Below are positions 1-64,000 of a stretch of 64,000 bases of DNA, piece by piece. The notes below the pieces were generated by a model. It saw only the letters and a program-made list of their open reading frames with translations, did no database searches and had not been told where the DNA came from. This stretch comes from Nemertoderma westbladi (taxonomy: Eukaryota; Animalia; Xenacoelomorpha). Both the position numbers and the translations under genes were made by a program. Location: positions 1-64,000 of the forward strand of contig JAUCBJ010002762.1 in NCBI GenBank assembly GCA_032718475.1, read 5' to 3'. Position 1 is the first letter of the stretch. Each line of letters starts with the position of its first letter.

Positions 1-3000
1 TTGTATCCTTGTCACATTTAGAGTCACTATCAGAGTGTGAGTCCTTGTCAGACTGTGAACCACTGTCAGATTGTGAGTGATTGTCATAAAGTGTGTCATT
101 GTCACAACGTGAGTCATTGTCACAACGTGTGTCATTGTCACAATGCGAGTCATTGTCACAACGTGTGTCATTGTCACAATGTGATTCATTGTCACAACGT
201 GAATCATTGTCACACTGTAATGTTGTAAAGGACAATTCTTGGTTACTAGGCAATATCGAAAAATAATCTCTAGCCTTTGAAATATAAGTTTCATCAGTAG
301 TTCCGTCGTCTTCACCAGGATCGTGTATTGGTGCTCTAGTATACCACCCTATTACACTACGACTAGCATATGGCTTACCTGGTGTTGGTATAGCTGGACG
401 TGTTTCCCAGATTTGATGTATATTGAATTGGTCTAATCCAATAAGCATAGCTATATTGCGATAATTAACCTTACACTCAGGTATTCCCAGAGAACAGAAA
501 TACTCACGCTCTTCTGGAAATGGAGCTGGGACCGGGCCTAAAAGGTTGATAAAATGTTCCATTGCATGGAATGTCAGATTTTCCAAAGGTAACATATCCC
601 TCTCAGCTTGAGTATGGAGGTGTCTTGGAAGCAAAGAGTCTAAGGTGATTTTGATTTTTGTTACAGGCACAGCTTGTCTCCCATGTATCGAACTAATATG
701 ATATTCCATACATTTACCTTGCTGGACATCCGTAACAACGCTAGCAACTTGTTTATCTATGTAACTATTTGTGGACGCTGGATCAAGTATGGCGTATATA
801 CATTTAGTGCCAAGTTCACCGCGAATACGCACCGGCACCACACTAAAACCTGCTGACTGAGTTTGTGTTAGCAGAGTTATACTAGGGTTTGGGCCACTCG
901 CTGTCTCGGAAATCACCGTATCAGATCTCGTTTCTCCATCTGAAGAACCTGATTGCTCGCTGATAGTGTCTGTTCCGATACCTGTGAATGTCACATTGCG
1001 TCTCATGGTGTTGGTGTTTTTCAACACTAATGTTGGGTGATCAGCACGAAACTGCTTTGTAGGTGTATGTTGTTTTGTATGTAATAACTGGTGATGTAAC
1101 CTACCACAATTGTTACAACCCTTATTAAGTGTGTTCGGGCAATCTCGACGTTTGTGTCCTTTTTCCAAGCACTTCCAACAAGCATCCAGGGATCTAATCG
1201 CCAGACGCCGCTGGTCTATATTCAATCTGGTGAAACTAGTACAATGTTGGAGTTTATGGTCCTGATAACTCTTACCTTTCTGGAAACAATATTGACAACC
1301 TCGGAAGTCTGATGCCAGTTCTTGCCGCTCTAACGTTATTCCAATAGGTGCAGGTACCTTCTTATCTGGTTGTGAAGAAATTGCACCAGCTACCGAATTA
1401 AAAGTGAACCTTGGTCGTTCGGGAGTAAAAGTGGTCTTTGGTTTTCCAACTGGACGTTTCTCTACCTGCAGGTATTCTTCGGAATAATTCGATCTGAGTT
1501 CAGCAAGGGCCTCGCGGGAGATTAATTCATAGAGATGGCTCAACCGTAATGTTTGACCTCGGTCCTCTATCTTGCTTTCTAGTTTTCTCCATTTCTGTCG
1601 GTGTCTCAAATCTAATCGCCTTATTATATCCTTAAGTACATCAGGACGGTCTCCATAACCTTCACAACCTACAGTGGGAAGGATATGGATTGCATTTTGT
1701 ATGGAATCTGCGAGCTTTAGCAGCTCATATGGGGTTGTGATTGGTCCGCCATTTCCTAACTCTTCCACTATAGACATCGCCATCTTAGTTTTGTTACCAT
1801 AGATATCACTTAATCGTTCCCATGAATGCACAAATGCTCGAGGATTGCCGGTAAATGAATAAGCTAAACCACGAGGTTCCTTATCTAATAACTGTAAAAG
1901 ATAATGAAATTTCTCAGTTGCTGTAAAGTCTTTAGCAATAATCTGTGACTCAATATACTCCTTAAAGGTCCTCCAGTGTTTTGGGTCTCCTGAAAAACGG
2001 GGAGGTTTCTGAGGTGGTAATCCCTGGCGTGCCGCCCATCGAGAAATCTCTGTCACCATATCAGCCGCTACTGGAATCGTCTCTAATGTTTCTGGCTTCT
2101 GTGTTGACATGCGCAATAATGTTTTATCTTTCCTTGGCTTAGAATACTTACCTGTTCTTATTTCCTTTTCATTTCCTTGATCACTATCGTTATTATAATG
2201 TTGAAAAGGATGTGGCCTGCCAGGCCAGGTTTGTTGAGTGTAAGCTTCTCCATCCATGGAGTCCGTGTTATATTGAAATCGATTAAATTTTGCATTTCGG
2301 TCTTCAGATCGCGCAACCTTGTCACTAACTTCTTGAACTCGTTGCAACACCGGTTCAGTGAACTCCCTCAGAGTCTCCTTTAATGGTTCCATTGTCACCT
2401 TAGTTTCTACTACAGGTGTATCAATATTTGGTCGATATTGACTATTCCTATTTGTATAACCCCATCCATTTGGGTATGTATTTTGGTCCCTGAAATTTTC
2501 TATTGATTGATCACAAATTACAGGTAAATTAATCCTCCCTCTGTTGGATAGCTGACCTGCTTGCTGTGAATGGTAATCACAATCGGTTGGATGTTGTCTA
2601 ACTCTACCTGCAGTAAGTTTAATTTCATTATGGTATTTACTTTCTCTTCGAGTTGCCTTCTCACCTCGGTTAGGAATTAATGAAATCCTTGGTTGGTGTG
2701 AACTTGAAAGCTCTAACTCACGTAGGTTTAATGTTTTGTCTTTTACTAAATATGGTGTGACTGAAATCACAGGATCCGCTCTAACTGGTACATGTATGAC
2801 GTCATTTTGCTCAAGACCTTCTTCATTTACTGCTGCTTGTGTTTCTGGATTAGGGGTACTCCATTCATCTCCTGGGAATCGCGCATTAAAAGCTGATAAT
2901 AAATGTAACCTACTTACAGGGTCATCCGGATCTTGAGCTGCATTGTGCTTCCGTACAGATGATGCTACACGATCAATTCTATCTAGAAGTGAGTTTGCTC

Positions 3001-4273
3001 GCCGTGTGCGAGCGATAGCTTCTAGGTTTTCCTGTTCTGCTTGTATGCGATGCTGTTCCTTCTCCAATAAATCATGTTTCCGTTGAGCTTCAAGGGCTTC
3101 AACACGTTGCCGCTGTTCTGCTTCGATTTCATTCCGTCTAGCCTCGAGATTAGCTTGTTTTTCTGCTTCAATTCCAGCACGTTTTAACCTTTCGGCATTG
3201 AGGTAAATGCGCTGTAATTTTAGAGCACGATCTCGCTCTAAGCGTTCCTGATTGATTCGCTCTGCTTCTGCTACTGCATCCGCGGTCGCCTTATACTCAA
3301 CCTTCTCTCGATCCAACTTGGCGATTTCTAAATTCAGCATACGTAATTCAGCTTCTGCGGCTGCAGTTTGTGAACGTAAAACTTCATCTGCTGCAATCCT
3401 TTTTTGTTCTTCTCGTAATTGTCTTTGTTGTTCCACTAAATTCCTTGCAGCAATCCTTTGGGATTCGGTTATTGACACATTACTGTATACTCCACCTACC
3501 TTCGAATGTGCCTGCTCCACATCATAGCCCAGCAACGAAATATCACGTGGTCCAATTCGTTGTGGAACTACATTTACACTGGCAGTGGTTGGTAATGGTA
3601 AACCAGGAAGTATAACTCCTTGTTCGAGTAAATATTGAGTGAGTTTGTCAATAAAATTCAGAGTCGCTTGTTCGATTTCATCTTCGTCATCCTTTGGATC
3701 TACTTGGGAAGCTGATTCGTCGAGTAGTTGTAATTCTTTATCCACTCGAATTTTATGAAAATGTTCACCTAACCTAATTATATTAGCTCTAGATTCCTTC
3801 AGTTTTTCAAACAACTGTGTTAGAGTACGCCTTTCACCACGTTTTTTAGCTTCGACTACAAGGCTCTCCAGTTCGACAACATGCTTCCGTATTAGTTCGT
3901 TATAATTATCTTGAATTGTTACAAGAGTACATCGGTGTAGAGCTTGGCTTTCGTCTAGTAATAGCTGAGAAACTTGGTTGGTATATCGGGTTATACTTGC
4001 CATATGTCCTCCAGCACGCTTACTGATAGATGGGCCGTGTATTAAGTTACTTACCTCGCTGACAGCGTCAGGGATTTCATCGTTAATCATAGCTTCTGTC
4101 TGGTCTCGCACCGTAGCATCTGGGATACTTGAAACTGCAGGGTCGTCTACAGACTTACCTTGATCCGACATAACAATCGGGTCTGGCGGTGTATTATTTA
4201 ATCTCTGACTTTGTTCGTCGGCAGTGTCATAATCATCCGTTGCGGGAGGTCCAGTATTTGGGGGTATACTCAT
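1..4273 (-). CDS. BEL/Pao Gag-protease(-Pol) polyprotein, 3'-partial (>=1424 codons)
   Basis: ATG at 4273. The same frame, spot-checked at 1993, 790 and 217, gives PPRFSGDPKHWRTF and EKFHYLLQLL (DUF1759-like gag), three CCHC/CCHH knuckles (CQYC..H..C, CWKCLEKGHKRRDC, CNNCGRLHHQLLH) and protease YAILDPASTNSYI. It is probably missing from the ORF track because no stop occurs inside the window. Confidence 0.8.
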   Translation of the reverse strand, partial: MSIPPNTGPPATDDYDTADEQSQRLNNTPPDPIVMSDQGKSVDDPAVSSIPDATVRDQTEAMINDEIPDAVSEVSNLIHGPSISKRAGGHMASITRYTNQVSQLLLDESQALHRCTLVTIQDNYNELIRKHVVELESLVVEAKKRGERRTLTQLFEKLKESRANIIRLGEHFHKIRVDKELQLLDESASQVDPKDDEDEIEQATLNFIDKLTQYLLEQGVILPGLPLPTTASVNVVPQRIGPRDISLLGYDVEQAHSKVGGVYSNVSITESQRIAARNLVEQQRQLREEQKRIAADEVLRSQTAAAEAELRMLNLEIAKLDREKVEYKATADAVAEAERINQERLERDRALKLQRIYLNAERLKRAGIEAEKQANLEARRNEIEAEQRQRVEALEAQRKHDLLEKEQHRIQAEQENLEAIARTRRANSLLDRIDRVASSVRKHNAAQDPDDPVSRLHLLSAFNARFPGDEWSTPNPETQAAVNEEGLEQNDVIHVPVRADPVISVTPYLVKDKTLNLRELELSSSHQPRISLIPNRGEKATRRESKYHNEIKLTAGRVRQHPTDCDYHSQQAGQLSNRGRINLPVICDQSIENFRDQNTYPNGWGYTNRNSQYRPNIDTPVVETKVTMEPLKETLREFTEPVLQRVQEVSDKVARSEDRNAKFNRFQYNTDSMDGEAYTQQTWPGRPHPFQHYNNDSDQGNEKEIRTGKYSKPRKDKTLLRMSTQKPETLETIPVAADMVTEISRWAARQGLPPQKPPRFSGDPKHWRTFKEYIESQIIAKDFTATEKFHYLLQLLDKEPRGLAYSFTGNPRAFVHSWERLSDIYGNKTKMAMSIVEELGNGGPITTPYELLKLADSIQNAIHILPTVGCEGYGDRPDVLKDIIRRLDLRHRQKWRKLESKIEDRGQTLRLSHLYELISREALAELRSNYSEEYLQVEKRPVGKPKTTFTPERPRFTFNSVAGAISSQPDKKVPAPIGITLERQELASDFRGCQYCFQKGKSYQDHKLQHCTSFTRLNIDQRRLAIRSLDACWKCLEKGHKRRDCPNTLNKGCNNCGRLHHQLLHTKQHTPTKQFRADHPTLVLKNTNTMRRNVTFTGIGTDTISEQSGSSDGETRSDTVISETASGPNPSITLLTQTQSAGFSVVPVRIRGELGTKCIYAILDPASTNSYIDKQVASVVTDVQQGKCMEYHISSIHGRQAVPVTKIKITLDSLLPRHLHTQAERDMLPLENLTFHAMEHFINLLGPVPAPFPEEREYFCSLGIPECKVNYRNIAMLIGLDQFNIHQIWETRPAIPTPGKPYASRSVIGWYTRAPIHDPGEDDGTTDETYISKARDYFSILPSNQELSFTTLQCDNDSRCDNESHCDNDTRCDNDSHCDNDTRCDNDSRCDNDTLYDNHSQSDSGSQSDKDSHSDSDSKCDKDT
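20..217 (-). repeat. 18-bp coding minisatellite (CDND[S/T][R/H])n inside the BEL polyprotein
   Basis: Tandem cattgtcacaacgtg(t/a)gt units, in frame with the minus-strand polyprotein. Confidence 0.85.
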
Positions 4274-5924
4274 AATTAATTTAATAAATGTCAATTATGT
4301 CAATTTCAGTAATTAAATTATAAAGTTCAGTAAGTCGGTTGTCATAACCTTCAGGTCGGTGCTTTATCGAACGGTAACTAAATTAACCAGTTAATAGCAC
4401 TTTATAGTAATTATTAATATTAAAATAATTTCACAAAATTTACAAACTATAATAAATTTTGTGAATTAATTCGACACAAATTATCTTCTAGAACGGTAGT
4501 TCTAATCACAGATTTTCGTTAGCACAATAAAACAGCAAATATCAATAATATTACCAAACAAATTCGGTAAATTATTTGAAATATAAATATTTTATAATTC
4601 GTGAACCTTCGGGCACTGGGAATGGATACACAATTTGATCAACGGATACCATAATGTCAAGTTAAATGTCAAATTAATATTTAAAAATATTGCAGCCGAA
4701 ATATTTCTACATTGTCTCACAAATACAAAGGTGAAAACTGTACAACTAACCCCAAGAAGAGCAGTCCGTCCCTCCCGCGTACCAATCCGTGACGTCATCC
4801 TTGAGAAACTTTCTCCCGTTGTGGATGCTCACCAATGTACCAAACTCGTGGATTTCAGCAATCCCAGATTCAATTGTAAATCTTGTCAGAGTACCTGCAA
4901 GTTGTACGTAGAATTAATCCGGTGCCCTAATTTATTTATACTTGTAATCAATTTAAATTCCTACTATTATTTTAATTTAATATTATCAAATATTTTAACT
5001 AACCAGAAATATAAAATTGACTGAGCCGAATAGGTACAAATAGTATTTTCTTAATAACGTTTGAACGTTACTAATATAAATTATCCTAGAAACAAATTGT
5101 AATTTATGAAAATTGAATGTAAAACTATCTGCATAAGAATCCCCGACCAGGCAGATCTATATGTGAACTACTAATCAACGATTCCCGGGTCGAGATCTCC
5201 ACAAAGAATATAATTTACCGCTATAGCGGGTCCTTATCTGATCTACTAAACAGCCTCCCCAGACTGTGTATTTTCTAGGATAATCTATTGATAATTTCGA
5301 GTTCAATAAATATTTCAGGTTTTTATAAAAAACATTTCCCATATGAACAGCAATTGCTGAATATGTAACAGTAACAATAAATGGATAACAAATTCACGCC
5401 AAACTGTTTATCTAAATTTACATCAGACTTACCGTAATTCTAAAAATTGCAAATATCTCGGCAAGAATTGTCTAATTGTCCTTGTCAGCTACAGTAGGAT
5501 ACAGTGCCTAAATTGTCCATAGCGCAAGTTAGTTGTATAGTGGCAAATAACTAATTTCCACCTAATATAGAATAATCCCTAACAGTCTGTCAGTCATGCA
5601 CAGCAGAATATATTCCAACATTCCAGAATATGACATTCCAGAACACAAAATTATGTATAAGTAAACAAATTAATTCTACACCACCCTGCACAGTAACAAA
5701 GGAACTCAACTGATGCTGCCTGGAACCCAACAACCAATCAAATGTCGGCTCACGCATAGCAACCACGAATTGAGCTCCTATAATCTCTTGCCAAGGCTAC
5801 GCTAAACTGAGGTATAGAATTATTCACCTATAAATAACTATTGGCTTATTTTCTGCTGTTGCGTTGTGCGTGTTTTTGCTTCGCTGTGCGGATTGTTCAA
5901 TTTTCATACGGGTGTCCTAAATTT

Positions 5925-6557
5925 TGTAAGGCTGGTGAAATGTAAGACAGCTAAAGTTGATGACCTACACCTGACAAATGTTTCTCCCATTTACCCGTAA
6001 TGATACTCTAACCTGACTTCCCTTGACTATTAGTATCCGTGCGACTATGGTTGTTCAGCCGCTAGTATCCATGTTTCCCAACCTACCGGCCCACGTAAAT
6101 GACGCTTAGCTCATCATGTTGTAAATGTTTTAACCGATAACATTGTTGAAAATAAATTGAAGTTAGAACTCAAGATAGTATAATCTGATACTTAAATTCA
6201 CATAATAATTACTTCCAAACACGAACGAAATACAGGTAATTATAAGATTGTAAATTCTATTTGTGAATATTTCTAAAAGTAATATAATATTAATCTGCCC
6301 TACTATCTGACTAAATGACTAACTTACTAACTTACTAACTTACTAACTTGTTGCAAAAGAGGGGGTGGGCCCTTTTATACCACAACGTTGACACCTAATC
6401 ACGTTATATCGAATCACATTTAAGCTTAACTAGTATGTATCCCTTAGCAACCTATGCATTCATATGTTAGTGAAGCAAAGGTGGCAAACATCCAACAATG
6501 AAGGGCTAAACAATAAATTTGATCATAACATTGTTATCTGCCGGTCCTGTCCTAACA
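5925..6557 (-). repeat. Putative 5' LTR of the BEL element
   Basis: Minus sense begins TGTTAGG and ends CCTTACA (6/7 inverted termini); TATAAAA on the minus strand at 6373-6379. The second LTR is outside the window, so the limits are unconfirmed. Confidence 0.45.
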
Positions 6558-7214
6558 TATTTAGTATTTCTCCTCTAAAGACATGAATCAGTGCGAGTAT
6601 AGGTCCCATCAATAGAGCAAAGGCAACGCCTTCCAGCGGTCATTATAGAAATCGCACTGAATATTTTATTAAATCTGAGATAACATGGTGGGGCGAGCCA
6701 CGAAAGTAAAGGAACGGCTTAATACCGATAAAAATAAAATTATCCTTCGGTGTTACTTAAAAATATACTTCACTTCCTATTCATAAGTAAGATATTATAA
6801 ATCATGGCAAATATTTCCCTTTACTAAAAATTATACTATTATTAAGCAATTGTTGTTAATTTAAAATTAAGTACCGACACAAAATCAATACACTCTTTGG
6901 GGATTAGGGCCCGGTCAGTAGCCTTTGCCGTAGCATACTCTACCGCAATGTTAAATGTATTGTATATTACAATATTACAATATTACTTTTAGTTTTATAT
7001 TATATTGATTTGCACTATTAATGCTTCAGCTAAATGTAATAATGTAATGTATTAATAATAATGACTTGGATTTTCGGTATATTTTGGATTGCATTTTGAT
7101 TATTTTGAAGCTATACTTTGGATCCTAACGGACCCAAAGCACCCCTCGCCCGGTTTCTCTTTTTCCTCATCCCAGAGGTTTTTATATGGTGTTACAGTAC
7201 GCTATTTTTATATG

Positions 7215-7642
7215 AGTAGTAGAAGAAGAATGGTCCTTGTCGTAAGTCATCCCTAGCTTGGGCTATGGGCATACCACTCGGAGGGCTATTAAAAATGCCA
7301 AATTCCGGAGCTAAATTGCGGTGCGCGCCATATGTCACCATCGATCGGCAGTTGCCATCAACCAATCGTAGCGTAGCCTAACCTCGCGATGTCCGCCTTA
7401 CTCGACTACTGACTGACTAACTAACTAACCCTAATGTTATTCACCTTTTCGCCACGTTACCACCACCGCCACGCTACCACCACTGTATACTGTATATGGT
7501 GACGATGTGGCCATCTACACACATCGCGCATATATTATATAATATCGATTGCCAACTCCTCGACTGCTGTGGCCAAATCAACAAACCAACCAGTATGATA
7601 CATGAAATTCCGCCACGTTCCAGCTACGCGTATACGAGCATT
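7215..7642 (+). repeat. Left terminal inverted repeat of the Polinton
   Basis: Reverse complement of 26771-27169 with scattered substitutions and indels. Confidence 0.93.
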
Positions 7643-7887
7643 AGTGATTATTATTATTATTACGCAGAACCAAATAATTTTTGATTATACAGTAGTTGCC
7701 TACCGGCTAATCAACCAATCAATAAACCGAATTTAGGCTATTTCTCAGTTTAAGACCTGTATTATTTTTGAAAATATCTTATATATATAATCTCTTGCTT
7801 TAATCACAATTAATCATTTGTAATGGTTTTAGTTTAAAAGTTTTTACTTTGTTTGTTTGATTTACAATAAAATAAATTAATTAAATA

Positions 7888-8331
7888 ATGTCTTCTGATT
7901 CCGATATGGTTATGCCAATAGTAAGGCATTCATTTTTTGCAGAAGATGGTGAAGCCTATATTGTTATTGATTATACAATTTACCGTCGGGGAGATGATAA
8001 ATATAAAATTGAGTTTTCTGAAAAAGCCAGGAAAGTTTTAAGCTCAATTGATATTGATGCTTCTGATAATAGTATTCATCTCTTAGATTACAACCTGAAA
8101 GTTGAGCATGAGGGAAAATTAATCAATATCTTACTATTATCCATGATAGAGGGGTTCATTGTTATTACACAATACAACGAAGCTGGTGAAAAGTTTGAAA
8201 TACGGCTAAATCGGCATAGCCCCTACAAAATTATGTCTTTCTTTATTGTAATGATTTCAAAAGAATCCTTTATCGAAACTGAAGAATCAACAGATAATGT
8301 TGAATATGTTGATAATATCATTGATTTTTGA
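7888..8331 (+). CDS. Polinton accessory protein, unknown function (147 aa)
   Basis: ATG ORF just inside the left TIR after an AT-rich leader; no motif recognised. Confidence 0.6.
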   Translation: MSSDSDMVMPIVRHSFFAEDGEAYIVIDYTIYRRGDDKYKIEFSEKARKVLSSIDIDASDNSIHLLDYNLKVEHEGKLINILLLSMIEGFIVITQYNEAGEKFEIRLNRHSPYKIMSFFIVMISKESFIETEESTDNVEYVDNIIDF

Positions 8332-8519
8332 CTTTTCCCGCTATATTATAAATATTTTATGATTATTTATAAAATTTTGATGTTTTTAATTATGAAAAAA
8401 AAAAACATCAAATTTTAAATAATCGAAAATTGTAGTAGTAATTGCATATACAGTATAACAGATTTGTTTGTTGTTGTGTATCGAGGTAATTATTTTCAAT
8501 TTACTTTAAAATTTGGAAA

Positions 8520-8864
8520 ATGGATATTTTAAATGAAAAATGTCCAGTTTGCTATTCTAAGTTATTGCAACATCGAGATTATTATAAATGTGAAAATAAA
8601 CATGCAACTTGCGTACAATGTATTGTACAATATTCCGAAATGAATAATTATTGTTCTAAAATTTGTCCTATTTGTCGCGCACCCATATCTAAGTTTAATA
8701 TAAAGTTGGCGAGATACCAACCCTATTATTGGAAAGAGCTTCGCAATATAACTTATATTTCTGCGGAAAGTAATGATCAGGGAGATTTATTTACAATATT
8801 GGAGAATATTTTTTATAGAAATGTAGTACGACGGTGTTGCTACTATATTCCTTATTTTTTTTAG
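8520..8864 (+). CDS. RING-finger (C3HC4-like) protein, probable E3 ligase
   Basis: CPVC..CENKHATCVQC..CPICR. The stop follows a T-run at ~8854-8862, so the ORF may originally have extended further. Confidence 0.8.
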   Translation: MDILNEKCPVCYSKLLQHRDYYKCENKHATCVQCIVQYSEMNNYCSKICPICRAPISKFNIKLARYQPYYWKELRNITYISAESNDQGDLFTILENIFYRNVVRRCCYYIPYFF

Positions 8865-9193
8865 CAGCGAACATAAAAAAATCATTAGCGCGAAATTCTC
8901 GGGAAGTGATTTCCAAACCGCCGATGTTACCTATCATTATTTCGCATATAAAGATGCTCACCATGCTTGAAATTACACTGAAAATGAGTCTATACTATAA
9001 TTGGAAATAGCACCTTTTGTTGCAGCGAGCGTCACATACTGTAGTTGTGTCATATGTTAATTAAATATACAGTACTCTAATATTGTAGTTGCATCAATTA
9101 TTGTTATATACATAGTAATGGTGATGGTTTATTGATATTGATATTGATATTATATTATATTGTATTGTTGATATATCTTAATAATAATAATAA

Positions 9194-9874
9194 ATGGCTG
9201 ACTTTAATTCAGGTCCATATAATTTAAACTTTCAAATGGGAACGAGTATGATAATTTCTGGCCCATCTGGTTCTGGAAAGTCAACATTTGTTAGCAATTT
9301 AATTAAACACAAGAATGGTTGTTTCAACGAAGCCCCCTTGCGAGTATTATATTGTTACGGGAGCAATCCCCCAACTATTCCTGGTATTACTCACCTTTAC
9401 AAAGGTTTGCCAGAAAATATAGATAGTTTAGTGAATAGTCGAGATTTATTAATTATAGATGATTTATTAACAGAAACTGAGTCCAGTACAGCTTTAACTG
9501 TATTGTTTACTAAGGTAGCTCATCATTCCAATATATTTATTTGTTTTATAACGCAAAGCATGTTTTACGGTGGGAAGCATAACCGCACAAGATCAATTAA
9601 TAGCCATACTTTAGTATTAATGAAAAATCCGCGAGACAGTTTATCGGTTTTAAATTTCGCGAAGCAGATGTTACCAGGGCAGACCAAATTTTTAGTAGAT
9701 TCCTATCAAGATGCGACTATTGAACCATTTTCGCATTTCTTAATTGATTTACGACAGGAAACACCCGAACATTTAAGATTTAGATTGGATATATCTCGTA
9801 ATCATAATTGTTACATTAAAAATTACATTGACTATAAACATAGCGAAAATAATAATAATAATAATAATAAATAA
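9194..9874 (+). CDS. A32/FtsK-like genome packaging ATPase
   Basis: Walker A GPSGSGKS, Walker B LLIIDD, ITQ motif and the DL..ETP..LR.R motif typical of Polinton ATPases. Confidence 0.93.
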   Translation: MADFNSGPYNLNFQMGTSMIISGPSGSGKSTFVSNLIKHKNGCFNEAPLRVLYCYGSNPPTIPGITHLYKGLPENIDSLVNSRDLLIIDDLLTETESSTALTVLFTKVAHHSNIFICFITQSMFYGGKHNRTRSINSHTLVLMKNPRDSLSVLNFAKQMLPGQTKFLVDSYQDATIEPFSHFLIDLRQETPEHLRFRLDISRNHNCYIKNYIDYKHSENNNNNNNK

Positions 9875-9911
9875 TTAATATTTTGTAACAATTTTCAATA
9901 ATGTTGCAACA

Positions 9912-10295
9912 ATGAATAGACTTGTGTAGAAATATCGTAACGAACTGGAATTTCTACGCAGCGCTACCCCTCAACAAAGAACTTATTTTATTAACCATAC
10001 CGCGAGTAACGAATTAATACGGCTCATTGTAAATACTGCATTAAATGTTCTAAAAGGTAACATACAATTGACCCCTCATTCATTTAGAAATATTCGCCGC
10101 TATAAAAAGGTATTGAAATCACTCAACCGTAAAACAAAAAATATATCAAGTTACAGAAAAAAGTTAAGCAATCAATCTGGAGGTATACTACCGTTTCTAA
10201 TACCCTTACTCGGCATTGGTGCGAAACTCGCCGCGAGTGCCGGTGCCGCTGCCGCTGGAGCGGCTATTGTGAAAAAAATTAACCGTGGACGGTAA
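9912..10295 (+). pseudogene. Basic virion core protein with adenovirus pX-like C-terminus; premature TAG at 9927-9929
   Basis: ATG 9912 is in frame with the 10068-10295 ORF: MNRLV*KYRNELEFL..ALNVLKGNIQLT..QSGGILPFLIPLLGIGAKLAASAG. Confidence 0.75.
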
Positions 10296-10297
10296 TA

Positions 10298-10468
10298 ATG
10301 GTTAAAACAGGAGTAACATTTAGAAAATTATATTTAGTATCGAGTAAACCGTTAGCTACTGATTTAAAACCTCAAGATATACCTAGAGTAAATACTACAA
10401 AAAGAAAACCCTTTAAAACATCAACTTCAAAAAAAATAATAAAAAAATTTCAGTTGTTTTTACGGTGA
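10298..10468 (+). CDS. Small basic Polinton protein (56 aa)
   Basis: MVKTGVTFRKLYLVSSKP..KKFQLFLR*; starts 2 nt after the previous stop in the tightly packed gene block. Confidence 0.45.
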   Translation: MVKTGVTFRKLYLVSSKPLATDLKPQDIPRVNTTKRKPFKTSTSKKIIKKFQLFLR

Positions 10469-10519
10469 TGCCCTTTATAAGAGATTTGAATATACATATT
10501 ACTTGCAGTTGTCGAAAAG

Positions 10520-11608
10520 ATGCCACGCAAGATGAAACCGATTTTAAGCCGAAGCTTAGACAAAAAACTGTTAAGAATTTATTTAGATCCATCATCCCCT
10601 GCGGGTTTTGCAAGTATCGCAAAATTAGCAAAAGCTGCAAACATCAAACCAGCTCAAGCCCAGAAATGGTTGAGCGGGCAAAAGACATACTCCCTTCACG
10701 CACCACGTAGACATCATTATCCAACATCTAAAATATTTACGGGAGGCTTAAAAGATATATATATGATAGATCTGGTGGATATGCAGCAATATAAATCGCA
10801 AAATAATAATTATAACTATATATTAACATGTATTGATGCCTTTAGCCGGCTTGCTTTTGCCTATGGTATGAAAACAAAAAAGGGTATTGAAATTATTAGT
10901 ATATTGCAAAAAATATTCCAGAAAGGAAAACCAAACAGAATCGCAACTGATCAAGGGTCTGAGTTTCTAAATAAATCTGTAAGGAAATATTTAGATACTA
11001 TTGGTATACAGTATTATGTAATGTATTCTGTGAATAAGGCGGCTATTGTCGAGAGATTCAATAGAACATTAAAAACAAAGATGTTCAAAATTTTCACGCA
11101 ACGGGGAAATAATGTTTGGATAAAAATTTTACCGAAGCTCATTTATGCTTATAATAGGTCATATCATAGGACAATACAAATGACACCCATTGAAGTTAAT
11201 AAATTTAATGAAACTGAATTAATGAATAGATTATATGGGAAATATAGACAGATTAATCACAAGAAAATAAAATTTAAAGTTGGAGATACAGAACGATTAT
11301 CTATCGCTCGTACTGCTTTTGCTCAAGGCTATCGAGAACAATGGACACGTGAATTATTTATTATTCATCGGGTCAGATTGGATAGAGTACCAGCGGTAAT
11401 GTTCGATATTAAGGACAGTGCTGGAGCTATAATAAATGGCTCATTTTATTCATACGAACTCCAAAAGGTCCACCCAAATAGTAATATTTATCTTCCGATT
11501 GACAAAAATATTGGCAAACTTAAAGAACGTGTACGCAATGGGAAAAAAGAATATTTAGTCCGATTCATCGGATCCAAGAAACAGTCATGGGTACAGCATA
11601 TTCAATAA
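10520..11608 (+). CDS. Retroviral-like (rve) integrase with C-terminal chromodomain-like tail
   Basis: IDLVDM, CIDAFSR, TDQGSEF, VERFNRTLK (DDE core), YNRSYHRTIQMTP; tail KEYLVRFIG..SWV. Confidence 0.95.
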   Translation: MPRKMKPILSRSLDKKLLRIYLDPSSPAGFASIAKLAKAANIKPAQAQKWLSGQKTYSLHAPRRHHYPTSKIFTGGLKDIYMIDLVDMQQYKSQNNNYNYILTCIDAFSRLAFAYGMKTKKGIEIISILQKIFQKGKPNRIATDQGSEFLNKSVRKYLDTIGIQYYVMYSVNKAAIVERFNRTLKTKMFKIFTQRGNNVWIKILPKLIYAYNRSYHRTIQMTPIEVNKFNETELMNRLYGKYRQINHKKIKFKVGDTERLSIARTAFAQGYREQWTRELFIIHRVRLDRVPAVMFDIKDSAGAIINGSFYSYELQKVHPNSNIYLPIDKNIGKLKERVRNGKKEYLVRFIGSKKQSWVQHIQ

Positions 11609-11871
11609 GTTTAGGTTTATACTGTATATTAATTCATTTTGGTCACATATGTCCGTAATTAATTAATCAATCAATATTAACTCGAATGATATTACTATAC
11701 TATAGTTCATTCGCTTTAAATAAAGCCAGTAAAATATTGATCCCTCGCATATACTGTAGAAGCGGGAGGAATGAACGTGGTCACAGATGTCTATAATTTA
11801 ACATTATACCGTACTGTACTGTACTGTATGTACAAAGGAGTCAAGTAGAGAGAGCTTAAATAATAATAATA

Positions 11872-14168
11872 ATGGCTGTAGATACATATATCACTCTACT
11901 TTCAGATAGCTCATTAAACACTTACCCCAATAATAACCCTAGCGAGTTTACTGTTGATTTAGCTGAAGAATTATATATTGGTCCAAACGCTAAAATTGGA
12001 CTCGCAGAGATACAATACCAAGCAACATACAGTAATATTACTCTGCAAACTCAAATCTCGCTGTCAATCGGGGTAGATGCAAAAGATGCCAAATTATATA
12101 GTTTATTTACTGGTATGCATAGCTCTATTCAAGTCATTATTGATGATATAAATAAACTGTTTAATTCTGAAGCGAAATATAGAGATTTCGAATTCATTTT
12201 TAATACAAATAATTCTAGAATTAAATTTAAATTTCCTAAAAAGTTGAAAAAAATACAATTAAGTCTACGTGGTGATTTAATTCAAATTCTAGGCTTAAAA
12301 CCGTTATTGGATCAGAATCATCCGGGTATTCCGAATTGGGATATATACAGTACCACTACAGTGGATGAATTAAGCAATATAGAACAGCCGATATTAATTT
12401 TAAATTATAGTGGACCAAAAATTTCGGAAATTGGGATTTTAGATTTTCCAGCTCCCACAAATATTACTCGTAATAAAGATACTATCTTCATATATACAGA
12501 TATTATTAAGAGCTCATTTGTTGGTGACGCTTTAGCACCGCTCTTAACCCTATTACCACTGGGGTGTTTTGACCATTAGCACCACTGGGGGGGGGGGGCC
12601 GATTCGGCCCACCCACTATATTTTTGTAGTCGTCCAATGAAATCCTACAAAATTTGGGCTGTTGGTGAAACAACTATAGATGAACACTACCAAACCTTAA
12701 AAAATTAAAATTTCATAAGCAGGGTCTCATAATTTTGATGAAAAATAAAAGTAGTCCCAGGACAAAATTACAAAATTTTTCGTTTTCTAAAAACTAATAG
12801 TGTGGCAGTGTTGGCTAGATTTAGTAGGTTTTTCAAGACGCTGAATCGAATGTGATTATATTCCACTTCCAAAAATTGAAGTGGATGCTATTTTTCGTGC
12901 ACCTAAGAAGTGGGCGTGGCACTTCAAATTTTGAAAAATTAGATATTCAGAAAATGCCCCTAATTTTTTTATTTCAACGCATCTTTATGGGTTTTCTGGG
13001 CCGCTAAATCGATTGAAAGTAATATAGAAGCCTGAAGACTGAGTGGTTCGCCATTTTTGGTGCACCAAAATTAGGGCGTGGCACTTCAAATTTTGAAAAA
13101 TACCAGATTCGGAAAATAAACCAAAATTGAAATTTTAACGAATTTATATAGGTTTTCCAGACCGCTGAATCGATTGAAAGTAATATAGAAGCCTGAAGAC
13201 TTAGAAGTTAGCCATTTTTTGAAATCAAAACTTTAGTGTTTTTTCCGAAAAAAGTAATTTTGAAAATTTGAAGTGCCACGCCCTAATTTTGGTGCACCGA
13301 AAATTACGTACACAAAGGATTTGAGGCTTCTATATTACTTTCAATCGATTCAGCGCTCCAGAAAACCTATAAAATTAATTTGAAATCAAAACTTTAGTGA
13401 ATTTTCCGAAACTCATATTTTTCAAAATTTGAAGTGCCACGCCCTAATTTTGGTGCACCAAAAATGGCGAACCACTAAGTTTTCAGGCTTCTATATTACT
13501 TTCAATCGATTCAACGCTCCAGAAAACCTATAAAAATGTTTTGCAAATCAAAACTTTAGTGTATTTTCCGAATCTCGTATTTTTCAAAATTTGAAGTGCC
13601 ACGCCCTAATTTTGGTGCACCAAAAATGGCGAAACACTACACTTACATACTTGTATAGAACATTAGAGTGATCCAAACCAATAAAAATAAATAAAAATAG
13701 CCCAAACATAAATAATTACTAAATCACGAATGACTTTGTAAAATTCGAAAATTTCAAAAAATTTGGTGCTGGAGACCAAATTTTGAGGTGGCACCCACAT
13801 CGAAAAGTAGAAATCCAATTGCAACGGCGTTTTTTGCAAAAGATGCGGCATTAAATTTGGCTAATTCTCACAAAAAATTGGGCCGGTACGTAATGTGGTT
13901 GCATAGTTACAGCAACTAAAAACTAGGAAGGGGCCGATTCGGCCCCCCCCCAGTGCTAATAGGGTTAAGAACCTGTCCTTTAACACAATTAAATCGAAAA
14001 TATATTAATCACGAATACGAGAGCATTTGCTATTACCCGTTGTTGAATAAAAAACTAAAAACAATCTTAATTACTTTACGTGACGGCCAAGGCGAATTAA
14101 TTAATTTCAGCGGAGGTCGCACTGTTATAACACTTAAGTTAATACGCAGTGGTGGTGGTGATGGATGA
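11872..14168 (+). pseudogene. Minor capsid protein (penton) 1, interrupted by a piggyBac MITE
   Basis: YITLLSDSS..PNNNPSEFTVDL..IGLAEIQY. Joining 11872-12547 to 13969-14168 restores a 291-aa ORF reading VGDALAPLLRTC..LRDGQGELINFSGG.TVITL. Confidence 0.9.
12548..13964. mobile_element. Non-autonomous piggyBac-type element with internal ~161-bp repeats
   Basis: TTAA at 12544-12547 and 13965-13968; ends CCCTATTACCACTGGGG / CCCCAGTGCTAATAGGG; no ORF. Confidence 0.92.
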
Positions 14169-15006
14169 GCTCTACGTTAGACTACCAAGTAACTCCTGTC
14201 CAATTGATTTTCCTCGTAATACTGCTAGTAATTATCAGATAAATTTCCATGGCGCCTTACCTATAAATCCAAACGAAAACTGGGTGGTAGGTATAAAAAG
14301 TATATTTTACTTAGCCACATTGCCGTCCATGTATAACAATGTAGAGAATGTTATTTTATTAAAAAAAGGGAAAAAAAATTTTGAGGATACACTTCCATCC
14401 GGTTTGTTCTACAGTATCAATGACATTATAGATTATTTTAACACTGGAGCGTTGAAAGATAAATTACAAATAGTTGAAAATATTCAGCAAAATAGGGTGC
14501 AATTTATTTTAGGGAAAACTGTACGAGAGTTATTTATAGGTCAACAATTAGCCTATTATTTTGGAATTACTGAAAATAATCTCGGCGCGAATTTAAATCC
14601 AAATTTTAAAATTATTTTGAAGACGAAAAATAATATAAAGGGTTATTTAATAAAGGTTATCGGAAATGAAGAAAAAGCTTACCAGATGGTATTTTTATGC
14701 CCTCAACCACCCAATTCTATTCCAGAACCTAAATCGAACATGTACGTGACTACTAATATAATTGAAAATGAATATATTAATGACTTTGGTTTAGCCTTAC
14801 TTCGTCGTGTCGCGATACCTGATGATGTGAAATATGGTAGTGTAATAAATAAAGAATTTGTCAAGGATACAATTCATTATATCCCTGTAAAAAAATCATA
14901 TAAGATAATATACATTCATATTGAAATAACAGACAAAGAAGGAAAAGATTTGAATTTTGAATACGGGACAACTTGTATTACCTTACACTTTAAAAAAATA
15001 AATTAA
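14161..15006 (+). CDS. Minor capsid protein (penton) 2
   Basis: MDELYVRLPSNSC..FPRNTASNY..WVVGIKSI..YVTTNIIE..ALLRRV..HYIPV..IEITDKEGKDLNFEYG.TCITLHFKK. Confidence 0.88.
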   Translation: MDELYVRLPSNSCPIDFPRNTASNYQINFHGALPINPNENWVVGIKSIFYLATLPSMYNNVENVILLKKGKKNFEDTLPSGLFYSINDIIDYFNTGALKDKLQIVENIQQNRVQFILGKTVRELFIGQQLAYYFGITENNLGANLNPNFKIILKTKNNIKGYLIKVIGNEEKAYQMVFLCPQPPNSIPEPKSNMYVTTNIIENEYINDFGLALLRRVAIPDDVKYGSVINKEFVKDTIHYIPVKKSYKIIYIHIEITDKEGKDLNFEYGTTCITLHFKKIN

Positions 15007-15007
15007 A

Positions 15008-15571
15008 ATGGATTCCGATTTATTTCAAAGATACAGTAAACCTCAATATGGTGGTGCAGACTCTAATCTTGCTGTTTTTAAAGGGGGTAGAAGTACGAGA
15101 GGCTCGACGCAAGTTCCTGTTTTTCGAGGTGGTTCATATATTGACCCTTACGGACAACAAATTGGTGCATTTGGTCCAAACTTAAAACAACGTCGTTTTC
15201 AATGTTATCGTAGAGGTATGTTGCGAACAAATCAACACGGGGAAGGTATATTTACAGACGCTTTATCTACATTGAAAAAATTTGGTAAGCCATTAGCAAA
15301 AAAAGTGTTACAAAAAGCTTTACCATTTACCACAAAATTTATGAGACAACACGTAATACCAAAAGGTAAGTGGGTCTTACATCAGCAGGCTAATACGGTT
15401 ATTAATAAAGCATTAAATAAAATGAAACCATCCACAAGATCGGTTGTAGAAAAAGTTTATAGAGACTTAAAGCGACCTACTAGACCAATGTCTATGAACA
15501 TACATCATCGACGTAGTAAAAAGAGAAATATAAAAGGCAAACTGAAACACTGCGAAAAAAGTATTTTTTAA
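15008..15571 (+). CDS. Basic core/membrane-active virion protein precursor upstream of hexon
   Basis: Lys/Arg-rich; Gly-Gly motifs QYGG, FKGG, FRGG and QHGEG followed by an amphipathic IFTDALSTLKKFGKPLAKK segment; position typical of Polintons. Confidence 0.65.
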   Translation: MDSDLFQRYSKPQYGGADSNLAVFKGGRSTRGSTQVPVFRGGSYIDPYGQQIGAFGPNLKQRRFQCYRRGMLRTNQHGEGIFTDALSTLKKFGKPLAKKVLQKALPFTTKFMRQHVIPKGKWVLHQQANTVINKALNKMKPSTRSVVEKVYRDLKRPTRPMSMNIHHRRSKKRNIKGKLKHCEKSIF

Positions 15572-15573
15572 TA

Positions 15574-16834
15574 ATGTCAATTATTAAGGAATTAGATTTA
15601 TTTTCTACACAACCAATTCAGACTGAATTTAAAGCAAAGCATTATGAAACAATTTACCCGGTATCCAATCTCAGAAGCGAGTCTAGGGAAGTCACGTTCC
15701 TTGTACCAAGATCCAATGAATTCTATACGAAACTGCAAGATGCGTTATTAATTACAAAATGTACTGTACGGTGGGATAGACGACTTGAAAACTCCCATAT
15801 TTATATGTTGAATTACCCCGCTGGAACTATGTGGAGTGATATTAAAATAGACCTTAATGAGAAGCAGGTTGAAAATAGCAATAACCATTATTTTCTACAA
15901 GTCGTACTTATCCAATTTACTATTTACAACATACGAAACTAAAAATGGGCTACTGGGGGTGGGTGGCTTTCATCAACCTTTATCCGAACACGGAAATGAA
16001 ATTGATCCTGGTGCGCATCCTATTGGCGATGCCTTTAGTAAACAAATGCAATTTGTAAGTGGATTGACAATTGATTTTGATACTGAAACTAAAATAATAC
16101 AACCCGGGTATGATTTAAGAATGCATTTTAGAAAAGTATCAAATTCGTTTATTTTTAAAATCACTCGAAACGCAAACGCTGTGACAAATCTTCGGTTAGA
16201 ATTAGATGAAGTAAAGATCCTAATCCCTAGAATGGAGGTTAATCCCGTAATAGAAAGCAGTCACCTAAAAGGTTTAGAGAGTTACGATATTGAATATCAA
16301 TTCCAAAAAAAGGAGGTTACAACATTTACTATTCCCGCTCAAACCACAAATTACACCCAAACAAACATATTTGATGGTAAAAAACCCAAATTAGTTATTA
16401 TCGGTTTTATAACAAATAATGCATATTCGGGAGAATTAATTAGCAATCCCTTGAAATTTGAACATTTTAACCTTAGACGCGCGGAACTGATTGTAGACGG
16501 TCTTCCAGTAGGTGGTGTAATATACGAGCCTAATTTTACAGATGGAACATACATTTTTGAGTATACTCAATTAATGAAAAACATTAATACATATATTAAC
16601 GGTTATGGAGGTGATAATATAGACCATGAAACCTACTTAGGTAATTGCCCGCTCATATCTTGGGACCTAACCGCCGACGGCTATGTTAGAGATCCGCAAC
16701 CATCGATATATACTAACGGTCAATTAAAATTAAGATTTGCCGAACCGTTGATTGAGACCATAAATGTAATCGTTTTTAATATTTATGATCAATCATTTAG
16801 TTTAAATAGCAGGAAAGAAATACGTATCGATTAA
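15574..16834 (+). pseudogene. Major capsid protein (hexon, double jelly-roll) with a +1 frameshift at ~15891-15895
   Basis: ELDLFS..YETIYP..VENSNNHY continues in the next frame as YKSYLSNLL..KPKLVIIGFI.N.AYSG..NPLKFEHFNL..WDLTAD..LKLRFAEPL. Confidence 0.9.
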
Positions 16835-16836
16835 GT

Positions 16837-17295
16837 ATGTTATCTACAGAGGACCTTGATATGTTTCCAGTGGGTGGTCACTATTTGGGAGCGTTTCCAT
16901 CTAACAAATTACCTAAATTAGATAATAATAATAAACGGAGGAGAGATTATGGGTTAATAGTAAACACCGATAAACAGCATCTGCCCGGGGTTCATTGGAT
17001 CGCTATATATATACGAGATAATGAGGCTGAATTATTTAATTCATTCGGACCAAAATATCCAAACAGATGTATCGAAAAATGGCTTGAGAAAAATTCAGCG
17101 AGGTGGCGTACTACCCGGAAACAATTTCAAGACCCCAGGAGGACCACATGTGGATTATACTGTCTTTATTACTTGGTAAATCGAATTCATACAAACTATC
17201 CAATGAGAGTGTTTACAAATAATGTGGAAATAAATGAAATAATATTATATAAATGGCTTGTTAATTATTATAAAATAAACCAACAAGCGTTGTAA
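16837..17295 (+). CDS. Adenain-like cysteine maturation protease
   Basis: IVNTD..PGVHWIAI (His), LFNSFG, QFQD..TCGLYCLYYL (Gln, Cys). Confidence 0.92.
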   Translation: MLSTEDLDMFPVGGHYLGAFPSNKLPKLDNNNKRRRDYGLIVNTDKQHLPGVHWIAIYIRDNEAELFNSFGPKYPNRCIEKWLEKNSARWRTTRKQFQDPRRTTCGLYCLYYLVNRIHTNYPMRVFTNNVEINEIILYKWLVNYYKINQQAL

Positions 17296-17326
17296 TTAAT
17301 CATTTAACTTTTGTTTATCAGATAAA

Positions 17327-17935
17327 ATGGATAATATTATTTTTGTTGATTTTCAATATTATAAGATAGACAATAAGGAATATCCGGTAGTATTTAAAGA
17401 ATTTGCTATATTCGATTCTAATTACACCAAAACTAATGTAAAGATGTTTTTAATTAAAGGTCCGCCTAATATTAAGTTATCAGCATTAGATGTAGCTCAC
17501 GTAAACAATTTACGAGACATGACTCCGCATTTACCTTGGGATTACGGTGACATTTCGCAAGATGACTTTAAAAAATACATGAAGAGACATTTAAAATATA
17601 AAAAAAATATACATGTATTTGGGTTGATGAAGCGGGCAATATTAGTTTCCCAACTTGATGTTCTCGCACCAAATTCGATGGAGAAATTGTGGATATATCA
17701 ATATCGGCAATATTACAATTATTTAACCCCCTGTCGCTTCCACGATCAATTTATTGCACTAGAAAATAAATGTGCATTCCACTTAAACACAAGGGATAAC
17801 TGTCTGCGGTACTGCTCTGCTAAACGTGTCGGCGGGTTTGAATTGAAACGATTTTTCGTGAGAAAGCGTTTAACTGACACTGATGATGATAAACAGAAAG
17901 AAATAACTGCGGTGGAAGATGTACTCGTACAGTAG
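17327..17935 (+). CDS. Polinton protein with a possible degenerate DEDD/DnaQ-like exonuclease fold
   Basis: IFVDFQ..VFKEFAI, LPWDYGDI, VFGLMK and a C-terminal C..H..C cluster resemble a recurrent Polinton gene; fold assignment is tentative. Confidence 0.5.
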   Translation: MDNIIFVDFQYYKIDNKEYPVVFKEFAIFDSNYTKTNVKMFLIKGPPNIKLSALDVAHVNNLRDMTPHLPWDYGDISQDDFKKYMKRHLKYKKNIHVFGLMKRAILVSQLDVLAPNSMEKLWIYQYRQYYNYLTPCRFHDQFIALENKCAFHLNTRDNCLRYCSAKRVGGFELKRFFVRKRLTDTDDDKQKEITAVEDVLVQ

Positions 17936-18981
17936 GTTTACTCTAAGCATGTAATGTGATAGGATAATATAATTGTTTTAATGTCAATAAAAATAATAAA
18001 AACATTAAAATCTATTTTTTTTATATCTCAGTTTGACTGAAGGTGTAGGGCTTAAGTTTACACTCACAAACACACCGTACCTACCGGTAGCCGGCTGTTG
18101 TATCAGAGTTTAACTACCAGTAGCTGACTTTACACACATACCGACATATACCAACAACGCTAAACTGTAGAACGGCGGAATGGCACCGACCGCAACCATA
18201 GCACTTTAGCGTTACCGTACTTACTAATAATAAAATTAAATTAACTTGACATGGGGGTTCGTGAATGCAGCATTAGAGGGACCCACCCAACAATAGGCCT
18301 ACTGGTACCGACACTGTAGCACTCTTGTACCTGTATACTTGGATAGAGCAAGGGCATGCTGGTTTCTTTGATTTAAGGATTAAGCTATTACACTTGAATG
18401 CTTCCAATTTTCTGTTTACAACTTTAATTGGTCTAATCTGCATTACTGTGGGCTACTACTGTCGCATAGGCAAGCCTATACAGCTATAGTTAACTTTATG
18501 CGGCCCCCTTTTTCGAATGTTGACCCAATATGGTTTGCGGATAGGTAAGGTATACCTTCATTCGGTTAGGCATATAGGCCTAATGACTACTCCTCAACTG
18601 AAAGCTGACTAGCTCACGGACACAATAGGTGTAGTTAGGTACCGGTAGCGCTATTGGACCTATAAAATCCCCTCGCACTCTCTGTTACTAACTTTCAACA
18701 TTCACTTTATGACAGTATGTTGTATGCTATACCGTTAACCTTTAGAACATACAGTCGGGAACCCCTCATTCAACCAGTCATATAAAGGCTCCACTCGGAT
18801 ACAATAGGTGAGGCTCGCGGTATACCTAACTAAGCCTATATAAAATCCACCACATTCTCTGTTACTAACATTCACTCTATGTTGACGGGACTATATAAAA
18901 CATAGTTAGTTTATTTATGTAGGCCTATTCGCTTTTTTAAAATTAGATATAAAATAGGTTCGACCTACTAAGTTTTATAAG

Positions 18982-18998
18982 CAACAACAACAACAACT

Positions 18999-19034
<36 letters not shown>
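18982..19034. repeat. (CAA)n microsatellite
   Basis: Direct reading. Confidence 0.9.
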
Positions 19035-19084
19035 CTAAATTTATTACCGTATTATACTTTTTTATATACCTATATGAGGATCCC

Positions 19085-19711
19085 TCAGAGGTGTTTCCCC
19101 TTTACCGGTACCTGTAAATGGTTGTTTGAGGAGTTTATAGGCCTAACTTCTACCGGTCTTTGCATCGGTAGATCGAAGCTGTTTGAGGAGTTTATAGGCC
19201 TAACTTCTACCGGTCTTTGCATCGGTAGATCGAAGCTGTTTGAGGAGTTTATAGGCCTAACTTCTACCGGTCTTTGCATCGGTAGATCGAAGCGAAGCGT
19301 ATTATCAACATCATTCTCCCAATTCTCCGAATTTTCACTAGAGGGTGAGCTTCCCGGTATTTGAGATTGTATCCTTATATTGAGGGTGAAATCTTTAGAA
19401 ATTTCAACCTTTGTTGGTGATAAAGGTAGACCTACTCCATATTCTACCGAAGTAAACCCGATCTCAAATTTTTGGTTTATATATCGCAACTCCATCTCGG
19501 CAATATTGGATGCTGAGAGATATGTTTCGTCGCTTGATTGCAAATCGATTTTGATACAACTTTTCAACCCTTGGTTATTAAAAAAGGCGAATGTCATCTT
19601 CCTTCGAGGTAAGTTGTCGTCGTCGTAACTACCGGTAAGAATATCTTTAAATTGAATAGGTAGGCCTACTGGTATTTTTTTCTTCTTTTGTTTAACAAAA
19701 TTATAGTTCAC
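19085..19711 (-). CDS. Polinton orphan ORF with three 19-aa (57-bp) repeats
   Basis: FDLPMQRPVEVRPINSSN(S) x3 at 19124-19293; non-ATG start in the ORF track, so the true start is uncertain. Confidence 0.45.
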   Translation of the reverse strand: MNYNFVKQKKKKIPVGLPIQFKDILTGSYDDDNLPRRKMTFAFFNNQGLKSCIKIDLQSSDETYLSASNIAEMELRYINQKFEIGFTSVEYGVGLPLSPTKVEISKDFTLNIRIQSQIPGSSPSSENSENWENDVDNTLRFDLPMQRPVEVRPINSSNSFDLPMQRPVEVRPINSSNSFDLPMQRPVEVRPINSSNNHLQVPVKGKHL

Positions 19712-20282
19712 TGTTAGAAAAATTGAGTTTATATATATTTTTGTAGAGGGTCGCAGATGTGTACATTACAAAATTCTCATAGTTAACAAAATGCACAACA
19801 TAAACCTTTCCCATGCGGATTAGCGATATATGCTCTGTTCATTGTTCTATTCTGAATGTAGGGAGATGCATAGCCGATGTTTTGATGATATGTACCGGTA
19901 TACAGACTAGTAACAGATAGGAGGGCATCGTCTTTGACTATGAATACCAGCACATAGCCCTAATCTTTTCTCACTGAGCTTAGCGTTGTCTGCTGCACAT
20001 ACACGCACACTCATAAGTAACAGATGCGCTATTGTAGCTCACTCGTGAGCAGCGATGCTTAGTTAGCTAGCTAGCTAGTTACGGCCACTGAGTATACTAT
20101 GCCTACTTGAGTGTTACAAGCAATCGCTCTACTGAAGTTAGTTAGTTAATTTCCCCTCAAACTAGTTGTTGATTTAAAAAAAAATATTCATAAATTTTTT
20201 TTCCAGCCAATTTAATATATATATATATTTTACAGTAAAAATCTCCACCACCAAACAGCAACAACAATAAATTTCACTCGCA

Positions 20283-20837
20283 CTAATTATATTTTACAAC
20301 AAAAACCCTCGCACCAAACAATAATAAATTATTAACCAGTTTGTTGAATATAGGATAATATATATAAAATTTAAACGGGGAACACATTAATGTACATTTA
20401 CCAGTGTAGAAGCAGCAAACAACAACATTATTATTTATTCTGACTTTACAGTTATTGAATATTTCGGGATCGTATGAAATTTCTAGTTTAACATTATCAA
20501 ATATAACATAAAACCCTATATTGTTTATAAGTAACCTATAAATTACGGTATCTATACTAAAAATATAAGTACACAAATTGATTGATTTAAAAATCAAATT
20601 AATGTTTGTTTTTTCGAATATATGCTTTTTCACTTTATTAAAATTATATTTTCTACCGAGAATTGTTATTCGACCATTTGTAAACATTAATATGGTTGCA
20701 CCAAATACCTTATATATAAACTGATTAGGTTTGAGTACAATTTTACCAGTCAATTGATTTTTTAATTCTTTTAAATTAAGTCCATAAATGATCTGCTTAC
20801 AACTTATATTTTTATTTACTATTTGATAATTCATCAT
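20283..20837 (-). CDS. TATA-binding protein (TBP)-fold protein
   Basis: Two TBP-like repeats: NISC..LNLKEL..KPNQF..ATILMFTNGRITILG and ISYDPEIFNNCKVRI..VVVCCFYTGKCTL, compared with canonical TALIFSSGKMVCTG and SYEPELFPGLIYR..LLIFVSGKVVLTG. Confidence 0.8.
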   Translation of the reverse strand: MMNYQIVNKNISCKQIIYGLNLKELKNQLTGKIVLKPNQFIYKVFGATILMFTNGRITILGRKYNFNKVKKHIFEKTNINLIFKSINLCTYIFSIDTVIYRLLINNIGFYVIFDNVKLEISYDPEIFNNCKVRINNNVVVCCFYTGKCTLMCSPFKFYIYYPIFNKLVNNLLLFGARVFVVKYN

Positions 20838-23800
20838 CAACACCATCGTCTTTTGGTTCTTCATAAATTGGTATATTTGATATTTTTATAGGTTTTTTGA
20901 GGTTTGTTTTATAGTGCCCCCAAGGAAGTGATTGATTTTTATTAACCCAATAAAGTTTATCATCAAAGCTACTGAGTGCAAATTTATTTTGCAAAGTATA
21001 AATACGATGTAATTTAAATTGAAATCTGTGTATGTTTTTTTTATTTCTTCATTTGAGTTATATGCTTTTAAATATTCTTCATGTGTAATATTCGTTTCCA
21101 CAACAGCTCTTGTAATACCTTTTGCTCTACGAATATTTTTGTTATTCCATTCCAAAATTGAATATAATTTTGGTCTTAAAAATACTGCTTGTTTAATTTC
21201 ACGTGAGGCTAGTTCGTCTTTACAGTAATAGAGTCTGGATTTATTTTTATCGCTGTAGAGAGGGTGATCCTTAGGGTAATTGGAAGTATCTAAAATATTA
21301 TTTTTAATTAATGCTTTTAAAAAATTATTCTGCGATGTATTATAGTAACAACCTATTAAATAGTCGGTATCTGATGCAGCAATTTCAATACGGCAGTTTA
21401 ATTCTTTCTCAATAGGTAGCAATTTATTGTAGAACAGCTCATACATATCTAATTTAGCCAAGTCCAACACAGTGCTACCAATAAATATAGGCTTATCGAG
21501 AGTTACAGAGTCTTTTACTAATAAATGTCCCGATAATGTATTATTGTATATTATAAATTGTTCATGATTAATACGATTTAACAATTGATCGCATTTATCA
21601 TTGCTATTTGCGATACGAAAGTTACATCGATCTCTTATCTTTTCTATTGATTTGCCAAATAACGAATTATTGAGCAATTTCGCGACAGCTGTTTCAATGT
21701 AACTTTTTGCTACTCGCCTTTGATTAATATTAAAATCTATGTAATTTTTAAATACAAATTCTTGTTGAAAAGAATATAATTTATGTAGTTTAGTAACAAT
21801 TAATCCATGTTTTATATAAAATTTTAACAGTTTCAAATGTAAATGATAAAACTCTTTATCAAATTGCGTCAGCAAGAGTTTTGCTGTAGGCATCCTATAT
21901 TTACGGGAGGTACCTCTTTGTATCGATAAGTTATTAAATTGTTCTCTCATATAAGGTGAAAGCATTGATTCATTTATACTTAAATGCTCTGGAGCTAATG
22001 GTAATTGTAATGTTTGATCGTGAATAGCTTTGGGATAATTTAAATCACATATTCAAAAATATCCAGTAGATCCATCAATGTCTAAATCTACCAAGTACTC
22101 GATTAGTTTTTCTGGAATTGCATTCTCTAAATGTTTAATACTTACTTCTTTGAATTGTGAGGTGGGTAGTTTTTTACTTAAATTCCCAGAATATAAAGAG
22201 TTGAAATCAATATTAAAAATATGGCATTCTTCCTTAGTAGAACCATATGTACTTGTTCCTGGTATATTTGATTCTATATAATGCTTTCGACAAAATGAAA
22301 CACCACCCCTTATTGATTTTTCAAAATCTCTATATGTCTGATAATCCTTTATTAATTCTATTTTACATTTATTATATTTTAGTGCGCAATCATAGGTAAA
22401 TGACGCGATACTACAGTAAAAAACCACTTCTAAATCGTAATTTTGTTTACAAACATTCCTAAAATTCTCAAATATATCAGCAAGCAAACAAACATCGAGT
22501 TTTAAATAGGCTAAAAGATAATCTTTGAGATTCACGCAGTCGAATTCTATCCATGATAATTCCGCAAACCTATAATCTTCAATTGTGCATGTTTTTTGAC
22601 TTAAGTTACTAAAAAAATTATTTATAGACGGCAAACCAGTATCATTAAATCTATTTATATCTGTCAAGTACTCGTATGGAAATACTCCTTTCTGTTTAAT
22701 TGTTGAGTTATTCAAGTTTGGATAAAAATATTTCATTTCTTGTAGAGTAATAGGTAAAATTGAGCTTATATCATGACTCGCTACATCCTTTGTTGAACAC
22801 TCAACTAAATTACTTAAAGAAAAGCTTAAAAATTGATATGTGTCTAAGAAACGTAACTCAATTTTCTTAGAAGTGTTTTGAATTGGGATAAATGCACTCA
22901 GTGAAATATATCGTTCTGTATTTCTCGGTATAACCTTTATATCCCAATCTGTGTATTTCTTATCTCTAAATCCGGTTTGTAATATACAATGTATATCGTA
23001 CTTGTTGGAATTGTGTCCGCAAAGTACATACAGGTATCGTTTCAATGATAAACTTCGGTTACAACTATTACAGGTTGCCGCAATATATTTACCTGTAATA
23101 TGTGAATGATGTCTGTTTTTCCCTACATTATTATTTAAAGTAACATTACAATAGAAACAAAATTTTGCTTGTTCAAAATTTACAAAATCAATATTAGTAA
23201 ATGACATAGTTTTATGAGTGTATATTTCTGACCAACAACATAATTCAGTTAAATCAGTATATAATGAATCTAAGAAATCTTGAATACAATTATTATTATT
23301 TGACTTTACAAATGTTTTCAAATGACATTTTGGAGCATCAAGTAATTCACTATTGGGAACAATTAAATAACTCACAGCACACGGTATATGCTCCTGTATA
23401 ATTTGATTATTAACTGAAGGTTGTAAGATACATTCTATATCAAAGTAGGTGACAAACAATGGGGATAAGGTTCTATCTAAATTTGTAAAACTAATGTGTG
23501 TTCTTTTTTTATTAGGTAGTTTCTCTCGTTGACTTCTTCCTTGGTAGCAGGAGAGACGGTGTCGATGAAGAACTTCCGCTCAAAAAAAATGAGTCAAACA
23601 CCTTTCACAAAATTTCCTATTGCTGATATGAAGAGCTCTCGTATTCAGCAATCGATTCAAGTTAGTTATGCAAACATAATGATTCAGTTTAGGTACATTG
23701 TTATTTTTTACTACAACTAATATATTTAATAACTGTTTATCAGGTGTAATTTTACTAAACGGTGGTTGTCTTAATATAGATACAGGGGTGTGTTTGTTAT

Positions 23801-24868
23801 CGTTATTCCAACATAGTAAATTAATTATATATTTTGAATTTTGTTTTTCAAAAAGTTTAATCGCTAACTGCCACTCTGTTGGATAATCATTTTTTCCGTT
23901 GTCAAAAATGAAATGACTCATATAATTTTTGTACTATGAAGTAAGCTGTTTGTTGTTTTTCACTTTGCTACTAAATTTTGCGGCTATAATAGCCCATTTG
24001 AAACAGTCATTATCAACCGATTGTACATTTATAACACATCATTTACTCGATAGAACCTTAGGTAATTCCATATATCCATGCCCCTTATATAGTAACGACC
24101 TACACTTAGATTCAGCTAATTTAATTTCAACCCTTAATAAAGATTTAATACGCCACCCTGAACCACGTGTGTTAAAGATGGCTATTTTTTGTAATATATT
24201 TTCCAGCACATACTCAAACCATGTGTCAAAACTTTGTGATGAATCTACAGTATTAATAGCACCACCGGAAGAATTAAAATAAAAGGTTTCCAATTGCTCA
24301 CCTTCTGAAAAATGTGATCTGTACATTAATACATTTAGACCAAACCACAGTCTAAGAACATTCATTTCTTTCAATCTATCTAATATTAACTGAAGAATAT
24401 TACCTCGAATTTGCATTACTGCTGTTTCTACATCGGGATAATCTCTAGAAGTTGGGAGGTCGTGGACATAAATTTCAAGACGATTATCGTGAGCGTCTTG
24501 TTCCCGCGTAAAAATTGTTGCGCATGTACCAAGAGCCACCCTTAATTTTTTTCTAGATAATATATTTTTTTTATGTTGCGGAGATTTACGCTTCTTGTGT
24601 AGTAACATTTCAAGTGACAGTCGTGTCGTAAATAATTCTCATATGTATACTCTTTATTACAGGTAGAACAAGTCAATTGATAGGTACGGAACTCCATTTC
24701 TTTACAACCAGTAGTTGATTCATGTCGTTTACAAATTTCGCTGCATGAAGTCACGACATGACACTTAAAACAAGAATAACTTTCAAAATGTGACCGTAGG
24801 TGGCGTAAATAATTATGTCTAGTTACATTCATATGACAGAATGAACAACATATTGTTATTTTATCCAT
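20812..24868 (-). pseudogene. Protein-primed family B DNA polymerase with N-terminal Zn fingers, vOTU-like region and inserted EndoVII/HNH domain; 4 in-frame stops and 2 frameshifts
   Basis: Exo motifs YFDIEC, HNSNKYD, YLKLDV; Pol motifs DFNSLYS, KLLNNSLFGK, SDTDY, LRPKLY, AKGI, ALSSFDDKLY. Stops at 24039, 23934, 23580 and 22053; frameshifts near 24570-24610 and in the A-run at ~21035-21042. Confidence 0.95.
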
Positions 24869-25061
24869 GCTGAAGTTTGTTTAGATAAATAATAATAATA
24901 ATAATAAAATATCTCCAAAGATTAAAATAAAATGAAATGAAATGATATTGACTATATCTAAACATTTATATGCTAGCGAGTGAAATAATTTTAAACCAAT
25001 CACCAAACATCAATCGCCTATGGGTATTGGAAACCTCAAAGAGTTTAACTTATGATCGGGT

Positions 25062-26126
25062 TTACATGTTAGGATAATAATCTGGTTTCCATGGAGAATT
25101 AGTAACTAGATCTACTGGAGCTGGGTTAACAGCAACTTTCTGTTTCTTTGCAGGTGATGCATTGGTAAATTTACTCGATGATCTTGGCTTCCGAGGTAAT
25201 ATTTCAGGAAAGACCTGTTGCGGTTGAGTGCAACTCTCTTCAACATCCGGATTAGGTGATGGGATCTCTACGAATGCTTTAGGTTTATCCAAAAGGATAA
25301 AACCGTCTACATTGGCTTCAATAAGAGAAACGCCATCCATAGCCTCTTTGAGAAAACTAATATGGGCTTTATCATTCAAGTAATGCAACTCAATAGAATT
25401 TCCGCCGGCTCCTACTTCAGTAGAATTATCGGTGTTGGTGATAATAATTTTTTTATTATTGGTTTTAATCATTTTGAAACGGTCTGATAATTGAATGATA
25501 TTTTTATCAAAAAGATGCTTGTCTGGTTCATCAATTTGAGTGTCCCACTCTCGCAACAAAACGGTTAGTTCCTGATTTGACAAATTGAAACCCGTATAAT
25601 AGTTAAAACCAAAACTATCAGCGTATCTGACGCTGATTTTCCATAAGCCAACATAGTTGGTTCCTTTAAAAGCTGTTACAAATCCAATAAACTCTGGATT
25701 TGATAATTCAATGTAGAATTGATCGCTAATAATCTCTAGCGGTGGAGAGAGAAATTGCAATAATTTCCCTCTGTATTGAATTAGAACTTCAGTAAAAGCT
25801 TTGTTGAGGACTTTACATTTGCCTTGTTTCTGAACGTAAACATCACCCGATGTGGGGTTGATGGATATATTCAAATTTCCCCGCGCAAAACGAAGAGTGG
25901 GATGTATCCTACCTGGTATAATTGCTGGTCTGGATTGATGTTGGTTGTTGGTTGTTGTTTCTAGAATGTCTAGCAAATAGCGAGTATCTTGATGGGAAAA
26001 ACAAATTGATTCGTTGTCCTCCTGAGATTCCACAATAAAATACTTGCTGTGAACGACGGTACAAGTATATTTATTGTAAGTAAATTTCCGGCTATTTGTT
26101 GCTCCGGTTTTTTGCGTTAAGGCCAT
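25062..26126 (-). CDS. Polinton protein with probable PC4/Sub1-like ssDNA-binding domain(s)
   Basis: FVTAFKGTNYVGLWK..TGFNLSNQELTVL resembles PC4 VSVRDFKGKVLIDIRE..KGISLNPEQWSQL; NLS-like PAKKQKV near the C-terminus. Confidence 0.5.
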   Translation of the reverse strand: MALTQKTGATNSRKFTYNKYTCTVVHSKYFIVESQEDNESICFSHQDTRYLLDILETTTNNQHQSRPAIIPGRIHPTLRFARGNLNISINPTSGDVYVQKQGKCKVLNKAFTEVLIQYRGKLLQFLSPPLEIISDQFYIELSNPEFIGFVTAFKGTNYVGLWKISVRYADSFGFNYYTGFNLSNQELTVLLREWDTQIDEPDKHLFDKNIIQLSDRFKMIKTNNKKIIITNTDNSTEVGAGGNSIELHYLNDKAHISFLKEAMDGVSLIEANVDGFILLDKPKAFVEIPSPNPDVEESCTQPQQVFPEILPRKPRSSSKFTNASPAKKQKVAVNPAPVDLVTNSPWKPDYYPNM

Positions 26127-26770
26127 AATAATAAATACGAAAAATATTACAAGTGATAAATTTTAAACTGTATCGCTGTAATAAATTGACACCATAGTTC
26201 TCACTCTAAAATTGTGATGTAAAACAATAGAGAAGATACGGGATCGTTTTAATTTCCGTATTACTAATACCAAGGAGAAATGCAATCTCGTATCTTCTCT
26301 ATTGTTTTGCAACTCCAATGTCGGAATCAGTATCATTTATGGGGTGTTGTTTTCCGACCAACGAATATACAACGAGTAAGATAATGTAGAAATTATTAAG
26401 GAAATAACACAATTTCAGAGTGAGAACAAAAAATTAGATATGGTATCAATCAATATATTACCATGAAGATTACAAGTGATGAATTTTAACAAAAACATTC
26501 AGTTATATATAAATTTTGAATGCGTGTGGATGCGGCATAATCAACGTAGAAGAGATGGGGTGTGGCATAATCGACGAATGAGAAAAGAGATGGGTTGCAA
26601 TGTGGATGAATGGTTGCGTGGATAGGAAATATGTGAAAGAATATGAATCATTGGGTTGTGCGTAATAATAATCAATAATTATAATAAAAACGCACAGTAT
26701 AATGTTAGTAGTAGCCTTTCAATATGGCACAGATGCTGAGGGATCGGTTAGGATGAGTAACTATTATGGA

Positions 26771-27169
26771 AATGCTCGTATACGTGTAGTTGATGCGTGG
26801 CGGAATTTCATGTATCATACTGGTTGGTTGGTTTGGCGACAGCAGTCGTGGAGTTGGCAATCGATATAATATAATATAAGCGTGATGCGTGTAGATGACC
26901 ACGTCGTCACCATATACAGTATACAGTGGTGGTGGTAACGTGGCGAAAAGGTGAATAACCGTAGGGTTAGTCAATCATTCGAGTAAGGCGGGCATCGCGA
27001 GGTTAGGCTACGCTACGATTGGTTGATGTCAACTGCCGATCGATGGTGACATAAGGCGCGCACCGCAATTTAGCGCCGGAATTTGGCATTTTTAATAGCC
27101 CTCCGAGTGGTATGCCCATAGCCCAAGCTAGGGAGGACTTACGACAAGGACCATTCTTCTTCTACTACT
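26771..27169 (-). repeat. Right terminal inverted repeat of the Polinton
   Basis: Reverse complement of 7215-7642. Confidence 0.93.
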
Positions 27170-27385
27170 TATATGCCAGAAGGGAGCAATATACATCTTG
27201 AGAAGAACAGAAATCACTGTCTTTTGCACTACCTTTGAAGGGTTGTGGATGTCCGTAAATAACAAGTCATTGAAGGACCGTGTTCTAATGGGAAATATTT
27301 TATGTTCTATTTTTCAGTTTCCCTGACAACCACTGCAAACAGATGCATTTTGATAGAAAATCGGTAATTTGGACATAAACTACAA

Positions 27386-29944
27386 TCCACGAAGCTAAGG
27401 AAAATCAACTACTTTCGCTAAGAAAGATTTTCCTTAGCTGAGATGGTCTATTCATAGTGGGCTATTTTACTTGTGTGAGGCAGATTTGGGGTTTTTTGAT
27501 AGGCGAAAAAACTAGCCTTTAAAAGTACCCTGAAATTTTGCATGTATATACTACTCGACGAGGCGCATCTTTTGGGCCGGGTCTCATATCCAGGAAAAAT
27601 CTGGTTTCCATGGCAACGGACTTCAAAAAAAGTCTATGTATTTCAAGTCAATATTTATAACTCTATTTGTAGGAAAACTATAATAGATATAAACTTGGGG
27701 TTTCGCATTTCGCAACACAACTATAAGGTCCATAGCAGATCCGATTGAGGCTAAATAGAAAATCCAGTTACCTTGGCAACCGGGATAAACAGATGTTAAA
27801 ATTTATAAAATGTTAATTTGAAGCCTAAGGGCAAGGTGTTATGACTTGGGACCAACCCCTACCCCCACTATATAACTTATTCTGCATCCGAATTACATTG
27901 TTCTATTTTTCAGTTACCATGACAACCGCTGAAAACATATGTTTTTATTCAAAACTTATTCATTTGGACATAGACTTCACGATAAAATTTTACAAAACTG
28001 GGAATGTGTTATCTGGACCACTAGTTGGAACTTTTAGTGAAACTTAAATTATTCCAGAAATTTAGTTACCATGGTAACTGTAGTTTATTAAACTCTATAT
28101 CATTCAAATCTATATTGATAACTCTATTTGTAGCAAAACTGTAATATATATAAACTTGGGGTTTTGCAACTCATCTATAAGATCCATATCCAAGCCGTTT
28201 GAGGTTAATTAGAAAATCCACGAAGCTAAGGAAAATCAACTACTTTCGCTAAGAAAGATTTTCCTTAGCTGAGATGGTCTATTCATAGTGGGCTATTTTA
28301 CTTGTATGGAGCAGATTTAGTGTTTTTTGATAGGTGAAAAAACTAGCCTTTAAAAGTACCCTGAAATTTTGCATGTATATACTACGCGACGAGGCGCATC
28401 TTTTGGGCCGGGTCTCATATCCAGGAAAAATCTGGTTTCCATGGCAACGGACTTCAAAAAAAGTCTATGTATTTCAAGTCAATATTTATAACTCTATTTG
28501 TAGGAAAACTATAATACATATAAACTTGGGGTTTCGCAACACAACTATAAGGTCCATAGCAGATCCGATTGAGGCTAAATAGAAAATCCAGTTACCTTGG
28601 CAACCGGGCTAAACAGATGTTAAAATTTATAAAATGTTAATTTGAAGCCTAAGGAAGGTTAAGGTGTTATGACTTGGGACCAACCCCTACCCCCACTATA
28701 TAACTTATTCTGCATCCGCATTTGACTGTTCTATTTTGCAGTTACCTTGACAACCGATGAAAACAGATGTTTTTATACAAAATTTACTCATTTGGATATA
28801 GACTTCGCAATAAAATTTTACGAAATTGGGAATGTGTTATCTGGACCATTAGTTGGAACTTTTAGTGAAACTCAAATCATTCCAGAAATATATAGTTACC
28901 TTGGTAACTGTATATTAATAAAGTCTATATCATTCAAGTCTATATTCATAACTCAATTTGTAGAAAAACCGCAATAGATATAAACTTGGAGTTTCTCAAC
29001 TCAACTATAAGGGCCGTAACCGAGCAGATTGAGGTAAATTAAAAAATCCTGATACCATGGCAACCAGGCTAAACAGATGTAAAAATTTATAAAATGATAA
29101 TTTGAAGCACAAGTTAATAGTATTATGACTTGGGACCAACACCTACCCCCACTACATGACTTATTCTGCGTCCGAATTTCTTTGTTTAATTTTGCAGTTA
29201 CCATGACAACCACTGAAAAAGATGTTTTTATACAAAAATAACTCATTTGGACATAGTCGTCGCGATAAAATTTTACGAAACTGGATATGTGTTATCTGGA
29301 CCACTAGTTGGAACTTTTAGTGAAACTCAAAACATTCCACTAATATCTTGTTACCATGGTAACTGGAGTTTATTAAAGTCTATATCATTCAAATCTAAAT
29401 TCAATACTCTATTTGTAGCAAAATAATGTAATAAATATAAATTTGGGGTTTTGCAACTCATCTGTAAGGTCCATATACAATCCATTCGAGGTTAATTACA
29501 CAATCCAATTACCATAGCAACAAGACTAAACAGATGTTAAAATTTCTAAAATGATAATTTGAAACACAAGTTAATAGTATTATGACATGGGACCAAGACC
29601 TACCCCCATTATATGACTTATTCTGTATCCGAATTACATTGTTCTATTTTTCAGTTTCCATGACAACCACTGCAAAGAGATGCATTTTGATAGAAAATCG
29701 GTAATTTGGACATAAACTACAATATTTTCTGAAACTTGGTATGTGTTATCTGAACCACAATCTGGACTGAATCTTTTTTCAAAGATTAAACCAACAGTTC
29801 CAGAGAACTTTAGTTTCCATGGGAATAGAAGTTAATTATTGGCAAAAGCTACTAAACTAGGCTAAGCAACGAACCAAAGTGTGGCGGTTTGTTTAATTTT
29901 CCTTAGCTTCGTGGTTGCATTTCCTTTAGGAAATGCCTTTCTCG
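27386..29944 (+). mobile_element. Composite non-autonomous Helentron-associated (HINE/DINE-1-like) element: two 5' ends (27386, 28217), one 3' end
   Basis: Starts TCCACGAAGCTAAGGAAAAT; ~460-bp central repeats; 3' ATTTTCCTTAGCTTCGTGG + hairpin GCATTTCCT-TT-AGGAAATGC + CTTTCTCG. Confidence 0.85.
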
Positions 29945-30994
29945 TATTTTCTGAAACTCAGTATCCACGAAGCTAAGGAAAATCAACTACTTTCGCTAAG
30001 AAAGATTTTCCTTAGCTGAGATGGTCTATTCATAGTGGGCTATTTTACTTGTGTGAGGCAGATTTGGTTTTTTTTGATCGGTGAAAAAACTAGCCTTTAA
30101 AAGTACCCTGAAATTTTGCATGTATATACAACTCATCAAGGCGCGTCGTGTGGGATGGGTCTCATATCCAGGAAAAATCTGGTTTCCATGGCAACGGACT
30201 TAGAAAAAAGTCTATGTATTTCAAGTCAATATTTGTAACTCTATTTGTAGGAAAACTATAATAGATATAAACTTGGGGTTTCTCAACACAACTATAAGGT
30301 CCATAGCAGAGCCGATTGAGGTTAAATAGAAATTCCAGTTACCTTGTCAACCAGGCTAAACAGATGTTAAAATTTATAAAATGATAATTTGAAGCCTAAG
30401 GACAAGGTGTTATGACTTGGGACCAACCCCTACCCCCACTATATAATTTATTCTGCGTCCGAATTTCATTGTTTTATTTTGCTGTTACCATGACAACCGC
30501 TGAAAACAGATGTTTTTATGCAAAAATTACTAATTTGGACATAGACTTCGCGATAAAATTTTACGAAACTGGGTATGTATTATCTGGACCACTAGTTGGA
30601 ACTTTTAGTGAAACAAAAAAAACATTCCAGAAATACCTAGTTACCATGGTAACTGTAGTTTATCAAAGTCTATATCATTTAAATCTAAATTCAATACTCT
30701 ATTTGTAGCTAAATAATGTAATATATATAAATTTGGGGTTTTGCAACACATCTATAAGGTCCATATACAAGCCGTTCGAGGTTAATTACACAATCCAGTT
30801 ACCATAGCAACAAGACTAAACAGATGTTAAAATTTATAAAATGATAATTTGAAGCACAAGTTAATAGTATAATGACTTGGGACCAACACCTACCCCCACT
30901 ATATGACTTATTCTGCATCCGAATTACATTATTATTACAGAATTACACTATTTTCAGTTTCCATGACAACCACTGCAAACAAATGCATTTTGTG

Positions 30995-31345
30995 CATTTT
31001 TTGACCAAACTTCTCAATCTTAATAAACCTATGACATACCACATATTTAACAAGTTTGGTTTAATTTCATTATTGATTGATTGACTTATTTCGGATAAAA
31101 TTATCAAAAGTCTGATACTACTGGTACAGACTGACAGACTGTCTAATTTTTGACCAAACTTATTATTATTATTATTATTTATTATTAATAATAATAATTT
31201 AATATTAACTTATTATTATATTTAACGAGTTTGGTTTAATTTCATCAAGGAATGGCCGAGTTATTAGCGATCAAAAATTAGACGATGACAGACAATTCAT
31301 CGTCCCTTTGCTAAGGCTTCGCACAATTCGTTGCTCGCCCTTCGT
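30995..31345 (-). mobile_element. Fragment of a second HINE-like repeat family
   Basis: Short tandem duplications, GACA microsatellite remnants and a GC-rich terminal segment; weak evidence. Confidence 0.3.
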
Positions 31346-31874
31346 TGTTATTTCTTATTAAACAGCAATATGACTAGTGAGCAAGGCAATAGTTGTTGCC
31401 ACTACTACTTTACTACTTGCGTTAAGCAGTCAGTGGCAGGAACACAATTCCTTTCTAAAATGAGTGATCTTGGAGCCATTATGCGAAATTAACGCGAAAA
31501 TATTATTCACATTAAACAAATTATCGAATGATATAACCATGGTTACAGAAACAAACATTCATTTGTTTTCTATGAATCTGTGAGCTTTGGATTTCGTTAC
31601 CGGTATAGCGCTTGCGTTTTTACTTTTGTGTTGCTTTTACATAATATCCAAGATATTTTATTTGCCTTTAAGTTGCACTGTTTTATGTGTCCATAGTATT
31701 ATTTAGTATTATATAGTTTTATATTGTGTATTCCTGGTATTACAATTTAATAGTATATAATATATTTAATATTTTATTGATTTTTAGTAGGCCTATTATT
31801 TTAGTTATAATTAGGCCTATAGGTAGGCCTATTACATTTATTAGAATTATTTTAACATACAAGCACGAGAAAAT

Positions 31875-34800
31875 ATGTCTGATAACACTATCTTTATCGG
31901 TAAAAATGGCATATATGGAATTAGAGGAAAGAAGTTTCCGAAAAGTAGTACGCCTAGTTATATGCCAACTATGGCGAGGAAGCTACCTGTAGTAGAAAGT
32001 AAAGTAGCAATGTATCAAACGAGAGTCTCAATTCCATCTATTATTGTTAGTGATTGTGATGACGAAATAGTTGATAGCGGTACCAGTAGTAAGGTCAATG
32101 CTGGAACTAAGACTGCTGCAGGTACAGGTAAGCCATATGCGGCAGTCGCTAGCAAGTACAACAGGCCAAGTAATCAGATTTTTACACAATCTGGTGATCT
32201 TATAATTTCACGCGATTTCATTCCTTCAATGATATTTGAACGTACAATCTTTCCATCAAATAATTGTCAGGCCCAAGAAGATGAGGATGCTCCTATAATG
32301 GGATGTCTTACTGGTATGAAGGATTCTTCGTTTTCAACATCTGAACCAAGTAAGGAGAGCCTGAAAGTTTCTAAAGTGAAGGTGGTTTCTCCCTGGGAAG
32401 TAAAGGACCGCCAAGAAATTATTTATAAGCCTATGAAGAGGTATGTAGAAATAGAATCTATTACTACTGCAGAAACCATGTTGAATGTTAATAATAATCA
32501 ATCTGATATTACTTCTGGAGCATGTACCGGTACTGATTTTAGAAGGCCTAATAAAAATGTTTCAGTTTGTAAGCCGTTATATGTTGCCCCATTAGAACCT
32601 ACTGATAATGCATTGGAAAATAAAGTGGATGACCTGCGTTTATCTTCCGCCCATTTCCAATCTGCACCTAGGTCACGTAGGAATAAAAAGTGTAAATTTG
32701 TACCATTGTTAGGTGATGATGACGATAATGTAGGCTTGGGTGATAAAACGCCACGCAGATTTCTATTTGAAGGAAGTAAATGTGATCATTGCCATAAAAG
32801 TATGCTTAGTAGGGCACGTTACTGTAATACCTGTGTGAGGAAGGAGCTTCCTAGGCGGACTCATATGACATGCACTGTTGAACGTAGGCCGGTACAGTAC
32901 AATGATAATAAATCCAGGCTGCAAGGATCTGTATGTAAAGCACCAATAAACAATCGGCGGGAAAGCACTGTGCCAGTTGTAGGCAAGTGGAAAACGGTGC
33001 CTATAAGGAGTCAAAGGGATACTAAAGGGGATAATGTTATTTCGAAGCGGCCTATCTCTGTGAGAGGTACCAAAGTGAAACATATGTGTGTGGTGGATAA
33101 GTATATACCAGGTATGTCTGGTCTACGTCCCACTAAACCTGTACGTGGTACCAGTGGGATGAAGAGGGACAAGTGCACTGTATGCAGGAAGTTTGTTGCC
33201 AGAGGAATGGTCTTTTGTGGAAAGTGTGGGGAACGTAGAAACAAAACACAGTTTGTTGCTTCTGTTGGTTATGTACAAACTGCAGAAAACAGTAGGCCTA
33301 CTGAATTATTGACAAAGTGTAGAAAGTGTCTGGGTATTTATTCTGGCCGAGTAGGTAAGTTGTATTGTAGGCCTTGTGAGTTAGTTGTCTCCATGTCGCC
33401 TCCTACTTGTGTGAAAACGGGACGGATAAATCGAAAATGTATAAATTCTCCCAATAAGGAAATAATACATCAAACATCTGTGCCGTGCAGGCAAATCAGC
33501 CAGGAAGCAAAATACCTAGTATGTGAAATGTGTTCCAAAGAAATATCAATATCAATACAATATATGTGTAATTTTAGAAGATTTTGTTCTGTCAGGTGTA
33601 TTAGAAGGCAGAATTGTATAAATGCAGATGTACAAACAACTGTAAAAAGTTTTGGAAGTGGTCTGGAAAATGAAAAATATTTTATAGACCTACGCAAATA
33701 TGAGCAAAGATATAAAAGTGGATATAATAAAATTTACGGAAGTTCTGGTGATGATGAGTTGGGTACTAGTATAACTAATACAGGAAACCAAGTGAAACAT
33801 TTTGAATTAACAAAATTAGATCTCGTAATGGGTGGTGTGGGTGGCCGTGGACGTCCTAGAAAGAGAAAATTACCATCTAAAATGACAGAACTGTTTGATG
33901 GTAAACATACATTGGAGACTAATACAAATGAATGTGAATCAAGTGCGATTCCATATACAATTAGTGGTGAAGGAAATCAGAACTCTAGAAAGAGAAAACC
34001 AGAGGACCCGAGCTCATCCAGAAGTAATAAATATAAATATATTTCTTTATCTGATATTGAGGCTTGTATTGGCAATAATGATATTATAATCAAAGGTGTA
34101 CTTACTGATTACGAGTGTGCTGAGGCTGATAATATTACTAGCTGGTGTTATAATGATAGTTCAATGTGTAAAATACTGTATGGGACATCTAGTGATAAAA
34201 CTGTAAGTAGTATTTATCTCAATAATTTTTTAACTCGTGGTTTTCCAAACAACAACATTTCTACGTATAAATGGTATTCTTGGATACATTTCAAAAAGGT
34301 GTTAAAAAACCAAGGCCTCAATGTAGAAACAGTTCTCAATAATGAGTCACTTTTTCTTGATATACTGCAACGTGTGAATTCCTATTTCCTTTACCATAAG
34401 TTATTTCGCGAGAGTGTTTCTCTTAAACCATATATGGGTCCACAATCGTACAAAGATCGACAAAATACATCTAAATTGTACTACTATGGTAGAGGTAATT
34501 TAAAGTATTATCGATTAAAGGACTTCAATTACGAAGTTAAGAATCGGTTTGGAGTTGCAACAATGAACGATTTTCAGGGAAACTTTAATACTACAAGAAT
34601 AGATTCAGACACATTTGAGAATATGTTACAAAAGGTAAACCGTGATATAGAGAAAAATATAGACAGGCATCCTGATCTTTTTAAACTATATTCTGGCCCA
34701 CAATGTCACGAGGATAGGGGGAATACAAGTAGAATGACATATGATGTCTCATATGTACAACACAAGGTTCAAAAATCGCTTTCAAATATTAATCCAGCTA

Positions 34801-37800
34801 ATGTTGTTATTGAACCAGCTGAGGTCACAAATACATCTTTTCAGGAACGTTGTTTTTTAAGAACCTGCAAAGTCTGTGATAAAACGCGGCTTATTGACAG
34901 TAAAGCAGCTGCTAAGTTCCATTCGGGTTTCTATGAATATGGAGGGAGAAAAATAACAATTCATTTTGAGTGTAATCTTTTGGTGAATGTGGATTGTTCA
35001 ACTTCTCAAGATGTTGAACTAATCACAGCGTGTGAGCTGGCTAATGACGAGCGTTATATTCTGTATATAAATAACACTGGTTTGGTTGTCAAAGTTAAAG
35101 TATGTGAACGTGTCAATGACATTATTAACTTTGAAGTGAAACAAGTTTGTGCACCTCCAACATCATGTTTGGCAACAACACTTAGCCGCATTGGCAAGAT
35201 TTCTCAGTCACAAATACAATTGGGTAATATTTCATCTAGTGGTCGATTTATTGCTGATAATACAATCCCACCATTAGATGTTGCAAAAATCAATATAAAA
35301 GAACCACATCAGGCCAAGTATTGTATCCAATGGCTTGAAAATCCTTCAAACAGTTCATCAGAAGATTTCACTGCAAACTTGGAAGTAACAAGTTTGATTG
35401 GTCTGAGAAATATGCATGCTGTCTATGATAACTTAAAACTTTTACACTGTATTGCTTGTGGTAGACAGACTCCAGGATTTGATAAGGATTTAAATAGCCT
35501 TGTAGTTCCAGAATTAAAAAATAATGTAACACTTGAAGATACTAATTTACTTGAAATCCTTCAAAAATCGCAAGTCATAAGTGAATATTGTATAACACTT
35601 TCAGATAAGTTCACTAACTCTAATGTTTATGTTTCAAGTGATAGAGAGGTTGACGGGATCTGTACAAACTGTGAGTCATTTTATAATGTAGTAGATAGTA
35701 CTGTATTCCCAAAATATTCAAAACCACCAGAGGCAGATAATACACCACCAAATAGTAATTGTAGTGACAACATGGAGGAGTGGAATACTAATTTAATTGA
35801 TTTAAATCCATATTCATCTGCTAATCTAATGTCTTTAGATGTATTTGGAGATGTGGAATATGAAGCTTTTGTGGATACATTAACAAAGGCTGAACGTATG
35901 GTATTGTCACCAACATTATTATCAGTTCATATTTATCGTAACAAAAAGAACAATATACCATTCACAAAACATGGTTCAATTTGTTACAACTTAAAGCAAC
36001 CATTACAAGCTAAAAATTTGCCATGGTGGGACTTTTCTAGTATGCCATTCGTTGTCATGGTATCAAAAACAGATGGCAAAGTCATTCATGAGGCTACCGT
36101 AAATATGGATAAAATAAAAAGGGCAAAACATTTTATGGAAAGGGATATGGTATGTCCTGCAACAGGTTTCAAAAGGCCATATTACTTATATTGTAAGGAG
36201 AGCACATGTGCTAATAACTGGTGTACATTTTCTAATGCGAATATGGAATTATTGCAATCTCAGTTAGAGAATGGTCATGGTAATCAACAAGGAATGCCAA
36301 TTGGTTTGCGAATAATTGATGATAATCAATTATTGGCAAGGGCTGATAGAGAATTGACTATTCCGGTTTTTAAACATTGGATAACTTCCAGCATGGAATT
36401 GGGTGCAGCTCTATTAGAAAAATATAAGTTGGAAGTTCTCCTTGAAAGTGATTCTCAGGGTAATACACTCAAGTTTGTAGATGATTTATGGAGTTTGATT
36501 AAACAATTCCATAATAGTGATATATTGGACCATGACAATGGTGGTGACGAAGTGACACCAATTACTCTGAGAACCATAGTTAACTTTGCTTTACAGAGAA
36601 ATTACTTTGATCCTAATGCTACATCAATGGGTAACAATGACCAAAATATTAACCTCGGAAATAATGGCCAGGGTCAGTCAACAAAATTTGATTTTTTGGG
36701 AATGGTTTGTGAGGAAGTAGAAATTTTATCCCGTGACTACTCCAATGATGAGGGACAGGGTAATGCCATGGCACATGTAGGTAACATTGAATATGTCAGT
36801 GAACGACCTGACGAGATAATAGCTGAAACTGTCCAAAGTACCATTTTACAAAGGTTAGAGTTTCCAGGTGTTGATAAATCATCTCCCATACCTGAAAATA
36901 CACCAGGATATCTTCCACGAGCCTTTCCATTTGTATTCTTAAGTGGAGATGGGTGTGCATTTCAGGATAGAAGGAGAGATATAAAATTTCCAAAATCTAC
37001 CTGGGAGAAAACTTATGAACATTGGCTTTTTAAGAACCCACGTGCTGCACAATGTGAGGAACTTGCATTTCATTTTTATAACAAAGATAAAAGGGGTAGA
37101 GGCAAACTAAATGCTTCATTGGCTTTTCGTAATTTAGGGAAAGATAATATATTGCCAACTAGAAATGATCTTTTAAATATGCCACTAACTCGTCAAACGG
37201 TTGCAAATGAACTTTTGCAATTTAAAAGTAATATTCCAGACTCTAGAGCTTTCTGGAAAAAGCAGAAAAGTGATGCTCTCGGTTCAAAAAGGTATTTGGA
37301 AGATGTCCAAAGCTGGAGGCCAGACAAAACATATCCAATTCTTCCAACAATATTCCAGACAAGGGCATTCCCATATAATCATGATCCTGCAGCACATCGA
37401 CTTATGCCAGGTATTGCAGAATTTGAAACAAATACTGGGGAAAATGCAAGCAATCAGTACTTTTTTCAACGTTTGAAAAATACATTGATTAATCCCCATA
37501 TAATTTCAGTATTAAGTAGTTTGAAGGCAGAACTAGATACAATGTATTTTTCTCAAATTAGGTATTCTGCTGACTATTATTCATGCCGTGGTGAACATGG
37601 AGCAAATGGCAATCCACACTGGCACAAAATTTTATGGAGTAAGTCTATAAGTAAACTTATACATGAAGGATTATTAGATATAGAACAAATAGCCAAAAAA
37701 ACAACACAAGATCATAATTCGATGGAAATCACTCCAGAGAAAGAAACAATTAGAGCATCAGTTACAGATGCAGTAAATAAAAGTTGGGAGATCTTAAGAG

Positions 37801-40800
37801 AGAAATATATAGCGGCCATGTCTGGAATGTATGTCAACTGGAATGCAGGTTTTACAAAACCTCATCTTGATAATGATGGTATATTACAAGATGGGGAGAG
37901 TACATATGATATTAGCTATGATAGACGAAGTACTGTAGCAGGAATACATATGGCTTCCACAATTGATGAATGTCTAACTACAGGAAATTTTCAAAAATTA
38001 GATCATCCATATGTGACAATTAGTAATGGAACAGGTCGTCACTTATCACATACAGGTAAAAATAATCTTCCATCTAAAAAAGATTTTTGTGCCACATTAA
38101 CAAAACGAATTGATAAGGAAGCAACTAAGCAAGCGCAATCAGAAGCTTCCAAGTCTGGTTCCAATCGAAGAGTGGCCAAAGTTAAAAAGGATGTTTTTAG
38201 GTGCAAGAGGCGAAAACCTCAACCATTATTCTTAGAGCCAGCTATATATAGAGACCCTCATAAAAAAGATATCACCCATTTATCATTCGAAAGTAATGAT
38301 AAATGGTTTAATGGAGCTGATCCATTTGCAGTTATGCATTTTCTGGGAAATTGTGATGACAAAGCAATTGTCCCTTCACAGCTGATAAAACCACCAACAC
38401 TTTGTTGGGACAATAATGATGATGATGCACTTTCCATGCCAAGCGTAAATTTTTATGCAGAAGCTGGTGATGGTTTGGACGAATATCAGCTTAAATATGC
38501 GTTCAAAGGACCACTACCACCTAAAACACCAGCTCAGATTATTTTGGCTGCTACTGAATCTTTAGAACCAGACAATCACATTAGGGAAAGAGATATTCAA
38601 AGGATGTATAACACACTTGCCCTAGAGGGAACTACTTGTATTTTTCAAGCGCATCAGTTTATTGGTGGTTTGCCTTTTATAATAAAAAATATGGACAATA
38701 CTGGCGTTAACGTGTCCGGCACATTTATTCTCCGTAAAGTCAAAGATATAGATGATATTGGAGATGATTATGCAACAAATACACTAAAACGATTTGACAA
38801 AAGGCACTCTCTTGATGAGTCTTCCTTGCCAAGAGGTGTATCTCTGGGAACAATTAAGAGAGAAATGTCACCATATCAATTTTATGATTTATTTTCATGT
38901 AATGAAAAGTTTGACAAGGTAAGCAAACAATTTTCTTTATGTATACATAACCGACAATTGCAATGTAAAGATAGACTTAAAACAATAAGCCTAATGCCAA
39001 CAGTAACATTAGCACAAGCAAATCCGAATGGTAAATTTTATTGGCAATTTTGTCGGTTGGTTGTTATGTACTGCAAAAAGGTTCATAAAATATATGAGGA
39101 TTACAAATTTTTTGGACCAGAACAACAGGCAGAAAAGGAAAAATATTGGGTCACAATGTTTAATGAGACATTTCCAAATGGAAAGGATTTACCAACATAC
39201 CTTTACAAATTTTATAAAAAATATCATCCTAATACATCTGAATGCAGCTCTGATTCAGATTCGACTGGAGCAGAAGGTAATTCTGGCATTGATGACATTG
39301 AAAGAGAACAACAGCCTATTAAAGAACTCAACCATGATCTTGATGATGAGTTTAAAGAAAGAACAACTGCGCATGATGTGGAAGATAATTTTTATCAAAA
39401 TATTACAGACAAAATAAGATCAGATCTTCCAGATCCTCAGGAACTTCAAATAGATCAAGAAACAGATAACTTACAACAATATGCAAATCCAGAAAATGTT
39501 GATTTTATGCAAATGTGGACTAAAGGAAAACACATAGAACAAAGTCAGGTTAAAGCGCGCTTTGAATATATGAAAACTGTTCGGGGCAGCAATGATACTG
39601 TTAAATCATTGTTAGGCAATAAACAGCGTCTTATTCCTAATATTATATCCACATTTGTGAAAGAACAGTTAAATTATCGAATTGGTAATTGTGAAAAACC
39701 TAAACCACTAAGACTTTTTATTTCTGGATACCCAGGAACTGGTAAATCCCATACCATGAAATATACAATTGGGTTATTAACAGATATATTAGGTGAAGAA
39801 TGGCATCAAAATGTTAAATTGGGTGCTCCAACTGGAGCTGCATCTTTTCAAATGGGTAATGGGTCACAGATTATACATAAATTGTTTGCTATTCGAGTTG
39901 GTGAAGTTGGGAAACCTTTAGCTGAGACATCTGACAAACTAGCTGAATTGTGTCTTTCCCTTGGAGAAGAACTAATGCTTATTGTCATAGATGAATTCAC
40001 CATGTTTGGCAGATCTCTTTTCCAAGCAGTTTTTGATAGGTTGAAGGAGGTTAAAGTAGATTTAGAACGTATTGGAATTGTCTTTGTGGGTGATCCTGCC
40101 CAACTTCTACCAATAGGAGATCTACCAATATGGAGTATACATACACATACCAAGGAAGGTAGGGATATTGGTGCTCTTTCAGTCAATGGTATTGATACAT
40201 TTCGCCAATTGTTTAGAATGCCTCCTCTTTCTACAATCCCTGGATACAAAATATGGCAAAAATGTGCAACCAAAAATGCCAGGGTTCCTCGTACAACTGA
40301 TGAATTGGAGGCTATAGCAATGTTCTCTAAACACTATTTATTTGGAGATTATGAAGCAGTATTTCTTGATGAAGTAAAGAGGTCAACTGATGAACCTATT
40401 TCCCATCGCTTTGTTTCAAAAATACTAAGAGAAATGCGATTTGGTAATTATACTCAGGAACATGTTGATTTTTTCAAAAAATATACTGCAAGTGCAATTG
40501 ATGTGAAGAATGATCTTGCCTGGCAAAATGCACATACTGTCCTGGGTTATCATTATGCGCAAGAGAATGCGCCTGACAGAAAAACTGTAGAGTCTGCTAA
40601 TGCAAAAGCACTGTTACATTTCCGTAATAATACTGGCAATCCAATATGTGGCTTTCATTCATTTCACCAGCCAGCAGAGCAATCAAATCTTTTAAGTTCC
40701 TTGAGTGCTAAAGATTTTGGTGGTATGGGTGCGAAATTATATTTAATTCCTGGAATAAGAGTTATGCTTTTACAAAATATAAATTCTGCTCTTGGACTTT

Positions 40801-42968
40801 TTAATGGGGGAATATATGAATATATAGGTCCATTATATTTTGATAACACATATGAACTTAATATTAAAAACAATATACTTAAGAATGCACTCAATGGTCT
40901 GGTGACAACAAAGCCCATTGACCTTCGATCATCACCAATTAAACAACTCCCTGTTAGAAGTAATCTGATATTAATAAATGGAGAAACAGCAACTATTGAA
41001 ATGCTTGCAGATTTACCTGAGGAATTTAAAGCAACCTTTAAATTGCCTCAGAACCCTCCAGCACTCCCAGATTATCAGGTCATAAGAGTAGGCAATTATT
41101 CAAATATGGGTGGTCCAAATATATTAGGACACCCAGAAATGAAAGATTTTGTACCAATTCCAGTCACCTGGCGGCCTCTAAAAACAACAAAAAAGAAAGC
41201 TGTACAAAAAATAAGATATGGACATCCCTTAGAAGGTGCTGATGCTCAGACAGCATTTAAAGGACAGGGTGCATCGCACGGAAAGGATATAGTTTCAGTT
41301 CGTGAGCATGCATATATACCTGGGCTCGTATTAGTATCAAATTCCAGGGTAAGTGCACCATCTGACATGCATATACCAGAAGGTCAGTTTCCTTCATATA
41401 TGAAAGTAAAAATTCAAAGACTCAATCCAAATGTGATTGATGCCCAAATCTTTGAGTGGTCCCTAAGGATAAAAGCAGAAATCACTCTCCGGCAAGAAGC
41501 TGTAGGAAAAGGAGACAGCTATGGGATAACCTGGACTGAAAGGGAAAATAAAATTGCAGATAAAGTAAGTGAACAATGGAAGGAAGGTATATCTGCAACC
41601 GATGTTATTGTCAAACTAATTTTATCTTCACAATTACCACTACATTTTTTGAAGCAAAATGACATCGAAGAGGTTATTTTGAAAATGTCTAATTCAAATG
41701 AGTATCTATTGTCCAAATCACCACCAATACTCTCTAATGCTGAAAGGGATGAAATATATAAATACCAACAATCAATGAAAGCAAAGCCAGCAAAAAATGT
41801 CGCAAAAAGTTCGTCTTTGAAAAAGAAGCATAATACTGTAGTAGAAAGTAAAAAAAATGCAGCTTTGAAAAATAAGAATACTAACCTCCAACCACTTCTA
41901 ACACATAGTAGCAGTAGTGGTAGTAATATTCTCGAAATTCTTGCCTTGAGTAAAAGTGCATGGGAAATCAATCTTCCAAACTCCCCTACTTTATACATTG
42001 ATCAACCATTGTGTACAGTTTTGCAGGTTGTGAATAGTGATTCAGTTAAACTAGTGTACGGGTTGAAAAATTTGGGCAATACTTGTTTCATAAATGCAAG
42101 TATCATATCATTATTTAATTTACATCAAATCCAACAAGCTCTGAAAATAAATGAGATACATTATTGTGAGCCTGAAGCATGCCAATATCCATGTATTTTC
42201 CAAATATTTTGGAAGACACTTAGAGGTTTGTCACAGTTAGATGATGACGTAGATGAAGGTACAATGATTTCGCTAATTGACATGACACAGCAACTGTTAC
42301 CTGATTGGCATTTTAACTATCAATATGATGCTGATGAATGTCTCCGTGCATTCATTGCACATATAATGTGTATGGGTATGCCAATCGGCAATAAAATGAA
42401 AATTATTTCTGGTGTGGAATGTAAAAGAGATGTCTGCCAAAATAACACCAATGCAAGAGATACACTACTTAATAAAGGCACAATCTGCATGAATATTTGT
42501 TTACAGCATTTGCATTTGCCCATCATAGATTTAAAAGATGCAATTACCTACAGTAATACAAACACAGGGGTGATTTATGCTGACGATCATAGATGTGCTT
42601 TATGTGGTAATTTTGTGCATAATTCTTTCAATGAATATTATATACTTCCACATGTAATATATATCCGGGTTGAACGCTATGCAAATGAAAATCAACCATT
42701 AAGATCTACAACAAAACTTATCACACCAACTGAAATCTCTCTTTATGAAGTGAAAACTAAAACATATCGCAAGTTCACTTTAAAATCTGCCATAATTCAC
42801 CTAGGACAAACATCATCAGCAGGTCATTATATTGCGATAGTAAGAGGGAATTCAAATGCTAACTGGATACGTTTTGATGATAAAATAGTGACTAAGTTGT
42901 CATGGGATTCTGCTAAAAAAATTATATGTACCAAATCAAGAGTTATTTTATATGAAATGAATATATAA
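31875..42968 (+). CDS. Giant Helitron-like Rep-helicase transposase (3697 aa) with N-terminal Zn fingers/AT-hook and C-terminal USP (peptidase C19) domain
   Basis: DUF6570-like LTKAERMVLS..KHGSICY, AFPFVFLSGDG; HUH motifs PTIFQT, GNPHWHKILW (37617-37625), EYQLKYAFK; PIF1-type ISGYPGTGKS, IVIDEFTM, GDPAQLLPI, KGQGAS; USP boxes GLKNLGNTCFINA, QYDADE, HLG..AGHYIA, WIRFDD. Confidence 0.93.
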   Translation: MSDNTIFIGKNGIYGIRGKKFPKSSTPSYMPTMARKLPVVESKVAMYQTRVSIPSIIVSDCDDEIVDSGTSSKVNAGTKTAAGTGKPYAAVASKYNRPSNQIFTQSGDLIISRDFIPSMIFERTIFPSNNCQAQEDEDAPIMGCLTGMKDSSFSTSEPSKESLKVSKVKVVSPWEVKDRQEIIYKPMKRYVEIESITTAETMLNVNNNQSDITSGACTGTDFRRPNKNVSVCKPLYVAPLEPTDNALENKVDDLRLSSAHFQSAPRSRRNKKCKFVPLLGDDDDNVGLGDKTPRRFLFEGSKCDHCHKSMLSRARYCNTCVRKELPRRTHMTCTVERRPVQYNDNKSRLQGSVCKAPINNRRESTVPVVGKWKTVPIRSQRDTKGDNVISKRPISVRGTKVKHMCVVDKYIPGMSGLRPTKPVRGTSGMKRDKCTVCRKFVARGMVFCGKCGERRNKTQFVASVGYVQTAENSRPTELLTKCRKCLGIYSGRVGKLYCRPCELVVSMSPPTCVKTGRINRKCINSPNKEIIHQTSVPCRQISQEAKYLVCEMCSKEISISIQYMCNFRRFCSVRCIRRQNCINADVQTTVKSFGSGLENEKYFIDLRKYEQRYKSGYNKIYGSSGDDELGTSITNTGNQVKHFELTKLDLVMGGVGGRGRPRKRKLPSKMTELFDGKHTLETNTNECESSAIPYTISGEGNQNSRKRKPEDPSSSRSNKYKYISLSDIEACIGNNDIIIKGVLTDYECAEADNITSWCYNDSSMCKILYGTSSDKTVSSIYLNNFLTRGFPNNNISTYKWYSWIHFKKVLKNQGLNVETVLNNESLFLDILQRVNSYFLYHKLFRESVSLKPYMGPQSYKDRQNTSKLYYYGRGNLKYYRLKDFNYEVKNRFGVATMNDFQGNFNTTRIDSDTFENMLQKVNRDIEKNIDRHPDLFKLYSGPQCHEDRGNTSRMTYDVSYVQHKVQKSLSNINPANVVIEPAEVTNTSFQERCFLRTCKVCDKTRLIDSKAAAKFHSGFYEYGGRKITIHFECNLLVNVDCSTSQDVELITACELANDERYILYINNTGLVVKVKVCERVNDIINFEVKQVCAPPTSCLATTLSRIGKISQSQIQLGNISSSGRFIADNTIPPLDVAKINIKEPHQAKYCIQWLENPSNSSSEDFTANLEVTSLIGLRNMHAVYDNLKLLHCIACGRQTPGFDKDLNSLVVPELKNNVTLEDTNLLEILQKSQVISEYCITLSDKFTNSNVYVSSDREVDGICTNCESFYNVVDSTVFPKYSKPPEADNTPPNSNCSDNMEEWNTNLIDLNPYSSANLMSLDVFGDVEYEAFVDTLTKAERMVLSPTLLSVHIYRNKKNNIPFTKHGSICYNLKQPLQAKNLPWWDFSSMPFVVMVSKTDGKVIHEATVNMDKIKRAKHFMERDMVCPATGFKRPYYLYCKESTCANNWCTFSNANMELLQSQLENGHGNQQGMPIGLRIIDDNQLLARADRELTIPVFKHWITSSMELGAALLEKYKLEVLLESDSQGNTLKFVDDLWSLIKQFHNSDILDHDNGGDEVTPITLRTIVNFALQRNYFDPNATSMGNNDQNINLGNNGQGQSTKFDFLGMVCEEVEILSRDYSNDEGQGNAMAHVGNIEYVSERPDEIIAETVQSTILQRLEFPGVDKSSPIPENTPGYLPRAFPFVFLSGDGCAFQDRRRDIKFPKSTWEKTYEHWLFKNPRAAQCEELAFHFYNKDKRGRGKLNASLAFRNLGKDNILPTRNDLLNMPLTRQTVANELLQFKSNIPDSRAFWKKQKSDALGSKRYLEDVQSWRPDKTYPILPTIFQTRAFPYNHDPAAHRLMPGIAEFETNTGENASNQYFFQRLKNTLINPHIISVLSSLKAELDTMYFSQIRYSADYYSCRGEHGANGNPHWHKILWSKSISKLIHEGLLDIEQIAKKTTQDHNSMEITPEKETIRASVTDAVNKSWEILREKYIAAMSGMYVNWNAGFTKPHLDNDGILQDGESTYDISYDRRSTVAGIHMASTIDECLTTGNFQKLDHPYVTISNGTGRHLSHTGKNNLPSKKDFCATLTKRIDKEATKQAQSEASKSGSNRRVAKVKKDVFRCKRRKPQPLFLEPAIYRDPHKKDITHLSFESNDKWFNGADPFAVMHFLGNCDDKAIVPSQLIKPPTLCWDNNDDDALSMPSVNFYAEAGDGLDEYQLKYAFKGPLPPKTPAQIILAATESLEPDNHIRERDIQRMYNTLALEGTTCIFQAHQFIGGLPFIIKNMDNTGVNVSGTFILRKVKDIDDIGDDYATNTLKRFDKRHSLDESSLPRGVSLGTIKREMSPYQFYDLFSCNEKFDKVSKQFSLCIHNRQLQCKDRLKTISLMPTVTLAQANPNGKFYWQFCRLVVMYCKKVHKIYEDYKFFGPEQQAEKEKYWVTMFNETFPNGKDLPTYLYKFYKKYHPNTSECSSDSDSTGAEGNSGIDDIEREQQPIKELNHDLDDEFKERTTAHDVEDNFYQNITDKIRSDLPDPQELQIDQETDNLQQYANPENVDFMQMWTKGKHIEQSQVKARFEYMKTVRGSNDTVKSLLGNKQRLIPNIISTFVKEQLNYRIGNCEKPKPLRLFISGYPGTGKSHTMKYTIGLLTDILGEEWHQNVKLGAPTGAASFQMGNGSQIIHKLFAIRVGEVGKPLAETSDKLAELCLSLGEELMLIVIDEFTMFGRSLFQAVFDRLKEVKVDLERIGIVFVGDPAQLLPIGDLPIWSIHTHTKEGRDIGALSVNGIDTFRQLFRMPPLSTIPGYKIWQKCATKNARVPRTTDELEAIAMFSKHYLFGDYEAVFLDEVKRSTDEPISHRFVSKILREMRFGNYTQEHVDFFKKYTASAIDVKNDLAWQNAHTVLGYHYAQENAPDRKTVESANAKALLHFRNNTGNPICGFHSFHQPAEQSNLLSSLSAKDFGGMGAKLYLIPGIRVMLLQNINSALGLFNGGIYEYIGPLYFDNTYELNIKNNILKNALNGLVTTKPIDLRSSPIKQLPVRSNLILINGETATIEMLADLPEEFKATFKLPQNPPALPDYQVIRVGNYSNMGGPNILGHPEMKDFVPIPVTWRPLKTTKKKAVQKIRYGHPLEGADAQTAFKGQGASHGKDIVSVREHAYIPGLVLVSNSRVSAPSDMHIPEGQFPSYMKVKIQRLNPNVIDAQIFEWSLRIKAEITLRQEAVGKGDSYGITWTERENKIADKVSEQWKEGISATDVIVKLILSSQLPLHFLKQNDIEEVILKMSNSNEYLLSKSPPILSNAERDEIYKYQQSMKAKPAKNVAKSSSLKKKHNTVVESKKNAALKNKNTNLQPLLTHSSSSGSNILEILALSKSAWEINLPNSPTLYIDQPLCTVLQVVNSDSVKLVYGLKNLGNTCFINASIISLFNLHQIQQALKINEIHYCEPEACQYPCIFQIFWKTLRGLSQLDDDVDEGTMISLIDMTQQLLPDWHFNYQYDADECLRAFIAHIMCMGMPIGNKMKIISGVECKRDVCQNNTNARDTLLNKGTICMNICLQHLHLPIIDLKDAITYSNTNTGVIYADDHRCALCGNFVHNSFNEYYILPHVIYIRVERYANENQPLRSTTKLITPTEISLYEVKTKTYRKFTLKSAIIHLGQTSSAGHYIAIVRGNSNANWIRFDDKIVTKLSWDSAKKIICTKSRVILYEMNI

Positions 42969-43648
42969 ATCTAGATTTTTCCATTTTTTTATATGTGTTA
43001 TCAGAATATTATGGATTTACCATTATCACAAATATGATATATACATGTTTTTTTTTAAGTTTTCAATTAAAAAGTATTTTCTGGCAGGGATTTTGTTATA
43101 AAAGTCTTTTGTCTGAGTTCGCATGACCTAGTAGTTAGTATTTTTAGTAGTATAGCAGACTACTATATATATACTAGTATAGCAGTATCCTTGAGTTTGT
43201 TACGCTCAGGATTAAGTACCGGTAGTAGGATTAATTATAAAACATAATTTGAATATGAAAGAAGATGAGATACGATAATGGGACTATTAATGAGAGCTAA
43301 TGTGGTTCATTCATATTTGATGATGAAATATATATATAAATACATAAAAATATCAATGTTTTGATAACCAACAAAGAAGTTATCGACTACCTAATGTCCA
43401 CCATGTGTTCCCCCTGGATTCATACCTCATCCAGATTCGACATATGTAACCTTCTATCATTTCTGCGACCGACTCATTGTGAAATGTATTGCGCATATTT
43501 CGATTATTTTAAGCGTATTTCTAGTATTTTTGAGCATGTTTCAATTACAAAAATGACAAATGTTTAATTGTCCAATCCGGATCGAGTTACTAAGCCTAGG
43601 CATTACCAGCCTAAGGAACTGGGGTTGACAACTACAATGTCGACGCTT

Positions 43649-44030
43649 GGTCAGTGACCGTTACAACGTCGGTCACTTGGTCAACGACCCCTACACCGTT
43701 GGTCGCTCAGTCAGTGACCCCTCCAACGTTGGTTGCTCGGTCAGTGACCCCTACAACCTCAGTTGCTCGGTCAACAACCCCTACAACGTCGGTCTCTCGG
43801 TCAGTAACCGCTACAACGTCAGTCACTTGGTCAACGACCCCTACACCGTTGGTCGCTCGGTCAGTGACCCCTACAACGTCGGACACTCGGTTAGCGACCC
43901 CTACAATGTCAGTCGCTCGGTCAACAACCCCTACAACGTTTGTCGCTCGGTAAGTTACCCCTACAACGTCGGTCACTCAGTCAGTGACCCCTACAACGTC
44001 GGTTGCTCGGTCAGTGACCCCTACAACGTC
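43649..44030. repeat. 30-bp minisatellite, ~13 copies
   Basis: Unit ~ggtcagtgacccctacaacgtcggtcgctc. Confidence 0.9.
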
Positions 44031-44259
44031 ATTACAACATGCTTCCAACAGAAGCATAAATTGATTAAGAAAGGAATATAGATGATTTTGTTATAAAAGA
44101 CTTTTGTCTGAGCACTCACGACATATTAGTAGTAATTTTAGTAGTATAGCAGACTTCATCCTTGAGTTTGTTACGCTCAGGATGAAGTTGTAGGATTAAT
44201 TCCCAACCCCCCACCCCCCCCCCCCCCCTTCTTGACCCTTGCCTCCTTGAAAAATAAAG

Positions 44260-45563
44260 ATGAAGATTGAGAAACGAAGAACGAAGACTGAAGAATGAGG
44301 ACTGAAGAACGAAGACTGAAGAACGAAGACTGAAGAACGAGGACTGAACAACGGAGACTGAAGAACGAAGAATGAAGAACGAAGACTGAAGAACGAAGAC
44401 GGAAGGATTAAGACTGACGAACGAAGACTTAAGAATGAGGACTGAAGAACGAAGACTGAACAACGAAGACTGACGAACGAAGACTTAAGAATGAGGACTG
44501 AAGAACGAAGACTGAAGAACGAAGACTGAAGAACGAAGACTGAAGAACGAAGACGGAAGGATGAAGACTGACGAACGAAAACTTAAGAATGAGGACTGAC
44601 GAACGAAGACTTAAGAATGAGGACTGAAGAACGAAGACTGAAGAACGAAGACTGAAGAACGAAGACTGAAGAACGAAGACGGAAGGATGAAGACTGACGA
44701 ACGAAGACTTAAGAATGAAGACTGAAGAACGAAGACTGAAGAACGAAGACTGAACAACGAAGACTGACGAACGAAGACTTAAGAATGAGGACTGACGAAC
44801 GAAGACTTAAGAATGAGGACTGAAGAACGAAGACTGAAGAACGAAGACTGAAGAACGAAGACTGAAGAACGAAGACGGAAGGATGAAGACTGACGAACGA
44901 AAACTTAAGAATGAGGACTGACGAACGAAGACTTAAGAATGAGGACTGAAGAACGAAGACTGAAGAACGAAGACTGAAGAACGAAGACTGAAGAACGAAG
45001 ACGGAAGGATGAAGACTGACGAACGAAGACTTAAGAATGAAGACTGAAGAACGAAGACTGAAGAACGAAGACGGAAGGATGAAGACTGACGAACGAAGAC
45101 TTAAGAATGAGGACTGAAGAACGAAGACTGAAGAACGAAGACTGAAGAACGAAGACTGAAGAACGAAGACGGAAGGATGAAGACTGACGAACGAAAACTT
45201 AAGAATGAGGACTGAAGAACGAAGACTGAACAACGAAGACTGAAGAATGAGGACTGAAGAACGAAGAGTGAACAACGAAGACTGAAGAATGAGGACTGAA
45301 GAACGAAGACTGAAGAATGAGGACTGAAGAACGAAGACTGAAGAATGAGGACTGAAGAACGAAGACTGAAGAACTTGAGACTGAAGAACGAAGACTGAAG
45401 AATGAGGACTGAAGAACGAAGACTGAAGAACGGAGACTGAAGAACGAAGACTGAAGAATGAGGACTGAAGAACGAAGACTGAAGAATGGAGACTGAAGAA
45501 TGAGGACTGAAGAACGAAGACTGAAGAACGGAGACTGAAGAACGAAGACTGAAGAACAAAGAC
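44260..45563. repeat. Purine-rich 7-bp-based satellite (GAAGACT/GAAGAAC)n
   Basis: Direct reading; higher-order variants GAGGACT, GACGAAC and GGAAGGAT. Confidence 0.95.
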
Positions 45564-45905
45564 TTGCCCCCCCCCCCCCTTCCAATGTGTACGGCAAGCA
45601 TTTTATAAACATAGCATTATATGGACATGTGAAAGGTATATGCTAACTTATGTGAATTTCGACTACTTGACACGAACCCTTTGGTTTTCTAACCTTTGGC
45701 TGTATGACTGATGCGCATGCCCAGTGTTATTGTAGATTTCCACTCTGTTGACAATACCATTATTTCGCATATCCATATGTGCAGTGCTGTGTTTATAAAA
45801 TGAGTGCTGGGTACATTGTTTCCCTCATTCTGGACGTAGCCGCATCCTACCTACCCTACGTAATGTAGTCCGCTAGCGGAAGCGGGGCACCCTTTGCTAT
45901 CCCAG

Positions 45906-45957
45906 GTGTCCAGTACATGGCAGTACTGCTGATGAGTCCTGATGCCGGACGAAACAC
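45906..45957 (+). ncRNA. Type III hammerhead ribozyme
   Basis: GUGU-C^ then stem I CAGUAC/AUGGCA/GUACUG, core CUGAUGA, stem II GUCC/UGAUGCC/GGAC, GAA, and ACAC pairing with GUGU; GUC cleavage triplet at 45908-45910. Confidence 0.88.
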
Positions 45958-45968
45958 GAATTAAATTA

Positions 45969-47244
45969 TCCACGAAGCTAAGGAAAATCAACTACTTTCG
46001 CTAAGAAAGATTTTCCTTAGCTGAGATGGTCTATTCATAGTGGGCTATTTTACTTGTGTGAGGCAGATTTGGGGTTTTTTGATAGGCGAAAAAACTAGCC
46101 TTTAAAAGTACCCTGAAATTTTGCATGTATATACTACTCGGCGAGGCGCATCTTTTGGGCCGGGTCTCATATCCAGGAAAAATCTGGTTTCCATGGCAAC
46201 GGACTTCAAAAAAAGTCTATGTATTTCAAGTCAATATTTATAACTCTATTTGTAGGAAAACTATAATAGATTTAAACTTGGGGTTTTGCAACACAACTAT
46301 AAGGTCCATAGCAGATCCGATTGAGGCTAAATAGAAAATCCAGTTACGTTGGCAACCGGGATAAACAGATGTTAAAATTTATAAAATGATAATTTGAGGC
46401 CTAAGGGCAAGGTGTTATGACTTGAGACCAACCCCTACCCCCACTATATAACTTATTCTGCATCCGAATTACATTGTTCTATTTTTCAGTTACCATGACA
46501 ACAGCCGAAAACAGATGTTTTTATACAAAAATTATTCATTTGGACATAGACTTCGCGATAAAATTTTACAAAACTGGGTATGTGTTATCTGCACCACTAG
46601 TTGGAACTTTTAGTGAAACTTAAATCATTCCAGAAATTTAGTTACCATGGTAACTGTAGTTTATTAAACTCTATATCATTCAAGTCTATATTGATAACTC
46701 TATTTCTAGCAAAACTGTAATATATATAAACTTGGGGTTTTGTAACTCATCTATAATTTCCATATCCATCCAAGCCGTTTAAGGTTAATTAGAAAGTACA
46801 GTTACCATAGCAACAAGACTAAACAGATGTTACTATTTATAAAATGATAATTTGAAGCACAAGTTAATAGTATTATGACTTGGGACCAAGACCTACCCCC
46901 ACTATATGACTTATTCTGCATCCGAATTACATTATTATATTTTTCAGTTTCCATGACAACCACTGCAAACAGATGCATTTTGATAGAAAATCGGTAATTT
47001 GGACATAAACTACAATATTTTCTGAAACTCGGTATATGTGTTATAATCTGAACCACAATCTGGACTGAATCTTTTTTCAAAGGTAAAACCCACAGTTCCA
47101 GAGAACTCTAGTTTCCATGGGAATAGAAGTAAATTATTGGCAATTGCTACTAAACTAGGCTATAAGCAACGAACCAAAGTGTGGCCGTTTGTTTAATTTT
47201 CCTTAGCTTCGTGGTTGCATTTCCTTTAGGAAATGCCTTTCTCG
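45969..47244 (+). mobile_element. Non-autonomous HINE-like copy
   Basis: TCCACG start, subterminal inverted repeat, hairpin, CTCG end, A^T junction. Confidence 0.88.
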
Positions 47245-47775
47245 TAAAATATATTACGACTTATTCTATAGGAGCATCGCCTACCCCCGCAATAGCACTT
47301 ATTCTGCATCCTAATTAAATTTTTCAAATTTTCTGTTTCCATGACAACCGCTTCAAACAGTTGTTTTAAGGGGGGGGGGGGGGTACACCATTTTGGTCAA
47401 AAATATGGAATAGAAGTTATTTATTGACAAATGCTACTAAACTAGGCTAAGCAACGAACCAAATTGTGGCCGTTTGTTTAATTTTCCTTAGCTTCGTGGT
47501 TGCATTTCCTTTAGGAAATGCCTTTCTCGTATGTGTTATCTGAACCACAATCTGTACTGAATTTTTTTTCAAAGGTTAAAGCAACAGTTCCAGAGAACTC
47601 TAGTTTCCATGGGAATAGAAGTTAATTATTGACAATTGCTACTAAACGAGGCTAAGCAACGAACCAAAGTGTGGCCGTTTGTTTAATTTTCCTTAGCTTC
47701 GTGGTTGCATTTCCTTTAGGAAATGCCTTTCTAGTATTTTATGACAGCCTGGAACCAAAACAATAAGGGAAAAGA

Positions 47776-49043
47776 TCCACGAAGCTAAGGAAAATCAACT
47801 ACTTTCGCTAAGAAAGATTTTCCTTAGCTGAGATGGTCTATTCATAGTGGGCTATTTTACTTGTATGGAGCAGATTTGGTTTTTTTTGATAGGTGAAAAA
47901 ACTAGCCTTTAAAAGTACCCTGAAATTTTGCATGTATATACTACTCGACGAGGCGCATCTTTTGGGCCGGGTCTCATATCCAGGAAAAATCTGGTTTCCA
48001 TGGCAACGGACTTCAAAAAAAAGTCTATGTATTTCAAGTCAATATTTATAACTCTATTTGTAGGAAAACTATAATAGATATAAACTTGGGGTTTCGCAAC
48101 ACAACTATAAGGTCCATAGCAGAGCCGATTGAGGCTAAATAGAAAATCCAGTTACCTTGGCAACCGGGATAAACAGATGTTAAAATTTATAAAATGTTAA
48201 TTTGAGGCCTAAGGGCAAGGTGTTATGACTTGGGACCAACCCCTACCCCCACTATATAACTTATTCTGCATCCGAATTACATTGTTCTATTTTTCAGTTA
48301 CCATGACAACCGCTGAAAACAGATGTTTTTATTCAAAACTTATTCATTTGGACATAGACTTCACGATAAAATTTTACAAAACTGGGTATGTGTTATCTGG
48401 ACCACTAGTTGGAACTTTTAGTGAAACTTAAATTATTCCAGAAATTTAGTTACCATGGTAACTGTAGTTTATTAAACTCTATATCATTTAAATCTATATT
48501 GATAACTCTATTTGTAGCAAAACTGTAATATATATAAACTTGGGGTTTTGCAACTCATCTATAAGATCCATATCCAAGCCGTTTGAGGTTAATTAGAAAA
48601 TACAGTTACCATAGCAACAAGTCTAAACAGATGTTAAAATTTATAAAATGATAATTTGAAGCACAAGTTAATAGTATTATGACTTGGGACTAACCCCTAC
48701 CCCCACTATATGACTTATTCTGCATCCGAATTACATTGTTCTATTTTTCAGTTTCCATGACAACCACTGCAAACAGATGCATTTTGATAGAAAATCGGTA
48801 ATTTGGACATAAACTACAATATTTTCTGAAACTCAGTATATGTGTTATCTGAACCACAATCTGTACTGAATTTTTTTTCAAAGGTTTTTTCAACAGTTCC
48901 AGAGAACTCTAGTTTCCATGGGAATAGAAGTTAATTATTGACAATTGCTACTAAACGAGGCTAAGCAACGAACCAAAGTGTGGCCGTTTGTTTAATTTTC
49001 CTTAGCTTCGTGGTTGCATTTCCTTTAGGAAATGCCTTTCTCG
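47776..49043 (+). mobile_element. Non-autonomous HINE-like copy
   Basis: Same ends and central repeats as the other copies. Confidence 0.88.
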
Positions 49044-49206
49044 TAGCACTCCTTGGAACTTTTAGAGACTCAAAGCCGATTTAGAAGCTTATCGTGCCAA
49101 GAGGCACGAGAAATCCATTACATAAACACTTTGTATGACCTACAAGTTAAGTTGCATGTTTCCACTATTAATTGCAACTTTCCGACCATATTTATTTGTT
49201 ATCTCA

Positions 49207-49855
49207 TCCACGAAGCTAAGGAAAATCAACTACTTTCGCTAAGAAAGATTTTCCTTAGCTGAGATGGTCTATTCATAGTGGGCTATTTTACTTGTATGGA
49301 GCAGATTTGGTTTTTTTTGATAGGTGAAAAAACTAGCCTTTAAAAGTACCCTGAAATTTTGCATGTATATACTACTCGACGAGGCGCATCTTTTGGGCTT
49401 TTAATTACACAATCCAGTTACCATAGTAACAAGACTAAACAGATGTTAAAATTTATAAAATGATAATTTGAAGCACAAGTTAGTAGTATAATGACTTGGG
49501 AACAAGACCTACTGCCACTATATGACTTATTCTGCATCCGAATTACATTGTTCTATTTTTCAGTTTCCATGACAACCACTGCAAACAGATGCATTTTGAT
49601 AGAAAATCGGTAATTTGGACATAAACTACAATATTTTCTGAAACTCAGTATATGTGTTATCTGAACCACAATCTTTACTGATTTTTTTTTCAAAGGTTAA
49701 AGCAACAGTTCCAGAGAACTCTAGTTTCCATGGGAATAGAAGTTAATTATTGACAATTGCTACTAAACGAGGCTAAGCAACGAACCAAAGTGTGGCCGTT
49801 TGTTTAATTTTCCTTAGCTTCGTGGTTGCATTTCCTTTAGGAAATGCCTTTCTCG
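49207..49855 (+). mobile_element. Internally deleted HINE-like copy
   Basis: Both family ends intact; deletion junction near 49398. Confidence 0.85.
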
Positions 49856-50714
49856 TATCAACTATCTCATAACTCTAATCTCATATGTAAATATAGCGTG
49901 AGTTATGAGTTGCTTAAAAATCGAATGTCATGCTGCAACGCCTTGAAAATATGATCCCTCTATATATGTTATATGTTAGTGTAGCTAAATACATTGTACT
50001 AAGGGTATATTACTCTTGTATACAAGGAATGTGTATTACAGATGAATATGGATCGCTTGTGGAGAGAGGATTAAGATATGTTATTCTCTACATGTTCATC
50101 ATCGTTCCTCATTAAAAAAATCCATAAGCTTCTTATTACAGGTTCTGTTGCTTCTCATAACTACAGGAATATAATGTTGTACAACACGGATACAATATTA
50201 TAAAAATTGTGATGCTTTTAAATTTAATTTAATTATTCGACTTGGTGGTGCCTACTTCTGGGTTATTGTACCCGGTAGGCCTATATCCCATTCAGGGTAC
50301 TTAGCCTTATGGCAGTCCCTGATATGGTGAAGGCATTATTATGCCTTTTACTTTTTACACTACAAGTCAATAGACTTGCAGCTGCAAGTGTTGCTAACCA
50401 GGATATTTCAGATTATATGGTTACTGGTTAGTTAAATATCGTGATATTTATTTAATTTAGTTATTATTGAGGTAAGTATGAAATTAAACATTACAGTATT
50501 ATGCAAAATGTCGATAGAACATTGGACCTCTGGAGCCTCTACTGGCTCCAGAAGTCGAGGAATTCCAGCCAATATCCTTATTTACTAATTTCCTGATGAG
50601 TTACTCTCATAATTGTGTTGGCCTTTTTGTTATTGTAAAAGTACTATATTTTGACAATGAACTTCTCCTCAGAGTGCTCAGGAAATGACTGATTATATGA
50701 GCATAATTTCCAGG

Positions 50715-50830
50715 AATGGTGTGCTTGAGCATGTAGATGACTTCTGCTATTTGGTATGATGTATCAGGAAATAGGTGAAGACTTGAATACATAAGGGGAA
50801 CGGCTTGAATGGTGGGCCGAGGATTTGGAC
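50715..50830 (+). pseudogene. Degenerate RTE-class LINE fragment
   Basis: gtgcttgagcatgtagatgacttctgctat.. matches the reverse complement of ~58545-58635. Confidence 0.6.
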
Positions 50831-52357
50831 ATATAATAAATCAGTTATCTCAGGTTTAATTAGTTAGAACAGCCCTCTAGTGCTCTAAATGCAGAGTACA
50901 CCATCTCTGGTTGGTATAAACACAAAACAAGAATGTTACGCCAAGTTCATTATCTCAAGTGCGATAAGGGTGAACAACTGAGGACAGTGCTTGCATGATC
51001 TTGTGCTTTGACATAGATAGCTCATGATTTCTTTGAGACACCTGTTAAGGGACACCCCCCTATGGACCTTTTTTGCAAATGGCTATAATTTCTGCTTGTT
51101 TGTAGTTTTGTATATTTTATACCTTTCGGGGGATTAACATATGGCCAAAGATTGGGTTAAAAAAAAAAAGTTTCAAATTTGCGTCGCCCTCTAGCGGCCA
51201 CCAGCGAAATTGTTAATTTCACTAAAAACACTACTAGTCTCACAATTTTGGGCGAAAATTTTCGAAACTTGGTTTTTCTGAATCAGCATCCTCCGCTCCA
51301 CAAAACTTATCGGTTACATTTTTTATTTAGGTTTTAAATATTTTTTAAATATTATTAACTAATATTAATTATTATTTAATAGATATTAACTAATTTTAAG
51401 AAATTAATATGGCACAATTCAAAATTTTAACCGATAACTTTTGATCAAAACCCGAAAACAAATCAAACAAAAAAAAAATTTCGAAAATTGGTTAAGAAAT
51501 AGTAGTATTTTGAATGTGTAGTATTAGTAGTAGTATTTAGTAAGTTAGTAAGTTAGTAAGTAGTATTTTGAATGTGAAAAATACAATTGCGAGATAAACG
51601 CATCTAAAGTTTAAGAACAATATATTTCAAATGTTCCCGCTATTTTCAGTACTGGTATCTCCTTTTCTTTTCCCATTGGTTATCCCCAATCCATATTTTG
51701 TGATATCTCAATGGATTTCATGAAATTTGGTTCAAAAAAACCCCTACCCACTTTTAACAACCTGTCAAAATAATTTTAGAGTGCTTGCCAAAAAACACTT
51801 CGCGCAGCACGTGAACAAATTTCATTTTGGTGTATTGATTTGATCGCATACTATTGCGTCATTTAGTAATAAATAGTCATGGAATAATGAAACAAAAAAT
51901 ATATAAAAATTATAAAATTATATATAATAATTAATATAATTATATACAAAATGATATAAAAATTTCCACATACTTTTATAATAAGCCTTTAGACAGAACA
52001 TTAAGCTTTGCGCAGCACGTGAAACCTTCACGCAGAACGTGAGACATTCGCGCAGCACGTGAAGGTTTCACGTAGCACTTAAATTCTTCACAAAGCACGT
52101 TAATTATTCGAGCACCACGGAATGCTTTTTGATCAGAAGGAGAAGCCTTCACGCGGCACATTAAATGTTCATGCAGCACATGAAAACTTCGCGCAGCACG
52201 TGAATTATTCTCAGAGCCTGCGGAATTTAAAAAAAGTAATTTTATGATTGTTTCCCAAAATTATTATTACCAGCTATTGTTATATGATGGTTCACATTTG
52301 TTATTACTAGTAGACAACTAGTCCATTAGACAACTGTTCAATATGTAATACAAAACT

Positions 52358-52902
52358 TGTGACGGGATCTACGGATCCCGGTTTATCCGTTGGGTTTTCT
52401 ATCTACGCGTCCCCGCCGTGTGTGAAAGGTAAAAGAGTTCTGGTGTTCGGTTATATGTATAAGGTATAATATAGTTGATATATATAGTATAGTATGACAC
52501 GGTTACCGGTAGATAAGTATGATGGCGGTAGCGGACGGTGATAGAAGTCACCGTTCCACCCTACTGATCTGACTGAGTAAACTGACTGAATAGGGAAGCA
52601 CCAACAGGTAATATATACTGCACAGTTGGCCATATTACTGTACCTAGTCGATGCTGTCCCCCCATTGGCTAATATCCCACTTCTCGCCCTTTCACCTTCC
52701 CTGGTGTGTTTCCCGTTGCCCCTGTTGTTCTCTCTCTGTTAGGGGTTTGGCCCCTGACCCTTATTGTGTGTGTCTCCTTTGGGGCCTATTGTCCCCGTTT
52801 ACTGGGGTGACACGAGGTTGATTGGAAATCAACCTCGTGCTCCCAATATTGCTCAACGGCTTACTTTGTGGGTTCATGTTAGCGGAATTGGATAAGCTAA
52901 CA
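52358..52902 (-). mobile_element. Solo LTR (Gypsy-like)
   Basis: TGT...ACA ends, 5-bp TSD AAACT (52353-52357, 52903-52907), homologous to the LTR at 62832-63445. Confidence 0.88.
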
Positions 52903-52939
52903 AAACTCACAAATATCTATTAAATATATATTAATTAAA

Positions 52940-53180
52940 ATTTGATGGACAAGTTGACAGACATACAAACAGACAGACAAACTGAGAGACAGACTGAGAT
53001 AGAGACATAGTGATTAGATAATTCCAAATATGAAAACAGACATCGACATTAAGAAAAATCCTAACAGCAAACATTTCAGATTGCTTATTTTATGCTCTTT
53101 TTAATATTTCGATGGACAGACAGACAGACATACAGACGGAAAACCAGCCATTACTCGAGAAGTAAAAGAGATCTCGCTAA
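52940..53180 (-). mobile_element. HINE/DINE-like fragment with (GACA)n microsatellite
   Basis: GACA arrays next to a possible terminal segment; ends not resolved. Confidence 0.3.
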
Positions 53181-54530
53181 GCCGTTTCCAGATTTGAAAT
53201 CCGCATTAAATGTTACTCTAGATGAAATAAAAAAACAAAAAACTAAAATTTTGACCTGAGGGGGGGGGGGGGGGGGTGTACCCCCCCCCCCCCCCCCTTT
53301 AAAGGATACTGGCCATTGCAGTTGCAGATGCGAGCGGTTAATCTTACGAAAATCATCAATGATAAGGCATTGTGGCGGCCCAATTTTGTTGTTATGCCAG
53401 CATAGTATTCTTAATCTAACTACTACATTGCGGAATAACGTGAAGAAGTTACAGTGAAACATACACCCTGGGGCTGAATACAGATTTAGTCGAAAAAATT
53501 AGCCCAAGAATTTGGGTTATATTTTGTGACTCTTTGACCCAAAACGATCCGATTTCGCGAAAAGTTAAAAAAAATTATCGAAGAAAATTTTATTTATAAG
53601 CTTATAAATATTAGTGACCAATCACTTAATTAACCCGTGGATATATCATGGAAATTTGGAGTCTATGTGTTAAAGTAATGCAAAAAAACAAAAATGTAAA
53701 AAAATTCATCGATATATATTTTAGTTATTAATAATTTATTAATTATTTAATACTAAAAAGTATTAATTTCTGAAAATGAATTAGCCCATGGATAAAACAA
53801 AATAAAATTGAGTCTATGTGTTAAAGTAATTCAAAAAATCGAAAAAGTTTAAAAAAACATCGATATATATTTTAGTTATTGATATTTAATAATTATAAAT
53901 AATTTTCAAATTAATTATTAGTAGTGTTATTTAGGTGTGTATGGGATGTGTGGGTGGTTGGTTGCATTATAAGAAATTGAAACGAAATAATTATAACTTA
54001 AATCTGGCATATAGTAACTTTCATACATTCTCAAATTATAAATATTATGATGATATGCTGAATGCCAACCAAGTATGTTGTGTAGAACAAATACCTCCCC
54101 CCCCCCCCAGACAATCACTACCTGCTTTATTATTTATCAAACACAATTACAGATAAAACACACCCACTCCAGATGCCCAGCAACAGCAGAGTAAACATAC
54201 AATAGCTGCCTCTACTCCTGTCTACCTATCAGTATAAATTTACAATGTATCTGGCAGGCAGGAGGCCATTGGCATTTTGGTCATAAATCATTATTGTTTT
54301 GAGTTTAAATTTAATTAATTATTTCTTTATTCTGTATGTCTCCACGTCTCCATTAGAGATTAAATTACAGGTGTGGGTGTGCGTGCATGGTTTGTACAAA
54401 ATTACAAATATACAGTAGTGATGTTTAATACTTGTAAAAATTATTCCAATTAATGTAATGTTTCCTTAAATTTTTTTTATATATAAATTTAAAGTAGGAC
54501 CATTTGATATTGCAAACTGAAACTGATACA

Positions 54531-54851
54531 ATGGCTCCAGAGAGAACTCATGAACAAAATCGCTTGGCAGTTTGCAAGATTTGCATGGGGAAAACTAAGG
54601 AAATGCGTAAATTGAATACAAATCAAGTAGAAACAATTAAAACATATTTTATTTCGGAATATAGTATATTAGATTCTCGATTACCTTCGGCATTGTGCGA
54701 AAATTGTCGAACAATAATTGACCAATATGGGAGAGGTAACTTTTCACGAAACATTGAAATGTTTGACTATAAAAAGTTATCTTTCCCAAAACCAGCAACA
54801 AGAAGAGCAGCGTACGAAAAGTGTCGATGTGGTTTAGTAGTGATGAAGTAG
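54531..54851 (+). pseudogene. Zn-binding N-terminal fragment of a probable DNA transposase (Chapaev/RAG1-like pattern)
   Basis: HEQNRLAVCKICMGK..DSRLPSALCENC..CRC; truncated, no catalytic domain seen. Confidence 0.35.
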
Positions 54852-55189
54852 TGGTAGTAATATTTCTTTTCAGAAGAGAAAACCGCCAGGTCCTGTTTCT
54901 AAGAAGAAGCCCACCCCATCATCGAGTACAACTACTGAACAATCCTCAATCCATGATAATGTAACAAATTCGTCATGCCTTCGCGCAGCATGCTCTCATT
55001 TAAACAGAGACTATTTTAGAAATTTCAATCAATTGGTATAATTTCGTAAACAGTTGGGAGAGTCAGGATATAGAACACTCGTTGAATGATTCGGTGTTGA
55101 TGTCATGGCCACCAAGTTCCCGGTGCGGTGTGGGATCTTCGCCTGCAAGGTCGTTCAACAGCATTGACTTGGAGAGGTCGTCTCTTTTT

Positions 55190-55438
55190 TTTGCTTGTAC
55201 CTAGATTTCATTAGTCTGAATCCGACCGAAAAAAAATATTTCAAAAAAAGTACTGGGGTTGTTATTTTGCAGCAACAAATTTACAAGTAGTGAACAATTT
55301 TCATAAAATTAGAAAGTTACAATTTTCGGCTAATACAGGTTTTCTGGTACGTAAAATCCATTGGAAAATATTTAAATTGATCTAATTAGGGGGGGGGGGG
55401 GGGGGTCATATTGACCCCCCACCCCCCCTTTAATAGGG
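55190..55438. mobile_element. Terminal fragment of a piggyBac-type element
   Basis: Ends G-run/tcatattga/C-run..TAATAGGG followed by TTAA (55439-55442), the same terminus as the MITE at 12548-13964; other end not found. Confidence 0.5.
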
Positions 55439-57992
55439 TTAAACTTTGCCATCTATCCTGTAGTAGATTCAATGTTTAATAATAATAATTGAAATATATT
55501 ATTCTTAATAGGTTTTAATTTAATTCTTCAGGTTTTTGACATTTTGGCATTGACTTTTGTTTTTTCATGTATTTATAAGGTTGAATAGTAACACAAATAT
55601 ATACAAGATAATATATGTTAAAATCTAAATTTAAGTACTGCAGTCGAAATTGTTTGTCAACTATAATGCCACTTGTCAGTGGGGGTCCCTCAAGATGCCA
55701 CCCTATCTTGTTTACTGTTCCCTGTTTACTGTTCCTTGTTTACAGTTCATTGTTTACTGTTCCTTGTTTACTGTTCCTTGTTTACATCTACGACCTCCCA
55801 AATGCCGCCTCCTATCTCTTCACCACACTATTTGCCAATGAGGCGACTCAATTTATACAAAATCTTGTTGAAGACATTTTTAATATTTTCTGGAAACCAC
55901 TCCATTAGATTCAAAATTCGATGTAATTTCCTAAAATTCCTTCCATGGCCTGAAAGCCAAACGTTTAAAGGTTGTAAGCGTTTTTCAGTGAAATGTTTCA
56001 AAGCAGAATAAATTGAGCTGAAAGTCAAAGATCGTATATATAAAAGGTTCCTTATTAATGCTTATACGTTTTATAGACGTGAAGGGATTCATATGATGTG
56101 AGTTAGATTTTTGGAAACTACATAAAATTATGATCAAGTTGGGAAGTCTGGGGAAACAATTCAAAGGAAATAAAGTTCAAAGGAAATAAAGCTCAAACGA
56201 AATAAAGTCAAAGGAAATAAAGTTCAAAACAAATTGTAAAAGCTTTTGCGTACAAAATAAGTCATTTTGAGCAATGCGCTGAAATACTCTAAAGGTAATA
56301 TTAACTTGAGAGATTTAAGAGGACTTACAAACTGATGCAACTACGCGTCTGTCCAAACTCAGAGCTGAGATGACGAAATCTACCAGCTATTTCTTTATGG
56401 TATAACCTGTGTTATTTGTTGTTATATTTCAGCCAATCAGCGCTATCTCCCTTTACCTGTGCTTTGTTGACTTATGTAAAATGACGCAGTGCGGCAAGAT
56501 TCATTCTTTCCTTCAGATTTGGTTTTCTGACTTCGCCCGAAAACATCAGTGGCTTGAAGAGAGTCATATTCAATTTATTATTCAATCTATTAACAATTCA
56601 AACCAATTCAAACAAGTCACACAATACATACAATTCATACAATTTCGACTGACTCTTGCGCACAAACTGCAATACTGCTGTTGTGTCGCTAACACCGTTT
56701 TTTTTTTACTGTTTTTTACTATTGTTAATTGTTATTATATATTAATGGATGTTATATTTGGAGAATACTGGTGAATAATCGTTAAATTCCCCTTAACTTT
56801 TGTTAAAGAAATCTCAAAGGGGATTCTTCCTTTTGATATGTTCGTAGTTTCGAATGAAACAAAGAGGTTAATCAAACTATAACATACCAAGCTAATTGCC
56901 CTAAGTACAAGCCGAAACAGAAAAAAACCAAAACAATAAATCTGATTTGGCTTTCCAAGCTACTTAATATGAGTGTTGGTGACTTAACACTCCAATTGTT
57001 CACCCTTCACAGAGAAATAAAGCAGTTCGTCAAGCGGACAAATGTTGAATGAGAGAATATTTAATATTGCAAAAAGGGGGGAATTATTTACCTAAACCAT
57101 GGTGCCCTTAGCGCTGACTGTAATCAGCTATATTACTGCTTCGCTACGCTTTCGCCTGGAAGGCTGGAAGGATCTCATTTCCACTGTCCGAGTTTTCTCG
57201 ACCTAGTAGTACCATTGATAAATCACCTAGACCTATTTTGACCAATTGGTTAAAGCAAACTCATTTATAAAACCTTATAACGTCTCAAGAATAGAAAATG
57301 AAGTAATACCTCCATATAACCTCGATGGATTTATTAAAATTCGACTAGTCCATTGTAATTTAGATGTATTGTTCGAGGAAGAAAGAACACGGCAAGTTAT
57401 TCATAAATGCATACCCCGAATTACAAGAAGTTCATAGAATAGAATAGAATAGAATAGTTCATATGAATACAAAGCAAGGGAACGCGAATTAGAAAGAACA
57501 ATTAAACCTAGAAAATTCCTTACTACGCATGGTCGACCTACCGCTGTCGTACAGACAAATAACCAAGTACTTGTAAGAGCTGTTGTCCTCTAACGAGTCC
57601 TAAAGGTTGTTCAATCCCGATCCACCGACAAAGATATCACCATAGCAGCCTTCTCGAGAGAGAGAATTTAACCGATCAACCGGGTACCTCGACTGGCTGA
57701 TACACCGACCACAATCCTAACCCTTCCGATGCAATTGTATTGCACCCTTCCCCCAAGAGTTATAGCCCTCCTAGTAAAGTGGCTCGCCCCAAGGAGAAAA
57801 ATACTTTTGCAAGTATTAAGAAACTCTGTAAACGTCACCTGCGAAAGAAGGACTGATAGTTTAGAGTATTTGTATATTAGAAACTGTGACTTTATGTATA
57901 TTTTATAGACTTAAATCCCATTTTCTGGGAGCGGTGTAAAAGCTTTTGCGGACAAAATAAGTCATTTTGAGCAATGCGCTGAAATACTCTAA

Positions 57993-60430
57993 CTACTACT
58001 ACTACTAGGATCGGCATGCTGCATTGCAGCTCCATTTTTAAGAATGCTGTGCCGGCTTGTCAACAAAATTGCACTGCCACAACTCCCTATCACCCATGAC
58101 ATTTGCTAGATCATCCGCATCTTTAAGGCCAGTGTCCTTTAAGATGCGTCTCAAGAAAGTCATGGGCTGTCCACCATGCTTATTCACTCCATGAGGCTGC
58201 CAAACTACAAGATTATGCACTGGCTGGTCCTCACGGCGAAAGCAATGTCCTGCAAAGCGGAGGCGATTTTGTTCTAGTGTCAAGCTTGGGGGAACCAATG
58301 AGACACCTCCAATGTTATATAGTGTCTGGTTGGAGATGTGTGCATTGTACTTGACACAATGTACCCGGCGTAGCATTCTTGTGAATGTGCCATCCAGAGA
58401 TTTGGTGTCCTCAGCAGTTAGAGCCCAGCATGGACTCCCGTAGAGGAGTACTGGAACTACTGCTGCTCTAAATAATCGGACCTTAAGTTTCCAATTAATT
58501 CTAGGTGACTTCCAAATCCTGGAAAGCCTATTCAAGGCTGCCCATGCCTTTCCCTTACGTATTCGAAGGTCCTCACCTGACTTCCGGATCCATGATCCCA
58601 GGTAACAGAAGTCGTCCACATGCTCAAGCATACCATCCTTTGAGCTTATGCTCATCCGATCAGAGACTTGCTGAGGACTTTCAAAGTTAACTGTCAGAAT
58701 TTTGGTCTTTCTGGAGTTAATAAAAAGACCAACACTAGAAGCAGCATGTTCTAATGAGCTGAGGAGCCGCTGGGCTCCCTCTAATGATTCTGAGAGTACT
58801 CCTAAGTCATCAGCAAAGTCTAGATCAGTTAGGTACTTGGCAGGATTTCCTCGACTTCTGGAGCCAGTAGGTGGAGTTATCATCACCCCATCATCATTAT
58901 GATGATCTAAGGACATGCGTAGAACTTAGTCAACCACAATAATGAACAAGAATGGTGCAAGTGTGTCTCCTTGGAGGACGCCCCATAACACTTCAAATGG
59001 TTCTGTGTCACCATCAACAGTAGACAAAAATGTTGTCGAACCATCATATACTGATCTGATTGCTGCAATAATTTCATCAGGAATCCCATATAATGAAAGT
59101 ATGCTGAACATACGTGAGCGAGAGACTGAATCAAAGGCCTTGAAGAAGTCAACAAAGATAACAGCCAGATGCCTGTCTTTCTTTTTTGATAACTCTTCAA
59201 TTATCCTTCTAAGTGCCAAAATGGGCTCCATGGTCCCACAACCTTTACGGAACCCATTCTGATTTCCACGTAGCAGTCTCTCAATGGGATCCCTGATGCG
59301 ATTTAATAGAATTCTATTGTATAGTTTTGCAGCAATCGAGATCAATGAGATTCCCCGAAAAGAACCATAGAGTGTTAGGTTGCCCTTCTTGGGAACTGGC
59401 ACCAACTTATTTGTTTTCATTTCTTGTGGGACTCTTGTTGTACGGTACATGTCTACTATGATGGGATAGATGAGCTTTAAACACTCAGGTATTTTAAAGA
59501 CCTCAGGGTGAACACCATCTACTCCACTGGCACGATTGGTCTTAATGCTCTTTGCAGCAGCCTTCACTTCTGCAAAGGAGATATCGCCAATGGGAATATC
59601 TGGGAGTACAGACTCAGACACTTTTACTTCTATAAAGTTATCAGGCAATACCCTGTCATTATTGAGGAGCTTTTCAAAGTGGGCTTTCCAACCATTGAGG
59701 CGATCGGCTGGTGATTCAGCCTTAACCTTGGTGGTTGGTTGGCTTTTCCGCCCAGTAAGCAGATTGATCGATTTCCATGCCTGGGATGATTGCCTGCTGT
59801 CGTCAGCATCATTAATGGCATCAACCTGTTGGTTTATTAGCTCCTGTAGATTAACAGAGTACTGCCTGTTCAGGGACCTAGATGCAGCTTTAACTGCATT
59901 CTTGGCCGCTGTAGTCTGTTTGAGTCGGGACTCTTTCTGCGCCTTATGAAGGTCATTTCGGCACTTCTGAATTTTGTTGTCAGTCCAGGGGGCCCTTTTC
60001 CTGTTTCGAGGGTATACAGGAACTGTTTCTGCAGCTGCTAACTTAACTGCTTCTGTAAAGGCAGTATAGCCCTCACAGTGATCTGCCGCCTCAGAGGCAA
60101 GAGCCTCATACCTGTTGCTCAGCTGTAGTGTGAAGCTGGATCTCACACTTGGCTGTTGCAACAGAGAGGACCAGTCATGCCGTGGCAAGGCAGATTTCGT
60201 TGTTCTGCTAGCACGCAGACTAAGTCTTACCTTGGCCACAATAAGGCGGTGATCACTGGAGAAGGGTCGAAGTGTAAATGCATTATAGTCTTGTATAGAG
60301 CTCCTGTATTTCCTACGAAACAGAATATGGTCTATCTGGGACTTGTGACCACTGGGTCCACTATGAGTCCATAGCTTTCCAGTTCGCTTCTTGAACTGGG
60401 TTCCAGCCGAAAACAATCCATTTCCATTTC
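57993..60430 (-). mobile_element. 5'-truncated RTE-class (RTEX-like) LINE
   Basis: 14-bp TSD CTGAAATACTCTAA (57979-57992, 60431-60444), (TAG)n tail, APE and RT coding sequence. Confidence 0.92.
58038..60416 (-). pseudogene. LINE APE-RT ORF with an in-frame TAA at 58926-58928
   Basis: QIDHIL..SDHRL (APE end), QNGFR, FVDFFKAFDSV, GVLQGDTLAPFLFIIVVD*VLR, DFADD, FCYLGS. Confidence 0.92.
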
Positions 60431-62379
60431 CTGAAATACTCTAAAGGTAGTAATAACTTGAGAGATTTAAGAGGACTTATAAACTGATGCAACTAAGCAT
60501 CTGTCCAAACTCAGAGCTGAGATGACGAAATCTACCAGCTGTTTCTTTATGCATAGAACCTGTGTTATTTGTTGTTATATTTCAGCCAATCAGCGCGATC
60601 TCCCTTTACCTGTGCTTTGTTGACTTATGTAAAATGACGCAGTGCGGCAATATTCATTCTTTCCTTCAGATTTGGCTTTTCTGACTTTGCCAAAAAATAT
60701 CAGTGGCTTGAAGAGAGTCATAAGAACGCAAATCTATTAACAATTCAGACCAATTCAAACAAGTCACACAATTCATACAATTCATACGATTTCGACTGAC
60801 TCTTGCGCACAAACGGCAATACTGCTGTTGCGTGACTAACACCGTTTTTACTGTTATATACTATTGCTAATTGATGTTATATATTATTGGATGTTATATT
60901 TGGAGAATACTGGTGAATAATCGTTAAATTCCCCTTAACTTTTGTTAAAGAATTCTCAAAGGGGATTCTTCCTTTTGATATGTTCGTATTTTCGAATGAA
61001 ACAAAGAGGTTAATCAAACTATAACATACCAAGCTAATTGCCCTAAGCACAAGCCGAAACAGAAATAACCAAAACAATCAATCTGATTTGGCTTCCCAAG
61101 CTACTTAATACAAGTGTTGGTGACTTAACACTCCATTTTGTTCACCCTTCACAGAGAAATAAAGCAGTTCTTCAGGTGGACAAATGTTGAATGTGAGAAT
61201 ATTTAATATTGCAAAAAGGGGGGAATTATTTACATAAACCCTGGTGCCCTTAGCGCTGACTGTAATCAGCTATATTACTGTTGCGCTATGCTTACGACTA
61301 CTGTAGACTTGCAAACCCGTTATTTTTTTTAGGTAACCGCCTAGCGTAAATCAGTCCAAATATATTTCCAAAGTGTAAACAACCAAAACTATTCTCCGCT
61401 ATGCAGCGAAATCATAATCATAATCATAATCATATAGTACGAAATCATTATTTTGTTCTAAATACTAGCATAAACTACATTTACTCAAATGTACGGGGTT
61501 GCGAACGAATTATTAGGTATTCCAGAATTTGTAACGCTAATTAGTTACGTTACTGGGCTACACTAAAGACAGCCTAAATGCCGTATTATTTGAGCTAACA
61601 GCAATTAACAAGCATAAATAGAAAACAGAAACAATCAAGATATATAGCGCCTATCTAAAACATTACACATAAATAGCTGAATAGCGTAGCTACAATTAGG
61701 CCCTATAATCGCAGTAATAGCGTTAGCATTAGCATTAGCATTAGCATAGAATTAGCGTAAGCTTAGAATTAGCATTAGCATAGCATTAGCATTAGCATTA
61801 GCGTAAATGGCTAAGGTCACCCAGATCAATGTGATCTTTCTACCTAACTAGCCTAACTATCAAATCTAGACAAGTTCTAGATTGCCTTGCCCCTTACAGC
61901 CTAAATGGCGACCGTCCCTCGGTCCTAAACTTAATTCAGCCAACCGCAGCCACCAGCACCGCCGGTAGTGCCGTGTATTGGATCCTCCAATTCTCCCTCA
62001 GTCACTTCCGAACAGTTTGCCCGCAACGCCTACCCCTAGCCAACATGCTAAAGCAGGCAGTTACCGTAACGGCGCAAACATAGTAAAATCAGTCAGATAG
62101 TCGAAGGAAACAAAACGTTGATTTTGGTTTACTACATTGCAGCGAATTATATTTGCAAATAAGAGAAAAAAATCAAGAGTCAGAATCAAGCAGTAATCAT
62201 TGCCAAAGTCACAAAATGTGATGGGAGTGATGCATTTTAACTCCCGACCAGTATAGATCGTATGCGTCGCTTTGTCGCTGGGCTGCTGGACTGGACTGGA
62301 TGGATAATATCTTTGGCCGAGGCCGATGGAAAACAATGTAGTTCGTTTCTCAGTATTAATGATCACAGCGATAAGGCAA

Positions 62380-62831
62380 GACGACAGCAGGCAATCATCC
62401 CAGGCATGGAGATCGATCAACTTGCTTGCTGGTCGAAAAAGCCAACCAACCACCAAGGTTAAGGCTAAATCACCAGCCGATCGCATCAATGGTTGGAAGG
62501 CCCACTTTGAAAGGCTCCTCAATAATGACAGGGTATTGCCTGATAACTTTATAGAAGTAAAAGTGTCTGAGTCTGTACTCCCAGATATTCCCATTGGTGA
62601 TATCTCCTTTGCTGCTCCAAAGAGCATTAAGACCAATCGTGCCAGTGGAGTAGATGGTGTTCCCCCTGAGGTCTTTAAAATACCTAAGTGTTTAAAGCTC
62701 ATCTATCCCATCATAGTAGACATGTACCAAACAACAAGAGTCCCACCAGAAATAAAAACAAATAAGTTGGTGCCAGTTCCCAAGAAGGGAAACCTAACAC
62801 TCTATGGTTCTTTTCGGGGAATCTCATTGAT
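62380..62831 (+). pseudogene. Second, inverted fragment of the same RTE LINE, cut by an LTR insertion
   Basis: Near-identical to the reverse complement of ~59341-59803; ends at RGISLI where the LTR begins. Confidence 0.88.
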
Positions 62832-64000
62832 TGTGACGGGATCAGAGGATCCCGACCGGTTTGGTTTATTTACCCGTTAGCGTCACCGTACGAATGAAAG
62901 AAAACAGTTTGTTGTTGTTCCAATGTTATTAATAAACTTGAGATAACTGAATTGTGATATCTATCGGTAATATAAATGATAGCACAGTTTGAGATAATGG
63001 TAATAGGATGATGTTGTCATGTACCGGTAATATGATATATGTGATCGGTGACAGAGTGACGGTATAAAAGAGTCACCGTACTGTCCTGAGCGACTGAGAT
63101 AACTGAATTATGATATGAACACCGACTGGTAATATATTGATTACCTACTTTACTTGTGGCCTTAATACTTAGCGGATGCAGTTACTTTGGCTCTGATTGG
63201 CCAATAACCTAATTCTCGGCTCCCACCTCTGTGGGAGTGTTTCCCCCCCTCCCGCTGCTGTCACTTTCCCTCTCCCGGAGGTTTGACGTATAACCTCTAT
63301 TGTGTGTGGCTCTTTGGGGGTTTGTCGTCCCCGTTTATTGGGGTGATACGAGGTTGACTGTAATCAACCTCGTACTCCCCAATATTGCTTAAAGGCGCCA
63401 CTTCCCAACTTTATGGGGCGGTGGGCGGAATTGAATCCGCTCACACTCCCCCCCATGCTATCTTCCCGGTGAGAAGATAGCATCACCAATGAGTGCGCTG
63501 GAACCCGATCTACTATCGGGTGTGGGGTGGAATTCTCTTTCTCGGAGCCGGCTTTCCAGGCTGCTCCCTATGGGTATGATATTGCTACCCTCTCTTGGTG
63601 CAACTTCACCTATGTTGCACCAAGACATCTGGCCTCTCGTGTCGAGACAATTGTGGATTTCTCTCACACAATTTTTCATCTCCCCACTACACTCTCCATT
63701 CTAACTCCGCTCTGACTGACTCTAACTTCTCCACTCTCACCCTGACTCTCCTCTACTTCTCTTTACTTCCACACTAACTCTCGGACCCCCTCGTCCCTCA
63801 CTCTAGTCCCACTAGCTAGTTGGAAAAAGGTTACATGACTATAGTACTTACTTTGGTTATATTAGTTATATGATTATATTCTATACTAATGATTATTACA
63901 TACGTACATACTAATTGCACTTTTAATTAAATTTGCACTTAGGAGTTAGTATTATTTCACATGTGGTGCCTTCCAGGCATCTCCACATCTAAGTTCAAGT
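62832..64000 (-). mobile_element. 3' end of a Gypsy-like LTR retrotransposon (3' LTR 62832-63445, PPT 63446-63454, decayed internal region)
   Basis: TGTGA...TCACA termini; minus-sense GGGGGGGAG immediately before the LTR. Confidence 0.75.

Follow-up and report, generated by a model that had tools for sequence, protein, structure and literature searches.

Virus-encoded TATA-binding proteins (TBPs) that serve late genes are already known. In the available text of PMC12529657, KSHV ORF24 is paired with a TATTWAA box, and roles in TBP are assigned to four Phe, a pair of Asn, a Pro and acidic TFIIB residues. The label "TBP" has also been given to a gene of a MELD virus with an adintovirus-like PolB, in the legend of Fig. 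5 of Starrett et al. 2021 (PMC8502044) and in a legend of the preprint 10.1101/697771. As in the case described here, a Polinton-type element carries the TBP-like gene, which is known from its legend label. TBP is not analysed for its family, residues, promoters or distribution in the accessible parts of these two publications, and one supplement of PMC8502044 is free of TBP and TATA as whole words. Likewise, no passage on TBP or the TATA box was found in the available text of the Polinton literature (PMC10748475, PMC11131425, PMC11296320, PMC11071308, PMC8097293, PMC12220804, 10.64898/2026.06.19.733378, and 10.64898/2026.10.13.758929). Mirusvirus-like repeats are a context in which the available text of PMC10675990 refers to TATA-binding proteins. 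Our literature search, which covered openly readable article text, retrieved no publication that deals with a TBP family of Polintons or with its promoters. What we add to the known late-gene TBPs and the published label is an analysis of a Polinton family, its residues, its promoter words and its distribution.

A complete Polinton in Nemertoderma westbladi

The window that we analysed is a 64,000-nucleotide stretch of DNA (assembly GCA_032718475.1, contig JAUCBJ010002762.1, positions 1 to 64,000 of the forward strand). It contains a complete Polinton of 19,955 bp (7215-27169), with terminal inverted repeats (TIRs) and a 6-bp target-site duplication (Table 1). As expected for Polinton/Maverick elements, the TIRs have AGT ends, the size lies within 15-25 kb, and the gene set comprises pPolB (in pieces), an rve integrase, an A32-like ATPase and a C5 protease, the packaging ATPase being recognised by a weak Pox_A32 match only (E 0.001). 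The two most upstream pPolB pieces are presumed to belong to this gene from motifs only. No Pfam match to jelly-roll capsid proteins was found in the ORFs of the element, and the capsid and core names that we use are our own presumptive assignments, made from gene order and similarity to ORFs of relatives. The minus strand carries pPolB, the TBP gene and two further ORFs. A PC4-like identity for orf354 was not supported. A Pfam scan detected no RNA polymerase or TFIIB gene in this element. Several genes are broken in this copy, namely pPolB, the small core-like gene (early stop), the first minor-capsid-like gene (interrupted) and the major-capsid-like gene (two frame pieces), and the TBP gene is intact. 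Around the Polinton lie a Helitron, LINE fragments and satellites, a setting that points to an animal as the probable host.

Table 1. Features of the Polinton and of its TBP gene (positions in the window)
Feature	Position	Strand	Description
Target-site duplication TATATG	7209..7214	.	Identical copy at 27170-27175
Left TIR	7215..7645	+	Begins AGTAGTAG; 379/449 columns match the right arm
Right TIR	26750..27169	-	Begins AGTAGTAG
Putative late block	7888..17935	+	orf147, a RING protein, the packaging ATPase, a small core-like gene and the rve integrase; two minor-capsid-like genes, a core-like ORF, the major-capsid-like gene, the C5 protease and orf202
pPolB	20812..24868	-	Split here into some six frame pieces
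pPolB pieces	24542-24868, 24039-24638, 23580-23933, 22053-23579, 20886-22052, 20812-21048	-	
Two canonical TATAAAA boxes	20884..20913	-	76 and 53 nt before Met10, within pPolB coding DNA
TBP-homolog ORF	20283..20864	-	193 aa from Met1, 184 aa from Met10; Met7/10/11 are alternative starts
TBP repeat 1	20649..20825	-	Residues 14-72, with Asn17, Pro46, Phe61; from half-ORF Pfam scan, hhalign, family columns
Pro46 codon	20727..20729	-	Invariant in the family; takes the place of the first intercalating Phe
TBP repeat 2	20319..20582	-	Residues ~95-182, with acidic stirrup Asp132/Glu134, Phe136, Phe152

The Polinton encodes a TBP homolog under purifying selection

A sequence-only reading of this DNA had described an intact ORF of ~185 aa with both TBP repeats, overlapping the 3' end of pPolB. 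This description holds, with an open frame of 184-193 aa that overlaps the last pPolB piece by 53 nt. No stop-free frame as long as this one was seen in 2,000 shuffles of the region. The whole ORF matches the Pfam TBP family (PF00352) in two stretches, with 28.6 bits (E 1.3e-6) against a curated cut-off of 22.9 bits, and when the two halves were scanned singly, TBP was the best match for each (E 0.005 and 0.003). The two-repeat character is visible only via profiles and fold, as the repeat-to-repeat self-alignment is not significant (833/2000 shuffles score as high), and repeat 2 has a low-confidence insertion at around residues 107-116. In the ESM Atlas, the protein falls in TBP clusters at 0.94, which is weak on its own since the recognition value is low. 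With the single TBP sequence as a query, we found no relatives among PDB sequences, in a 5.8-billion word search, among 1.84 billion representatives, or in IMG/VR, because this TBP homolog is too divergent. In IMG/VR, single-sequence queries with a pPolB piece or a capsid piece gave no matches either.

Variant copies were compared using public contigs of one organism from three studies, with many copies covering the whole ORF. Among the best-supported 40 of the 56 differences listed, 29 affect the third position of a codon. Synonymous changes number 24, where 19-26% would be expected (p ≤ 5e-6), and the codons for Asn17, Pro46, Phe61, Phe136 and Phe152 are unchanged. The pN/pS ratio is ~0.16-0.23. 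The sole indel listed within the ORF is of 3 nt and in frame, as compared to the many 1-2 nt indels in the flanking DNA. These findings show that the ORF is a genuine TBP homolog inside a complete Polinton, and that its copies are under purifying selection.

A TBP saddle with a proline in place of the first intercalating phenylalanine

When AlphaFold was run with 126 family sequences, none of them cellular, the resulting model had a pLDDT of 78.7 and a pTM of 0.68, as compared to a pLDDT of only 34.8 from the single sequence. Searching the PDB with this model using Foldseek, the check that the sequence-only reading had proposed for a saddle fold, put TBPs on top. In the best 39 of 44 matches, everything at E ≤ 0.001 is a TBP, 14-18% identical to the query, and VIA gave Z 11.8 and an rmsd of 5.2 over 158 residues to 2z8u, with a best non-TBP Z of 7.2. 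The rmsd of the model to solved TBPs is ~5 Å, and the protein is 14-20% identical to the TBPs solved from human, yeast, plant and archaeal sources. A profile of the Polinton TBP family matched 35 PDB sequences, all of which are TBPs or TBP fusions.

Inspection of the residues that face DNA revealed a departure from the four-Phe pattern of canonical TBP. The sequence-only reading had placed DNA-intercalating Phe in four motifs (PNQF, LMFTNG, PEIF, and CFYTG). All of these are in the ORF, and the assignment is right for F61, F136 and F152, but the Phe of PNQF (Phe49) is buried and Pro46 occupies the first position, so that three of the four intercalating Phe are kept. In a profile alignment to archaeal TBP, Pro46 pairs with the first intercalating Phe and Phe49 with the Leu that comes next, while in the secondary structure of the model Pro46 is at the stirrup position equivalent to Phe136 of repeat 2, and Phe49 is within strand S2. 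A Pro occupies this column in 100% of the proteins of both family subgroups defined below (60 + 60 proteins). By alignment, Asn17 of the central Asn pair is retained, the second position corresponds to Thr99, and the Pro that follows the third Phe is replaced by Asn137. By sequence, the TFIIB-type acidic second stirrup is retained. The remaining DNA-facing columns, and the TFIIA side, were assigned via yeast numbering and should be taken as presumptive.

A divergent TBP family that follows one pPolB lineage

We wondered how widespread such genes might be. Of the 100 related loci that we fetched through a pPolB alignment, 9 have a TBP gene; among the 34 that extend 2 kb or more past pPolB, 8 do. 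In all nine, as in this element, the gene follows pPolB and shares its strand, and the encoded proteins are 15-26% identical to the one described here. The sequence-only reading had proposed to look for TBP beside pPolB in other Polintons, and its view that TBP lies outside the standard Polinton gene set was borne out; for a related element, as mentioned above, the label was already in print. A profile of the family TBPs collected 354 proteins at E ≤ 1e-4, a count that rests on protein matches, with the genomic context known for the nine loci; Pfam TBP is present in all 120 that were listed. Pfam scans found no further TBP among 100 unlabelled ORFs of TBP-less loci and no TFIIB-like partner among 18 unlabelled ORFs of TBP-bearing loci. 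IMG/VR, queried with the family alignment, archaeal TBP and a eukaryote-type motif, returned no loci, and there were none in phage records.

A quick pPolB tree (35 rows) groups this element, the nine TBP loci and L038, a TBP-less 6.9-kb contig that ends 2.4 kb after pPolB, on one branch with an SH-aLRT of 97. The TBP gene thus appears to be inherited with one pPolB lineage, and Polinton TBP to be a conserved, very divergent and lineage-wide protein.

The family divides into two subgroups, KPxQ and GRP, whose DNA-facing columns differ sharply and consistently at positions 19, 59, 67, 99, 101, 140, 150, and 161. The protein of this element is KPxQ-like at positions 19, 52, 59, 99, 140, 154, and 161, departs from KPxQ at 67, 69, 101, 137, 150, and 162, and is missing near-invariant family residues at positions 67, 69, 137, 146, 150, and 162. 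Its scores on profiles from which it had been withheld are 37.0 bits (family), 32.3 (KPxQ), 21.3 (GRP), and 10.5 (archaeal TBP). It has the marks of a Polinton-type TBP, i.e., a Pro for the first Phe, its best score on the family profile, and a location downstream of pPolB. Its composition is unlike that of the family, and in the TBP tree it sits on a branch of 4.0 changes per column with no supported placement; this tree is a quick version with 22 archaeal TBPs as its sole outgroup.

TBP subtypes in relatives each appear to be paired with a word of their own upstream of late genes

Words were counted over the 130 nt that precede late genes, leaving out three internal gene fragments, and the genes counted were the same as those on which the words were discovered, unlabelled genes serving as a held-out check. 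CATAAAC precedes 7/9 late genes in KPxQ elements (0.4 expected), TTAAGC precedes 9/13 in GRP-a elements (0.6 expected), and YACGCA precedes 4/5 in the GRP-b element (0.2 expected), with the word of another group found before a late gene in a single case overall. On held-out genes, CATAAAC was found before 5/19 (p 2e-4), TTAAGC before 8/17 (p 2e-7), and YACGCA before 0/5. Most group words lie 35-75 nt before the ATG, an upstream stop codon falls within 6 of the 36 words, and CATAAAC is on the gene strand in 9/10 (L024) and 12/12 (L028) of its occurrences. None of the group words was found before the seven TBP and seven pPolB starts that we examined. The canonical TATAWAW, which precedes 21/60 late genes in 19 TBP-less elements (9.1 expected), was found before only 4/34 in TBP-bearing ones (Fisher p 0.016). 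When elements were permuted one by one, the signal was strong only for L024 (4/300) and L028 (0/300). It was weaker for L017 (39/300), L018 (15/300) and L030 (13/300), values like those of two TBP-less elements (17/300 and 13/300). Judging from these promoters, each TBP subtype in the relatives clearly seems to go with its own TATA-like word, a pairing seen in three lineages only (with 2, 3, and 1 informative elements), in which word, TBP and pPolB share ancestry.

In this element, k-mer, one-wildcard and strand-bias scans gave no word that was significant after permutation (106/300, 76/300, and 36/300 permutations were as good as the best word), and CATAAAC, TTAAGC and YACGCA were found before none of its eight late genes in a window of 18-150 nt. 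ATA(A/T)AC precedes 6/8 late genes (p 6e-4) and 8/11 plus-strand genes (p 1e-4), p values that are uncorrected and post hoc. Its distances are scattered at 30-143 nt upstream, with 3/8 late genes having it in the 25-100 window, and it is mildly enriched in TBP-less elements too (15/60, against 7.7). Our best guess, which is a hint, is that the word of this element may be ATA(A/T)AC, a relaxed form of the KPxQ word CATAAAC. TATAWAW is not enriched before the late genes (1/8). The major-capsid-like gene has a canonical TATAAAAG at -45, and there is a canonical TATA before orf202 as well. The two TATAAAA boxes upstream of the TBP gene (Table 1) are a candidate host-TBP, and hence early, promoter for this gene; canonical boxes like these were found before none of seven TBP starts in relatives.

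Possible role of Polinton TBP

These observations suggest how Polinton TBP might act. The gene would be transcribed early by the host machinery, from the canonical TATA boxes in the 3' end of pPolB. The protein would then bind a variant TATA-like word ~35-75 nt before the start codons of capsid, packaging and integrase genes and bend the DNA with its three Phe, the altered reading face determining which word is bound. Finally, its acidic stirrup would recruit host TFIIB and Pol II, and the late genes would be switched on. That Polinton TBP is such a late-gene switch, made early and handing a variant box over to host TFIIB/Pol II, is the reading that we favour and consider reasonably probable. 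The proposal, already put forward from the sequence, that host Pol II is diverted to promoters of the element, possibly late ones, gains indirectly from the subtype-specific words in relatives and from the canonical TATA of TBP-less elements; it does not gain from this element, where no word stands out on permutation. For the broader idea of a one-protein early-to-late switch, whose DNA face and word co-diverged into orthogonal pairs (CATAAAC, TTAAGC, YACGCA, and a fourth one here), we see the chances as evenly balanced. If true, this would amount to a naturally evolved TBP recognition code and would be evidence for a timed, virus-like programme in these integrated elements. The timing of capsid genes, and with it the question of whether Polintons are true viruses with early and late phases, would become testable with a single small protein together with short oligonucleotides. 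TBP variants from nature that pair with different boxes would, in addition, reveal the limits within which specificity can be rewritten, and might offer orthogonal core promoters.

A narrower possibility, which we think unlikely, is that the family is indeed a late switch and that specificity has relaxed or shifted in this element, the protein binding AT-rich DNA loosely or aiding host TBP at canonical TATA. This would fit with the lack of a significant private word, the canonical TATA before the major-capsid-like gene and orf202, the unusual composition and very long branch, and the loss of several family residues, including the Pro after the third Phe, which in TBP helps set T at the first position of the box (available text of PMC12529657). 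However, the copies are still under strong purifying selection, KPxQ-type residues are kept at seven positions (19, 52, 59, 99, 140, 154, and 161), and TATAWAW is not enriched before the late genes; moreover, an element that is 70% AT leaves little power to detect an A/T-only word.

Another possibility is a decoy or a role outside transcription, in which the protein titrates host TFIIB, NC2 or Mot1, or binds the DNA of the element to serve replication or packaging, and the words are read by another factor, from the host, the element or a helper virus. Virophages that use the late promoter of a helper virus are known and offer a precedent for such an arrangement. Because TBP subtype, word and pPolB clade have a common ancestry, any co-inherited gene could explain their match. 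One intercalating Phe is lost family-wide, and a TBP without such a Phe can change its target, the Giardia protein binding single-stranded DNA according to the available text of PMC12209930. Against this stand the nature of the words, which are TATA-like and at a TATA-like distance, the use of canonical TATA instead by TBP-less elements, and the DNA-facing columns, which differ between subgroups in the manner to be expected of a face that reads different words; we regard a decoy as quite improbable. The remaining explanation is a frame that is open by chance, or a host TBP/TRF retrocopy of recent date that is carried passively; the retrocopy was named as a refutation by the sequence-only reading. 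This explanation could draw on the empty single-sequence searches and on a TBP tree whose outgroup is archaeal only, yet it is effectively refuted by the shuffles (0/2000), by purifying selection, by the low identity (14-20%) to solved TBPs of human, yeast, plant and archaeal origin, by membership in a 354-protein family with which the Pro and other marks are shared, and by a position inside the TIRs, adjoining pPolB as in relatives. The late-gene switch remains our preferred reading.

Comparison with known TBPs

With cellular TBPs (2z8u, 1cdw, 1ytb, 7egb_P), Polinton TBP has in common the two-repeat saddle of ~180 aa, three intercalating Phe, the first central Asn and the acidic second stirrup. 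It differs from them by a Pro for the first Phe, a first stirrup that is short and basic, changes of the second Asn and of the Pro after the third Phe, an insertion of ~10 residues, the absence of an N-terminal extension, and the fact that it is encoded by a mobile element. The fold also matches TBP-like proteins of large DNA viruses in BFVD, with E from 4e-6 to 2e-3 (EsV-1-53, the putative TBP of HaV01, and the asfarvirus B263R homolog), at 9-18% identity. Many large DNA viruses bring their own RNA polymerase, unlike this Polinton, in which no polymerase gene was identified.

KSHV ORF24, as far as it is described in the available text of PMC12529657, shares with Polinton TBP a virus-type TBP fold, a rewired DNA face and, as far as the relatives of this element are concerned, a variant TATA word before late genes, and for ORF24 the use of host Pol II has been shown, as we infer it for Polinton TBP. 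ORF24 is a multi-domain protein that keeps four Phe, does not have the acidic residues for TFIIB, and depends on five further viral activators (PMC12529657). In contrast, Polinton TBP is a bare TBP core of 184-193 aa that has kept the acidic stirrup and for which partner genes were not found, which places it outside the herpesvirus vTBP class (ORF24/BcRF1/UL87). By analogy, we propose that Polinton TBP may work like the herpesvirus late-gene TBP mimics while not being one of them.

Genes next to TBP

In all four loci of the KPxQ subgroup of Polinton-type TBPs, an ORF of 90–102 aa lies immediately ahead of TBP, and all three KPxQ loci that were scanned show the order phospholipase A2-like gene, this ORF, then TBP. 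The ORF, which has no Pfam match, is a candidate TBP partner. In each of the five loci of the GRP subgroup, the TBP frame overlaps an upstream ORF of 216–252 aa by several hundred nucleotides in a different frame. This ORF belongs to no Pfam family, and TTAAGC, the candidate late-gene promoter word of GRP-a elements, lies 40–54 nt ahead of it in four of the five.

Other features of the window

Within the Polinton, the 170-aa ORF downstream of TBP contains three 19-residue tandem repeats and has no family match, and the 354-aa ORF has no match in Pfam or Atlas; a PC4 likeness of the latter was checked and is unsupported. The first minor-capsid-like gene is interrupted by a stretch of ~1.3 kb, in which there are direct repeats of 161 bp and inverted repeats of 286 bp. 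Elsewhere, the segment with the 3697-aa ORF is a Helitron-type element, flanked on both sides by satellite-like repeats, and the region containing reverse-transcriptase fragments shows a direct repeat with 4.1-kb spacing plus inverted copies.

Coordinates of the features (L, pPolB-related loci)
Feature	Position	Remarks
ORF ahead of TBP, KPxQ	L021:7763-8032, L024:4457-4732, L025:5721-5990, L028:14292-14597	
TBP and overlapping upstream ORF, GRP	L017:7511-8399, L018:2522-3467, L020:1896-2826, L023:4842-5739, L030:8810-9743	
Host-like genes, TBP-less relatives	L005:11376-11885, L042:6229-6849, L042:4778-5221, L008:4421-4762	
RING-finger-like ORF	window 8520-8864	within Polinton; weak Pfam RING matches
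Stretch interrupting the first minor-capsid-like gene	window 12580-13920	
C-terminal piece of that gene	window 13920-14168	
170-aa ORF	window 19085-19597	
354-aa ORF (orf354)	window 25062-26126	pPolB strand, first gene there
3697-aa open ORF	window 31875-42968	Pif1 helicase, weak Rep, FCS zinc finger, C-terminal ubiquitin hydrolase
Reverse-transcriptase fragments	window 58038-59450	within 56279-62831

Other pPolB-related loci

Ten contigs with a Polinton-type pPolB (L091-L100) are filed under prokaryotic MAG records, probably through binning contamination. Relatives in which no TBP gene was found carry other host-like genes, encoding a PC4 coactivator (two loci), a Bcl-2 domain and a CAP domain.
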